Assembly: GCA_016839585.1 (NCBI GenBank)
Contig: JAEOTZ010000053.1
Span: forward strand, 1-36,589
Source: Promethearchaeota archaeon
GTDB lineage: Archaea; Asgardarchaeota; Lokiarchaeia; Sigyniarchaeales; SOKP01
Length of the DNA stretch: 36,589 bases
Direction of reading: 5' to 3'
Shown: piece after piece, positions 1-36,589 of the stretch
How the letters are laid out: the number at the start of each line of letters is the position of its first letter
How positions within the stretch are numbered: position 1 is the stretch's first letter
Notes under the pieces: model-generated
The model's input: the letters and a program-made list of their open reading frames with translations, nothing else
Databases searched by the model: none
Told to the model about the DNA's origin: nothing
Program-made: the position numbers and the translations under genes

Positions 1-98
1 AATTCATAAATATTTATTTCAGGAAAATCAATTTCAGCTGGAATTCCCTCATCATAATGCTTTAACCAAGGTTTTGCGGTATAAGGATTTTCACTCAT
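1..98 (-). CDS. Long-chain fatty-acid--CoA ligase, N-terminal fragment (runs off window start)
   Basis: Manual translation from ATG at 98: MSENPYTAKPWLKHYDEGIPAEIDFPEINIYE. The KPWLKHY..G.P..I..P start is typical of FadD-like acyl-CoA synthetases. Not in the ORF track. Confidence 0.75.
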   Translation of the reverse strand, partial: MSENPYTAKPWLKHYDEGIPAEIDFPEINIYE

Positions 99-180
99 TT
101 TGCTTAATTACCTTTTACTTTTTATTTGAAATGTAACAAATTGATATTATGATTATAAAAAACAATAAAATTTTTAATTA

Positions 181-1533
181 TTATTCTTCAGTAATATTAT
201 CGAGTGCAGTTATAGCAGATTCGCAAACGTAATCACATTCATCATGAACTAAACCTTCCAAACCAGAAATAACTTCGGGATTATTTAGTTTAATTAAACC
301 TAATGCTTCAGAAGCCCTCCATCTCACATCTGGATTCTTATCATCTAAGGATTTTATTAGTGAGGGAACTGCTGGGACTGAAAAAGAACCTAGTTTACCT
401 AAAGCTAATGCTGCTTCTCTTCGTACGATCGCTTTTGGATCTGTTAAAGATTCTTGTAAAGCATTAACTGCTTCTTCCGAACCTTCCCCTATCTTACCTA
501 ATGCTCTTGCTGCTTCAACTCGAATAAATGTTTTTAAAATGCTTTTTTCAAATTTTAAAATATCACTTAGAGTAGGGATTGCTTCTTTTGCGTCTGTACC
601 TATTCCTCCAAGGGCAGAAATTAAAAGCTTTTTCTTAGATGAATTAGATCTTTGCATTGCTTCAATTATGATAGGAACAGCTTCTCTGCCAATACTTCGA
701 AGTGCATCAACAGCTTTTCCACGTATACTCTCAACCTTATCATCAAGCATAGGGCCTAGATTTTCAATGACTTCGGAATTTCTTATCTCCAGTTCACCTA
801 AAACTTCTATAGCACCTTTTCTAACTATTGGATTTCTGTGATTAAGAATTTCTAAAACGTTAGGAATTACTTCTTCTCCGATTTTCGCAAGCGTATCAAT
901 AACTCGATATCTTACTCGCCAATCTTCATCTTCAAGAGCATTTATTAACGTAGGTATCGCTTTAGTAGATCCCCTTCCAATAAGACTTATTGAATGAGCA
1001 GATGTTGTTCTAACTGCCCAACTTACATCCTTAATACTCTTCATTAAATTTGATATAGCATTATACGCATCTGGACCTAATTGTCCTAAAGCTTTTGCTG
1101 CTTCTGCCCGAACTTCCTCATCTTGATCTTTTAATGTATTTATAAGAGTGGAAATGCATTCATCTGAAGCATAACATATTTTTCCTAAAGATGTTGCAAC
1201 ATCCTTTCGAATTGAAACCTCTTCATCTATTAATAATTTACTTAAAGGGGAAACGGCATTATTAGCTATATTCCCTATTTTTCCTAGAGTTCGTGCAGCC
1301 TCACGGCGTATACTCCAATCAGCATCTTGTAAACATCCAATTAGTTTAGGAATTGCTACTTCAGATTTTTGACCTAATTCTCCTAGTACAAATATAGAAT
1401 TGAATCGAATAGATCGGATATCACTGTCTAAATAATTTATTATATCATTGATTATAGATGGATCTTTTTCAATTCTAGAGAGGACTAAATCGACTCTAGC
1501 ATCCCTTAACAGTTTATCTAATGGAGCTGACAT
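181..1533 (-). CDS. HEAT-repeat (PBS lyase HEAT-like) protein, 450 aa
   Basis: About 13 repeats of D.xxx.VR..AA.ALG.IG (e.g. DADWSIRREAARTLGKIG, DQDEEVRAEAAKALGQLG, DKNPDVRWRASEALGLI). GGTGG RBS 7 nt before the ATG; 12 nt downstream of the livF-like gene. Confidence 0.9.
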   Translation of the reverse strand: MSAPLDKLLRDARVDLVLSRIEKDPSIINDIINYLDSDIRSIRFNSIFVLGELGQKSEVAIPKLIGCLQDADWSIRREAARTLGKIGNIANNAVSPLSKLLIDEEVSIRKDVATSLGKICYASDECISTLINTLKDQDEEVRAEAAKALGQLGPDAYNAISNLMKSIKDVSWAVRTTSAHSISLIGRGSTKAIPTLINALEDEDWRVRYRVIDTLAKIGEEVIPNVLEILNHRNPIVRKGAIEVLGELEIRNSEVIENLGPMLDDKVESIRGKAVDALRSIGREAVPIIIEAMQRSNSSKKKLLISALGGIGTDAKEAIPTLSDILKFEKSILKTFIRVEAARALGKIGEGSEEAVNALQESLTDPKAIVRREAALALGKLGSFSVPAVPSLIKSLDDKNPDVRWRASEALGLIKLNNPEVISGLEGLVHDECDYVCESAITALDNITEE

Positions 1534-1545
1534 TTTGATACCACC

Positions 1546-2250
1546 TTATATACCTAAATATACTTGTTTTATTCGAGGTTCTTTTACTAGTTCTTCTTTA
1601 GTACCTCTCATCTCAATTTTCCCCTCTTCAAGAACGTGAATATAGTCTGCTACATTCAACGCTAATACAGCATCTTGTTCAACCAATAAAGTAGTAGTGC
1701 CTTCATCTCTGATCTTTTTGATTGCCTCAAAAATCTGTGCTTTAACTTTTGGAGCTAGCCCTAAAGAAGGTTCATCTAACAAAAGTAATTTAGGATCAGA
1801 CATAATTGCCCGAGCTAATGCTAGCATTTGTTGTTCACCTCCACTTAATGTTCCTGCTCGTTGTTTTTTTCTTTCTTTAAGACGAGGGAATGTTTCGTAC
1901 ACAAAATCTAATAGTTCTTTAAATTTTTTTTTATCTTTTAACGCAAATGATCCCATCTTAAGATTTTCAAGAACAGATAAATCATAGAATAATTTTCGAC
2001 GTTCTGGACAATGGGCGATTCCCTTTTTTGCAATCTCATGAGGTTCTAATTCATCAATACGTTCTCCTAGGAATATCACTTTTCCTCTATCAGGTTCTTC
2101 TAAACCAGATATAACTCTAAGCAGAGTAGTTTTTCCAGCACCATTTGGTCCAATAACAGCATCTAGAGCTTTTTCATCAACTTGTAGATTAACCTCCTCA
2201 AGCGCTTTTGCGCTACCATAATAATGATATATTTTTCTTATTTCAAGCAA
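1546..2250 (-). CDS. livF: HAAT/LIV-family ABC transporter ATP-binding subunit (LivF-like)
   Basis: Walker A GPNGAGKTT, signature LSGGEQQM, Walker B LLLLDEPSLGLAP, LLVEQ. Start probably TTG at 2250 after GAGGTGA (track uses GTG at 2259). Confidence 0.92.
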   Translation of the reverse strand: MLEIRKIYHYYGSAKALEEVNLQVDEKALDAVIGPNGAGKTTLLRVISGLEEPDRGKVIFLGERIDELEPHEIAKKGIAHCPERRKLFYDLSVLENLKMGSFALKDKKKFKELLDFVYETFPRLKERKKQRAGTLSGGEQQMLALARAIMSDPKLLLLDEPSLGLAPKVKAQIFEAIKKIRDEGTTTLLVEQDAVLALNVADYIHVLEEGKIEMRGTKEELVKEPRIKQVYLGI

Positions 2251-2983
2251 AACCTTCACCTCTTCCTAAATATGCTTCAAGGACAATTTTATGACCTGCT
2301 ACCTCCCTAGGAGGTCCATCAGCAATGAGTTTACCTTGATGCATTGCAAGTACTCTTGGAACTAAGGTCATTAGTTCACGTAAAACATGACCTGTCATAA
2401 ATATTGTTACACCATCATCATGTAATTTATTAATTAAATCAGTAATTCCCAATTGCTCTTCGTGTGATAAACCACTAAATGGCTCATCAAGAAGAAGTAA
2501 TTGTGGATTGGTTCCAACTGCTTTACCAATTTGTAATTTTCTTAAATCTCCATGTGGTAATACTATTGGTGGTATCCTAGCTTTATCTACAAGACCTACA
2601 GCTGTAAGTATTGAGCTAGCGTACTCTTCCGTACCTATATCTTTAGAAACTTTTTTACCTCTTGGGGAAAGACATGAAACTGATACATTATCAAGAATTG
2701 TGAGGAATTTAAAGGACCTTACTAACTGGAACGTTCGAGCAATCCCCAAATTAACAATTTTATAAGGACTCATGCCAGTAATATTGATCCCATCAAATCG
2801 AATACTACCAGCATTAGGTTTTTCAAATCCCGTTAATAAGTTAAATATGGTGGTTTTTCCTGCTCCATTAGGGCCAATCAAGCCAATAAATTCTCCACGT
2901 TCGATTTCAAAACTAAAATCATTAACTGCTGTAAGCCCACCAAACTTTTTTGTTAAATTTTTTACTTCTAGAATGACTCCCAT
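2243..2983 (-). CDS. livG: HAAT/LIV-family ABC transporter ATP-binding subunit (LivG-like)
   Basis: KKFGGLTAV, GLIGPNGAGKTT, GIARTFQ, LLLLDEP, C-terminal VLEAYLG. Confidence 0.92.
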   Translation of the reverse strand: MGVILEVKNLTKKFGGLTAVNDFSFEIERGEFIGLIGPNGAGKTTIFNLLTGFEKPNAGSIRFDGINITGMSPYKIVNLGIARTFQLVRSFKFLTILDNVSVSCLSPRGKKVSKDIGTEEYASSILTAVGLVDKARIPPIVLPHGDLRKLQIGKAVGTNPQLLLLDEPFSGLSHEEQLGITDLINKLHDDGVTIFMTGHVLRELMTLVPRVLAMHQGKLIADGPPREVAGHKIVLEAYLGRGEGFA

Positions 2984-3022
2984 TTTTTAATTCACATACT
3001 TTTGTTAATTTATATTGAAAAT

Positions 3023-4258
3023 TTATCTACCTAATAAAATATCCCATAAATTTTTAAGACGTTCAATAGCAGATTTCAAAACTCCAGCTCCTGCAAATCT
3101 AATTACAAGTATTAAAAGCACAGAAAATATTAATGCATCATCAAGAAAGTCTGCAGCACCTGCTGGGAGCCATTGGAAATCTGCTACACCCCTAAGTATT
3201 TCAATGAGAAATATGAAGAAAAAGGCACCTACTCCTGCTCCTGATATTGTGGCTATTCCCCCTATAGCAACCATCACTAGAGGGTAAAATGAATAAGTGG
3301 TCCCAAAGATTTGAGCACTAACTGCTGTATTGCGCATAGTAAAAAAACCACCGGCTATCCCTGCAAAGAATGCACTTATCACAAATGCTAAAATTTTATA
3401 TCTCGTTGTATGAATCCCTGAAGCTTCTGCACCTGTTTCATCATCTCGGATTGATTTAAAAACTGTACCAAGTTTTGAATTCCCAATCGCTTTCATAATT
3501 GTAAGTGATATAATCACAAAAATAAACACAATATAATATTCAATGATTACATTTTCTGATAAGCGTGGAACACCGAATAACCCAGTTGAACCATAAAGAA
3601 TTGTTGGCATTGCAAATAAAAGATATAAGATACTGGCAAATGATAAAGTTCCTAAAGCAAGGTAAGGTCCTTTTAATCTTAGTGTGGGAATACCAATAAT
3701 TAAACTAATGAGTACTGCGATTAATGCTCCAAAAAATAGAGAGGGTAACCATGGCCAATTTTGAATAAGTATACGATCTGCCGTGACATATCCTGCAAAT
3801 CCGAAAAAGGCAGCTTGACCAAAACTAACTTGACCAGTATATCCTGCCAAAAAATCCCAACTTGCGGCATAAATAGTATATATCATAGCTACAATAAACA
3901 TTGACCCTAAATAATAAGCATTTTGAGTCAATAAAGGGATAATGGCAATTATAAGCATACAGAATAGAGTTAAACCTCCTTTGAAGGTTCCAAGCCAAGC
4001 CATCAGACGTCTTATTGCTGAAGGAATGAGTTTAAAATTACGTTTTATTGCTGCCCACAATATTGTAAAATTAAAAGCCAAGTATAGAAAACCGAAGTAA
4101 AACAAAGTAAAGTAAAGAATAGTTGACAAAATTAAACTAGTATAACCAAAGTAATAAAGTAGAGTAAGTATATAAGTTAGTTCAACCAAGTAAAATACCG
4201 AAACACAGATAACAAAAAGTGAATTTTCTTTTATCCTGTTAAGAAATCTTATTTGCAT
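3023..4258 (-). CDS. livM: HAAT/LIV-family ABC permease (LivM-like) with N-terminal hydrophobic extension
   Basis: GYTGQVSFGQAAFFG, LRLKGPYLALGTL, SIRDDETGAEASGI, KILAFVISAFFAGIAG; AGGAGG RBS. Confidence 0.9.
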   Translation of the reverse strand: MQIRFLNRIKENSLFVICVSVFYLVELTYILTLLYYFGYTSLILSTILYFTLFYFGFLYLAFNFTILWAAIKRNFKLIPSAIRRLMAWLGTFKGGLTLFCMLIIAIIPLLTQNAYYLGSMFIVAMIYTIYAASWDFLAGYTGQVSFGQAAFFGFAGYVTADRILIQNWPWLPSLFFGALIAVLISLIIGIPTLRLKGPYLALGTLSFASILYLLFAMPTILYGSTGLFGVPRLSENVIIEYYIVFIFVIISLTIMKAIGNSKLGTVFKSIRDDETGAEASGIHTTRYKILAFVISAFFAGIAGGFFTMRNTAVSAQIFGTTYSFYPLVMVAIGGIATISGAGVGAFFFIFLIEILRGVADFQWLPAGAADFLDDALIFSVLLILVIRFAGAGVLKSAIERLKNLWDILLGR

Positions 4259-4295
4259 TTTCCTTTTTCCTCCTTAATCTCCTCTTTTCAATAAA

Positions 4296-5183
4296 TTAAT
4301 CAATCTCCTTCTTTCCAAGGATTCCCTGAGGTCTTAACGCAAGCATCACTACAATAACAAACATAGGAACTAAAGTAGAGATAGCTGGATCTATAAAGAC
4401 TCGAGTAAAATGACTAGCATATGATAAAATGAAAGCCCCAAGTACACTGCCGGGAAGACTTCCCATTCCTCCAAGAATCACCACAGCAAACGAATTTGTT
4501 AAGATAACCCATCCCTGCCATGGAGCTATGGGATATGATGGTACATATATAACAGCAGCCACACCAGCAAGAAAGGCAGAAATCATTACGGTAAACATGA
4601 GAACCCTATCAGCATTTATCCCCATAAGCGTTGCTGCCTCTCGGTCTTGAGAAATAGCACGAATTGACGTACCGAGCTTTGATTTACTGATAAATAATGT
4701 TATTAAACTTACAATTAGGAAAGAAATTATCAGAATGAAAACATAGTCATAAGGAATAATGGTTCCGAATAATTCAAAAGAAACAGTTCCTTTAATTTCT
4801 ATTAAGTTAGGTAAGGTAGATTCTTTTTCAAAACCTAGTATAGAACATCCAAGTTTTACAATCTGTTCTATGAAAAAAGCAATGGCAAAAGTTACCATTA
4901 CAACACTTAATTGACTTTTTTTTTCTAACGGTTTAATAAGTGCTAAATATGAAATTCCTCCAATAAGAGTAACAATAATTAATGCTAAAACAACCGATGT
5001 GAATAAACCCAGGGTTCCTAAATACCAATATAACATATATCCAGCAATTAAGTAAAATGCACCATGAGCTAAATTCATAATTCCTCCAGTCCCATATACT
5101 AAAGAATAACCTACTGCTATCAACATATATACTGCTCCTTCTACAGACCCAAGTACTAATACTTGCATAATATCAGTTAGCAT
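4296..5183 (-). CDS. livH: HAAT/LIV-family ABC permease (LivH-like)
   Basis: LIAVGYSLVYG..GIMNLAHG, GTSIRAISQDREAATLMGIN, VVILGGMGSLPG, RPQGILG. Confidence 0.92.
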   Translation of the reverse strand: MLTDIMQVLVLGSVEGAVYMLIAVGYSLVYGTGGIMNLAHGAFYLIAGYMLYWYLGTLGLFTSVVLALIIVTLIGGISYLALIKPLEKKSQLSVVMVTFAIAFFIEQIVKLGCSILGFEKESTLPNLIEIKGTVSFELFGTIIPYDYVFILIISFLIVSLITLFISKSKLGTSIRAISQDREAATLMGINADRVLMFTVMISAFLAGVAAVIYVPSYPIAPWQGWVILTNSFAVVILGGMGSLPGSVLGAFILSYASHFTRVFIDPAISTLVPMFVIVVMLALRPQGILGKKEID

Positions 5184-5433
5184 AACAATATGACCTAGCG
5201 AGATTTTTTAAATTATTATATTTTTAGATAATTTATAATTTTTTATTATTTGTAATTTTACTCCATTTTTTATAAAGATAATTGTTTGTAATTTGTAAGA
5301 AGACCTTTTTGTATAGACAATCTGAAGATATGTTATATAAAATAATTATAAAGTAAGTATAGAGTAGTTAAATATTAAAAGAATAAAGAAAAAAAAATGT
5401 TGGAATTTAATTAATCAAATAATATTTCTCAAA

Positions 5434-7041
5434 TTAGCGAACTGGCCATGTTATATTTGCTGTTATAACTTGTCCCCATGGCTGATCAGTGTACATTGGA
5501 GGTTCCCAAGATCCTAACCCAAAGTAGGTGCCCAACATGTAGTCGTCACTTATACCAGGTATAGGTCCTAATGGAACACATTCCCATTTACCTAGAGTTG
5601 GATTTGCTGAATCATATACCCATTGGACAAAAACAGCATGCCCTAAGGGTTCTGAACCTTCCACTACATCATGTCTTGTGTGTTGGATACCTGCAGTTGC
5701 GCTATCCACATCTCGATGATAAGTTCCATCAGTCCAAAAACTAATAGTGGCAGTTGGAGAACCCATTCCATATTTTGGCATTCTTGGGATACCAGTTGGG
5801 GTGGTCCAATTGGGGTCTATTCCTTGCCATTCAGATTTCTCCAATTCAGCTAATACATCATCAGTGGCTAATGATTGACCATCAATTATAGAAGTAACTA
5901 CTGCTTGTACAGCATCATACGCACCTGTTGCCGTATAAATAGGAGCCGTGCTAAAATTTCCTACATAATGATCCCAAAATGGGATAGTAAAGGGTGTTTT
6001 AGCATGTCTGATAAAACTCGTCATAGCAATTTCATATTCACAATTTCCTCCTGTTTGTTCCCAGAATATATTTTGTTGTCCCATAACATTTATACCTAGT
6101 GAAAGGGATGGCTGGTTAGTATCACCATATACATCAGAATAATATAATCCGGTTGGTCCTGAGATTATAGGGATAGTAACATCAGCTCCTGAAGCCTTAA
6201 TATCTGCCCAGTATCCATAAAAGTTAACTGGTCCAGCGGTTTGGGGATAAGCGATCTCTTCAACAACTTGTAGCCTATTATCTCCATATATAAAAGCAGA
6301 GAAAAATGGCATAAGACCATTAATAGAACCAGACATTCTAGCTGTCCACGCTAAGTCCTCTCTCATAATTGCGATTTTAGTTATATTTTTGTCATGATTT
6401 TCCTTTTGATCTACTATTGTTGCTGCCAACATTCTAATAACTTCTCCCGCAAGAAATACTTCGTTGAGAGGTTGGATTCTGAATGTATATTTGTATTTAT
6501 TATAGTCATTATAAACATCTTGGCAGAATTTTGCTGTTGCGCTCCCTGTAATGAAAAAGATTTTCTTAGCGTCCATTACGATCTCTCTATACGCTTGCAA
6601 TGCTTCTGTTCTGAACCCACCGAGTATGAATTGAGCCTTTTTATAATATATCATCCTTTCAGCAGCAGCAACTCCCCTAGATAAGTCAAGTGCGGGATTA
6701 GCTTCTTCTGTATCTTCAGTTTCTATTCCAACGTAATAGGTTTCATTGCCAATATTTACGCCTCCCCTCGTATTAATTTCATAAGCTGCCAACCTAGCCC
6801 CATTCTCTGCTCCTTTACCGGTGATATACCCCATATCATCAAGTACTCCAAACTTAATTATCCGATTCTGAGGAACCTCCTCATCTATTCCCGGTACAGT
6901 GTCCATTATATCGTCTGTTGTATTGTCCCATTTATATTCAGCAGCCTCGGAAATTAAAAAGAAATAAGCACCTGCGCCAATACCAACACCAATAACTGCA
7001 ACAAGAACAATCGCTAATATTCTTTGCATTGATTTTTTCAT
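5434..7041 (-). CDS. Membrane-anchored ABC substrate-binding protein, LivJ/K (type I periplasmic binding) family, ~535 aa
   Basis: N-terminal TM anchor (ILAIVLVAVIGVGIGAGAYFFLI), IKFGVL, GARLAAYEINTRGGV, FILGGFRTE, YDAV. Start reassigned to ATG 7041 (MKKSMQR), 7 nt past the end of the duplicated promoter; the track start at 7080 lies inside the repeat. Confidence 0.88.
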   Translation of the reverse strand: MKKSMQRILAIVLVAVIGVGIGAGAYFFLISEAAEYKWDNTTDDIMDTVPGIDEEVPQNRIIKFGVLDDMGYITGKGAENGARLAAYEINTRGGVNIGNETYYVGIETEDTEEANPALDLSRGVAAAERMIYYKKAQFILGGFRTEALQAYREIVMDAKKIFFITGSATAKFCQDVYNDYNKYKYTFRIQPLNEVFLAGEVIRMLAATIVDQKENHDKNITKIAIMREDLAWTARMSGSINGLMPFFSAFIYGDNRLQVVEEIAYPQTAGPVNFYGYWADIKASGADVTIPIISGPTGLYYSDVYGDTNQPSLSLGINVMGQQNIFWEQTGGNCEYEIAMTSFIRHAKTPFTIPFWDHYVGNFSTAPIYTATGAYDAVQAVVTSIIDGQSLATDDVLAELEKSEWQGIDPNWTTPTGIPRMPKYGMGSPTATISFWTDGTYHRDVDSATAGIQHTRHDVVEGSEPLGHAVFVQWVYDSANPTLGKWECVPLGPIPGISDDYMLGTYFGLGSWEPPMYTDQPWGQVITANITWPVR

Positions 7042-7048
7042 TTTATAA

Positions 7049-7128
7049 ATCACTTTTTTATTAGATTTTACATTGATCAATTTACTATTTTATTAAACTA
7101 TTATTTAAACATTTACACTTTTTCAAAA
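7049..7128 (-). repeat. Left arm of perfect 80-bp inverted repeat (promoter/5'UTR of the binding-protein gene)
   Basis: Reverse complement of 7049-7128 is identical base for base to 7697-7776. Confidence 0.97.
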
Positions 7129-7696
7129 ATTAATTACTAAATTTTGTCGTATTTTTTTCTATTTTAAAAAGAAATTGGCATTTAAAACCTGCAAATAATA
7201 ATTTCCAAGTCATAAATCCGATAATATAGATTTAATAGTTGATATAAGCAAGTAAAAAAACTCATTAAAGATATCTTTATTGATGAAACAAACGTAAGGC
7301 TATTTATTTTACTACTGAAATTTTTAATTACTCTCATCTTCCAATATAAAAAATATTTCATACAAAAGAGTTAGATAAAAAATTGCAGAATAAAACAGGT
7401 TTACACTAGATTATCACTAATATTTTTTAAAGTCTATAAGAAAAGGAAAGTACATAAGTTATGCGAGAAAAAAGAAATAAGATTCTAGAATTATCAGTAT
7501 TTCAACAATAAGAAATAACTAAATTAAGATGTAACTATATTTTCTTTATTCCCTTATCTTATATTAAATTACATTTTCGCCAATTCCCATTTGAGAAATT
7601 TTAAATGAGAAAATTGTCAATTCGAGCTAAGTCAGAAAAATTATGGAGCTTTAATCTTAATTGTTGAATTTATTTGATGAGATTTTGAAAATTTAA

Positions 7697-7776
7697 TTTT
7701 GAAAAAGTGTAAATGTTTAAATAATAGTTTAATAAAATAGTAAATTGATCAATGTAAAATCTAATAAAAAAGTGAT
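7697..7776 (+). repeat. Right arm of perfect 80-bp inverted repeat (promoter/5'UTR of the 531-aa gene)
   Basis: TTTTGAAAAAGTGTAAATGTTTAAATAATAG...TAAATTGATCAATGTA...AAAAGTGAT. Contains TATA-like TTTAAATA (7716-7723), near-palindrome TAAATTGATCAATGTA (7741-7756) and RBS-like AGTGA; the arm ends 8 nt before ATG 7785. Confidence 0.97.
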
Positions 7777-7784
7777 AAAATTTT

Positions 7785-9380
7785 ATGTCAAAGAAAACTA
7801 CTATAATTGGGATTGTAGTTCTAGTTCTTGGCGCAATAGCGATACCAAGTGGAATATTCGCAAGTGATTATATTCGAACCCTAGTCCACGATGGAGTTTG
7901 TGAGGGTTTATTAGATATTCAAGATGGTGTTATTGAAGATGGTGAAGACACAGTAGCAACTTTAGCGATCCCTGAAGTTCTTCTTGGAGTTAAAGCAGAA
8001 GCAGATGCTGCATTACCCGATATTGTTTTGGGAGGAACCACTGCGTATACACTAAATGAAACTATAAGCGGTATTGCTGATATATTAGGTATGACCACTA
8101 CATTGGAATTGTTCTTTAATAATGAAAGTTTCTCATTGATAACCCCATCTCCATATGAAGGTGTAACAGAATATGTTACAGGGCTGCCATATACATTAAA
8201 TTTCACAGCTGGTGCTCAAAATGCCTTAATGAACACTGGTATTACTATAACTACGGATTTATATAACAGAACTATTCCAGGTATTATAGAAGATACTACC
8301 TTCGGATTTGGAGTTTTATATTTTCTTGAAGCGTATCAAGCTGCGGCTACTTCAGTTCCAGGAGTAAATGCTTCCATGCAAGCTGGTTATGGTGCTGCCT
8401 GGGGACAACTTTCTGCAATGGCATTATATCTAACCGATTATTGGTTTCCAAATGTAGTTCTCTACTACATGGGTCTAGGTACTTCTGTAGCAGAAGTTGC
8501 TGAAAATATGTTATATGAACAATGGGCAAATGGTACTTATGCACCTACTGGCCTTGACCTTAGTCTTTTAAGTGATTTAATAACAGAACCACTTACAGGT
8601 TTAGAAGCAGGGGTTCCCACTCCAACAGGTATAACGTTAGGTACAGCTAAGGATCTGTTTAATGATACTCTTCCTTTAGCATTTACAAACGAGGATGGAA
8701 TTTGGGTATGGGCATGGGCTGCTGGAGCAGCACCTCCACCATATGATGCTCTTAATGCTACTTTATTAGTAAGTACTTTTGGTCTTCACCCAGTTACTCA
8801 GTTACCATTAGTACTTAACTGGTTATTTAACGTTTTCAAGCCAGATGTTGTTCCACCTCTGATCTTAGCATCTGAAGGATTAACAATGTGGGAGTTAACT
8901 AATGAAAGGTTATTCTTACCTCAATGGGCTAATGGAACTTATTTCCCAACTGGTCTTGATCTTACCGGTGTACCTAATAAGGGTAAAGGTTGGGAGATAG
9001 GAGTAACAAACGATTTACCGACACCTACAGGTATAACAGTTGATTCAGCAGTACTTCTTTTTACTGAAACTAATGCATTAGCTCTAGTTAATGACGATGG
9101 TCTTGATAGATGGTATAAGGCAAAAGTTAATGATTCCAACTATGTTGCTTTAAAAGCAGGTAATTTATTAACAGATGCACAAATGTTATTGCTTATGGAC
9201 TATATACCTAGATTCAGAGATGATGTTGTACCATACCTAGCGGAATATAAATACGATTTGCCAACTGATGCCTATACATTAGCAGATGGACTATTATATG
9301 GATTAATGATCCCTGGAATTGCTCTTCTTGCTCTTGGTGGAGTAGCATTAGTTGTATCCATAATTAAAAGGAAATCGTAA
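7785..9380 (+). CDS. Cell-surface protein with N- and C-terminal TM helices and ~134-aa internal repeats (CD36/LIMP-2-like hairpin topology)
   Basis: TM at both ends. Repeats QWANGTY.PTGLDL...G.E.GV..PTPTGIT...A..LF.....LA..N.DG...W at 8520 and 8922 (period 402 nt). About 10 N-x-S/T sequons. Confidence 0.85.
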   Translation: MSKKTTIIGIVVLVLGAIAIPSGIFASDYIRTLVHDGVCEGLLDIQDGVIEDGEDTVATLAIPEVLLGVKAEADAALPDIVLGGTTAYTLNETISGIADILGMTTTLELFFNNESFSLITPSPYEGVTEYVTGLPYTLNFTAGAQNALMNTGITITTDLYNRTIPGIIEDTTFGFGVLYFLEAYQAAATSVPGVNASMQAGYGAAWGQLSAMALYLTDYWFPNVVLYYMGLGTSVAEVAENMLYEQWANGTYAPTGLDLSLLSDLITEPLTGLEAGVPTPTGITLGTAKDLFNDTLPLAFTNEDGIWVWAWAAGAAPPPYDALNATLLVSTFGLHPVTQLPLVLNWLFNVFKPDVVPPLILASEGLTMWELTNERLFLPQWANGTYFPTGLDLTGVPNKGKGWEIGVTNDLPTPTGITVDSAVLLFTETNALALVNDDGLDRWYKAKVNDSNYVALKAGNLLTDAQMLLLMDYIPRFRDDVVPYLAEYKYDLPTDAYTLADGLLYGLMIPGIALLALGGVALVVSIIKRKS

Positions 9381-9445
9381 TAAAAGCGACAAAAGTAGAA
9401 CATACTTATCTAAAATTTACTTTTTTTTTTATTTTTTAAAAGAGT

Positions 9446-12400
9446 TCAAATCACATTAAATTCTATTAAAATGCTAAATATCGCAGGTATTCCCACGAGA
9501 AAAATAGCTGTTAGAATTATAATAAGGGTATAAAATCTCCATTTGACTGATATATTGTCTTTTCTTTCTTTATAAATAACATAAGGCAATAAAATTGCTC
9601 CCATAATCCAAATGGATATCCATAAAGTAAAAATATACCAATTAGGAGTAATGAACAGAAATAATATTGCGATAACTGTTATCCAAGAGGTAATTAGTTT
9701 TCTCATTCTATGTTTGAAAATCAAATCAACATCTTCTGTTTTTTTAGATGGTAAAAATAAAGAAAGTAGACCAAAAAGTCCAAGTATAACAAAAACAGAA
9801 TGATACCAATTTAAATAATTAAGTTGCAATGGAGATAAAAGAATACCACTTGAAACTGCAAGAAATAAACTAAATGAGACCCAGATGATTTTGTAATGTA
9901 ATTTTAAAAAATTGAAAATCTTGATTCCAATATCTTTGATAAATTTTTTTAATCGACTAAAAAAATGTATTAAAAGGTCTAAAAGTTTATTAAAAAAGGC
10001 CTTTAAGACTTCAAGCATAAAGATAAAGAGATAAACGGTAAGCATAATAGGTAAAAGAACAATACTTGATAATGTTTGAGAGGTCGCAAAATAAATTATC
10101 AAACTTATTAATAAAGAGATAAGACCTCCATAAGCAAAGGAAAAGTTATGAGATCTCTTATGAGGTTTAATTAATCCAATATTAAATATTGAAAAAGTTA
10201 AAAGGGAAATAGAGATATTTAGTGGGAGAGAAAGATTAAAGGAGAGATGTAACCAACTAAAAATATCAATAATTAGTATTATTAGAATTATGAAGGAAGT
10301 AGCAAATCTAAGTTTTTTTAAGAATTTCTCTTTAAAAATGTGAGATATTTTTTCGTCAATATAAGAAATTATTACTAAAACATAAAAGGAAATTAGGAAT
10401 AGAGTAATATTAAGAATTACATTGAATCCTAAGAAAAATAAAGGCCAAATTATAAAATCAAAATACAATACAGTAAGCAATCTTTTTCTAATTTTATCTT
10501 TTTTTGAGCTCAGTTTCGGCAAAAATTCAAACAATTTAATTAAATAGATAAGTTCTATGATAATTAGTAAAATTAAAGGTGGAATAGAAGAAATCAAAAT
10601 ATCAGATAAATAGGAAACATAGATCCATATTAAATAGAAATTTGAAAAGAATATAAATAAAAGCCAAGAAACTGCTTTAAGATATATTGAAAGTTTTCCT
10701 AAAAGCTTTAATTGATAAGCATCAAGAATCATTAATCCGTGGAGAAAAAGACTTGTTATAAGAATAAGTAAAGAAATTTCAACTCCGATTATAAGAAGAG
10801 ATTGAATTAGAATTGATAGGACAGAAACGTATAATAATATCCCTAAAGAATGAAGTGTTTTAAGTTTATGGCGTTTAAAGGTTTCTGCTTTATTAGGATA
10901 AAAGTGGGATAAAGAAAGAAAAAGTGAATGATTTGTATAAAATTGCATAATTAAAAAGATTAAGATTTCTATACTAATTAGAAGGGGATTAAATTTTACA
11001 TACTGGTTTAAGATTAGAAGAGTTGTTAAGGAGAGTATAAAATAACTAATCGTATGAACTAGTCTTCCATAACTTTCTCTTATTTTTTTTAGAAAATAGA
11101 TATCAAATGAAGTTAAAATAAATAAAGTTAATTGAGACATAAAAAGACTTTCAAAAAATCCTAAAAATTCAATTGCAAGTCCATAGACCATTAAACTTGT
11201 TTCAAGATATAGTAAAAAGATAATTAAAGAATTAGATTTCGTTAGAAAGTTAGGAAAATTTTCTTTTTTAACTAAACCATCAATTAACTTGACTGTAATA
11301 AATGATAAGCAGGTTTCAATTAGAATGATAGAATAAACCGTGAAAAGATTTAAAATATTGAATACTAAAAACAGAACAACCCAATTTGCGGCAAAAATTA
11401 TTTGAAAAAGAGTTATTAATAGAAGTTTTATACTGATTTTTATCTTTTCTTTAGCTTTTCTAATGAAATAACTAAAAATAAATAGAAATAATATTGAATT
11501 TTGAATGAATAATAGAAGAGAGGGTATTCCACGCACTTCTTCAAGAATTAATACTATTCCGTTAGATATTAGAGAAGAAATGTAAAATGAAACCCATATA
11601 AATGAATTATAGATTAGTATTAAGTGTATTATTGAAACTAAATTTTCGTTTTTAATATTAAAATATGAAATGAAGTAAGAATCAATTAAATTTACCAGAG
11701 AGAATGATAATATTAAAATAAATTCATCTAAATGGAAGAAATAAAGGAAAATGCAAGAGAAATTACCGAATATCACCCATGACCAAAACATTAACTTATT
11801 CCGAGTAGCAACGAATAAGTAATAAAAATATCGATTATCAAAAATAAATAATTCAGTAAATAAAACTCCACTTAAGATTATTAAGAATAAATAAATAGAA
11901 TTTGTTAAAGTAACATCTAATTTAAGCAATAATAACAAAAGATTAAAAGCTGTTGCCAATGGGACAATTAAATATATGATATAACTTATTTTATGAATAT
12001 AAATTAATAGATTTTTAACTTTTAATTCAAGTTCTGATTTTATAATATATTTTATACTAAATAATAGAAGAAAGGGTAGAATGATTAGAATATTAAGAAT
12101 CTGATAAATTAATAGTAAATCTCTGAATAATACTTTTTTATATATATTTACACTAATAACTGATATGAGTATTGAAAAATAAAGTGAATTTATTATAAAG
12201 CAGATTAGGTTTTGTAATTTAATTTGATTCTTATCTTTGAAAAAATACGATAAAGTATTCTCTCCTTTTATTTTAGCTTCTTCATAGTGAGAATTTGAAA
12301 TATTCATTACTAGTTGGTATATTATTAAATAATCAATCAAAAATATTAAAATTGCTAAAAAGAGGGAAGATTGAATAAAATCAATTATTAAGAATAATTC

Positions 12401-15400
12401 CTGAAAGAGAAATGTCAACGGTAAGGGAAACAAATACCATATATATAATCTATAATTGCCTAATGGATAGTAAACAAATAACAGAGAAATCATTACAAAA
12501 ATAGCAGCTATAAAAAATGGATTTTCTGGCAGAAATATGGCCAGAAAGGAAGAAACAGCGGAGGAAATACCAAATGATACCGCTGAAAAGGGAATTATTT
12601 TATGGATATGTATTTTCATTTTATAGTAATTAAAAACATAAAAAGAACCACCCCATACAGCAATTGCTAGAAATATAGCAAAAAATAATAGATTAGGGAA
12701 CAAATTAAATGAATTAAAAGTTAACCATGAAATACCAAATATTAGAATCCAAGAAGATATTATGTCTGTTAATCGTTTAATTGGTTTAATATATTTAGAA
12801 GAAAATAGACTAAATCCAACAAATATAAAAGTTATATTTAAAGCAAAAATTGGATCTAAGATTATATGATACAATATAAAATAAATTGTTAGAAAAACCC
12901 CAATTATCGCTGTTATGTAAGAACCAATGATAATGAGATTTTTTATTGATTTAAAAGCAGGAAAAAATGATAAAATTAAAACCAACATGGCAATGGCGAA
13001 AATATCAATTGAAATCACAATGTCTAAAGGGATTTCTAATGATAATAGAAAGAAAATTAAAAAATTTGCATTAATTGCTATAAGGATTAGCCATACGAAC
13101 GAGATTGTTTTCCAAAATTTCAATTTATAGAACAGGGGCGCTAATAAAACGGCTGCAAAAAGTGCAAATACCAAATATCTTAACAAGAAATTAGTCAGAA
13201 ATAGATTTTGACTAATCCAAAAAAGTAAAGCTAGGTTTATGCCCCAAATAATGAGTAAAATTTGATAGAAATATACCTTAATTTTAGTATATGCAATAGG
13301 TAAGAAAAATAGAAAAAATATCACAGTAGTGAGAAGAAATGATCCATTTATTTCATATCCAAAAAAATCTATTGCACTTGTAGCTATATCGACACCTTTA
13401 AGACTTCTATATAATAGATAAAAATTAGCAAAAGGTACAATAAACCAAGCATACCAACCTGTCCTCCAAATTGCCCAAGAAATTTTCCACTGATATAATC
13501 CAATAGATAAATAGAAAAGAAAAATTCCAACATCAATAGCTATAATTAATGGAAATGGATCTCCAAATGGTATGGAAAGAGACACACTAATAAAGAAATA
13601 TAAGAAAATAGGAAAGCTGATAACAATACATGGTAAAACTATAAAGAAAGAAATTCTTCTTAATGGTAATCGTGATTTATAAAATAATAAAACATAAGCT
13701 AATCCAGTAAGACTTAATGTTAATGTCGTTGTAAGAACGAAATTAACTTCTCCATGAATAGGATTATTAAAAAGCCATGAATACGATATAAAACTTAAAA
13801 TGTCAGTAATAAATAGAATTACAGTGAATCTTTTGATAAAGAATCGATATTCTTCAGAAACTAACTCAAATTTCTCGAAATAGGAAAAAGTAATAGGGGA
13901 TAATAGTGAAACAATTAGAATGAAAGTAATTATTAGATTAAAAACTGAAAACTGAACTAATGATAAAAAGTAGGTAAGAATAAAGGATATAAAAAAGCAG
14001 ATAGTAACTTTAGCAATTAGCCACGATACAAATTCAATATTCCTCTGTACGTTAGGAAATTCGAGTTTTATTAAAGCATTGCTAAACTTAAATGATATAA
14101 ATGCTATCAGGAAAAAGAAACCAAGATACCAAAACACATTAAAAAGATGCATTTCTGTTGGTAAATATTTTAAAACTTCGCTAAATTGAATTAAAGAAAA
14201 AATCACTAATGATGGAGAAAAAATTAGACCATAATATAAAATATCTTTTAGATATCTTAGAAAAGTTAATTCCTTTGAATAAAGTTGAAGTAATTTTAAA
14301 GTATAAATATTTATAATAAAGAAAGTTAAAATAGCACAATTTATTATTAAAAGCCTTATTGTAAGAAGAGATTGTGTTAAACCTAATAGTATAATCTCAA
14401 ATGATATAAAAAAGGAGAAGATTAACCAAACGAAGATCTGAAGAAATCTTAAAGTTTTAATGTAGGGTTCTTTTATTTTAAAATTTTCAGCTATTGATTC
14501 AAAGATCTTTAAAATGATAAATAAAATAAAGATGGTAATAATTAAGATTAGAATATAATCAACACTTAAACCCATTTGTTCTATTTGTAAACCCATTAGA
14601 GTTGGAACGCATAATATTATTCCGGATAATATTATACTGTTATAAATTAAGCTTTTTTTCCCTATAGATTCTGTTAGAACTCCTTTTCTATACGCATAAA
14701 TACTAGGTATGAAGAAGTATATGGATGCTAGCATTAATGGTAATAAAAATCTAAATAGTGTTTCATAGAAAATTATAAAGAAGTAAAAGAATACTGTTGT
14801 TCCAGTTAAAAGAAAAGCTATTAAAACTGCTAATATTGAAACAATTCTCCTAAGATTTCCTCTTATTTTGACGTTTATAATGATTAAAATTCCAAAGAGA
14901 GTATAAAGAGTAAAATTAATATCAGTAATAACTGTGATAGTATCGACAGTTAGTCCTAAACTGATTAATTCTAAATAAATGAATGTTGGAATACATAATA
15001 TCAATCCAGATAATAAGAAAGTGTTATAGGTTAAGATTTTCTTCCCAATAGACTCTTTCAAAATTCTTTTTCTATAAGAGTAAGTAGTAGGGATGAAGAA
15101 GTAAGAGGATGCTATTATTAAAGGGAATAAAAATCTAAATAGAGTCTCATAGAAAATTATAAAGAAGTAAAAAAATACTGTTGTTCCAGTTAAAAGAAAA
15201 GCAATTAAAACTGCAAGTATTGAAAGAATTCTTTTAAGATTTTCTCTTATTTTAATCCTGTAAATAAGAAGAATTCCAAATAGAATATAAAGAGTGAAAT
15301 TGATAACATTAAATACTGTGATAATATTAACTCGATATTCTAGATTAATTAATTCTAAATAAATGAATGTTGGAATGAGAGTTAGAAATACAGATAAAAT

Positions 15401-17683
15401 TATACCATTATATACTAATGCTGTTCTTGTTAATTTTGGCGCCTTATCTTTCTTCAATGAATACATTATTGGTAGATATAAATATGAGCACGTAATTATT
15501 ACGGGAAATGTAAATAGATAAAAGGTTCCTAAATTCAAAGATAGCAAACATAAATAGTAAAATAAATAAATTGAGCTGAGAAACAGGGTTATTATATTAA
15601 CATTAATAGATGTAGCTTTTGTAAATAGGATTTCAAATGCAGAAATGCCATTTATTAGAACACATGTAATAATTAAGGTAAGAAATGACGAAAGAATTAT
15701 ATTGTCGATTAAAAGTAGAAATTGAAAGGAAGCATAAAATATAGAGAAAATTAAAGCCAAAAGTAACAAAAATATTGGATAAGATAAAACACTCATAGCC
15801 TTTTTATAGGTTTCTTCTTTTACTTTTGCTATTTTTACCCCAAATTTCAAATTGAAATTAATAAGAATTAATAAAAGTAGGAAATTGAAAATCATCATAA
15901 TATAGTCTGGGAAGAATGTAATGAGTATAGATAGAAAAATAATTACTATTAATGACCAAAAAGAATAATAAATTGATGCTAAAAGCGTCTTTAAGTTAAT
16001 CATGCCAATTAAATAATTCAATGATACGAAAAGCATGAATATTAACGGAAATAAGATAGTAGAAATGGTTAAAAGCTTAATGAAAAGGTTAAAACTCACT
16101 GTGAAGTAGGTATTCAAATTGATGAGAATAAAGATAATTAATTCTATCAGAAATAAATTCATTAGTACGCATATTTTGAATGTATTTGAGTATTTTTCTT
16201 TGAAGAAAATTGCATATAATCTGTAAAATGAAAGTAATAAAACAACAAAGAAAACAATTAGAATTATAAAAATGTTAGAAACAAATGTTAGATAAGGATC
16301 TGTAGTAATATAAACATAGTTAAGAATGATCAAGAAAAAAGCAATTATTGCAAGAATATTTTGAGTTATTAGGATATTTCCTTTTTTAAAATAATCAACC
16401 CTTCTAAATAATTCTAACATGAAATAAAAGGAAATGGAAAAAACAATCAATTGAATATTGAAATTAATAAGATCTGAAATAGAAGGTAAGATTCCAAAAG
16501 AGATAGAAGCTAAACACGCAAGAGAATATAATAAAATAATAAAATTATTGTATTTTTTAAAGGAGTAATTTGATTTATGCTCATAATGAGTAAAAATAAA
16601 AAAAAATGGAAGAATAATTAGTGTAATGTAAGGTAACTCTATAAGAAAAGTGTATAATGTTATTAATAAGATTAAAATTCCTGTTAATATCGAACTTAAT
16701 TTTTGATATTTGACTTTTGTATCTTTATTTTCTTCTTTAGGATTTTTTGATGTTTCGGGGTTCGTGTATAACTCAAATAAAAATTCATAGTATAAGTAGA
16801 TATAAAGTACAGTTTTAAGAAAGAGTAAGACGAATAAAAAACTTAGAAACGCATCATCTATAAGAATACTAATTGAAAATTGACCTCTCTGAATAAAAAA
16901 TACCAATGATATGAAAGGCATTTGAATCAAAAGAACAAACATAAAGCTAGCTATAGATATAACAAATTTACGCTTAAATTTTGTTAGATTTTTTAAGAAT
17001 GGCTTGTTTTCGGCTATATTTTTTTTGATTTCATTCTGTTGATTACTTACAGACGCTAAAGTAATCAAATAAAAAATTACATTATTGATAAGCCCAAAAA
17101 GCCATGCAAAATCAGTTGAAGTTATAAAAGATAGATATAAAATTTGAATAAAGTAATTAATGACAATAACAATATTATAGGGTTGTTTTAACATCAATTT
17201 TAAACTAATAGCATGCTTAAACTCTCCTTCTCCTATATTGAAAAAATCGATAGGTTGAAAGTAGTAGTAATAATACACAATATTATATAAAAGAGAAAAA
17301 GAAATCAACGGAAGATAAATAAACGACCAATTTTCGGGCGTAATAAGAACGAAAATTGGGGTTACAACATAAGATAATATAGATATTAGATAAATGACGT
17401 GTACTCTGGCAATTGGGTTATTGGATTTATTATAAAAGAAAGGGTTATTTCGATATTTGTCAAAACTTTTATAAAAGAAGAGGAAAGCAAATGTAAAAAT
17501 TATGACAGAAATAGTAAACGCGATATATGAAGCCCAAGGAAACTGTACCAAGATCCAGAATCCAGCTAAAGAAATAGCGAAGGGGGCAATTATTAGGAAA
17601 AAGCAAAATCTAAATAATTTTGTAAGGAATTCAGTTACTTTCTTAATTTTTTCTTCAGAGTTGTTAGATTCTTTAGATTTCAT
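9446..17683 (-). CDS. Giant polytopic membrane protein, 2745 aa, unknown function
   Basis: Uninterrupted 8.2-kb ORF in AT-rich DNA. About 85 hydrophobic segments counted by eye, separated by alternately short and Lys/Arg-rich loops; no recognisable soluble domain. Confidence 0.9.
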   Translation of the reverse strand: MKSKESNNSEEKIKKVTEFLTKLFRFCFFLIIAPFAISLAGFWILVQFPWASYIAFTISVIIFTFAFLFFYKSFDKYRNNPFFYNKSNNPIARVHVIYLISILSYVVTPIFVLITPENWSFIYLPLISFSLLYNIVYYYYYFQPIDFFNIGEGEFKHAISLKLMLKQPYNIVIVINYFIQILYLSFITSTDFAWLFGLINNVIFYLITLASVSNQQNEIKKNIAENKPFLKNLTKFKRKFVISIASFMFVLLIQMPFISLVFFIQRGQFSISILIDDAFLSFLFVLLFLKTVLYIYLYYEFLFELYTNPETSKNPKEENKDTKVKYQKLSSILTGILILLITLYTFLIELPYITLIILPFFFIFTHYEHKSNYSFKKYNNFIILLYSLACLASISFGILPSISDLINFNIQLIVFSISFYFMLELFRRVDYFKKGNILITQNILAIIAFFLIILNYVYITTDPYLTFVSNIFIILIVFFVVLLLSFYRLYAIFFKEKYSNTFKICVLMNLFLIELIIFILINLNTYFTVSFNLFIKLLTISTILFPLIFMLFVSLNYLIGMINLKTLLASIYYSFWSLIVIIFLSILITFFPDYIMMIFNFLLLLILINFNLKFGVKIAKVKEETYKKAMSVLSYPIFLLLLALIFSIFYASFQFLLLIDNIILSSFLTLIITCVLINGISAFEILFTKATSINVNIITLFLSSIYLFYYLCLLSLNLGTFYLFTFPVIITCSYLYLPIMYSLKKDKAPKLTRTALVYNGIILSVFLTLIPTFIYLELINLEYRVNIITVFNVINFTLYILFGILLIYRIKIRENLKRILSILAVLIAFLLTGTTVFFYFFIIFYETLFRFLFPLIIASSYFFIPTTYSYRKRILKESIGKKILTYNTFLLSGLILCIPTFIYLELISLGLTVDTITVITDINFTLYTLFGILIIINVKIRGNLRRIVSILAVLIAFLLTGTTVFFYFFIIFYETLFRFLLPLMLASIYFFIPSIYAYRKGVLTESIGKKSLIYNSIILSGIILCVPTLMGLQIEQMGLSVDYILILIITIFILFIILKIFESIAENFKIKEPYIKTLRFLQIFVWLIFSFFISFEIILLGLTQSLLTIRLLIINCAILTFFIINIYTLKLLQLYSKELTFLRYLKDILYYGLIFSPSLVIFSLIQFSEVLKYLPTEMHLFNVFWYLGFFFLIAFISFKFSNALIKLEFPNVQRNIEFVSWLIAKVTICFFISFILTYFLSLVQFSVFNLIITFILIVSLLSPITFSYFEKFELVSEEYRFFIKRFTVILFITDILSFISYSWLFNNPIHGEVNFVLTTTLTLSLTGLAYVLLFYKSRLPLRRISFFIVLPCIVISFPIFLYFFISVSLSIPFGDPFPLIIAIDVGIFLFYLSIGLYQWKISWAIWRTGWYAWFIVPFANFYLLYRSLKGVDIATSAIDFFGYEINGSFLLTTVIFFLFFLPIAYTKIKVYFYQILLIIWGINLALLFWISQNLFLTNFLLRYLVFALFAAVLLAPLFYKLKFWKTISFVWLILIAINANFLIFFLLSLEIPLDIVISIDIFAIAMLVLILSFFPAFKSIKNLIIIGSYITAIIGVFLTIYFILYHIILDPIFALNITFIFVGFSLFSSKYIKPIKRLTDIISSWILIFGISWLTFNSFNLFPNLLFFAIFLAIAVWGGSFYVFNYYKMKIHIHKIIPFSAVSFGISSAVSSFLAIFLPENPFFIAAIFVMISLLFVYYPLGNYRLYIWYLFPLPLTFLFQELFLIIDFIQSSLFLAILIFLIDYLIIYQLVMNISNSHYEEAKIKGENTLSYFFKDKNQIKLQNLICFIINSLYFSILISVISVNIYKKVLFRDLLLIYQILNILIILPFLLLFSIKYIIKSELELKVKNLLIYIHKISYIIYLIVPLATAFNLLLLLLKLDVTLTNSIYLFLIILSGVLFTELFIFDNRYFYYLFVATRNKLMFWSWVIFGNFSCIFLYFFHLDEFILILSFSLVNLIDSYFISYFNIKNENLVSIIHLILIYNSFIWVSFYISSLISNGIVLILEEVRGIPSLLLFIQNSILFLFIFSYFIRKAKEKIKISIKLLLITLFQIIFAANWVVLFLVFNILNLFTVYSIILIETCLSFITVKLIDGLVKKENFPNFLTKSNSLIIFLLYLETSLMVYGLAIEFLGFFESLFMSQLTLFILTSFDIYFLKKIRESYGRLVHTISYFILSLTTLLILNQYVKFNPLLISIEILIFLIMQFYTNHSLFLSLSHFYPNKAETFKRHKLKTLHSLGILLYVSVLSILIQSLLIIGVEISLLILITSLFLHGLMILDAYQLKLLGKLSIYLKAVSWLLFIFFSNFYLIWIYVSYLSDILISSIPPLILLIIIELIYLIKLFEFLPKLSSKKDKIRKRLLTVLYFDFIIWPLFFLGFNVILNITLFLISFYVLVIISYIDEKISHIFKEKFLKKLRFATSFIILIILIIDIFSWLHLSFNLSLPLNISISLLTFSIFNIGLIKPHKRSHNFSFAYGGLISLLISLIIYFATSQTLSSIVLLPIMLTVYLFIFMLEVLKAFFNKLLDLLIHFFSRLKKFIKDIGIKIFNFLKLHYKIIWVSFSLFLAVSSGILLSPLQLNYLNWYHSVFVILGLFGLLSLFLPSKKTEDVDLIFKHRMRKLITSWITVIAILFLFITPNWYIFTLWISIWIMGAILLPYVIYKERKDNISVKWRFYTLIIILTAIFLVGIPAIFSILIEFNVI
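14600..15490 (-). repeat. Intragenic tandem repeat, period 384 bp (128 aa), ~2.3 copies
   Basis: TCCAGTTAAAAGAAAAGC at 14801 and 15185; GTTGGAA at 14601/14985/15369. The peptide SILAVLIAFLLTGTTVFFYFFIIFYETLFRFL occurs twice identically. Boundaries approximate. Confidence 0.9.
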
Positions 17684-17685
17684 AT

Positions 17686-17714
17686 CTCAAGATAATATTT
17701 TTAATTATCTTGAG
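17686..17714. promoter_or_regulatory. Perfect 11-bp inverted repeat abutting the giant gene's start codon
   Basis: CTCAAGATAAT (17686-17696), 7-nt spacer, ATTATCTTGAG (17704-17714); 2 nt from the ATG at 17683. Confidence 0.6.
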
Positions 17715-17789
17715 TATAAAGTAAATATTAATTAAAAAATGTACCATAAATTTTTCTTCTTTTAAAAAAATATTACGAAAAAATAAAAT

Positions 17790-19112
17790 TTATCTAAATT
17801 TTGGTAGATATTTCTTTTGCAAATCGCTCATCTCGTTAAAAATGTCTTCTGCCATTTCAAAACTCCCAACATTCGGATCAATAGCTAAGCAAGCTAATGC
17901 AAATTCTTTAGATCTTTTTAATGCAGCTTCTACACATAAATCTTGAATAGAAGCTTCAATACGAAGCAACGCAGCGATATTTTTTGGTAGTTCGCCTATT
18001 TTTACACCATGAACACCTTGTTTATTAACTTTAGCTGAAATTTCAAGGACTAAATCTTCTGGTAGATTATTTATCAATCCGTCATTTGGGAGATTTACAG
18101 CACTTTCATAGGAATTCTTATCTGTTATTATTGCTTCAATAATAGGTATAGCTCTTTCTCCAGAGGGTTCTTTAAAAAGAGGTCCAATCTTTGGTCGTTT
18201 TCCTTTTTTCAATCGTTTATAATAATGAGCGATAAGTCCATATATACTTTGATTAAATTGATCTGTATGATTAATCCAATCAATCATATCTTGAGTTTTG
18301 GTAAATTCTTCACCAAATTGAAGATATTCCCCTAAATGGTTATCTCCAACATAGGGAAAATAACCGAATCTATTATAAATCTCAAAGGTTAAAGTTGAAA
18401 ATTCAAATCTGTTTTCATTTTTCTTAAAATAATTCATGGCTTTAACATTAAAATCAAGCATTAAATCTTTTCCAGCAGCTAAATCTTCTAATCCTAATAA
18501 AAAGGCAAAGTGGTTAAGCCCTGCGACTGTCATTTTTAATTCTTCCAGCTTTTTATTAAACATTATCGGTAAATGATGATTTAGAAATCCAATTTGATGA
18601 CATAAACCGATAAATTTTAAATTTTTTGTTGCTCTTTTAATTGCTAAACATACTCTAGACATAGGATTTGAAAAGTTAATAAAAAAAGCATTTGGGCATA
18701 GTTTTTCTATATCTTTTATAATTTCAATAATTGGTGGGATAATCCTCCAAGCATGAAAGTTGCCACCCGGACCTCCACATTCTCCTAAAATCTGAGTAGA
18801 ACCATGCTTTCTGGGGATCTCATAATCCTGCCACCATAATGAAAATCTATCACCGACTTCAATCGAATTAATTATGAAATCAGCATCCTCAAAAGCTTCA
18901 GCTCTATTAGTAGTCCATTGGATATTAAATTTATTTCCTAATCTTTCATTTTCGAAAGTTAATAGCTCATAAACAATTTTCAATTTTTCTTTATTTATAT
19001 CATGAAGTACAATCGTAGAACCTACCAGAACAGTACTTAAATATAAATCACTAAACGTTGATGGACCAAATGAAGTTGATCCTGCTCCAACAAGTACAAT
19101 CTTTTTTTCCAT
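17790..19112 (-). CDS. Glycoside hydrolase family 4 (NAD+/Mn2+-dependent alpha-galactosidase/alpha-glucosidase)
   Basis: KIVLVGAGSTSF Rossmann motif, DYEIPRKHG..Q..GECGGPGG, FINFSNP, IGLCH, AGLNHF, GDNHLGEY. Confidence 0.9.
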   Translation of the reverse strand: MEKKIVLVGAGSTSFGPSTFSDLYLSTVLVGSTIVLHDINKEKLKIVYELLTFENERLGNKFNIQWTTNRAEAFEDADFIINSIEVGDRFSLWWQDYEIPRKHGSTQILGECGGPGGNFHAWRIIPPIIEIIKDIEKLCPNAFFINFSNPMSRVCLAIKRATKNLKFIGLCHQIGFLNHHLPIMFNKKLEELKMTVAGLNHFAFLLGLEDLAAGKDLMLDFNVKAMNYFKKNENRFEFSTLTFEIYNRFGYFPYVGDNHLGEYLQFGEEFTKTQDMIDWINHTDQFNQSIYGLIAHYYKRLKKGKRPKIGPLFKEPSGERAIPIIEAIITDKNSYESAVNLPNDGLINNLPEDLVLEISAKVNKQGVHGVKIGELPKNIAALLRIEASIQDLCVEAALKRSKEFALACLAIDPNVGSFEMAEDIFNEMSDLQKKYLPKFR

Positions 19113-19272
19113 AATTTTGAAGGGTTATTTTTTCAATATTTCCTTAAAATATTAACATAATTAAAGAGTTTTCAAATTTTTTAGAATTAATAATTAAGGT
19201 ATCATTGAAATCAATACTACTTTTTTGTATAATTCACGATATTGGAGAGAAATGGGAAATAAATGGGTAAAG

Positions 19273-19280
19273 TTTATAAA
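19273..19280 (+). promoter_or_regulatory. Archaeal TATA box for the structured RNA/small-ORF transcript
   Basis: TTTATAAA preceded by purine-rich GGGTAAAG (BRE-like); predicts a start site near 19303-19307, exactly where the paired region begins. Confidence 0.6.
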
Positions 19281-19303
19281 GGATTTTTCTCACAATTCTA
19301 ATA

Positions 19304-19540
19304 ATGAGCTTTTCAAATAATACTACGACATATTGGTGTAGATTACATTTAGGTGTAATAGCTGTATTCATCCGTAGTATTATTAAGAGAGAATAAATCA
19401 AATCTCTTGACCTGTTTCTTATATTTTTTATTGGTTTATTCTCTCAACATATAATAACTATGTAAAATTTATTCGAAAAAGGTCAAGCCTGATTTCATTC
19501 TCCTAGTGAAAGCTAAATCAAAAAAAAAAGGAGGTGAAAA
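19304..19540 (+). ncRNA. Candidate structured RNA / riboswitch-like 5' leader (no known family recognised)
   Basis: Stems 19316-19327/19373-19384 (12 bp perfect) and 19387-19401/19431-19445 (15 bp, one U-G); pseudoknot 19406-19418/19475-19487 (12 of 13); hairpin 19493-19499/19505-19511 with anti-SD loop CUCCU; alternative 5'-3' pairing 19307-19315/19507-19514. G-U pairs favour the + strand. Confidence 0.7.
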
Positions 19541-19733
19541 ATGGTTGGGAAATAAGTTAAACAAAAATGATCCTTATATGATACTTGACTACTATAAAGA
19601 TTGGGATTCTGATAAAGCTCCAGTCATGATGGTTTTAAATAACTTGGATGATAATCCTGGGCAAATAGAATCTGAAGATGAGAAAAAACTAGCTTATCTT
19701 TGGAACAAGTACAAATATCAAAAATCTAAATAA
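19541..19733 (+). CDS. Small hypothetical protein; RBS-led ATG frame stops after 4 codons, body continues in +1 frame
   Basis: AGGAGGTGA-AAA-ATG GTT GGG AAA TAA; the +1 frame reads (G)NKLNKNDPYMILDYYKDWDSDKAPVMMVLNNLDDNPGQIESEDEKKLAYLWNKYKYQKSK*. Alternative starts: GTG 19506 (track) or ATG 19578. Confidence 0.55.
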
Positions 19734-19734
19734 A

Positions 19735-19760
19735 TTTTTTTTTATTTACTTATTTTTTTT
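19735..19760 (+). terminator. Oligo-T terminator after the small ORF
   Basis: T9 and T8 runs directly after TAA 19733, between convergent genes. Confidence 0.5.
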
Positions 19761-20940
19761 AGTTAAGGACTTTATCTATCCTTTCTAATGCTTCTTTAAT
19801 TCTTTCTATTGGCTGTGTTAAAGCAAATCTAACAAAACCTTCTCCATATTGACCAAAACCAATCCCTGGAGTTATAATTACCCCTACATTGATCAATTTT
19901 TTAACAAAATCCATGCTATTTGTTTCTCCCTCAGGAATTTGAATCCATACATAAAAAGTTGCTTTTGGTTTATCTGTTTCCCAACCAATCTTATTTAATC
20001 CTTCAACCAGTACATCACGTCTTTTTTCATAAATTTTCATGTTTTTATCCACGATTTCTGGTTTTTTTTCTGATTTATATTCATTTAATCCTTTTATTAC
20101 TGCTTTTTGTATAAAAATTGGACACCCTGAATCAATTTGAGATTTTATTTTTCTTAATCCTTCAATAATTTCTTGATTACCCACTGCCCATCCACATCTA
20201 AATCCTGTCATATTAAATGTTTTTGATGCACTATTAATTTCAATATGATCAGGATTAATTTGCAATAGAGTAGGGGCTATATAGTCGCCAAAAGTGAATT
20301 CAGAATAAGGATTATCGTATATAATAATAAAATTATAATCTTCAGCATAATCTACAGCTTTTTTCAGATATTCTATAGGTGCTATGGCTCCAGTAGGATT
20401 ATTTGGATAATTTAAATACATCATTTTTGCTTTTTTTAGAATTTTAGTCTCTATTAATTCTAAATTTGGAAGAAATTTATTCTCTCTTGTTAATGGCATT
20501 AAATAAGGTTTTCCATCACATAGTTTTGTTGCTCCATTTGCATAAACAGGATATCCTGGATTAGGACATAACACAATATCTCCTGGATTGATAAATGCTC
20601 TTGCAATATTAGCAACTCCTTCCTTTCCTCCTAATACATTAGTAACCTCTCTATCAGCATTAAAATCTAACCCAAATCTTACCTTATACCATCTAACAAT
20701 CCCTTCTCTGAAAATCTCTTCTCCCATACTAGCAGGATAATTTTGATTTTCAGGAATTTTTACCTGATTGATCAACTCATTTATAATTAATTCCGGAGTC
20801 GTCAGATCGGGATCTCCTATTCCCAACGAAATGAAATCTATTCCTTCTTTCTTTTTCTTAGCTTTTAATTCTTCAATTGCCACGAAAATATATTTTGGTA
20901 ATCTGTTTACTCTTTCAGCATATTCTATTTTCATCTTCAA
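19759..20940 (-). CDS. dapL: PLP-dependent class I/II aminotransferase, LL-diaminopimelate aminotransferase-like
   Basis: ISLGIGDPD, GGKEG, PGYPVY, YLNYPNNPTGA, DNPYSEF, SASKTFNMTGFRCG (PLP lysine), PGIGFGQYGEGFVRFAL. Substrate is inferred. Confidence 0.75.
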   Translation of the reverse strand: MKMKIEYAERVNRLPKYIFVAIEELKAKKKKEGIDFISLGIGDPDLTTPELIINELINQVKIPENQNYPASMGEEIFREGIVRWYKVRFGLDFNADREVTNVLGGKEGVANIARAFINPGDIVLCPNPGYPVYANGATKLCDGKPYLMPLTRENKFLPNLELIETKILKKAKMMYLNYPNNPTGAIAPIEYLKKAVDYAEDYNFIIIYDNPYSEFTFGDYIAPTLLQINPDHIEINSASKTFNMTGFRCGWAVGNQEIIEGLRKIKSQIDSGCPIFIQKAVIKGLNEYKSEKKPEIVDKNMKIYEKRRDVLVEGLNKIGWETDKPKATFYVWIQIPEGETNSMDFVKKLINVGVIITPGIGFGQYGEGFVRFALTQPIERIKEALERIDKVLN

Positions 20941-21025
20941 ATCACTTTATTATTAAAATAAGATATTAGAAAAGAAGTAAAATTATTTTGTTTAAAGAAT
21001 AATAATAATTTTTCGAATTCATAAT

Positions 21026-22078
21026 TTAACTATCTTCAATCTTCCAATCCCTTTTGGTTCTCCACTCATGACCACACATGCCGCAAATATACTTGAAACC
21101 ATAAATATTGGGATTTTCCATAATAATATTTTCCCGATCTATTACTTCACGTATTTTGTTTCGATCGTTATTCAAACATTTTGGACATTGCCTTCGTAAT
21201 CCTTTTCTAATTTCCTCTAGTATAATTTTAATTTTTGATGGAGCTGGTTTGGACACTTCTAGAATCTCAATAGGTTTAGTAATAGCTTCTTCTTGAAATT
21301 CTGGTAATTTTAAATATTTGAAGAAAAGCTCAGATAATAATTGATCAACAGTTTCCCCTGCTTTAGCTTGTTCTGTTAAAGCGGCCTCGATTTCCTTTAA
21401 TGCACTAATATCTTGATAATCTAGAAAATGGACTTCTCCTAATTGGAGATCTGAATAATTAGTTTTTGATTTAAGTTTTGTAAGAATAAAGTGAGTAAAA
21501 TCTCTAACAAGATAGGTTAATTTCATTTTAATTTCTTTTAAATTCTCAAGTTTAAATTCTCCTCTATGTTGAGCAACCCACTTTTTCACATCTGCCAGAT
21601 TTTTTAACATTTCTTCGTTTGTTTTTAATTCAGCTACTTTTTTCTGATCTTCAATAACTCCATAAACTAAGAATGGTGCTTCAAAATGTGTTTTTTCAAT
21701 AAACGCGTCCATCATATCTGCAAGGTGAATAAAATTATCTCCTATGTCCTCATCAATTTTAATGAAAAATATACCCCCACTCGCACCAATAAATAAGCCT
21801 TTTTCCATTATTAGATCCTGAGATTCTTCTTCTTTCCAAGCAAATGAAGTTTTCCATTTAATTATATCGAAATTTCTCTCTCTATAAATTAATGAGAAAT
21901 TCCAAACATAACTCTCTTTAGCGAGATGATGTATTACTCCCTCTGGGAATAATGATTCTTTATCTACTTTTTGAGAAGGGATTTGATAATTAATTGAATG
22001 ACCTAATTTTTTAAGATCTTTAGAAATTAAACCTGGAGGAGCATCTCCAATAACAATTTGATATTCAATATATCTAAT
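21026..22078 (-). CDS. Degenerate Ras/Rab-like fold protein with C-terminal Zn ribbon, ~350 aa (extended to a probable ATT start)
   Basis: The frame of track ORF 21026-21808 stays open 90 more codons to ATT at 22078, 6 nt after GGTGA (22089-22085). C-terminus has CPKC...CGMCGHEWR. Confidence 0.7.
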   Translation of the reverse strand: MRYIEYQIVIGDAPPGLISKDLKKLGHSINYQIPSQKVDKESLFPEGVIHHLAKESYVWNFSLIYRERNFDIIKWKTSFAWKEEESQDLIMEKGLFIGASGGIFFIKIDEDIGDNFIHLADMMDAFIEKTHFEAPFLVYGVIEDQKKVAELKTNEEMLKNLADVKKWVAQHRGEFKLENLKEIKMKLTYLVRDFTHFILTKLKSKTNYSDLQLGEVHFLDYQDISALKEIEAALTEQAKAGETVDQLLSELFFKYLKLPEFQEEAITKPIEILEVSKPAPSKIKIILEEIRKGLRRQCPKCLNNDRNKIREVIDRENIIMENPNIYGFKYICGMCGHEWRTKRDWKIEDS

Positions 22079-22228
22079 CTTATTTCACCAATATTTTATA
22101 TAAATTATTGAGATTTAATTTTCTTCTCTAATAAGATTAATATTAGTTTTGATAATTTTTATTTTTATTTTTGTAAAAATAACAAAAATTTGAAAAAAAT
22201 TAGTTTTAATTTAGTCAGGATGTAAAAA

Positions 22229-23530
22229 TTAATCCCTATTTTTATCACTTAACTCATATTCTTTAGAATCCATCATTAAAAAAGGAATAATTCCAATATT
22301 TGAAATAATTGCCATGAAGATAAATAATATTGCATAAATTGTATATGTACTTAATCCCTCTAAAGCACCAAATAAAATTCCTGTTAATTGTAATCCTATG
22401 ACAGTACCAATATTTACAAATGAATTACATGTAGCATAATAAGTACTATCAACTTCAGGATACAATGTTGATATTTGACCTACTACTGCAGAATACGATG
22501 AATTCCTCCAACCTGCAGAGGAACCAATAAGAAATGCAAAAAATATCAGAAGCGGAACTATAGTTGGGATCAAGAACAATAATAGTGATACTGTTGTCAC
22601 TAAAAGTGAAGAGTAAATTCCAAGCTTCCTCGTTTTTAAATCTGAAATATAACCTCCTATTACTGCTCCTAATATTACTCCTAAACCAATGAATAAGGAT
22701 ATAAATGCATTTGGTTCGTATAATGATTCATTAGTCTCTAACAATTCGATTGTAGCGCCCTCTGATCCAATAAATCCTGCTTCTATAATTATGTAAAGTG
22801 ATAAAAATACAAAAATAACGCCGTCTACAAATGAATTAAATAATGCAAACATGTAAACTCTCCAATTTTTACCCTTTCCAAAAATTAATTTTAAATTGGT
22901 TTTGATACTAAAATCAATATGAGTAACTGCTTCTTTAACAATTAGAATAGTCAGGGATGATAAAATCATTACGATTCCTAATCCTATGAAAACTAATTCA
23001 ATACTTCCACCTGCAAGCATATAAAAAGCCACGATTAAAGGTCCTCCTATAATTATTCCAACTGATCTGATACCCCAACAGACACCTTGAACACGCCCTA
23101 GCTTTTCTTTTGGAGTTATATCAAGTATTAACCCATCTATTGCTGTGTCTGCAATAGCTACTCCTAGAACAATAAGTACACCCCCCACTGTAAATAGCAT
23201 AAACGCTGTATTAGCGGTTATAATAAAAGGTATTAAGATCCAGAGTAAACCAGATATAGTGACTGGAGCGATAATCCACGGCTTCCGCCTGCCTAAGTTT
23301 TTAAGGGCATATTTATCGCTTAACATACCATATATGAATTTTATGGCAAAGGGCATTAAAACTATTGATAGTAAGAAAGCTATGTCCTCTCCTGTTACTG
23401 CTCCAAGTTCCATAATTAAATAAATTGGTACAATAACTGCAAACATCGATTGATTAATTCCTTGAAAGAAATAATTTAGGGAAAATATTCCTATATAAGA
23501 GCCTTTAAATTCTGTTTTGTTTTTTTCCAT
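22229..23530 (-). CDS. MFS transporter, AmpG/acetyl-CoA-transporter/BT1-like
   Basis: About 12 TM segments; PFAIKFIYGMLSDKY...GRRKPWI and DTAIDGLILD motifs. Confidence 0.85.
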   Translation of the reverse strand: MEKNKTEFKGSYIGIFSLNYFFQGINQSMFAVIVPIYLIMELGAVTGEDIAFLLSIVLMPFAIKFIYGMLSDKYALKNLGRRKPWIIAPVTISGLLWILIPFIITANTAFMLFTVGGVLIVLGVAIADTAIDGLILDITPKEKLGRVQGVCWGIRSVGIIIGGPLIVAFYMLAGGSIELVFIGLGIVMILSSLTILIVKEAVTHIDFSIKTNLKLIFGKGKNWRVYMFALFNSFVDGVIFVFLSLYIIIEAGFIGSEGATIELLETNESLYEPNAFISLFIGLGVILGAVIGGYISDLKTRKLGIYSSLLVTTVSLLLFLIPTIVPLLIFFAFLIGSSAGWRNSSYSAVVGQISTLYPEVDSTYYATCNSFVNIGTVIGLQLTGILFGALEGLSTYTIYAILFIFMAIISNIGIIPFLMMDSKEYELSDKNRD

Positions 23531-23784
23531 GGTTAATCAATATTGTTGTTTAATAATATTTTAAATTTGTATCTTAAAAGTTAATATAATTTTTATATTT
23601 AGATATTTATAAAATTAACAGAATTTTACTTTACAATAATATATCCATCTTGATCTCTATAGTTGAAAACTAATAACCTAAAACCTTATAATTAAAATTT
23701 TTATTTTGAATATATAGTATTATAATTCTGAAAATAGATCTAAATAATTATTAATTATTTTACAAAAAAGACTTCTGATTGGAG

Positions 23785-24213
23785 ATGGGACGCCGCACGC
23801 GCATGAGATTCGTCAAGAGGACTCCAGATAATATTTATTTCGCTGGAGTTGGTGAATCAAGCTCAAATACAGAGCAATTTGTCATTTTAACTGTTGCTGA
23901 ATTTGAGGCAATGCGCTTAAAACATTATATAAATCTAAATCAAAAAGATGCAGCTGAAAAAATGGGAGTTTCTCAGCCTACTTTTTCCAGAATTTTAGAA
24001 AATGCCCATCAAAAAGCAACTCAAGCACTCATGGAAGGAAAAGAAATAAGAGTTTATGGAGGTAATATCGATTATAAACAGGGATTTATCGGTTATGGAT
24101 GCTTGAATTGCGATGCGGAATGGGAAGATGAAAGTGCTTCGAAAGATAAGAAAGTTAATTGCCCAAAGTGTGAATCTAATAAAATTTATTATTTAGTAAG
24201 AGAACCATTATGA
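23785..24213 (+). CDS. DUF134-family HTH DNA-binding protein with C-terminal Zn ribbon
   Basis: MGRR..MRFV...P...YF; LTVAEFEAMRLKHY..LNQKDAAEKMGVSQPTFSRILENAHQK; CLNC...CPKC. ATG 23785 preferred over TTG 23779. Confidence 0.88.
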   Translation: MGRRTRMRFVKRTPDNIYFAGVGESSSNTEQFVILTVAEFEAMRLKHYINLNQKDAAEKMGVSQPTFSRILENAHQKATQALMEGKEIRVYGGNIDYKQGFIGYGCLNCDAEWEDESASKDKKVNCPKCESNKIYYLVREPL

Positions 24214-24224
24214 TTTGAGGAGTA

Positions 24225-24398
24225 TTAAATAGGATAATCTTTCCGAATTTGAAGTTCCAGCTTATATGATTCAATCTGATTTTTGATATAATTATAAGCT
24301 TTAGGTTCAATTCGATGACCATATTTTTTTAGATGATCTTTTAAAATTTCTATTGAAAGTTCTAATTTACTTATTCTTTCTTCTACTTCCCTCATCAT
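24225..24398 (-). CDS. Small helical hypothetical protein, 57 aa (below ORF-track cutoff)
   Basis: MMREVEERISKLELSIEILKDHLKKYGHRIEPKAYNYIKNQIESYKLELQIRKDYPI*; GAGGG upstream; fills the intergenic gap and converges on the DUF134 gene. Confidence 0.7.
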   Translation of the reverse strand: MMREVEERISKLELSIEILKDHLKKYGHRIEPKAYNYIKNQIESYKLELQIRKDYPI

Positions 24399-24589
24399 AA
24401 TTCTTTTCCCTCAAATAAAAAATTATATGATTTAATAGATTCTTATTTTTTTCTAATATAAAAATCAGAGGGGGTAGAAGATTTCATGGATTATCTTGTC
24501 TAAACTATATCATTAAGGACACATTTTTGTCATCAATTATTCTCGAAATATAATTAAGTTATGAAATTTTTAATCTATCAAACAATTAA

Positions 24590-25726
24590 ATGAGATTATC
24601 TTTAAACAGGGTAAAGATAAAATTGACTGACAAATTTTGGTATAAAGTAGCAAGAACTATTGTAAAAGCTGGGAGATTTCCTTTTCCAATCAGTGACCAT
24701 TTAATAGATTTATTAAAGAACTTAATGAATGAAGAACAAGCAAGATTCGTTTTAAATTTTAAAAAACCATCCCTAACTCTTAAAGAGATTAAAGAGAGAG
24801 CAAATCTTAATGATGAATATATATTGAGAATGTTAGATGATTTAATGCGTGGAGGAATTGTAATTGGTACTATGAGTAATAGTGCAGGAGTCATGGTATA
24901 TCGATTAATGCCTGTATTTCCTGGTGTTTTCGAGTACCAGTTCTTAACTGGTAAATCAACTGAGAGAGATAAAAGACTAGCAAAATTATTTGAGGTTTTA
25001 TTCCAAGAAATGAGTGATGGCGTTCAAAAGAATTATGATAATGTTTTAGAAATGTTTAAAGTTGCTCCAGCAACAGACAGAACTATTCCAGTTGAGGAAG
25101 AAGTCGAAGTTGGAACTGAAACGACAATTCCGTATGAAAATATTAAAGACTATGTTGAAAATTATGATGATATTGCTTTAGTAAATTGTTACTGTCGTCA
25201 TGAAAAAGAATTGATTGATGATCCTTGTAAAATTAATGCCCCTAAAAAAAATTGTTTTCTTTTTGGCAAAAGTGCAATTTTTGGCATTGAACAAGAGTTT
25301 GGAGAGCGAGTAACAAAAGAAGAAGCCCTGAGGATATTTCGAGAAGCAGAAGATCATGGACTAGTCCATAAAGTGTTCCATGTTGACTCAGATCCTAATA
25401 GAGGAATCGAAGCAATATGTAATTGTTGTTCCTGCTGCTGTGGGATGTTTCAGATGTATTATCGAGGAGTATTACCTTTACATACAATAAGTTCTTACCT
25501 TGCGAAAGTTGATGATCAGATATGTATAGGCTGTGGAACTTGTGTCGAGAAATGTCCGATGGAAACCATCGATTTAGAAGATTCACTAGCTAATGTCAAT
25601 AATGAGAAATGTATAGGTTGTGGGGTCTGTGCTCACCATTGTCCTGAAGGAGCTATACATTTAGAGCGAATTGGTTTTAGGTATGTATTTGTTCCCCCAA
25701 AAAAATTAAAAACAAGTTTATCTTAA
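24590..25726 (+). CDS. Fe-S protein with C-terminal 2x[4Fe-4S] ferredoxin domain
   Basis: CIGCGTCVEKCP and CIGCGVCAHHCP; CYCRH, GLVH and ICNCCSCCCG motifs; N-terminal wHTH-like region. Confidence 0.88.
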   Translation: MRLSLNRVKIKLTDKFWYKVARTIVKAGRFPFPISDHLIDLLKNLMNEEQARFVLNFKKPSLTLKEIKERANLNDEYILRMLDDLMRGGIVIGTMSNSAGVMVYRLMPVFPGVFEYQFLTGKSTERDKRLAKLFEVLFQEMSDGVQKNYDNVLEMFKVAPATDRTIPVEEEVEVGTETTIPYENIKDYVENYDDIALVNCYCRHEKELIDDPCKINAPKKNCFLFGKSAIFGIEQEFGERVTKEEALRIFREAEDHGLVHKVFHVDSDPNRGIEAICNCCSCCCGMFQMYYRGVLPLHTISSYLAKVDDQICIGCGTCVEKCPMETIDLEDSLANVNNEKCIGCGVCAHHCPEGAIHLERIGFRYVFVPPKKLKTSLS

Positions 25727-25757
25727 AAATATTAGAAAAAGATAAATTTTAAAAAAG

Positions 25758-27773
25758 CTAAATCCTATTAGCCACTTTATAGGCTGTTTCTATTGCTTCT
25801 AAGACGGTTTGAGGTTTTTTTGCATCACCGATTTTGTGCACATCTATATTTCCTAGATTGTTTATTTCTTTGAAAAGACTATTGTTTGGAGTAACTCCTG
25901 TAGCGTAATATACCATATCTACATCATTTATAACTTGATCTTTTCCAGCTGCATCGGTGTAGCTAACATAATTATCTCCTATTTCAGTTACACTTACACT
26001 TGTAAGAAATTTTACTCCTAAAGCGTCACATTTATCAAGGAGAACCCATTTAGTTGTCTTTCCTAGAGCTGATCCTAGCTTAGGTAATTGTTCTAGTACT
26101 GTTACCCTATTTCTTCCTTCATGAAGCATTTTTAATGCAATTTCGGGTTCTAAAGCTTCATAAAGAGTAAGAAATTCGAAAGCTTCAAGACTTAATGAAC
26201 CAAACTTTGCTATGTACATTGCCAACTCAACACCGGTAGCTCCTCCTCCAATTATAACATTATTTTTTCCGATTGGAGCATCTCCACTAAAAACATCATT
26301 CGCAAAATATACATTATTACGTTCTATGCCTTTAATCGGAGGTTTTAGGGGTATTGATCCCGTTGCTACAATAACAATATCAGGATTAAATTCTTTCACA
26401 ACATCAAGAGTTACTTCTGTATCTAAATGTAGATTAATTCCATGTTTTTGGACCCAATAGGTATAGTTTTCAATAATTCTTTTAAATTCATTTCTTCCAG
26501 GTGCTCTCCAAACTAGATTTATTAATCCGCCAATTTTATCGTCATTTTCAAATATATGAACCTCATGACCTCTTATTCTAGCAACTCTCGCAGCTTCCAG
26601 TCCTCCCGGTCCAGACCCAATCACCATTACTTTTTTTTTCTGCTCAATGGGGTTCAATTCAGTTTTAGCTTCATTTGCAGCTCTAGCATTTCTTAAACAA
26701 GAAATTGGTTTCAATTTAAAAATTGCGTCAAAACATCCTTGATTACAACCAACACAGTTCATAATATCTCGTATTTCACCTTTCATTGCTTTCATAGGCA
26801 AATAAGGATCTGCCACTAATGCTCTCCCCATACAAATAGCATCGGCTTTTCCAGCCATTAAAATCTGTTCTGCTAAAACTGGATCATTAATACGATTGGA
26901 TGAGAATACAAGAATTGATACATTATTTCTGATATTTTCTGCTAGATAAGTATAACATCCTTCTGGAACATCCATAGTTGTTTGTGGTGTTTTAGTCTCA
27001 TGCCAACCTCCGGTAACATTGAAATAATCTAAATAATTACCTAATTCTTTAGCAATAATTGCTTTCTCTTTATAAGTATTACTTTCTGGAACAAAATCAT
27101 CTCCTGATATACGGTAACCTATAACAAAATCATTACCTACACTTGATCTCATTAATTCAAGAGTTTCGATTGGAAATCTTAGACGATTTTCAAGACTACC
27201 CCCGTATTTATCAGTTCGTTTATTTGTTTTTGGAGATGTAAATTGGGTAAACAAATATCCAGCATTAGCACAAATTTCAGTGGCATCAAATCCTGCTCTT
27301 TTAGCACGTACAGCAGCATCTGCAAATGCTTGTTGCTCTCTCTTAATATCTTCAAGAGTCATTTCTCGAGGAGTAGTTTTACTAAAGTTACTAAATACAG
27401 CCGAAGGAGCGATCGGAGTTCTACCAATAATTTGAGGCATAGTATAAGCCCCTCCATGGTATAATTGGCAACAAACTTTTACATCATCACGAGCTTTATG
27501 GATAGCTTCTGTAAATTCTGTTAATTTTGGGATATACTTATCATCGTCAACAGCGATCATCATTGGTAACCCTTTTCCATAAAGGGATACATAGCATCCT
27601 CCCACAATTATCATACCTGCGCCACCCTTGACCCTTTCAACATAAAAATCGATTAATTTCTTCGTAATAAAACCATCAGTAGCAAGATTAAGGTTGAGAG
27701 CTGGCATTATAATACGGTTCGATACATCCATATCTCTTATCTTAAAAGGCGTAAACAGTTTAAAGAACTTCAA
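25758..27773 (-). CDS. fadH: NADH:flavin oxidoreductase, 2,4-dienoyl-CoA reductase (FadH)-like
   Basis: OYE TIM barrel (NKRTDKYGGSLENRLRF), GGWHE, 4Fe-4S motif CVGCNQGC..CLRN, FAD GSGPGG and NAD(P) GGGATG motifs; 671 aa. Confidence 0.8.
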   Translation of the reverse strand: MKFFKLFTPFKIRDMDVSNRIIMPALNLNLATDGFITKKLIDFYVERVKGGAGMIIVGGCYVSLYGKGLPMMIAVDDDKYIPKLTEFTEAIHKARDDVKVCCQLYHGGAYTMPQIIGRTPIAPSAVFSNFSKTTPREMTLEDIKREQQAFADAAVRAKRAGFDATEICANAGYLFTQFTSPKTNKRTDKYGGSLENRLRFPIETLELMRSSVGNDFVIGYRISGDDFVPESNTYKEKAIIAKELGNYLDYFNVTGGWHETKTPQTTMDVPEGCYTYLAENIRNNVSILVFSSNRINDPVLAEQILMAGKADAICMGRALVADPYLPMKAMKGEIRDIMNCVGCNQGCFDAIFKLKPISCLRNARAANEAKTELNPIEQKKKVMVIGSGPGGLEAARVARIRGHEVHIFENDDKIGGLINLVWRAPGRNEFKRIIENYTYWVQKHGINLHLDTEVTLDVVKEFNPDIVIVATGSIPLKPPIKGIERNNVYFANDVFSGDAPIGKNNVIIGGGATGVELAMYIAKFGSLSLEAFEFLTLYEALEPEIALKMLHEGRNRVTVLEQLPKLGSALGKTTKWVLLDKCDALGVKFLTSVSVTEIGDNYVSYTDAAGKDQVINDVDMVYYATGVTPNNSLFKEINNLGNIDVHKIGDAKKPQTVLEAIETAYKVANRI

Positions 27774-28008
27774 TTTTAATCCTCAGTTTTATATAATTAT
27801 TTAAGAAGAATAACATGATAATTTATTAAAATTTAATTGGATTAAAATAAAAGGTTGCTATTTTTTATACTATTTAGTAAAGAGGTCAGCTAATCAAGGT
27901 ATTAAGCCACTTTTATAATTAATTTTCTATTAAAATTGGAAAAGAAATAATTTTTTTATTATAATAAAATTATAATACTCAAAAATTAAATATAATTAAT
28001 GAGGAAAA

Positions 28009-28833
28009 ATGAGTGAAAACATAATATTAATAGAGGAAAACGAAGATAAAACCATTACCACAATAAAAATGAATCGTCTTGATAAAAAAAATGCGATGAA
28101 TTATAATTTAATGGCGGGGCTTCTAAAAGCTATAGATAAAGTTGAACGTACTAATACAAGAGTTGTTATTATTACCGGAGGAGACGAATTCTTTAGTTCA
28201 GGAATAGATTTAAACTTTCTTACTGGTCAAGAGAAAGACCCTGAAGGTGTTATTCCTGATTTACGAATTCCGCGGAATTTCAGATATTTCGCAAATACTT
28301 GGATCCATCCAATCTTCACGAAAATTGAAAAGATGGAGAAGCCAGTAATAGCTAAAATAAATGGATATTGTTTTGGAATGGCTTTTGAACTCGCTTTAGC
28401 ATGCGACTTTCGATTCTGTACAGAATCAGCTGAGTTCCACATGCTGGAGAGCAAGATAGGACTTTCACCAGATGTGGGCGGTACTATTAGACTAACAAGG
28501 CTTGTGGGCATCCAAAATACCAAAGATATCATTTTAACTGGACGTAAATTTGATGGAAATGAGGCTTATAGATTGGGAGTGGTAAATCGTGTTGTTAAAA
28601 CTCATAAAGAATTAGATTCAATAATTAAAATGTATACTGACGAACTTATGACGAGTGGTCCTTTAGCTGTTGGACTTGCTAAAAAACTGATTGATGATTG
28701 TTATGGTAAGGACACCGCTTTTGGGTTGGAATTAGAAACACTTGTAAGCTCTCAATTACTACAAACAAAAGATGCTATGTCAGGTGCATTAGCTCGTCTT
28801 CAAAAAACAAATCCTAAATGGCGATGGAAATAA
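28009..28833 (+). CDS. Enoyl-CoA hydratase/isomerase (crotonase) family protein
   Basis: NRLDKKNAM, FSSGIDL, KPVIAKINGYCFGMAFELALACDFR, ESKIGLSPDVGG. Confidence 0.92.
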   Translation: MSENIILIEENEDKTITTIKMNRLDKKNAMNYNLMAGLLKAIDKVERTNTRVVIITGGDEFFSSGIDLNFLTGQEKDPEGVIPDLRIPRNFRYFANTWIHPIFTKIEKMEKPVIAKINGYCFGMAFELALACDFRFCTESAEFHMLESKIGLSPDVGGTIRLTRLVGIQNTKDIILTGRKFDGNEAYRLGVVNRVVKTHKELDSIIKMYTDELMTSGPLAVGLAKKLIDDCYGKDTAFGLELETLVSSQLLQTKDAMSGALARLQKTNPKWRWK

Positions 28834-28989
28834 TAAGGTTTTTTACACCGAAGATGAAATAATTGAACAACGATTAGAAGAATTTTTAGAAAGAAAAAAA
28901 GAGTAAATTAATTAGTATAACTAGTCCATCAATTTAAGGTTTATAAGTTCTTTGACAATTTATATATACTATTTGTTCTTATAACATAG

Positions 28990-29020
28990 TAGTGATATAG
29001 ATTGAAAGTCTATATCATTA
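28990..29020 (+). promoter_or_regulatory. 13-bp hairpin at the predicted 5' end of the DUF3303-like mRNA
   Basis: TAGTGATATAGAT-TGAAA-GTCTATATCATTA (2 G-U pairs), ~24 nt after TATA-like TTTATATA (28959-28966). Confidence 0.55.
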
Positions 29021-29043
29021 ATAAATCCAATTATAATTAAAAT

Positions 29044-29370
29044 ATGGTGGAATGTAAAATTTTATTTATCACACATTGGGAATTAAATCCAGATTTTGAT
29101 CCTAGTGAGTTAGCTGATTTGGCGCAAACTTTTCTCACCAAAAAGTTATTCCCTGCTGAAGGTGTAGAAATAATAGGTTGGTATGTTACCCCTGAGTATT
29201 GGGGTATATCAATATCAAAAGCCGATAGTGAAGAGGCAGTGATGAGAGAAGCAACGGGGTGGAGAATAGCGAAACCTGGAATTTTTACAAGCTTTCGAAT
29301 CTCTCCTGCTATGGAGGTTGCTCAAGTATTACCATTAATTACACAATTAAAGAATAAAATCAAAGGTTAA
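29044..29370 (+). CDS. DUF3303/GYD-like small dimeric alpha-beta barrel protein
   Basis: LFITHWEL...P.EGVEIIGWYVTPEYWGISISKADSEEAV...W...PAM pattern. True start may be ATT 29059. Confidence 0.6.
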   Translation: MVECKILFITHWELNPDFDPSELADLAQTFLTKKLFPAEGVEIIGWYVTPEYWGISISKADSEEAVMREATGWRIAKPGIFTSFRISPAMEVAQVLPLITQLKNKIKG

Positions 29371-29582
29371 AGAATTCTATACTCAAAAACAAATTTAATT
29401 AAATCCTTTTTTTTTCTTTTATTATTCTAAGAATTTAATGATGAGTGATTTCAGTTTTATTTGAACCTTCGGAAATATATAAATTGATCTTTGATTAAAT
29501 ATGTAATTTTTTTATGGAAAACGGTGAAAAAACCTTAAATAGAACTTAAATTAGATAAAAAAAAAGACTCAAGACTAATATT

Positions 29583-29681
29583 AAAACATTAATAAATTCA
29601 CAATTACTGCAAACTAAAGATGCTGTTTCTGCCGCTCTAGCTCGTTTAACTAAGACTAAACCAAAGTGGAAATGGAAATAA
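29583..29681 (+). pseudogene. Orphan 3'-end fragment of a homolog of the 28009-28833 crotonase
   Basis: Translates KTLINSQLLQTKDAVSAALARLTKTKPKWKWK* versus ETLVSSQLLQTKDAMSGALARLQKTNPKWRWK*; no start codon. Confidence 0.88.
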
Positions 29682-29798
29682 AAATTTTTTTATCTATTTT
29701 TTTTTTAAAAAAATTACAGGTAAAGTTGGAAGAGTCAATACTTAGAAATATTAAACTTAATTATTTTGTTAGTATTATTAACTTTTGAGGGAATTAAA

Positions 29799-30524
29799 AT
29801 GGATTTTAAAAACAAAACCGTTATTATAACTGGGGGAGCCGGAGGTATAGGAAGTGAAACGGCTCTTTTATTTGCTAAAAATGGTGCGAACATCGTAATA
29901 AATTACTTAACATCAGTAAATGAAGCTGAAAAGTTGGTAAAATCAATCAAAAAAATGGGTACCGAAGCGATTTCGTTCAAAGCTGACATTTCTAATCCAG
30001 AAAAAGTTCAATCGATGATAAATGAAATTATAAAAAAATATGAAAAAATCGATATTTTAGTGAATAATGCTTCAAAACATCCCCCTCCGATGTTTGATTT
30101 CGAAAATCCCGATTGGATCCTTTGGAAACAAATGACTTTTGTTAATATTATGGGCATACTTATTTGTTCTCATTTTTCAGCTCCATTCTTAAGAAAAACA
30201 AATGGAAATATAGTGAATGTTGTAATGGATTATGATCCAGGCGGTTTAGGGTATGTTCTTACTAAAACAGCAGGTACTCCATTGACGCGTGGTCTTGCCC
30301 GACAATTAGCTCCAGTAAGAGTAAATGCAGTATCTCCTGGTGTAATTGAGACTTGGAAAATGAGTAAAGAAGAGAAAGAAAGTTGGCTTCCTACAATTCT
30401 ATTAAAAAGAATTGGTCAACCGCTAGATATTGCCAAAACAATTCTTTTTCTAGCTTCTGAAGCTGCCTCTTATATTACTGGTGAAACTATTCATGTTGAT
30501 GGTGGTCGTCAATTAATGGTTTAA
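29799..30524 (+). CDS. Short-chain dehydrogenase/reductase (classical SDR; pteridine-reductase/FabG-like)
   Basis: TGGAGGIG, DILVNNAS, YVLTK catalytic motif, VRVNAVSPG, ITGETIHVDGG. ATG 29799 follows GAGGG (track starts at TTG 29766). Confidence 0.9.
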   Translation: MDFKNKTVIITGGAGGIGSETALLFAKNGANIVINYLTSVNEAEKLVKSIKKMGTEAISFKADISNPEKVQSMINEIIKKYEKIDILVNNASKHPPPMFDFENPDWILWKQMTFVNIMGILICSHFSAPFLRKTNGNIVNVVMDYDPGGLGYVLTKTAGTPLTRGLARQLAPVRVNAVSPGVIETWKMSKEEKESWLPTILLKRIGQPLDIAKTILFLASEAASYITGETIHVDGGRQLMV

Positions 30525-30602
30525 TTATAATCTATAGTCGTCAAAGTTGATAAATAAAATTAGAAATATTAATAGAAAAAAAAAGATCAAAAGCCTTATT
30601 AT

Positions 30603-31019
30603 GTGTTTAAGTGTGACAAATGTGCTCAATATATATACGTAAATACAAAACAAAAAACAAAAAAGTGTCTAAGGTGTGGGTGTACACATCAAGTTAAAAA
30701 TATTAGAGAAAAAAAAATAGAGTCCGAAACAGTTCTAGGATTAACAACTGCAGTCAATAAAATAAAAGAACTGCAAAACACGTTTGCTATTCAAGAGCTC
30801 GGGAAAACTCCTGACCTTAGAACCGAAAAAGATTTTCATGTCTTTAAAAAGAGCAAAACCCCAGAGATGCCACGTATAAACAAAAAGAATGAATTAAAAA
30901 AAAGCGAAATTATTAATAAAGCGCTTCAGAAATTATTTAAATCTTATATGCAAGTTCTTTATTATTTAAAACCAAGTTCAATACTCTCGTTCGATGATCA
31001 TCATATGAAAGAACCCTAA
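30603..31019 (+). CDS. DUF1922-like Zn-ribbon protein, possibly 5'-damaged
   Basis: FKCDKCAQYIYV...QKTKKCLRCG. The GTG start lacks an RBS, and the frame continues upstream as KKKDQKPYY to stops at 30570-30575. Confidence 0.6.
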   Translation: MFKCDKCAQYIYVNTKQKTKKCLRCGCTHQVKNIREKKIESETVLGLTTAVNKIKELQNTFAIQELGKTPDLRTEKDFHVFKKSKTPEMPRINKKNELKKSEIINKALQKLFKSYMQVLYYLKPSSILSFDDHHMKEP

Positions 31020-31159
31020 ATTTGAAAAAATTAAAATTTTGCTCTTTTTTAATAATGATCTATAAGCATTACATTCAAGGCGTTAAACCTCTTTCAAAAT
31101 GTTTAAATATCAAATTACCCTCAATTAATATTACCTAACTTTTGTTCGAGATTTTTATT

Positions 31160-31471
31160 ATGACCATAAAAAATATTAAATTTAAAAAGAAAAAAGTGAA
31201 ATGCCCGAATTGTGGAACTAAGAAGAGTTTTCTTGTCTCTCCTGATCTTGTGAACACAAAAAATTATTGTTCCTCATGTGGTTCAGAAATTGACACTAGG
31301 CGAGAAATATGGAAGTATCAATGTAAAGCTTGTAAGTATAAATTTGATAAACCTGACTTGGCGCTAGGTTTAGGTTTAGGAAAATGTCCTAAATGTGGTT
31401 CTAAGCGAATAAAATACACTGCAAAGGGGAGGGCAGGAAGAATTGTTGGTGACATTGTTACGAGTTTGTAG
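31160..31471 (+). CDS. Small basic multi-Zn-ribbon protein
   Basis: Four CxxC pairs: CPNCG, CSSCG, CKAC, CPKCGS. ATG 31160 preferred over TTG 31142. Confidence 0.75.
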   Translation: MTIKNIKFKKKKVKCPNCGTKKSFLVSPDLVNTKNYCSSCGSEIDTRREIWKYQCKACKYKFDKPDLALGLGLGKCPKCGSKRIKYTAKGRAGRIVGDIVTSL

Positions 31472-31832
31472 GATTCAGGGACCTAATAAATTGGATTTGC
31501 CCTATGGTGAAAGAAATTCCTTTAGCCGCATTTATTATTGGAGTTGATATTGAGAATTCTTCACAAGAACATCAGAAACCTCAGGAGATAAAGCCATTCA
31601 TTTTAACTTCAATTTGCTCTTGGAGCCCATTTTTTACCGAACTTAATGATTTCTTTTAAGACAATTTCTATTGGAGATCATAATCACTACAAGAATGATT
31701 AATTATTAAAATGTCTTTCCGTCCTTTGATCTTTTATAAAAATGTTTGAATAATAAATTCTAATAGAATTCGAACTAAAGAAAAATAAATATGAAGAGTC
31801 TATTCTAAAAAAAAGATTAAAAAATTTTAAGT

Positions 31833-33026
31833 TTAAGTTAAATCCAAATGGAGATCCTTTAAAGGGTAAGATACACATGGATGAATGAACCCAAATTCTT
31901 GATCTATCTCTCGTATTATTACTTCAGGAGGTACAAATACTTTACCAGAAACAAGTTTTGTTCTACACAGAGCACAGGCACCTGAACGACAACTATTATT
32001 AATCTCTAAGCCTAATTCCTTTTCTCGTTCAAGACTGTTTAAAATTGGCTCAGTGCATTGAGCTTCAAAAATTTCTTTTTGTTTCTTTCCTTGTTTTATA
32101 AATTCAACAGAAATATTTACTTTTTTTGAAGCATCAATACCTTCAGGCCATCCCATTACTTCTGTTATATCATCTGGAACTCCAAAAGCTTCATAAATAA
32201 TACGATGTCTAGGGACACCCATTGCTTTTAATTGTTCTTCTATGAAGAAATACATCGACCTATTTCCAACCACATAGAAATATTTATTATCAGCTGATCC
32301 AATTTCATTTAATATTTCTTCTTTTGTAATGAATCCACAGGCTCCGTTCCATCCAGATTCAGGTTCTGAAAGGATATATTTAATTCTGATATTTAAACGG
32401 CGCGACTGTATGTCTTGTAGCTCCTCTCTAAATAATATGTCTTTCTCAGTTAAACACCCAAATATTAACCAGACGTTCAAGGGCAACATACGCTCAGAAA
32501 TGTATCTTAACATTGAAATAAAGGGTGTTATTCCACTCCCACCAGCAATAAAAACTAAATCTTTTCCGTGGAAAATTCTGTTATAATATAAATTTCCCAT
32601 AGGTTCTGTAGCTTCTAAGATATCACCAACCTTTATGTTATCAAGAATATAAGGACTAACAAAACCCCCTTCCTTTCTTTTTATTCCTAACTCATAGTAA
32701 GCAAGTTGATTTGGAGAAGAAACAAGTGAGAAAGCACGAGAAGTTCTCACTCCATTAATTTCGACGGTTAACCCAATATATTGACCTGCTCGGAAAGGAG
32801 CTAATAATTTATTTGGATTTGCTGAAATAAATCGGTATAATTTTGTATCATGGGAGAGTTGTTGGATATCTGATACTTGTAATATTTGTTTTTCAGGATG
32901 AATCCTATTACAGAGATTTTCTAATCCATCAAAATACCAAGGAATGGGTTGTACTTCATCTCTCCACTTTTTTAACTTTTCTGCTTTTTGATATTTTTTT
33001 ATGTCTGCCATAATATCTTTTTCCAT
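31833..33026 (-). CDS. FNR-type FAD/NAD(P)-binding oxidoreductase with C-terminal [2Fe-2S] ferredoxin (PaaE/KshB-like architecture)
   Basis: FRAGQY, RAFSLVSSP, GGFVSPY, IAGGSGITPF, CRSGACALC...PCVSYP. Confidence 0.9.
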   Translation of the reverse strand: MEKDIMADIKKYQKAEKLKKWRDEVQPIPWYFDGLENLCNRIHPEKQILQVSDIQQLSHDTKLYRFISANPNKLLAPFRAGQYIGLTVEINGVRTSRAFSLVSSPNQLAYYELGIKRKEGGFVSPYILDNIKVGDILEATEPMGNLYYNRIFHGKDLVFIAGGSGITPFISMLRYISERMLPLNVWLIFGCLTEKDILFREELQDIQSRRLNIRIKYILSEPESGWNGACGFITKEEILNEIGSADNKYFYVVGNRSMYFFIEEQLKAMGVPRHRIIYEAFGVPDDITEVMGWPEGIDASKKVNISVEFIKQGKKQKEIFEAQCTEPILNSLEREKELGLEINNSCRSGACALCRTKLVSGKVFVPPEVIIREIDQEFGFIHPCVSYPLKDLHLDLT

Positions 33027-33029
33027 TAA

Positions 33030-34583
33030 TTACCACCTCCCCTCTCGTATATCTCTTAAATACATTCCTGCGGCAATTCTTCCACTAAGAATCGATGAAG
33101 AAAATCCCCCTCCAATATTAGTCCACGCACCTACTTGATATAGTCCCGGAATGGAACCTCTGCTTTTTAATCTTAATGTTGGACCATCTAAAATATCTTG
33201 CGTGTAACCATATATAGCGCCTTCTATATTTTTTGAATAGCGATAATAGGTGAGAGGAGTTGCGGTTTCTGCTACCTCTATATAATCTCGAATATTAGGG
33301 CAGATAGTATCTTTAATCATCTCAACCATTTTATCAGCAATATGATCCTTAATGTGATGATATTGATCAGGCGAAACACTTTGCCATAGCTTACCCATTT
33401 GTAGTGTAGTAAGAACGAGCTGTGTAGTGCCAGGAGGACTTATATCTTCATAAATATGATTATAACAAGCAGCAACTAGATACTTAGGAGGGTCAAGTTT
33501 AGTAAATGATTCATAGGCTTTTTTTAGATCATCTGTTTCATTGATGAAGGTTTCATGAACATTAAAACCTAATTCTTTATATGAGGCGTTAAGTCCTATA
33601 TATACTGAAAATCCTGATGGTCCTATTTCAGGAGCATAGATCTGCTTTTTGTAACTTTCTGGTACAACTTCTTGTGGAAGCATTTTCATTGTGGTACAAA
33701 TGGGATTAATGTTTGAAATAACCGCATCACAAAGGTATATATCCCCATTAAGAAGTTCTACACCACATGCTCTACCATTTTCTACTAGAATACGATCAAC
33801 TAGAGCATTATATCGTACCTCTCCTCCTAATTCCTCAAACGATTTTACCATGGCACTTGTAAGAGCATGTGATCTCCCCATTGGAAAAGCGGCACCAAAT
33901 TTTAGATATGTTATTAACATGGCTAAAAATGCATAAGCATTTACTCTATGAGGTGGTAATCCCAGATAGCCCCATAATTGTGCTATAAGGGCCATTAACC
34001 GTTTATTGGTAAAAAATTTTTCAAATACTTCCGCTAATGTAAGACCTGATACACGAGCAAGCCAAGGATGTTCCTTTAAAACTTCAGCAGCGGAATATTT
34101 ACCTCTTTTATGCACAATAAATTCAATACCTGCTAATACTGCCTTACACATTTCCATAAAATCTTCTATTCCTTTCGTTTCAGAAGGAAATAATTCAATT
34201 AGCTTATTAGTATACTCTTCAACACCAATTGGCATTGTGACATCGTATCCATCTAGAAATACACTTCGATAAAATTCGGGGACTTGTTTAAATTGAAGTT
34301 TATCGGGGATTACTCCAAGTCTTTCCAAAAAGCGGTATAAGCTCCCTTGGTTTTCTTGCGTACCCATATCACTTAATTCATGGAGAGCTCCTTCAAATTC
34401 AAACCGACCCCTAACAAATGAAGTTGCAAAACCACCAGGGACATTATGCTTTTCGAGTAATAAGACTTTTTTCCCAACATAAGCAAGTTGACAAGCAGCA
34501 CCCAATCCTCCTAGACCAGCGCCAATAACTATAATTGGATACCTTGAAACAACTCGACTTTTATCAAAATCCTTTCCTTCCAT
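33030..34583 (-). CDS. Phytoene desaturase/RetSat-family FAD-dependent oxidoreductase
   Basis: VIGAGLGGL, LEKHNVPGGFATSFVRGRFEFE, PMGRSHAL, ATPLTYYRY...GAIYG, PGLYQVGAW..GGG. Confidence 0.88.
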   Translation of the reverse strand: MEGKDFDKSRVVSRYPIIVIGAGLGGLGAACQLAYVGKKVLLLEKHNVPGGFATSFVRGRFEFEGALHELSDMGTQENQGSLYRFLERLGVIPDKLQFKQVPEFYRSVFLDGYDVTMPIGVEEYTNKLIELFPSETKGIEDFMEMCKAVLAGIEFIVHKRGKYSAAEVLKEHPWLARVSGLTLAEVFEKFFTNKRLMALIAQLWGYLGLPPHRVNAYAFLAMLITYLKFGAAFPMGRSHALTSAMVKSFEELGGEVRYNALVDRILVENGRACGVELLNGDIYLCDAVISNINPICTTMKMLPQEVVPESYKKQIYAPEIGPSGFSVYIGLNASYKELGFNVHETFINETDDLKKAYESFTKLDPPKYLVAACYNHIYEDISPPGTTQLVLTTLQMGKLWQSVSPDQYHHIKDHIADKMVEMIKDTICPNIRDYIEVAETATPLTYYRYSKNIEGAIYGYTQDILDGPTLRLKSRGSIPGLYQVGAWTNIGGGFSSSILSGRIAAGMYLRDIREGRW

Positions 34584-34696
34584 AATATTTACCCTAATTT
34601 GATTTATTTTTAATCATTAGAAATATTATTATAATTCAACATATAATTTTTTAAACTTTTATAATTGTAAAACTTTTTTAAAGAGATTCTTCATCG

Positions 34697-35512
34697 TTAG
34701 CGTCCTATAAAAATTGCGTCTCTTTTTTCTTTCAATGCTGCCATTGACTCTTTAAAGTCATGAGAAGCAAAAAGTTTTCTTAGTGCTTTATTTTCTAAAT
34801 CCAAGGTTTTATTTAAAATATCTTTAAAGTAGGCATGCATAGTTTTTTTCATTAATTTTATTGATAAACTTGCTCCTTTGGGGGGAATGAGTCTTAAAGC
34901 AATTTCTCTAGCATAAGAAATTAACTCATTCTTTGGGAGCACTTTATTAACAATTCCTAATTCATACGCCTCTTGAGCAGTAACTTTTCGACCAAAGTAG
35001 CAAATTTCTTTAGCTCTTTGAAACCCAACTAAAAAGGGCAATAAGAATGTAGTTCCAAATTCGGGAATTATACCTCTTCTGCTAAAGTAAAAACCAAACC
35101 AAGCATCTTCAGCCATATAAATAAGATCTGCTCCGGCTAAAGGCATCGTCACACCTCCTCCTATAGCCATTCCATTAATGGCAGCAATAACAGGTTTAGT
35201 AAAATCCCAGAATTTTAAACATAATTTTTTCTGAGCAATATCCATGAGATCAATTTCTGGATATTTTTTCATCTTAGGAAACATTTCTTTTTTGAAATAT
35301 CCTCCTGAAGTAAAAGCGTTGCCCTTTGGATCTCCTGTTATTATTAAAACTTTTGAATTTTTATCCTTTTCCATGTCATCCAAGACTTTATATATTTCTA
35401 TAAAAGTAATATAGGTTACTGCATTTCTTCGTTCAGGTTTACTAATTGTAACTGTACAGATACCATTCTCTTCTTTCTTATAAAAAATATCTTCGAAATC
35501 TTCAATACTCAT
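34697..35512 (-). CDS. Enoyl-CoA hydratase/isomerase family protein
   Basis: KPERRNA, AFTSGG, KPVIAAINGMAIGGG, RRGIIPEFG, DFKESMAALKEKR. Confidence 0.9.
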   Translation of the reverse strand: MSIEDFEDIFYKKEENGICTVTISKPERRNAVTYITFIEIYKVLDDMEKDKNSKVLIITGDPKGNAFTSGGYFKKEMFPKMKKYPEIDLMDIAQKKLCLKFWDFTKPVIAAINGMAIGGGVTMPLAGADLIYMAEDAWFGFYFSRRGIIPEFGTTFLLPFLVGFQRAKEICYFGRKVTAQEAYELGIVNKVLPKNELISYAREIALRLIPPKGASLSIKLMKKTMHAYFKDILNKTLDLENKALRKLFASHDFKESMAALKEKRDAIFIGR

Positions 35513-35713
35513 TTTTGCTTAAATCTGAATTAAATTATGATATATACGATAAATGAATTATTTTTGTAAAACTTTATCTATAGTTTTGTCAAACTAGTTA
35601 ACTTAATTGTATAAGATATTTTGAAGTTAAAAGATTTTATATTCCATTAACTCATATCAAATATATTAATTATCTTAATAAAAAAAAGAAATAATAAGCG
35701 GAGATAATAGAAA

Positions 35714-36589
35714 ATGGAAAAAGTAGGAATTGTTGGGACGGCTCAGACAAAATATGAAGCAGATAAAATTGATCAAACCTGTTCAGATCTAGTATTCGAA
35801 GTGGTAAAAAAACTTCATGAAGATTTAGGAATTACGAATGATGATGTTGGTTGTGTAATAACTAGTTCTAACGATTTTAATGATGGGCGTACAATCGCTA
35901 ATATGGCGATTCAAGATGCGGTAGGATCTGTGAGAAAATCGGAATCGAGAGTTTCTGGTGATGGTGCTTTCGCTTATATTTATGGAGCTATGCGAATATT
36001 ATCAGAATATTATGATACTGTACTAGTAGTATCCCATTGTAAGTGCTCTGAAGGAAATCAGTACTTGATAAATAACTCTATCTTTGACCCTTTTTATCAA
36101 AGACATCTAGGATTAGATCAAATCTCAGCAGCAGGATTAATGGCAAATATGTATATGACTAAGTATGGAGTAAGTGAGGAACAAGCAGCGAGAGTTGTTG
36201 TAAAAAATCGTATGAATGCTTTAAATAATCCATATGCCCATTTACAAGAAAAGGTATCGTTTGAAGATGTTTTACATTCTTCAATGTTGGCATACCCTCT
36301 AAAAGAACTTGATTTCCCCCCATTTTCAGATGGAGCTGTAGCTATGCTTTTGGCAAAGGAAGAGATTGCTAAAAAGATGACAGATACTCCTGTTTGGCTT
36401 AAAGGTTATGGAAGTTGTACAGATGCATATTATCTTGGAGGTAGAAATATGACAGATCTGGTGGGATTAGAAGGTGCTGCTAAAGCAGCTTATAAAATGG
36501 CAAAAATATCTGATCCTATTAATGAGATTGATGTAGCAGAAGTATATGATGCGTTCTCAGTACATGAATTAATGAGTTATGAAGCTTTA
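35714..36589 (+). CDS. Thiolase-fold protein (SCP-x/Ltp-like), truncated by window end
   Basis: Manual translation: MEKVGIVGTAQTKY...KNRMNALNNPYAH...SDGAVAMLLA...IDVAEVYDAFSVHEL. GGAG RBS. Not in the ORF track because there is no stop in the window. Confidence 0.88.
   Translation, partial: MEKVGIVGTAQTKYEADKIDQTCSDLVFEVVKKLHEDLGITNDDVGCVITSSNDFNDGRTIANMAIQDAVGSVRKSESRVSGDGAFAYIYGAMRILSEYYDTVLVVSHCKCSEGNQYLINNSIFDPFYQRHLGLDQISAAGLMANMYMTKYGVSEEQAARVVVKNRMNALNNPYAHLQEKVSFEDVLHSSMLAYPLKELDFPPFSDGAVAMLLAKEEIAKKMTDTPVWLKGYGSCTDAYYLGGRNMTDLVGLEGAAKAAYKMAKISDPINEIDVAEVYDAFSVHELMSYEAL

Follow-up and report, generated by a model that had tools for sequence, protein, structure and literature searches.

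Results

The window analysed here, a 36,589-nt stretch of DNA, is the whole of contig C40 of a 99%-complete, 3.45-Mb genome (G000). On its forward strand an open reading frame of 531 aa (P0001, 7785..9380) encodes what is very probably a barrel-less relative of the CD36/SR-B proteins, a surface glycoprotein predicted to be anchored in the membrane as a hairpin. Divergent from it, on the reverse strand, runs an operon whose gene content had already been recognized from the letters alone: the first gene encodes a solute-binding protein (SBP; Peripla_BP_6, 5434..7041) with an N-terminal anchor, followed by a HAAT-type ABC importer made up of two BPD_transp_2 permeases and two ABC_tran ATPases (1546..5183) and a 450-aa HEAT-repeat protein (181..1533), all assigned by Pfam, and finally by an AMP-binding gene of the acyl-CoA ligase type (3..98), of which the contig end leaves only the first 32 codons. 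These codons match the N terminus of a 561-aa AMP-binding enzyme encoded at the same position in the congener G245 (E 1.6e-97); for the SBP we found no sequence relative in the PDB and no informative relative. Downstream of P0001 lies a convergent gene for a 2745-aa, almost wholly hydrophobic membrane protein (9446..17683, reverse strand), and genes for enoyl-CoA hydratase, thiolase-like, SDR and dienoyl-CoA-reductase-like proteins lie 16-27 kb away on the same contig.

The P0001 gene and the operon are separated by a long inverted repeat. One arm (7690..7776, forward strand), presumed to comprise the promoter and 5' leader, ends 9 nt before the ATG, and the second (7049..7135, reverse strand) stands at an equal distance upstream of the SBP gene. 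Both are 87 nt long and 98% complementary, with no comparable match in shuffles, so that the promoter said earlier to be common to the gene and the SBP/ABC/HEAT/ligase cluster is present as a 98% identical copy on either side. Between the arms lies a 554-nt, AT-rich spacer (7136..7689), for which Rfam returned no match. Strong copies of the arm in the 3.45-Mb genome are limited to these two; a third, weak candidate (C26:20214-20269, 77%), which precedes the gene for a 256-aa membrane protein of no relation, was rejected. The arms are found in the congeners G168 and G245 as well, with a length range of 87-93 nt, and a core of some 75 nt hardly varies among the four arms of G000 and G168. Within each of these two species one substitution is common to both arms, which suggests exchange between them, and comparison between species shows that G168 carries the whole spacer in the opposite orientation to that of G000 and G245, the spacer ends being conserved and the middle not. 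Across the genus the promoter element occurs in 4 of 54 genomes, the pair of arms in three genomes only, and metagenomes scanned for the protein and for the promoter core yielded no match. On these sequence grounds, predicted co-regulation of the P0001 gene with the ABC operon is well supported within this small clade.

Hydropathy identifies two hydrophobic segments only in the 531-aa protein, at about residues 6-27 (TM1) and 505-527 (TM2, 9297..9365), the latter followed by the basic tail KRKS. With MSKKT at the other end, the cytoplasmic tails would measure 5 and 4 residues, and from these termini and the positive-inside rule it follows that the 480 residues between the helices should be extracellular. 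N-x-S/T sequons in this ectodomain number 10, where 3.3 +/- 1.6 are expected (5000 shuffles, P = 0.0006), and BLAST aligns residues 246-359 with residues 380-490 at an offset of 134 aa (39% identity, E 2e-19); the two repeats are unit A (residues 232-367, 8478..8885; QWANGT ... L.WL..F..VVP) and unit B (residues 368-495, 8886..9269). The two terminal helices with very short tails, the abundance of sequons and the two clear 134-aa repeats are thus as the sequence-only reading had described them, and its degenerate third repeat survives in part: BLAST similarity is weak (E 0.003), as is the profile match of the region to the repeat (prob 25%, E 7.5e-4), the 52 matched columns being the shared tail, and in relatives the proposed copy acts as a separate 'unit 1'. 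This unit (residues 30-231, 7872..8477), modelled as a long helix leading into a helical subdomain, makes up the head of the protein together with the two repeats. TM1 and its juxtamembrane motif, LG..L.P.G...N.YI...V..GV, span residues 2-41 (7788..7907), and in the family alignment P21 is invariant and G23 nearly so; family-wide invariance extends to positions of tryptophan, glutamate and glycine. Sorting by a PGF-CTERM/archaeosortase system through the C-terminal 'IPG' helix was considered and rejected, there being no NCBIfam match and no PF09721 in the 99%-complete genome of the window, in a search that did return a match from a control genome.

Against Pfam the protein gave nothing at E <= 0.01, PF01130 included, and against NCBIfam no match at E <= 1. 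AlphaFold2 predictions with 24 and 43 relatives gave the full-length protein a pLDDT of 88.9 and residues 101-496 one of 91.4, and the resulting models are all-alpha except for two tiny hairpins. The full model retrieved nothing from PDB and BFVD with Foldseek at E <= 0.001 and, in a wide VIA-align search, long helical hairpins only (Z <= 9.9 over about 70 residues); a head-only model reached a best Z of 4.0 among 48,161 chains and a best Foldseek E of 2.2. The family profile found only noise among PDB sequences (E about 2), the ESM Atlas held no usable match to the protein, and CD36 and LIMP-2 are absent from every fold list obtained. Both the PF01130 search and the AlphaFold-plus-Foldseek comparison, which had been proposed as checks on a CD36-like identity, therefore came out negative, in line with the earlier remark that no canonical CD36 beta-barrel could be seen. 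Finally, of HMMs that we built for the N-barrel, the C-barrel, unit 1 and the repeat and applied to the relatives, those for the barrel halves matched 10 relatives and none of 142 module-only proteins, the target included. Judged by sequence profiles and predicted models, P0001 is not a CD36-domain protein, and both barrel halves are missing from it. It also has a single cysteine in all its 531 residues, so the disulfides of the CD36 family are impossible in it. The CD36 beta-barrel contains the lipid tunnel by which CD36 proteins move lipids; with the barrel absent, this mechanism of lipid passage is not expected to apply here.

What does connect the protein to the CD36 family are its first membrane helix and its head. 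A TM1 sub-profile aligns with the Asgard CD36 proteins at an hhalign probability of 98.1% (E 1.1e-13, 40 columns), a value measured against the Loki-type CD36 family and not against long forms; composition can inflate the resemblance of TM segments, yet cross-controls between N- and C-terminal segments stayed at 3-4%. Aligned pairwise with its counterpart in the CD36 homologue that the genome itself encodes, TM1 shows 34% identity. Human CD36 was not retrieved when PDB sequences were searched with a TM1-region profile. The CD36-like TM1 pattern previously suspected holds for the Asgard proteins. The TM2/C-terminal segment matches the C terminus of the CD36 homologue weakly (prob 65%, E 6e-5).

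Evidence for the head comes from an exhaustive search for the target family, which gave 128 cluster representatives. Five scanned representatives carry a split PF01130, and in all five the target-like part is framed by the two CD36 stretches: P0080 from Hodarchaeales, P0095 from Kariarchaeaceae, P0146 from a metagenome, P0153 from the ciliate Muranothrix gubernata and P0155 from the amoebozoan Cavostelium apophysatum. The Heimdall-labelled P0111 is a further long-form CD36 protein with the head inside a split domain. P0080 is 34% identical to target residues 25-361 (BLAST E 2e-41), and hhalign, run with the target-family profile, scores the ciliate P0153 at 99.6% (E 1.3e-24, 308 columns) and the P0211 isoform of the amoebozoan at 99.4% (E 1.7e-21, 317 columns), both matches covering the QWANGT and L.WL motifs; the comparison with protist CD36 proteins suggested at the outset was accordingly positive. 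Identity between these eukaryotic proteins and the Asgard forms chosen for comparison is only 25-30%, in barrel and head alike, which marks the former as distant homologues with the same architecture and makes contamination from those lineages unlikely, if still possible for evidence that consists of two transcriptome-derived proteins. A word-indexed search with the ciliate module returned the query alone.

Among the relatives scored with the four HMMs, the module sits between the barrel halves in 10 of the 10 that contain a barrel, and the order N-barrel, unit 1, repeat, C-barrel is complete in eight of them; the module occurs free of any barrel in 142 other relatives (sequence clusters), with 0-6 repeat units in each. 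Like the target, the long forms (P0080, P0095, P0111, P0153, P0155/P0211) have two terminal TM helices and a unit 1 followed by QWANGT repeats, but their head is set between the halves of the beta-barrel, at the point where the apex of the solved LIMP-2 structure starts, whereas that of the target joins TM1 and TM2 directly. Since TM1, the head unit and the pre-TM2/TM2 region are shared collinearly, it is only the barrel halves that the target would lack. Taken at the level of sequence comparison, these matches demonstrate that TM1 and the head module share ancestry with parts of CD36-family proteins from Asgard archaea and two protists, and the kinship with CD36 first proposed for the locus is upheld for these parts, though not for a CD36 domain or barrel.

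The same genome also encodes a CD36 homologue proper, a 775-aa protein on a separate contig unlinked to the window (C5:30700-33027; PF01130 E 1e-64, LIMP-2 E 5.5e-43, CD36 E 1e-39), which carries an insert of ~296 aa at the start of the LIMP-2 apex helices. Its 49 relatives, from Asgard-labelled MAGs or metagenomes, all contain PF01130. Within the insert of this Loki-type family the target-family profile recognizes one repeat unit (98.8%, E 5.4e-17), the match stopping where the alignment to LIMP-2 resumes. The C5 homologue and its Loki-type relatives (P0156-P0202) thus share with the target a TM1 motif, ..L.PTG..LND.I, and one repeat unit, but the C5 protein differs from it in possessing a full PF01130 domain and a head cut down to one recognisable unit.

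Across 201 sampled genomes of the phylum, the target family is present in 28 and PF01130 in 12, where it is split every time; G015, G111 and G181, which belong to other taxonomic families, have a target-like match between two CD36 halves. Barrel-less forms are found only in the window's own order, in 24 of its 43 genomes. The closest protein relatives are labelled Promethearchaeota (Loki-type Asgard), where MAG taxon labels are unreliable, as proteins 81-92% identical to those of this genome bear three phylum names. Together with the architecture of the eukaryotic proteins, this distribution favours a full-head CD36 protein as the older state and loss of the barrel within the order. Barrel loss, and not capture of the module by CD36, is thus the direction that we infer from distribution and collinearity.

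The congeners G168 and G245 show a matching layout, in which the giant membrane protein, the target and the promoter pair accompany the SBP/ABC/HEAT(/ligase) operon, and the giant gene adjoins the target's position in G168, G245 and G227. In G227 that position is taken by a paralogue of 680 aa (38% identity), preceded by a single copy of the promoter core and flanked by the orthologous giant gene and by a divergent ABC cluster; the G245 orthologue is split into an ORF of 333 aa and an out-of-frame C-terminal part, with the operon intact. We also inspected 27 other family loci, spread over this genome and 20 more, and within the available flank of 1-10 kb found no HAAT SBP or permease, no acyl-CoA ligase, no CD36 gene and no giant gene. 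Linkage to the ABC genes is therefore limited to a single genus, in which three to four species show it, and the expectation of a conserved synteny with importer and ligase genes was not borne out: none of the 27 loci has it, and one of the few linked copies is broken.

Discussion

The locus had been interpreted as a candidate lipid-capture system built around a CD36/LIMP-2-like receptor. In light of the results presented here, we consider it probable that P0001 is an offshoot of the CD36/SR-B family that has dispensed with the barrel and displays a recognition head. Confidence is greatest for its identity, the CD36-derived and barrel-less nature of the protein being very likely on the sequence evidence, and less for its function as a recognition head rather than a lipid conduit, which analogy renders reasonably likely. 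The protein would be N-glycosylated at the cell surface, held in the membrane by one helix per end, and would retain the TM1 and probably the TM2 of the CD36 family together with the membrane-distal alpha-helical module of the long forms, here comprising one unit 1 and two 134-aa repeats, both tunnel-bearing halves of the barrel having gone. As the apex is the site of ligand recognition in characterised CD36 proteins (PMC10715195), what remains is most likely a displayed recognition or binding head, that is, a receptor or adhesin. More tentatively, the gene may be co-expressed with the HAAT-type importer and the acyl-CoA ligase in this genus, and the protein may bind or enrich, close to the membrane, the substrate of the importer or something that carries it; that it is a dedicated helper of the importer is nonetheless doubtful, and a role in lipid capture is no more than possible.

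An alternative of some plausibility is that P0001 belongs to the general glycocalyx coat of an Asgard cell devoid of an S-layer, diversifying under pressure from viruses or partner organisms, and shares its promoter with the SBP gene only because both surface proteins are abundant. In a cultured Lokiarchaeon, a glycoproteome study identified a membrane-anchored SBP as the main glycoprotein and found no S-layer proteins (PMC11284389), and the enrichment in sequons would suit such a role. The family is also expanded and modular, with three copies in the 3.45-Mb genome, tandem copies in other genomes and a repeat number that varies from none to six, and the protein evolves rapidly: between congeners the target orthologues retain 68-80% identity, whereas the five genes for the ABC permeases, the ATPases and the HEAT protein retain 80-94% and the giant neighbour 82-87%; the SBP, likewise exposed at the surface, stands at only 72%. 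The paralogue that takes the place of the gene in G227 and its breakage in G245 point the same way, and the G227 replacement, the fast evolution and the inverted spacer of G168 fit a generic variable surface antigen equally well. Against a coat function, however, the head is still recognisable in ciliate and amoebozoan CD36 proteins and keeps its invariant tryptophan, glutamate and glycine positions, which argues for a specific fold and function, not for a mere spacer.

A regulatory explanation, in which the arms and spacer form an invertible switch between the surface gene and the ABC operon as a phase-variable pair, appears unlikely. The spacer inversion between G168 and G000/G245, the substitutions common to both arms of a species as a sign of arm exchange, and the conserved ends and variable middle of the spacer are all compatible with it, so that an active switch is possible on sequence grounds. 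Each arm, however, ends 9 nt before an ATG and could hold a presumed promoter and leader of its own, in which case inversion would swap upstream sequence only; no recombinase domain or gene was seen among the ORFs of the window; and with the arm pair present in three genomes a single inversion over evolutionary time suffices.

Least probable is a CD36-like fatty-acid or lipid translocase that supplies the ABC importer and the acyl-CoA ligase with lipids, since homology to portions of CD36-family proteins, a promoter shared with an operon that ends in an AMP-binding enzyme, and the enoyl-CoA hydratase and related genes on the contig have to be set against the absent tunnel-forming barrel, a lone cysteine that rules out the family disulfides, and an ABC/ligase linkage that is not conserved across the family.

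Returning to the barrel-less recognition head, the literature that we searched contains no paper linking CD36 with Asgard archaea and treats CD36/SR-B as eukaryote-only; the new part is the barrel-less stand-alone family and its link to the Asgard CD36 genes. The enlarged CD36 tip emerges as a discrete, conserved domain that is unmatched among solved folds, common to Asgard archaea and at least two eukaryotic supergroups, and apparently able to stand alone on the membrane anchors of the family in at least 142 sequence clusters. This would provide both a compact, confidently modelled construct with which to probe recognition by the CD36 tip in archaeal relatives of eukaryotes and a marker for following the family over the archaeon-to-eukaryote transition. 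A survey of SR-B proteins across Eukarya, in which prokaryotes go unmentioned, considers apex expansions to be lineage-specific and independent (PMC10715195). A more speculative extension, to which we assign a rather low probability, is that the QWANGT module represents the ancestral, pre-eukaryotic, ligand-sensing CD36/SR-B apex, was freed from the barrel in one Asgard order as a stand-alone receptor and, in the genus of the window, became wired by a duplicated, recombining promoter to the ABC importer and acyl-CoA ligase as a receptor-plus-importer system for hydrophobic carboxylates; if true, an apex common to Asgard archaea, ciliates and Amoebozoa would run contrary to the published independence of protist apex expansions.

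Two known systems resemble the protein in its mode of display. The solute-binding protein DSAG12_03090 of Promethearchaeum syntrophicum is an extracellular glycoprotein described with N- and C-terminal helices as membrane anchor, from a cell that apparently has no S-layer (PMC11284389), but it has a known fold, whereas the target head matches none that has been solved. The vertebrate proteins LIMP-2/SCARB2, CD36 and SR-BI (PDB 4F7B, 4Q4B and 5LGD) share with the target the hairpin topology and a heavily N-glycosylated ectodomain, although the target has neither their barrel and tunnel nor their disulfides and gives no direct match to them in sequence or fold; the last helix of the repeat unit aligns at the start of the LIMP-2 apex helices.

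A CD36 Homologue in the Same Genome

The genome that carries the window also encodes a genuine CD36/LIMP-2 homologue (G000:C5:30700-33027, plus strand; extracted locus L068:211-2538). This 775-aa protein matches PF01130 with an E-value of 1e-64 and LIMP-2 with an E-value of 5.5e-43, and its apex holds an insert of about 296 aa. PF01130 was found in 12 of the 201 sampled genomes of the phylum, with the domain split in every case. Three relatives of the 775-aa protein (P0156, P0157 and P0159) share 81-92% identity with it and are labeled in their source records as Promethearchaeota, Hodarchaeota and Hermodarchaeota; because proteins this similar bear three phylum names, the phylum labels in this MAG series are unreliable.

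Organization of the Locus in Congeners

The region of the two identical promoter arms and their spacer (window 7049-7776; L040:11810-12355; L066:7007-7516) differs between genomes: in the congener G168 the spacer lies in reverse orientation relative to the window's genome and the congener G245, and one species-specific substitution in the arms is common to both copies. Together, the spacer flip and the arm-shared substitution could reflect an invertible element or simply arm-to-arm recombination.

In G245, the orthologue of the barrel-less surface protein is disrupted (L066:5714-6998, on G245:C35): it consists of a 333-aa ORF and a C-terminal part in a different reading frame, and lacks about 100 residues. 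The adjacent ABC operon and giant gene are both intact. Either this copy is a pseudogene or the MAG was misassembled here. The giant gene itself (window 9446-17683, minus strand; 24% GC) encodes 2745 aa without a Pfam match, consisting nearly entirely of hydrophobic helices. The protein retains 82-91% identity in three congeners, where its gene is in every case convergent to the target-family gene, and in the congener G227 a duplicated piece of its 3' end is also found upstream of the promoter core.

Additional Observations

Genome-wide, at least 37 ORFs of at least 250 aa combine an N-terminal hydrophobic segment with a C-terminal transmembrane helix and basic tail (e.g., C63:38952, C59:20683, C27:34652 and C37:94918). 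About a dozen of these feature an [IV]PGY/F motif directly before the C-terminal helix, resembling the PGF-CTERM sorting signal; no exosortase/archaeosortase gene (PF09721) was found in this genome.

Finally, window 25758-36589 holds an acyl-CoA metabolism gene cluster, comprising a 2,4-dienoyl-CoA-reductase-like Oxidored_FMN and Pyr_redox_2 protein, two enoyl-CoA hydratases, an SDR, a thiolase-like gene, and FAD/NAD/2Fe-2S and amine-oxidase-like oxidoreductases.

Follow-up and report, generated by a model that had tools for sequence, protein, structure and literature searches.

A membrane protein of about 85 predicted helices and its family in a single order of Asgard archaea

The minus-strand open reading frame described here lies in a 36,589-nucleotide stretch of Promethearchaeota archaeon DNA, called the window below (contig JAEOTZ010000053.1). 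It is very probably a genuine, single-copy and selectively kept gene for an integral membrane protein of about 85 helices, arranged as 42 tight hairpins plus one further helix with the N-terminus inside and the C-terminus outside, and belonging to an undescribed family confined to four families of its own Asgard order. We know of no characterised chain with anywhere near 85 membrane crossings (Piezo has 38 and Arc3A 35). The features of the gene and its product are collected in Table 1.

Table 1. Features of the gene, its product and its upstream region, with positions in the window (TM, transmembrane helices)
Feature	Residues	Position	Strand	Basis
Complete CDS, 2,745 aa, ~85 TM, N-in/C-out	1-2745	9446..17683	-	ORF list, topology model
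N arm, 38 TM	1-1285	13829..17683	-	topology model, alignment
N-terminal 8-helix module	1-303	16775..17683	-	homology to separate ORF
Tandem 128-aa (4-helix) units, three copies	718-1103	14375..15532	-	BLAST, profile self-dotplot, TRF
Conserved hub, 18 TM	1286-1800	12284..13828	-	family alignment, topology model, AlphaFold2
Trp-rich broken membrane crossing	1397-1424	13412..13495	-	alignment, AlphaFold2
Longest extracellular loop, 24 aa	1425-1448	13340..13411	-	AlphaFold2 (small beta-hairpin)
C arm, 29 TM	1801-2745	9449..12283	-	topology model, alignment
Cytoplasmic amphipathic basic helix, ~40 aa	2558-2598	9890..10012	-	alignment, topology model, hydrophobic moment
Conserved cytoplasmic motif S-x-K-W-R-F-Y, directly ahead of last helix	2712-2718	9530..9550	-	alignment
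Upstream region of the gene		17684..17789	-	read from sequence

The frame has the boundaries originally given to it, begins with ATG and is intact over its 2,745 codons, and its product has a mass of 322 kDa, a pI of 9.4 and a GRAVY of 1.11. Leucine, isoleucine and phenylalanine make up 17.5, 16.3 and 12.3% of the residues, and membrane segments account for 69% of the chain. The gene is present as a single copy in its genome, which is 99% complete. Its GC3 is 0.202, compared with 0.207 in its neighbours, and its codon choice is identical to theirs; the low GC content is therefore due to amino-acid composition, and a foreign origin, considered as its source, is ruled out on the same grounds. 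Measured against two close relatives (dS ~0.2), dN/dS is 0.22-0.29, and it ranges from 0.12 to 0.55 in every segment along the gene (52 codons in the lowest-powered segment). The dN/dS comparison proposed with the original prediction thus indicates purifying selection.

The helix count had first been put at about 85 by eye. A greedy Kyte-Doolittle 19-aa rule finds 79 helices, versus 56.6 ± 3.1 in 300 shuffled sequences, and a dynamic-programming topology model (Hessa scale with a Lys/Arg term) finds 85, versus 71.6 ± 2.9 in shuffles (maximum 77), with a score of 891 against 638 ± 18. AlphaFold2 was run on two fragments that make up 35% of the chain, and the two models have pLDDT values of 86.7 and 87.4. 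All 14 topology-model helices of aa 690-1135 and all 17 of aa 1290-1800, the latter accompanied by a partial first helix, are matched one-to-one, and because of this agreement in both folded stretches the count made by eye is taken as correct. The 43 inside loops have a median length of 14 residues (longest 41) and carry 178 Lys and Arg and 64 Asp and Glu residues, while the 43 outside loops have a median length of three residues (longest 24) and nine Lys and Arg residues in total. Adjacent pairs of one basic and one Lys/Arg-free loop number 52, versus 12.6 ± 3.7 in shuffles. The longest helix-free stretch is 56 residues, and there is therefore no soluble domain. These loop counts, the charge alternation and the 56-residue maximum bear out the proposed hairpin array, in which the inside loops are basic, the outside turns are minimal and a soluble domain is absent. 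An inside N-terminus with an odd helix count is found in 95 of 97 full-length relatives.

The protein consists of a conserved hub and two arms. The hub has 18 TM helices in all 85 aligned relatives, and in all of them its aligned core (aa 1290-1800) measures 504-522 residues, with a mean column identity of 52% and 17 invariant columns, W, P, N, S and Y positions among them. The Trp-rich crossing, part of which (aa 1397-1413) had been noted as standing out, holds some of the best-conserved positions of the family: W1406, P1417 and N1420 are invariant, and W1399, W1403, G1409 and W1413 are retained in at least 89%. In the AlphaFold2 model this crossing is made of short broken helices with pLDDT values of 56-75. 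The family alignment contains no conserved acidic residue in the hub; conserved polar positions there hold Asn, Ser, Thr and Gly, as is typical where helices pack against each other.

The N arm has 34-50 TM helices across the family, nearly always an even number, and the C arm 13-37, always an odd number. Most relatives have a block of ~229 residues after aa 1287 that the window's lineage lacks, and one close relative has an extra 250-residue block in its C arm. Relatives separated by a dS of 0.2 differ by exact 128- and 250-residue blocks, giving 85, 89 and 97 helices. In the tandem array of the N arm, copies 2 and 3 are 72% identical (dS 0.55, dN/dS 0.30), so that the duplicated copies are themselves under constraint, and TRF reports a repeat at 14601-15376 with a period of 384 and 2.0 copies. 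Across the family this repeat region falls into length classes of 190, 318, 446 and 574 aa, or 190 + n x 128, and its near-invariant positions are Pro, Tyr, Trp, Leu and Phe. The alignments indicate that the arms grow or shrink in steps of whole modules with an even number of helices, which are duplicated in tandem or lost. The suggestion that the entire protein is a solenoid built from a repeat unit holds in part: the four-helix unit is present at aa 718-1103, but in fragment BLAST and the profile self-dotplot only that array exceeds the reversed-profile control, and four further pairs (offsets 118, 148, 245 and 249) are sub-threshold. The N-terminal module, fused here, forms a gene of its own, next to the main one, in one clade of relatives, and shares 46% identity (E 5e-74) with a separate 316-aa ORF (L012:3049-3999), whose partner has ~2,520 aa. 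The concern that homologues might be split into ordinary small genes applies to this clade, and there to the first ~300 residues (eight helices); the remaining 2,500-2,700 residues stay in one gene.

Near the C-terminus, the amphipathic basic stretch recognised at the outset (aa 2558-2598) has a helical hydrophobic moment of 0.65, the highest in the chain, versus a mean of 0.19 ± 0.11 (Eisenberg scale), and includes E2558, which is retained in 96% of the family. The SVKWRFY patch, also picked out by eye, is among the best-conserved positions of the family, and its K-W-R-F core is conserved at 88-98% and present even in a short form of 1,497 aa, MFX1296889.1. The arms also keep a few charged residues at mid-membrane depth (E514, K1225, E2161 and D2473). 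On the cytoplasmic side, the acidic residues E368, D2321, D2443, E2558, D2651 and E2706 are 91-99% conserved and, together with H2315, make up a cytoplasm-facing set conserved at 89-99% on a basic background. It may be that these acidic residues form a site.

Homologues of 1,500-3,750 aa number 108 and match at E = 0 with 30-89% identity; all are equally polytopic, and the family alignment is conserved between aa ~300 and the C-terminus. The survey of homologue distribution and length suggested earlier gave more than 100 full-length relatives, with 81-117 helices among those aligned and open frames of up to 4,920 aa, all restricted to four families of the window's own order, the cultured Promethearchaeum syntrophicum MK-D1 and Ca. 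Lokiarchaeum ossiferum included. The protein MFX1322689.1 is near-identical to that of the window and likewise has 2,745 aa. In Lokiarchaeia that are in culture or have closed genomes, the homologues match the hub profile with E values of 1e-58 to 1e-70. Those of P. syntrophicum MK-D1 (QEE15075.1/DSAG12_00898, 3,940 aa), Ca. L. ossiferum (UYP46621.1/NEF87_002906, 3,146 aa, in a genome with a larger paralogue, an open frame of 4,920 aa) and Ca. Harpocratesius repetitus (MCF2139232.1, 4,296 aa) are, like the window's protein, built entirely of helices and carry both the Trp-rich motif in the hub and W-R-F near the C-terminus; their greater length comes from longer arms, and the window's protein is one of the shorter full-length forms. 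Every one of these Lokiarchaeia homologues is annotated as a hypothetical protein. Three same-family genomes that are 96-99% complete lack the gene by hub and C-terminal profiles alike, and as a structural requirement it is thus not universal. A weak match of the C-terminal profile in genome G163 is a beta-helix surface protein and was rejected as spurious.

The protein matches no described family or fold. Neither it nor four relatives match any Pfam family at E <= 1, NCBIfam gives no match for it, and no enzyme family is matched in either collection at E <= 1. A sequence profile search of the PDB gives no match, and an exhaustive HMM search with the hub profile against 1.84 billion representatives returns 49 matches, all of them family members. 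The family was not found in the literature on giant or polytopic Asgard proteins or on Piezo in Asgard archaea, nor by locus tags and accessions, and the view that it is not a characterised family stands. For the hub model, Foldseek finds nothing in the PDB at E <= 0.001 (best rows TPR and HEAT solenoids, TM-score 0.1-0.2), the best VIA wide match has Z 8.8 over 88 aa (an MrpF-like three-helix piece), and an ESM-Atlas shape search reaches TM <= 0.39. The best Foldseek rows for the arm model are designed helical repeats, toroids and TPR proteins at E 0.1-1, and the best VIA wide match has Z 9.9 over 89 aa; in a second look with VIA, the best match is EccD5 (Z 9.1, 135 aa aligned). EccD is also a weak match to the hub model in VIA wide and in the ESM-Atlas shape search. 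At Z 8-9 it lies under the noise level for helical proteins and is therefore kept as a lead only. In an ESM-Atlas feature search the nearest clusters are DUF2339 (0.84) and DUF2157 (0.83), under the useful threshold of 0.9. The modelling and fold search put forward originally thus confirmed the helices in two fragments but gave no fold match for the hub at E <= 0.001. For the solenoid reading, soluble helical-repeat proteins are weakly alike (TM-score 0.15-0.2), and Piezo is not listed.

Upstream of the gene, oligo-T tracts follow the stop codon of a GH4 gene, TTTATA occurs at 17720-17715, and an 11-bp inverted repeat (17714-17704/17696-17686) ends 2 nt ahead of the ATG; promoter and terminator roles are plausible for these elements. 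The neighbouring genes in the window encode the GH4 protein, an aminotransferase, a 531-aa surface protein and a Liv-type ABC transporter. The GH4 neighbour is absent even in the closest relatives, and no conserved operon or gene partner is found across homologue loci in the other families of the order. Genes of sugar and lipid metabolism (GH4, UxaC/UxaE, a PlsC-type acyltransferase) are located near homologues in some genomes. The lipid-rich neighbourhood once offered as a hint to function is not kept around homologues in the order's other families and for that reason carries no weight.

As to function, we tentatively lean towards a passive, membrane-embedded structural array that is neither an enzyme nor a solute transporter. 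On this view the function would reside in the broad area that the hairpin arms occupy in the plane of the membrane, highly positive on the inside (net charge about +114) and nearly bare on the outside, and the array could organise or mechanically condition the surrounding lipid bilayer around the fixed hub. A structural rather than a catalytic role is suggested because the near-invariant positions in the repeat region of the arm are Pro, Tyr, Trp, Leu and Phe, because the hub lacks a conserved acidic residue and its polar residues are of the packing type, because there is neither a soluble domain nor a conserved gene partner, and because length shifts between close strains while constraint is kept. 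Against this, the hub is, judging from the alignment, far better conserved than a spacer requires, and the broken crossing with its Trp, Gly, Pro and Asn would also suit a pore, groove or binding site. The conserved mid-membrane arm charges and cytoplasmic acidic residues count against a structural array as well, as does the absence of the gene from the three near-complete genomes. Shaping or sensing of membrane curvature and a role as lipid conduit, as suggested originally, are still conjectures. A bolder form of the structural idea, which we consider doubtful, is that these are membrane proteins of a new class, in which one polypeptide would form a ribbon of 85 to ~140 helices lying in the membrane plane around a fixed hub. 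Accordion-like duplication of hairpins would tune the arms, and the ribbon itself would shape, stiffen or sense curvature in the cell membrane of Lokiarchaeia, for example in protrusions, and would be no channel, pump or enzyme. The extended ribbon geometry is suggested solely by the kind of weak structure matches obtained.

Two other readings are less probable. The first is a lipid-handling or membrane-protecting sponge that would sequester or buffer lipids such as lyso-lipids or isoprenoids, by analogy with Arc3A of Pseudomonas aeruginosa (PA5114; DUF2339, PF10101). This bacterial protein of 35 TM helices, which has a partner, Arc3B, and acts in defence against a phospholipase toxin, prevents lysophospholipid accumulation, and its authors tie helix number and density to mechanism (PMC8926400). 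Set beside that description (PMC8926400), an Arc3A-type design, as distinct from homology, is present in the family at larger scale (81-117 helices, no enzyme family match). The gene is dispensable in some lineages, as would be expected of an accessory protective function, and DUF2339 and DUF2157 are the nearest feature clusters, albeit below threshold. However, there is no sequence kinship: PF10101 is unmatched in the protein and its relatives (E <= 1) and in the whole genome (E <= 0.01), while control genomes are matched, and no Arc3B-type gene occurs among the window neighbours. To our knowledge, archaeal ether lipids are no substrates of A-type phospholipases.

The second, which we regard as similarly unlikely, is a hub-centred channel, mechanosensor or lipid scramblase, in which the hub, alone or as an oligomer, would form a gated pathway and the arms membrane-coupled levers, Piezo-like without homology. 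The fixed hub with two extensible arms resembles a central module with blades; the N arm has a four-helix repeat unit, a long cytoplasmic amphipathic helix lies ahead of the last helices, a few intramembrane charges are conserved, and the broken hub crossing combines invariant residues with lower model confidence. However, the membrane core of the hub contains no conserved acidic or basic residue, there is no cap or pore-like soluble element, arm length differs among closely related strains, unlike what a tuned lever would usually show, and no channel or transporter fold is among the structure matches. A membrane-embedded enzyme, acting for example on a lipid or lipid-linked glycan with a cytoplasmic active site in the C-terminal third or the hub, is improbable: it would account for the seven conserved cytoplasm-facing residues and for the GH4, UxaC/UxaE and acyltransferase genes nearby in some genomes, but Pfam and NCBIfam enzyme families are unmatched, neighbours vary across the order, and 60 or more variable accessory helices are unusual for enzymes. 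That there is no functional protein at all, the frame having arisen by chance in AT-rich DNA or through faulty assembly, or the gene being in decay, has almost no probability and is contradicted by the present data, since although shuffling such Leu/Ile/Phe-rich sequence still leaves 57-72 transmembrane helices by the two rules and the gene contains tandem repeats, the frame is stop-free over 8.2 kb, full-length homologues occur in 116 genomes (closed ones among them), selection is purifying, the repeat copies have diverged synonymously, the AlphaFold2 models are confident and loop charge alternation is 10 SD over shuffles.

The insertion and folding of a 322-kDa chain with outer turns of 2-5 residues challenge current views of membrane-protein biogenesis. 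Cells of MK-D1 and L. ossiferum have an unusual membrane architecture, and the family is therefore a concrete candidate, open to experiment, for a membrane function specific to this lineage of close eukaryote relatives. The hub-plus-accordion anatomy yields defined constructs: the 511-aa hub, the 128-aa unit, the split 8-helix N-module and the 1,497-aa short form.

The likeness to Piezo and DUF2339/Arc3A is one of analogy and not of kinship. Piezo1 and Piezo2 have 38 TM helices per chain, with blades of nine 4-TM units. Like them, the window's protein has very many helices, a four-helix unit repeated within an arm, amphipathic helices lying in the membrane plane, and a conserved module at the centre with arms at the periphery. 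It differs in that a large extracellular cap and a pore module are absent (no outside loop exceeds 24 aa), helices are more than twice as numerous, the repeat is detectable over three units only, and the arms vary in length. No homology is involved, in keeping with the initial remark that none was claimed; no Piezo model is matched in Pfam at E <= 1, and Piezo is not among the structure matches listed for the hub and arm models. The arm may have a blade-like stacking of 4-TM bundles; a 128-aa four-helix unit is present three times, and the folded arm fragment has no listed Piezo match. In the case of Arc3A, PF10101 is unmatched and an anti-phospholipase role is unlikely to carry over to ether-lipid membranes; both are dense helix arrays lacking enzyme-like residues, the relatives of each differ in helix number, and both are accessory (non-essential) in character.

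The gene for the giant protein is a real gene, conserved and under selection, and its coordinates are collected below with those of associated features. The product has a mass of 322 kDa, a pI of 9.4 and a GRAVY of 1.11, with Leu, Ile and Phe making up 46% of its residues. A search of 5.8 billion clustered proteins returned 108 homologues of 1,500-3,750 aa, nearly all with E = 0, at 30-47% identity in most cases and 88-89% in two close relatives; every one is named hypothetical and has a helix density like that of the giant protein. Against the two close relatives (dS ~0.2), dN/dS is 0.225 and 0.269, and it lies between 0.12 and 0.55 in every 300-column window. The N-terminus is conserved in relatives, and the start codon is therefore right. 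The gene is single-copy in its source genome (3.45 Mb, 99% complete) and sits in a local GC trough (0.24 versus 0.31-0.35). Foreign DNA is ruled out as the source of this trough because GC3 (0.202 versus 0.207) and the codon choice for each abundant amino acid match those of 20 neighbouring genes; the cause is amino-acid composition.

Coordinates of the giant gene and associated features; the hub is the conserved 18-helix stretch at aa 1286-1800, and L and G numbers are loci and a genome of relatives
Feature	Position	Strand	Remarks
Giant-protein ORF	window 9446-17683	-	uninterrupted, 2,745 codons, ATG start
Site of missing ~229-aa block	window 13823-13828 (after aa 1287)		directly before hub
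Split N-module genes	L012:3049-3999 and L005:7061-8014		corresponds to window 16775-17683
Inverted repeat	window 17686-17714		CTCAAGATAAT / ATTATCTTGAG
GH4 glycosidase gene	window 17790-19112
SPFH/Band-7 gene	L006:4207-5442		P. syntrophicum MK-D1
Short form	L002:219-4712		P0143, MFX1296889.1
Partial hub match	G188:C1:2325886-2326962		single-contig genome, window's genus

Since scrambled sequences of this composition also score as transmembrane, shuffle controls were run. By the Kyte-Doolittle rule (19-aa windows, mean >= 1.6) there are 79 helices, versus 56.6 +/- 3.1 in shuffles, and charge-free runs of at least 17 aa number 65 versus 38 +/- 3.5. A dynamic-programming topology model (Hessa insertion scale, helix length 17-30, a term for Lys/Arg inside) gives 85 helices, with the N-terminus in and the C-terminus out, at a score of 891 versus 638 +/- 18 in shuffles, which yield 71.6 +/- 2.9 helices. 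Of the Lys and Arg residues, it assigns 178 to inside loops, 9 to outside loops and 13 to helices; this bias is partly due to the model's own Lys/Arg term, with shuffles reaching only 124 versus 22. Of the loops, 43 lie inside (median length 14 aa, maximum 41; net charge about +114) and 43 outside (median length 3 aa, maximum 24; net charge about -26). A Lys/Arg-rich loop lies beside a Lys/Arg-free one in 52 adjacent pairs, versus 12.6 +/- 3.7 in shuffles. AlphaFold2 with family alignments folded aa 1290-1800 (pLDDT 86.7, pTM 0.64) and aa 690-1135 of the N-terminal arm (pLDDT 87.4, pTM 0.65), and its helices match those of the topology model one-to-one, 17 of 17 plus a partial first helix in the former and 14 of 14 in the latter. 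The original prediction, read from sequence alone, of some 85 helices, basic loops alternating with very short ones and no soluble domain is thus borne out.

Among 400 genomes of the phylum, a profile of the hub finds matches in 116, all belonging to four families of the window's order (100/134, 1/1, 12/14 and 2/4), and in none of the 246 genomes of 29 other families. Three matching genomes are closed, and exact look-up identified their proteins: the homologue is 3,940 aa long in P. syntrophicum MK-D1 and 4,296 aa in Ca. Harpocratesius repetitus, and L. ossiferum has one of 3,146 aa together with a second open frame of 4,920 aa. Submitter labels on some MAG homologues name Hod- or Thorarchaeota, at odds with the order-restricted profile matches. 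Three MAGs of the window's family, 96-99% complete, match neither the hub nor the C-terminal profile; subject to the usual reservation about MAGs, some lineages can therefore do without the gene. The family is restricted to the window's order, with losses.

In an alignment of 85 full-length relatives, conservation begins at about aa 300, extends to the C-terminus and peaks at aa 1290-1800. This core measures 504-522 aa, and the surrounding hub has 18 helices, in all 85. Seventeen hub columns are invariant, including W1406, P1417, N1420, P1462, W1480, W1524, W1531, S1572, P1575 and Y1589. The Trp-rich patch that had stood out in the sequence falls within this stretch and contains invariant Trp; in the AlphaFold2 model it crosses the membrane as a broken segment, and the longest outside loop, next in the chain, is a small beta-hairpin. 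The amphipathic stretch noted near the C-terminus proved to be a long cytoplasmic helix (aa 2558-2598) with the highest hydrophobic moment of the chain, and a conserved cytoplasmic C-terminal motif (W-R-F) is also present.

The arms on either side of the hub vary. The N arm (aa 1-1285) has 34-50 helices in the family, nearly always an even number, and 38 in the giant protein; the C arm (aa 1801-2745) has 13-37, always odd and mostly 29, as here. Among relatives at dS 0.2, the length differences are exact in-frame blocks of 128 aa (4 helices) and 250 aa (8 helices), so that the proteins have 85, 89 and 97 helices. In the region equivalent to aa 690-1135, family members group into lengths of about 190, 318, 446 and 574 aa, or 190 + n x 128, and a further class near 370 aa. 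The giant protein carries three copies of the 128-aa unit at aa 718-1103 (TRF period 384 bp). Copies 2 and 3 differ at dS 0.55 with dN/dS 0.30, and are therefore too old for an assembly echo and both constrained. Outside this array, a profile self-dotplot of the whole chain found no repeat above the reversed-profile control, so the whole chain is not detectably made of one unit; the proposed solenoid is thus only partly supported, its repeat unit being detected in this array alone. A block of ~229 aa just before the hub, present in most family members, is absent from the window's lineage (with P0002 and P0003). Turns in the modelled arm fragment are all of 3-8 residues. Tight hairpins with translocated turns of 2-5 residues would suit an Oxa1/YidC-type insertase, and this would also account for the even-numbered helix modules.

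The protein is divided between two genes in one clade, where the first ~300 aa (8 helices) form a co-directional gene directly upstream of the large one, and the rest remains a single large gene. The separate module is 46% identical to aa 1-303 (E 5e-74) and is followed by a 1-nt gap in one genome and a 14-nt overlap in another; this boundary marks where a natural split or fusion has occurred. The most distant member found, MFX1296889.1, is a complete gene of 1,497 aa with ~53 helices in which the hub begins at residue ~58 and the N arm is almost absent. It retains the Trp-rich and W-R-F motifs and may represent the minimal functional architecture of the family. In a genome of the window's genus, only hub positions 147-508 are matched, in an open frame of 1,344 aa, and the gene there may be truncated or disrupted.

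Upstream of the giant gene, the GH4 stop codon is followed by oligo-T tracts, a TTTATA box lies 32 nt before the ATG of the giant gene, and this gene may have a separate promoter. Between the box and the ATG, stopping 2 nt short of the latter, lies a perfect 11-bp inverted repeat with a 7-nt spacer. Its arms are unchanged in L010, the closest relative, and degraded in L011; a role as an operator or as a 5' hairpin is possible. The GH4 gene lies between the aminotransferase and giant genes here and in the more distant L003 and L005, and is absent from that position in L010 and L011, which suggests a recent loss or insertion. On the other side are a convergent gene for a 531-aa surface protein and then a Liv-type ABC transporter. 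Close relatives share this neighbourhood in part. Elsewhere the neighbours are UxaE/UxaC, an SPFH protein with an amidohydrolase, histidine-biosynthesis and GNAT genes, a PlsC-type acyltransferase or an alpha-amylase. The SPFH (flotillin-like) gene precedes the giant homologue on the same strand in P. syntrophicum MK-D1, and was seen only there. With no partner gene conserved across the loci compared, the "lipid-rich neighbourhood" of the original prediction carries no weight.

The reading favoured here, tentatively, is that the giant protein is a passive structural array within the membrane. What has been shown is a conserved chain of ~85 helices, under selection, whose inner face is cationic and whose outer face is almost bare, with an invariant hub flanked by arms that tolerate gain and loss of modules. 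The array reading is preferred because the nearly invariant positions of the N-arm repeat region are Pro, Tyr, Trp, Leu and Phe, because no acidic residue of the hub is conserved in the family alignment, because there is neither a soluble domain nor a conserved partner, and because length differs between close strains. The main facts that it leaves unexplained are the broken Trp-rich crossing with its strong conservation, the four mid-membrane charges conserved in the arms and several cytoplasmic acidic residues conserved at 91-99%. A lipid-buffering role, by analogy with Arc3A, is less likely, and a channel, mechanosensor or scramblase centred on the hub is rated equal to it. A membrane enzyme is highly improbable.

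The giant protein belongs to no characterised family: neither it nor diverse relatives match a Pfam or NCBIfam family at E <= 1, and no paper was found that mentions the family or its locus tags. A PDB sequence profile search returned nothing at E <= 10, and the hub profile, run exhaustively with HMMER against 1.84 billion representatives, found 49 proteins, all family members or fragments of them. Foldseek, VIA-align and ESM-Atlas shape searches gave nothing significant for the hub or arm model, the best rows being three-helix pieces (Z 8.8-9.9) or soluble helical-repeat proteins (TM-score 0.15-0.2). Membership of Piezo, for which the original prediction had claimed no homology, is contradicted by the sequence and by the lack of a cap and pore module, and Piezo is absent among the structure-search matches listed for both models; the likeness in 4-helix units is an analogy. 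Membership of DUF2339/Arc3A is likewise rejected, PF10101 being matched neither in the giant protein nor in the whole genome; an ESM-Atlas feature search gave it as a weak match (0.84). Arc3A has 35 helices, a variable helix number and no enzyme-like residues, and protects against lysophospholipid accumulation (PMC8926400). By analogy of design, DUF2339/Arc3A is the closest characterised counterpart of the giant protein.

Follow-up and report, generated by a model that had tools for sequence, protein, structure and literature searches.

A structured RNA leader of about 240 nt, which precedes a small gene and is kept across one family of Lokiarchaeia (Asgard archaea), was identified in a 36,589-nt stretch of DNA from a Promethearchaeota archaeon (contig JAEOTZ010000053.1), referred to below as the window. 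The best reading of the element is a new RNA family, a translation-coupled regulatory leader, with a mechanism and a direction of regulation that are proposed from the sequence. The leader combines covarying folds, a short reading frame that is conserved as open, a hairpin that co-evolves with the start site of the downstream gene, and modular use before different genes. With a probability of about one half, it is a cis-acting leader of a two-cistron mRNA which takes the translating ribosome as its input. The first cistron would be a mini-ORF, sORF1, and the second the small gene, ORF2. The features of the locus are collected in Table 1.

Table 1. Features of the leader and its surroundings (positions in the window)
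Feature	Position	Strand	Description
Direct repeat ATGGGAA-N4-ATGGG	19252-19267	+	Invariant columns in genus alignment A1; directly upstream of the TATA box
TATA box (TTTATAAA)	19273-19280	+	Conserved in A1; centre about 27 nt before ATG 19304
sORF1	19304-19396	+	30 codons, putatively leaderless; contains P1; TAA at 19394-96 in the P2 5' arm
P1 hairpin	19316-19384	+	Outer stem 19316-27/19373-84, 12 of 12 pairs; apical hairpin 19342-48/19353-59
P2 hairpin	19387-19445	+	Arms 19387-401/19431-45, 15 pairs, one of them U-G; loop holds the pseudoknot 5' arm
Pseudoknot helix	19406-19487	+	19406-18 (P2 loop) with 19475-87, 12 of 13 pairs
P3 hairpin	19488-19549	+	19488-19504 with 19529-19549; covers Shine-Dalgarno sequence and TTG start in the window
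Shine-Dalgarno sequence GGAGGTG of ORF2	19530-19536	+	Invariant in 49 genus sequences; kept in the sister genus
ORF2	19545-19733	+	62 aa, TTG start; conserved frame, profile of 48 sequences
Two oligo-T tracts	19735-43 and 19753-60	+	Read from the sequence, after ORF2

Setting, promoter and distribution of the leader

The region 19247-19640 was recovered at 66-96% identity from 48 of the 53 other species genomes of the window's genus. Its synteny is fixed, with a divergent family-4 glycosidase gene on one side and a convergent gene for an LL-diaminopimelate-type aminotransferase on the other. A profile search with the ORF2 protein located the locus in 36 of the 42 genomes of the sister genus and in three more genera of the same family, and both leader and synteny are retained in all of these; no convincing locus was obtained from the other families of the class. 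The carrier genomes are MAGs of Promethearchaeota/Promethearchaeia (Lokiarchaeia), which bears out the first-pass annotation in its guess of an Asgard RNA, and the collection of homologues that it had proposed yielded 82 aligned loci from five genera of the one family. The RNA is better kept than the protein, with 67-75% nucleotide conservation compared to 40-60% amino acid conservation for ORF2. One copy of the RNA element is present in its own genome, and the locus has neither terminal repeats nor a transposase. The sequencing data listed for the stretch are DNA metagenomes of marine sediment and cold seeps only and include no RNA dataset.

Two MAGs of the window's genus contained two copies of the locus each, on separate contigs. 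One copy per MAG was of another clade's type, which suggests mixed bins or strain mixtures rather than a true duplication. The DNA at 19113-19250, which adjoins the divergent glycosidase gene and carries the promoter of that gene, was not conserved across the genus, unlike the leader.

A covariance-model search of the whole window with Rfam 15 gave no match at the gathering thresholds, and the best sub-threshold matches within 19100-19780 had E-values of 3.2-9.3. The element had been described as one without a match to the consensus of TPP, cobalamin, lysine, SAM, fluoride, c-di-AMP, RNase P or SRP, and this description agrees with the search. RNase P and SRP RNA were excluded as identities, since the genome's own copies of both are located on other contigs.

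A TATA-like box was found 25-37 nt 5' of the ATG in nearly all loci. In the window the box ends about 24 nt before position 19304, very close to the spacing of some 25 nt noted at the first reading. From the spacing between TATA box and ATG, the transcript is most likely leaderless, with its start at or next to ATG 19304. Directly upstream of the TATA box lies the direct repeat, which in the sister genus takes the palindrome-like form ATGGGAA-N5-6-CCCAY. It is possibly a regulator site or an extended BRE, and as a regulator site it may be common to the leader and the divergent glycosidase gene. The motif was absent from the related leaders of dehydrogenase and leuS genes described below. A regulon based on the repeat was considered and rejected: nine copies were counted in the genome, and no regulon is evident since the eight others lie mostly within coding regions. 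Archaeal RNA polymerase stops at oligo-T, and the tracts between 19735 and 19760 are likely to be the end of the transcript.

Fold and covariation of P1, P2 and the pseudoknot

A covariance model, R1, whose structure consists of P1 and P2, was built from 36 sequences, and 82 loci from five genera were aligned to it to give alignment A6, which is hence fitted to P1 and P2. P1 with its inner hairpin, P2 and the pseudoknot were all found where they had been drawn at the first reading, with the pairs listed in Table 1, and the covariation that was to be looked for in them is present. In A6, 88.5% of the cells were paired, compared to 46-54% when the partners were slid, and 30 of the 52 pairs had changed on both sides. 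Double-sided changes amounted to 236 cells, against 51-69 in the slid controls and 97 ± 8 in shuffles, a statistic that is inflated by the kinship among the sequences (none of 500 shuffles reached the observed value). Alignments made by MAFFT only agreed with the covariation picture of A6.

P1 was present in every species, with differing inner sequences. It was 95% paired in A6, eight of its eleven outer pairs had changed on both sides, and the inner helices covaried too. P2 was 98.8% paired in the 82 sequences. At one of its pairs, 50 sequences had U-G, 24 had U-A and eight had C-G; the RNA is therefore assigned to the + strand, because the conserved U-G would be an A-C mismatch on the opposite strand. 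The pseudoknot helix lies outside the model, and 10 of its 13 pairs had changed on both sides in A6 and 8 of 13 in the MAFFT alignment A2. Its cognate arms were 4.6 kcal/mol more stable together than non-cognate arms. A helix between a hairpin loop and a downstream segment, with compensatory changes, is what defines an H-type RNA pseudoknot, and this helix is one.

The + strand was predicted to fold at -54.2 kcal/mol, compared to -37.5 ± 4.0 kcal/mol for 200 dinucleotide shuffles. The resulting z of -4.2, from the comparison with shuffles that had been proposed at the outset, was obtained with RNAfold, which cannot model pseudoknots; the - strand gave a z of -3.4. On the window alone RNAfold paired the P2 5' arm not with its 3' arm but with 19490-19504. 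This alternative helix was 78% paired, without covariation. The small hairpin drawn in the pseudoknot linker (19447-51/19459-63) can be formed in the window, but it is not conserved, with 40.6% pairing in the genus and no better values than slid controls.

Two further covarying helices were observed weakly. The first, 19384-89/19404-09, is a local hairpin which would expose the sORF1 stop in its loop, and the second would join the end of the P1 3' arm (19380-84) to 19505-09, just past the anti-Shine-Dalgarno segment. Both are of low complexity (purine/pyrimidine-rich), with few independent events in the 82-sequence alignment.

The same data bear on a possible role of the locus as DNA. Long inverted repeats in a divergent promoter region, together with a conserved direct repeat ahead of the TATA box, could act as operators or be what is left of a mobile element. 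Such a DNA-level feature is highly improbable, however, as the conserved U-G pairs would turn into A-C mismatches if the opposite strand or a DNA cruciform were the folded form, and compensatory changes have occurred in three helices and a pseudoknot. A single copy per genome in fixed synteny, with no terminal repeats or transposase, also speaks against a mobile element.

The mini-ORF and the start site of ORF2

The first-pass annotation had treated the stretch as simply intergenic and non-coding. This was found to be wrong for its first 93 nt, which are a conserved small ORF. sORF1 opens at an invariant TAATG (19302-06), and its frame was open in 83 of 83 loci, compared to 0 of 83 for each of the two other frames and 11.6% for the shuffled region. 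The length varied from 20 to 32 codons in eleven length classes, and the indels were either multiples of three or compensated. In all loci the stop codon was located at the P1/P2 junction, either as a TAA within the P2 5' arm, which is the window's case, or where the P1 3' arm ends. This position is not independent evidence, since all three frames of the conserved junction nucleotides reach a stop nearby. sORF1 is thus a frame-conserved short leader ORF of the kind that characterizes leader-peptide attenuators, and such an ORF is present in the paralogous leaders as well.

The peptide, by comparison, was variable wherever the RNA is unpaired, and codon 2 alone encoded eight different residues. 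Moreover, the P1 3' arm is read in one frame in the window's clade and in a different frame in one genus clade and the sister genus. Variable unpaired codons and two reading frames over the same nucleotides suggest that the nucleotides and the act of translation, or the open frame, are selected and not the peptide. As read from these alignments, an open frame without a conserved peptide appears to be the signature of a regulatory upstream ORF. A role of the pseudoknot in frameshifting was considered and rejected: beyond the stop codon of sORF1 the -1 frame stays open in the window, but it is closed in the genus consensus.

An explanation for the open frame could also be that sORF1 is a functional micro-protein, for instance a small hydrophobic membrane peptide, with an RNA fold that serves only to keep the mRNA stable or to regulate how the peptide is translated. 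An invariably open frame, as observed, would be expected, and the peptides linked to leuS and dehydrogenase genes have a polar head followed by 10-16 hydrophobic residues, a tail which resembles a membrane anchor. We regard this explanation as quite unlikely. Besides the missing conservation of the peptide where the RNA is unpaired and the different frames in which its C-terminal half is read by clade, the peptides of the window and of most ORF2-type leaders contain no hydrophobic stretch of membrane length, and no relatives of the sORF1 peptide were found in Pfam, NCBIfam or the Atlas.

ORF2 gave no match in Pfam, NCBIfam or the Atlas either, and by profile search it was found only in this Lokiarchaeia family. 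Its AF2 model (mean pLDDT 70.6) shows two helices, a short one and then a long one at the C-terminus. The start codon lies 6-8 nt past the Shine-Dalgarno sequence. Most species start with CTG, some with TTG and a minority with ATG, and ACG is used by part of the sister genus. A strong and invariant Shine-Dalgarno sequence combined with mostly non-AUG starts fits a tightly controlled initiation of ORF2. The stretch had been said to end at a perfect ribosome binding site. GGAGGTG is indeed present, but the ATG next to it (19541) is out of frame, and the conserved start is the TTG at 19545. This ATG results from a 1-nt insertion in the window's clade and opens a 4-codon ORF that overlaps the TTG start. 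A +1 frameshift from the 4-codon ORF into ORF2 was considered and is not needed, since a 96% identical relative has ATAG in place of ATGG and an in-frame CTG or TTG is present in most species. At two loci from a further genus of the family, a distant ORF2-like gene that begins with ATG was not preceded by a recognisable leader; the ORF2-like small protein thus also occurs without the RNA.

The P3 register was 73.8% paired in the genus, compared to 42-65% for slid controls. The predicted probability that the Shine-Dalgarno sequence is unpaired was 0.01 in the window's clade and 0.2-0.8 elsewhere. A universal anti-Shine-Dalgarno switch was therefore rejected, since sequestration is strong only in the window's clade. 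RNAalifold, applied to the 3' region, returned no single consensus helix for P3. In a test that does not depend on the register, the segment 52-14 nt before the Shine-Dalgarno sequence was paired with its own or with unrelated ORF2 start regions in 83 loci. The cognate start-site duplex was at -4.17 kcal/mol relative to non-cognate ones, and 21% of the non-cognates did as well. This is very similar to the positive control, the pseudoknot arms, where the difference was 4.6 kcal/mol and 20% of the non-cognates were as good. Four negative controls gave +0.35 to -0.95 kcal/mol and 40-54%. The segment after the pseudoknot and the ORF2 start site co-evolve so as to stay complementary.

Paralogous leaders and a proposed ribosome-sensed attenuator

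R1 also identified the same architecture in places where ORF2 is absent. In one genus it was found before two acyl-CoA dehydrogenases and an unrelated 45-aa ORF (E-values of 2e-10 to 1e-3), and in four of the five genomes of a third genus weaker matches were obtained before the gene for leucyl-tRNA synthetase, leuS (1e-4 to 0.02). These paralogues have the TATA box, the 5' mini-ORF, the P1 hairpin and a P2 with compensatory arms, and the loop pairs with a downstream segment in a different sequence, for example CUCUUUCU with AGAAAGAG. P1 of the leuS class is weak (z -0.8). The own genome's leuS has no such leader, and two weak R1 matches in that genome were rejected as both lie in coding regions. 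One dehydrogenase-linked leader was flanked on each side by an acyl-CoA dehydrogenase gene, the two genes being in tandem on the same strand; from this position, it may act inside the operon and not at its start.

Counting ORF2, the element is located directly upstream of a gene, on the same strand, in four different gene contexts. This arrangement weakens the option of an independent non-coding RNA that had been left in the first-pass annotation. According to this option, a stand-alone or dual-function structured RNA of about 190 nt, working in trans or as a scaffold, would merely happen to lie upstream of ORF2. The RNA is more conserved than ORF2, which may point to a role for the RNA itself, and its folds are strong. 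In many species a short transcript could also terminate at two T5 tracts in the region of the P2 loop. These tracts are kept in ORF2-type leaders, however, and not in the paralogues. In addition, no conserved ORF2 promoter was found inside the leader, the 3' part co-evolves with the ORF2 start region, the genome holds a single copy, and the position just upstream of the gene and on the gene's strand recurs in all four contexts. A stand-alone RNA is therefore held to be unlikely. Oligo-T attenuation in the P2 loop is a minor possibility.

Use of one fold ahead of different genes is also known from riboswitches. In a riboswitch-like sensor, P1, P2 and the pseudoknot would be the aptamer for a metabolite or a protein, possibly the ORF2 product, P3 would be the expression platform, and the small ORF would be incidental or secondary. 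The compact pseudoknotted fold with its strong covariation, the near-invariant P2 arms, the conserved U-rich loop segment and the start-site hairpin downstream would all suit such a sensor, which, having no Rfam match, would be a new class. We nevertheless consider it doubtful. The invariant positions are in helices and not in junctions or loops, and they can be explained by one arm that has several partners. A frame that stays open in 83 of 83 loci despite many indels is hard to explain if translation is irrelevant, and the downstream genes have no obvious single ligand in common except branched-chain amino acids or their tRNAs. The element had been annotated as a possible ligand- or protein-sensing leader. 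A leader of the small downstream gene is still its most plausible role, but sORF1 points to the translating ribosome, and not to a ligand, as the input.

The C-terminal residues of the sORF1 peptides differ in composition between the classes of leaders. Over the last eight positions of the peptide, the combined share of Val, Leu and Ile was 0.88-1.00 in the leaders of leuS, the acyl-CoA dehydrogenases and the 45-aa ORF. Most leaders of the ORF2 type reached 0.64-0.72. The window's own class had 0.38, near the 0.31 obtained from null small ORFs of the window; in the window's copy most of the enrichment has been lost. The tail before one dehydrogenase contains VVVVDVVVV, and 11-13 of 26 residues before leuS are Leu. 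The tail codons coincide with the P1 3' arm (GUAGUAUUA), whose GUA repeats are read as Val. Since the tail codons are the P1 3' strand, structure and codon content are inseparable by sequence, and the Val/Leu-rich codon content could be a by-product of a hairpin in an AT-rich genome. Hydrophobic tails, which would be expected of the small toxin peptide in a type I toxin-antitoxin system with its overlapping antisense RNA, are present in some paralogues only.

From the features above we infer where transcription starts, that sORF1 is translated, and the switch with its direction. In the preferred reading, the ribosome-sensed leader, transcription would start at or next to ATG 19304 and yield a leaderless mRNA. 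A ribosome would translate the 30 codons of sORF1, melting P1 on the way, and on reaching the stop codon in the P2 5' arm it would melt P2, whose loop pairs with 19475-87. The segment 19488-19504 would then choose between two partners. Pairing with the ribosome binding site and start codon of ORF2 (P3) would turn ORF2 off, and pairing with the P2 5' arm would leave the ORF2 start free. The position of the ribosome and its dwell time on sORF1 would set the fold, and hence the output of ORF2. Three pairings would thus be in competition: the P2 5' arm could bind either its own 3' arm or 19490-504, and 19488-504 could bind the ORF2 start site. Such a three-way competition would explain why P2 is near-invariant whereas P1 and the pseudoknot drift freely.

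The Val, Leu and Ile codons at the end of the mini-ORF in the relatives suggest an ancestral signal, which would be the pausing of ribosomes at scarce branched-chain aminoacyl-tRNAs. The genes downstream of the leaders (leuS, acyl-CoA dehydrogenases and two unrelated small ORFs) are suggestive of a functional link, which is not clear. Tentatively, and with a smaller chance than the leader mechanism itself, the leaders may form a Lokiarchaeia "ribulon", that is, a set of leaderless attenuators in which pausing at Val, Leu and Ile codons would set the expression of leuS, acyl-CoA dehydrogenases and small proteins.

In mycobacteria, leaderless polycysteine short ORFs act as attenuators in which stalled ribosomes block structures that conceal the next gene's ribosome binding site (Canestrari et al., bioRxiv 10.1101/834739). 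By analogy, these appear to be the nearest known relatives in design. In both systems a leaderless short ORF would be the first cistron, the design is used at several loci, and the short ORF contains a run in which the codons specify a single kind of amino acid, in Lokiarchaeia in the paralogues. The run is for Cys in mycobacteria and for Val, Leu and Ile in the Lokiarchaeia paralogues, and the window's copy has no clear run. Further, the mycobacterial attenuators are bacterial and experimentally shown, whereas the Lokiarchaeia leader is archaeal and deduced from sequence. It also differs in its large and conserved three-helix pseudoknotted fold, and in that the short ORF itself is a long hairpin.

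Comparable features are seen in other regulatory leaders. Enterobacterial attenuators (ilvB/ivbL, ilvGMEDA, leu, pheST) have leader peptides with Val, Leu and Ile runs before genes that serve the same amino-acid economy, among them one for an aminoacyl-tRNA synthetase. They share with the Lokiarchaeia leaders the Val/Leu/Ile codon runs, here in the paralogues, and mutually exclusive RNA pairings, which here are candidates. They have, however, a 5' UTR with a Shine-Dalgarno sequence and a rho-independent terminator hairpin as output, and no such terminator was seen in the Lokiarchaeia leader; nor do they contain a pseudoknot. In the translational attenuation of ermC and cat, ribosome occupancy of a leader ORF remodels a downstream hairpin that hides the Shine-Dalgarno sequence or start codon. 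The Lokiarchaeia leader likewise has a leader ORF and a hairpin over the downstream start site, with a switch that would be similar. The ermC and cat switches depend on a ribosome stalled by an antibiotic through a specific nascent peptide, while the Lokiarchaeia peptide varies in sequence and the genes behind it have metabolic roles or belong to no known family. The pairing of a hairpin loop with a segment near the ribosome binding site resembles the H-type pseudoknot riboswitches preQ1-II and SAM-II, but the Lokiarchaeia RNA is much larger and contains a putative translated ORF.

Few cis-regulatory RNAs are established in archaea, and to our knowledge ribosome-mediated leader-peptide attenuation has not been shown there. 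No earlier description of it in archaea was found in the open-access literature; the leader may be the first ribosome-sensed amino-acid attenuator in this domain. The present work provides a well-defined RNA family that is backed by covariation and has a usable covariance model, together with parts that can be tested (the mini-ORF, three helices, the pseudoknot and the start-site hairpin). Branched-chain amino acids are indicated by the peptide tails of the paralogues and by the genes that follow them. Should the attenuator reading fail, Lokiarchaeia would still have a conserved pseudoknotted RNA of 190 nt that calls for an explanation. If it is true, translation-coupled folding of RNA serves metabolic sensing in the Asgard archaea, the closest prokaryotic relatives of eukaryotes, and the leader would give a handle on the rules of translation and its initiation, both leaderless and from Shine-Dalgarno-led non-AUG starts, in organisms that are hard to culture.

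Follow-up and report, generated by a model that had tools for sequence, protein, structure and literature searches.

Does the RNA ahead of a small open reading frame (ORF) in this Asgard archaeon act as a regulatory leader, and could a pyrimidine tract within it control access to the Shine-Dalgarno (SD) sequence of that ORF? The question concerns the intergenic region at positions 19113–19758 of the window, by which we mean the whole stretch of 36,589 nucleotides that was analysed. This region contains one small plus-strand ORF, flanked by a family-4 glycoside hydrolase (GH4) gene and a class I/II aminotransferase gene (Table 1), and the order of the three genes is retained in relatives. The GH4 gene itself adjoins a giant ORF of 2745 aa (9446–17683), for which no Pfam hit is on record; this synteny is held in two relatives (L075 and L076), where the giant ORF is 2853–3026 aa long.

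Table 1. Coordinates of the features at the locus, given as window positions.
Feature	Position	Strand	Remarks
GH4 gene	17790–19112	minus	5′ flank of the region
Probable archaeal promoter	19252–19280	plus	Two ATGGG repeats, purine-rich BRE-like stretch, TATA-like box
Expected transcription start	19300–19306	plus	Predicted only, ~22–26 nt past the TATA-like box
P1, 5′ strand	19307–19315	plus	Pairs with 19507–19514
P2 long hairpin	19316–19384	plus	12-bp base (19316–19327 with 19373–19384), variable tip
H3 helix	19387–19401 with 19431–19445	plus	Sequence near-invariant
H4 helix	19407–19418 with 19475–19486	plus	Crosses H3, giving a pseudoknot
Distal pyrimidine tract	19491–19504	plus	Copy of the H3 3′ arm; its 3′ end (19500–19504) is the anti-SD candidate
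Local hairpin	19493–19511	plus	Present in the window, not conserved in the family
P1, 3′ strand	19507–19514	plus	Directly 3′ of the anti-SD tract; SD-like sequence
A-rich linker	19515–19528	plus	Region includes A10 at 19520–19529
SD sequence	19529–19537	plus	Core invariant in 65 homologues
62-aa orphan protein gene	19545–19733	plus	TTG start; followed by T-tracts at 19735–19743 and 19753–19760
Class I/II aminotransferase gene	19759–20940	minus	3′ flank of the region

A conserved leader RNA and its probable promoter

Our comparison covered 65 distinct homologous leaders drawn from genomes and metagenomes, and the related loci belong to Promethearchaeota (Asgard) archaea. Among genomes of the same genus, the non-coding segment 19247–19540 retains 67–75% nucleotide identity in approximately 21 of 24. 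The preliminary description of this DNA had confined the RNA to 19307–19543; the conserved block in fact starts at about 19250, and we read its first ~50 nt as promoter. Positions 19252–19280 are invariant or almost so in the 65 homologues, and the next ~20 nt are variable. The invariant segment contains two ATGGG repeats (19252–19258 and 19263–19267, 11 bp apart) and a TATA-like box (19273–19280), for which two spellings alternate among homologues. By analogy with the known layout of archaeal promoters, this segment is probably the promoter of the small ORF. Transcription would then probably begin near 19300, where we found a conserved UAAUGA motif (19300–19306) common to the small-ORF leaders and to a second group of leaders, located upstream of leuS, which is described below. 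The invariant ATGGG pair immediately upstream of the TATA-like box resembles a transcription-factor site, and in three homologues (L032–L034) the second repeat is inverted, with CCC replacing GGG. RNAalifold proposed a pairing of these upstream GGG repeats with the pyrimidine tract, which we rejected because the repeats lie against a TATA-like box that is universally conserved and are more readily interpreted as promoter elements.

The leader is ~235 nt long and contains two helices, P1 and P2, together with a pseudoknot formed by H3 and H4. It had been proposed that the 5′ end of the transcript (19307–15) can capture 19507–14, and this pairing proved to be the conserved helix P1. In the window P1 has 8 bp with one bulged U; over the alignment of all 65 leaders (A3, columns 12–23 with 234–246) it is 83% paired, three of its pairs are changed on both sides, and in two homologues (L054 and L058) both strands have been replaced jointly. 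P2 is a single long hairpin in nearly all the homologues displayed, with a median z-score of -5.2 and values below -2 in 65 of 65, and its sequence differs by clade. H3 is 94.5% paired and shows compensatory C-G pairs in L032 and L033, as well as one A-U to C-G replacement between the paralogous leaders. For H4, 6 of the 11 pairs are changed on both sides within the small-ORF leaders. Taken together, P1, H3 and H4 are 88.8% paired in the 65-leader alignment, against 40–60% when the strands are slid out of register, and contain 66 double-change cells against 24 in shuffled alignments, none of the 500 shuffles reaching the observed value. On this comparative evidence, the RNA around the anti-SD tract is clearly under structural selection.

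A search of Rfam gave no gathering-score match anywhere in the window, and preQ1-I, SAM-II, preQ1-II and T-box models were absent from 19050–19800 at E ≤ 10. The leader is neither the signal recognition particle (SRP) RNA nor the RNase P RNA, because both are encoded on other contigs. To judge from the alignments, this Asgard 5′ leader represents a new RNA, conserved and pseudoknotted, and the best explanation of the site studied here is that it forms the translation-initiation end of a conserved cis-acting RNA.

Two further features of the leader deserve mention. The middle of the pseudoknot contains U-tracts (19415–19429, including U6 at 19424–19429) that are conserved in both paralogues; as oligo-U is the archaeal termination signal, early termination at this position is conceivable. 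In addition, one homologue (L028) is a mosaic whose 5′ half, with promoter and P2, resembles L019 and L025, and whose 3′ half and ORF share ~95% identity with the window, a pattern that suggests recombination inside the leader.

Initiation signals and the orphan microprotein

The SD sequence of the small ORF is an 8-nt complement of the 3′ end of 16S rRNA, which was taken from a genome of the same genus; no 16S rRNA gene was found in this assembly. A comparable SD precedes only 277 genes of this genome, and SD sequences have been reported not to be prevalent in a Lokiarchaeon (PMC7531240). At fixed spacing after the SD, the codon is CUG in 33, UUG in 18, ACG in 12 and AUG in 2 of the 65 homologues, so that a near-cognate start is conserved in nearly all leaders. 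This result places the start at the TTG at 19545 and not at the ATG at 19541. The ATG opens a frame of only four codons that is out of frame with the small ORF and is not conserved. We also considered the ATG as start, or a +1 frameshift within 19541–19733, and rejected both, since the ATG is lost in L022 and L029 and the in-frame UUG, CUG or ACG is conserved; a frameshift is not needed. In most homologues, the TGA within the SD forms a stop codon in frame.

A conserved near-cognate start behind a normal ribosome-binding signal recalls the autoregulation of infC, which encodes initiation factor IF3, and by this analogy suggests control at start-codon selection. The Asgard product, at 60 aa, is instead an orphan protein unrelated to initiation factors in its annotation. 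In the clade that uses CUG (for example L002, L004 and L007), a hairpin of 7 bp with a 7-nt loop lies 12–13 nt past the start codon; the two variants observed in it are G-U compatible, and it uses the rare leucine codon CUG. This early-codon hairpin is absent from the clade of the window.

The microprotein belongs to a family of 356 members, and its relatives are annotated as hypothetical proteins of Lokiarchaeota or Promethearchaeota. It was detected in 47 of 68 genomes of one taxonomic family and in none of the 233 other genomes of the phylum. We found no Pfam domain in it, a search for longer or fused forms returned none, and a protein atlas search with the microprotein gave no usable match. 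Its AlphaFold model is of low confidence (pLDDT 67).

Predicted pairing of the pyrimidine tract with the Shine-Dalgarno sequence

The pairings that the preliminary description had read from the window are present in it. Positions 19493–19499 form with 19505–19511 a local hairpin of 7 bp, including one G-U, whose 5-nt loop (19500–19504) is the exact complement of 19529–19533; the A10 run lies further downstream. The proposed longer pairing across the whole ribosome-binding site was found as well: the tract (19493–19504) forms 11 bp with 19529–19539, with one bulged U, at a duplex energy of -11.2 kcal/mol (RNAduplex), a value matched by 1.8% of the 277 SD-led genes of the genome and by none of 200 shuffles. 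When the whole leader is folded, the SD is 99% paired to the tract and the minimum free energy structure uses the tract:SD helix (z = -3.5). The predicted probability that the SD is unpaired is 0.01–0.06 in the window and in 7 of 9 close relatives, and 0.70 in L025. Three mutually exclusive pairings exist in the window, with the anti-SD helix as the predicted ground state. As in SD-sequestering leaders in general, the anti-SD is predicted to occlude the SD in the window's clade, and there is a competing structure, since P1 is conserved, covaries and excludes the tract:SD pairing in nested folds. The earlier proposal of mutually exclusive folds that gate initiation is partly supported by these predictions for the window. 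Across the family, the median predicted accessibility of the SD is 0.5 and the predicted partners differ between homologues.

Conservation of the anti-SD across the 65 leaders, which had been named as a check, was found in part. In 54 of 65 leaders, a core of five pyrimidines is located 22–23 nt upstream of the SD; the linker is 9–10 nt long in 54 of 65, with 72% A, 22% U and 6% G+C. Pairing of the five-base core with the SD is possible in 93.8% of cells, against 63–81% in slid registers; shuffled alignments reach the same value, the SD being invariant. Because the SD core never varies, covariation cannot test this pairing, and in homologues whose SD lacks its first G, the tract shows no compensating change. 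The long anti-SD pairing is confined to the clade of the window; elsewhere 5 bp are left, G-U pairs included. The local hairpin, likewise limited to this clade, did not hold up as a conserved element, being 65.7% paired against 54–59% in slid registers, with no covariation. In this respect the leader departs from FourU and ROSE thermometers, which it resembles in the weak pairing of a U-rich or pyrimidine-rich strand to the SD via A-U and G-U; those thermometers are short local hairpins, whereas the Asgard tract is part of a large covarying fold.

Could the complementarity simply be incidental, the result of a pyrimidine-rich leader lying beside a purine-rich SD in a genome of 29% G+C, with constitutive translation? 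Over the family, the tract:SD duplex has a median energy of -6.3 kcal/mol, compared with a mean of -5.1 kcal/mol for the genome background; the two distributions overlap, and only about a third of the homologues beat their own shuffles. The SD also has many alternative partners: five or more other conserved pyrimidine tracts are able to pair with it equally well, as is the 5′ strand of P1, which is 93.4% pairable with the 3′ half of the SD and the spacer (43–68% in slid registers). These observations, and the lack of conservation of the local hairpin, speak for an accidental match. However, the duplex of the window is in the top 2% of its genome, 65 divergent leaders agree in where the tract lies, how far it is from the SD and its pyrimidine character, and the surrounding RNA is under evident structural selection. 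We thus regard a purely incidental origin as very unlikely.

The relation between P1 and the anti-SD helix bears on how the leader might work. The duplex energy of P1 is -7.2 kcal/mol in the clade of the window against a family mean of -11 kcal/mol, so that the weakest P1 coincides with the longest anti-SD helix. When either P1 or the SD-occluded state was forced, the median difference between the two was 0.6 kcal/mol (standard deviation, 7 kcal/mol), with 43% of leaders within 3 kcal/mol, as calculated by nearest-neighbour folding, which ignores the pseudoknot. A family-wide SD switch is unproven.

One way of reconciling the two helices is that P1 and the tract:SD helix coexist as an H-type pseudoknot, with the linker in the groove of P1, and that the folded leader is the OFF state, as in SAM-II and preQ1-II. 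The topology of preQ1-I and SAM-II riboswitches had been invoked from the outset, and the leader shares with SAM-II (RF00521), preQ1-II (RF01054) and preQ1-I (RF00522) a pyrimidine strand beside its closing helix that is able to reach the SD over an A-rich linker and pair with it, in which case translation would follow folding. The strands follow each other in the required order (P1 5′ strand, tract, P1 3′ strand, SD), the gap between the tract and the P1 3′ strand is only 1–2 nt, the linker is constant in length and rich in A, and P1 is also strong in those homologues whose tract is a perfect SD complement. Membership in these riboswitch families is a different matter: the Asgard leader is archaeal, ~235 nt long and has a separate H3/H4 core, no Rfam pseudoknot riboswitch model matches it even at E = 10, and its SD pairing is strong in some clades only. 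Moreover, the first stem of a compact H-type pseudoknot would here be 12 bp, which a 9–10 nt linker is short for spanning, and in the window's clade it is the weak P1 that accompanies the long anti-SD helix. We consider coexistence of the two helices unlikely.

We favour instead an alternative fold that occludes the SD in the clade of the window. The tract ends in CC, lies at a fixed distance from a strong SD and in this clade covers the SD fully, which makes SD occlusion the best single explanation, although we put its chances at slightly below even. In the proposed mechanism, P1 would close the RNA around P2 and the H3/H4 pseudoknot, leaving the pyrimidine tract directly 5′ of the P1 3′ strand and followed, at a fixed distance, by the A-rich linker and an SD that is very strong. 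For the clade of the window, we propose that the tract has been extended to cover the whole SD; this helix would be the predicted resting state, blocking binding of the 30S subunit to a gene whose UUG start is already weak. P1, or pairing of the tract with the H3 5′ arm whose partner it mimics, would compete with the tract:SD helix in a nested fold, so that whatever stabilises the folded core would set translation. Against SD occlusion speaks the clade-specific distribution of the long pairing, which could be inherited by descent.

A sister leader upstream of leuS

We built a covariance model of the leader core and used it to search the genomes of the family. This revealed, in many of them, a second locus with the same core upstream of archaeal-type leuS, the identity of which was established by a score of 940 bits on TIGR00395. 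Of 135 family genomes, 94 have a conserved leuS leader (examples from relatives are L093–L097, L099–L102 and L108–L137). Its layout repeats that of the small-ORF leader, with a TATA-like box of its own, the 5′ motif, P2, and the helices H3 and H4, in which compensatory changes occur. When both paralogues are considered together, 90.6% of the core is paired, compared with 37–61% in slid registers; none of 500 shuffles reached the observed value, and 8 of the 11 pairs of H4 are changed on both sides. The genome of the window has a bacterial-type leuS (contig C25, L103) that lacks the leader, and the assembled 99% of this genome yielded no archaeal-type copy. By eye, a local hairpin after H4 in the leuS leaders was inconsistent across sequences, and we discarded it.

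The leuS leaders keep a modified form of the pyrimidine tract without a conserved SD at the matching place. From its presence there, the tract is an ancestral core element of this two-member leader family, as far as sequence comparison can tell. This finding fits another explanation of the tract, namely that it is chiefly a structural part of the core, as a junction strand or as an alternative or third-strand partner of the purine-rich H3 5′ arm, and that complementarity to the likewise purine-rich SD is a by-product. Control would then be exerted sterically by a bound factor (LeuRS, tRNA-Leu or the microprotein) or through early termination at the U-tracts of the core. In every clade the tract is a near-copy of the H3 3′ arm, and its pairing with the H3 5′ arm is possible in 82% of cells (34–64% in slid registers). 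H3 is near-invariant while H4 covaries freely, which fits a strand with more than one partner; many pyrimidine tracts of this AU-rich RNA can pair with the SD; and both paralogues have conserved U5–U6 tracts in the core. On the other hand, the terminal CC of the tract in the small-ORF leaders, which corresponds to U in the H3 arm, favours the GG of the SD over the A residues of H3, and six homologues carry a perfect five-base complement of the SD that is mismatched to H3. Nor would a purely structural tract account for the constant distance between tract and SD, or for the longer pairing in the clade of the window. We consider this explanation possible but rather unlikely, and likewise the steric or termination-based control that would go with it.

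The presence of one core ahead of two different genes is typical of regulatory RNA, and the sister leader points to an effector, since it precedes leuS: judging from gene context alone, the leader would most likely respond to leucine charging, through LeuRS, tRNA-Leu or leucine. Known leader RNAs of aminoacyl-tRNA synthetase genes include T-box leaders (RF00230) and the Escherichia coli thrS operator. The Asgard family resembles them in having a long structured leader upstream of a synthetase gene, with a related copy on a second gene; it is the leuS paralogue that has this location, the window copy preceding an orphan gene. It differs from them in its archaeal hosts and in the leuS copy, which has neither a conserved SD nor a terminator hairpin, and neither leader matches the T-box model; an Rfam search with one leuS leader returned nothing, T-box included. 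Candidate specifier and UGGN-bulge motifs were not conserved across clades or paralogues in alignments inspected by eye only, and a T-box-like specifier in P2 of the leuS leaders, which we also considered, looks like a helix extension.

The locus combines an invariant 8-nt SD, a near-cognate start, a covarying pseudoknotted leader, a candidate anti-SD tract and a sister leader upstream of leuS. As a tentative and bolder proposal, which is less likely to be true than false, the leader may represent the founding member of an Asgard-specific class of riboregulators that senses leucine charging, via LeuRS, tRNA-Leu or leucine, and controls both leuS and a non-AUG microprotein, with the anti-SD tract as the translational output in the small-ORF copy. 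To our knowledge, few cis-regulatory RNAs are known in Archaea; none from Asgard archaea is described in Rfam 15 or in the literature that we searched, and in Archaea we know of no earlier structured leader of an aminoacyl-tRNA synthetase gene. If the proposal is true, the Asgard leader would be the first synthetase-linked structured leader in this domain.
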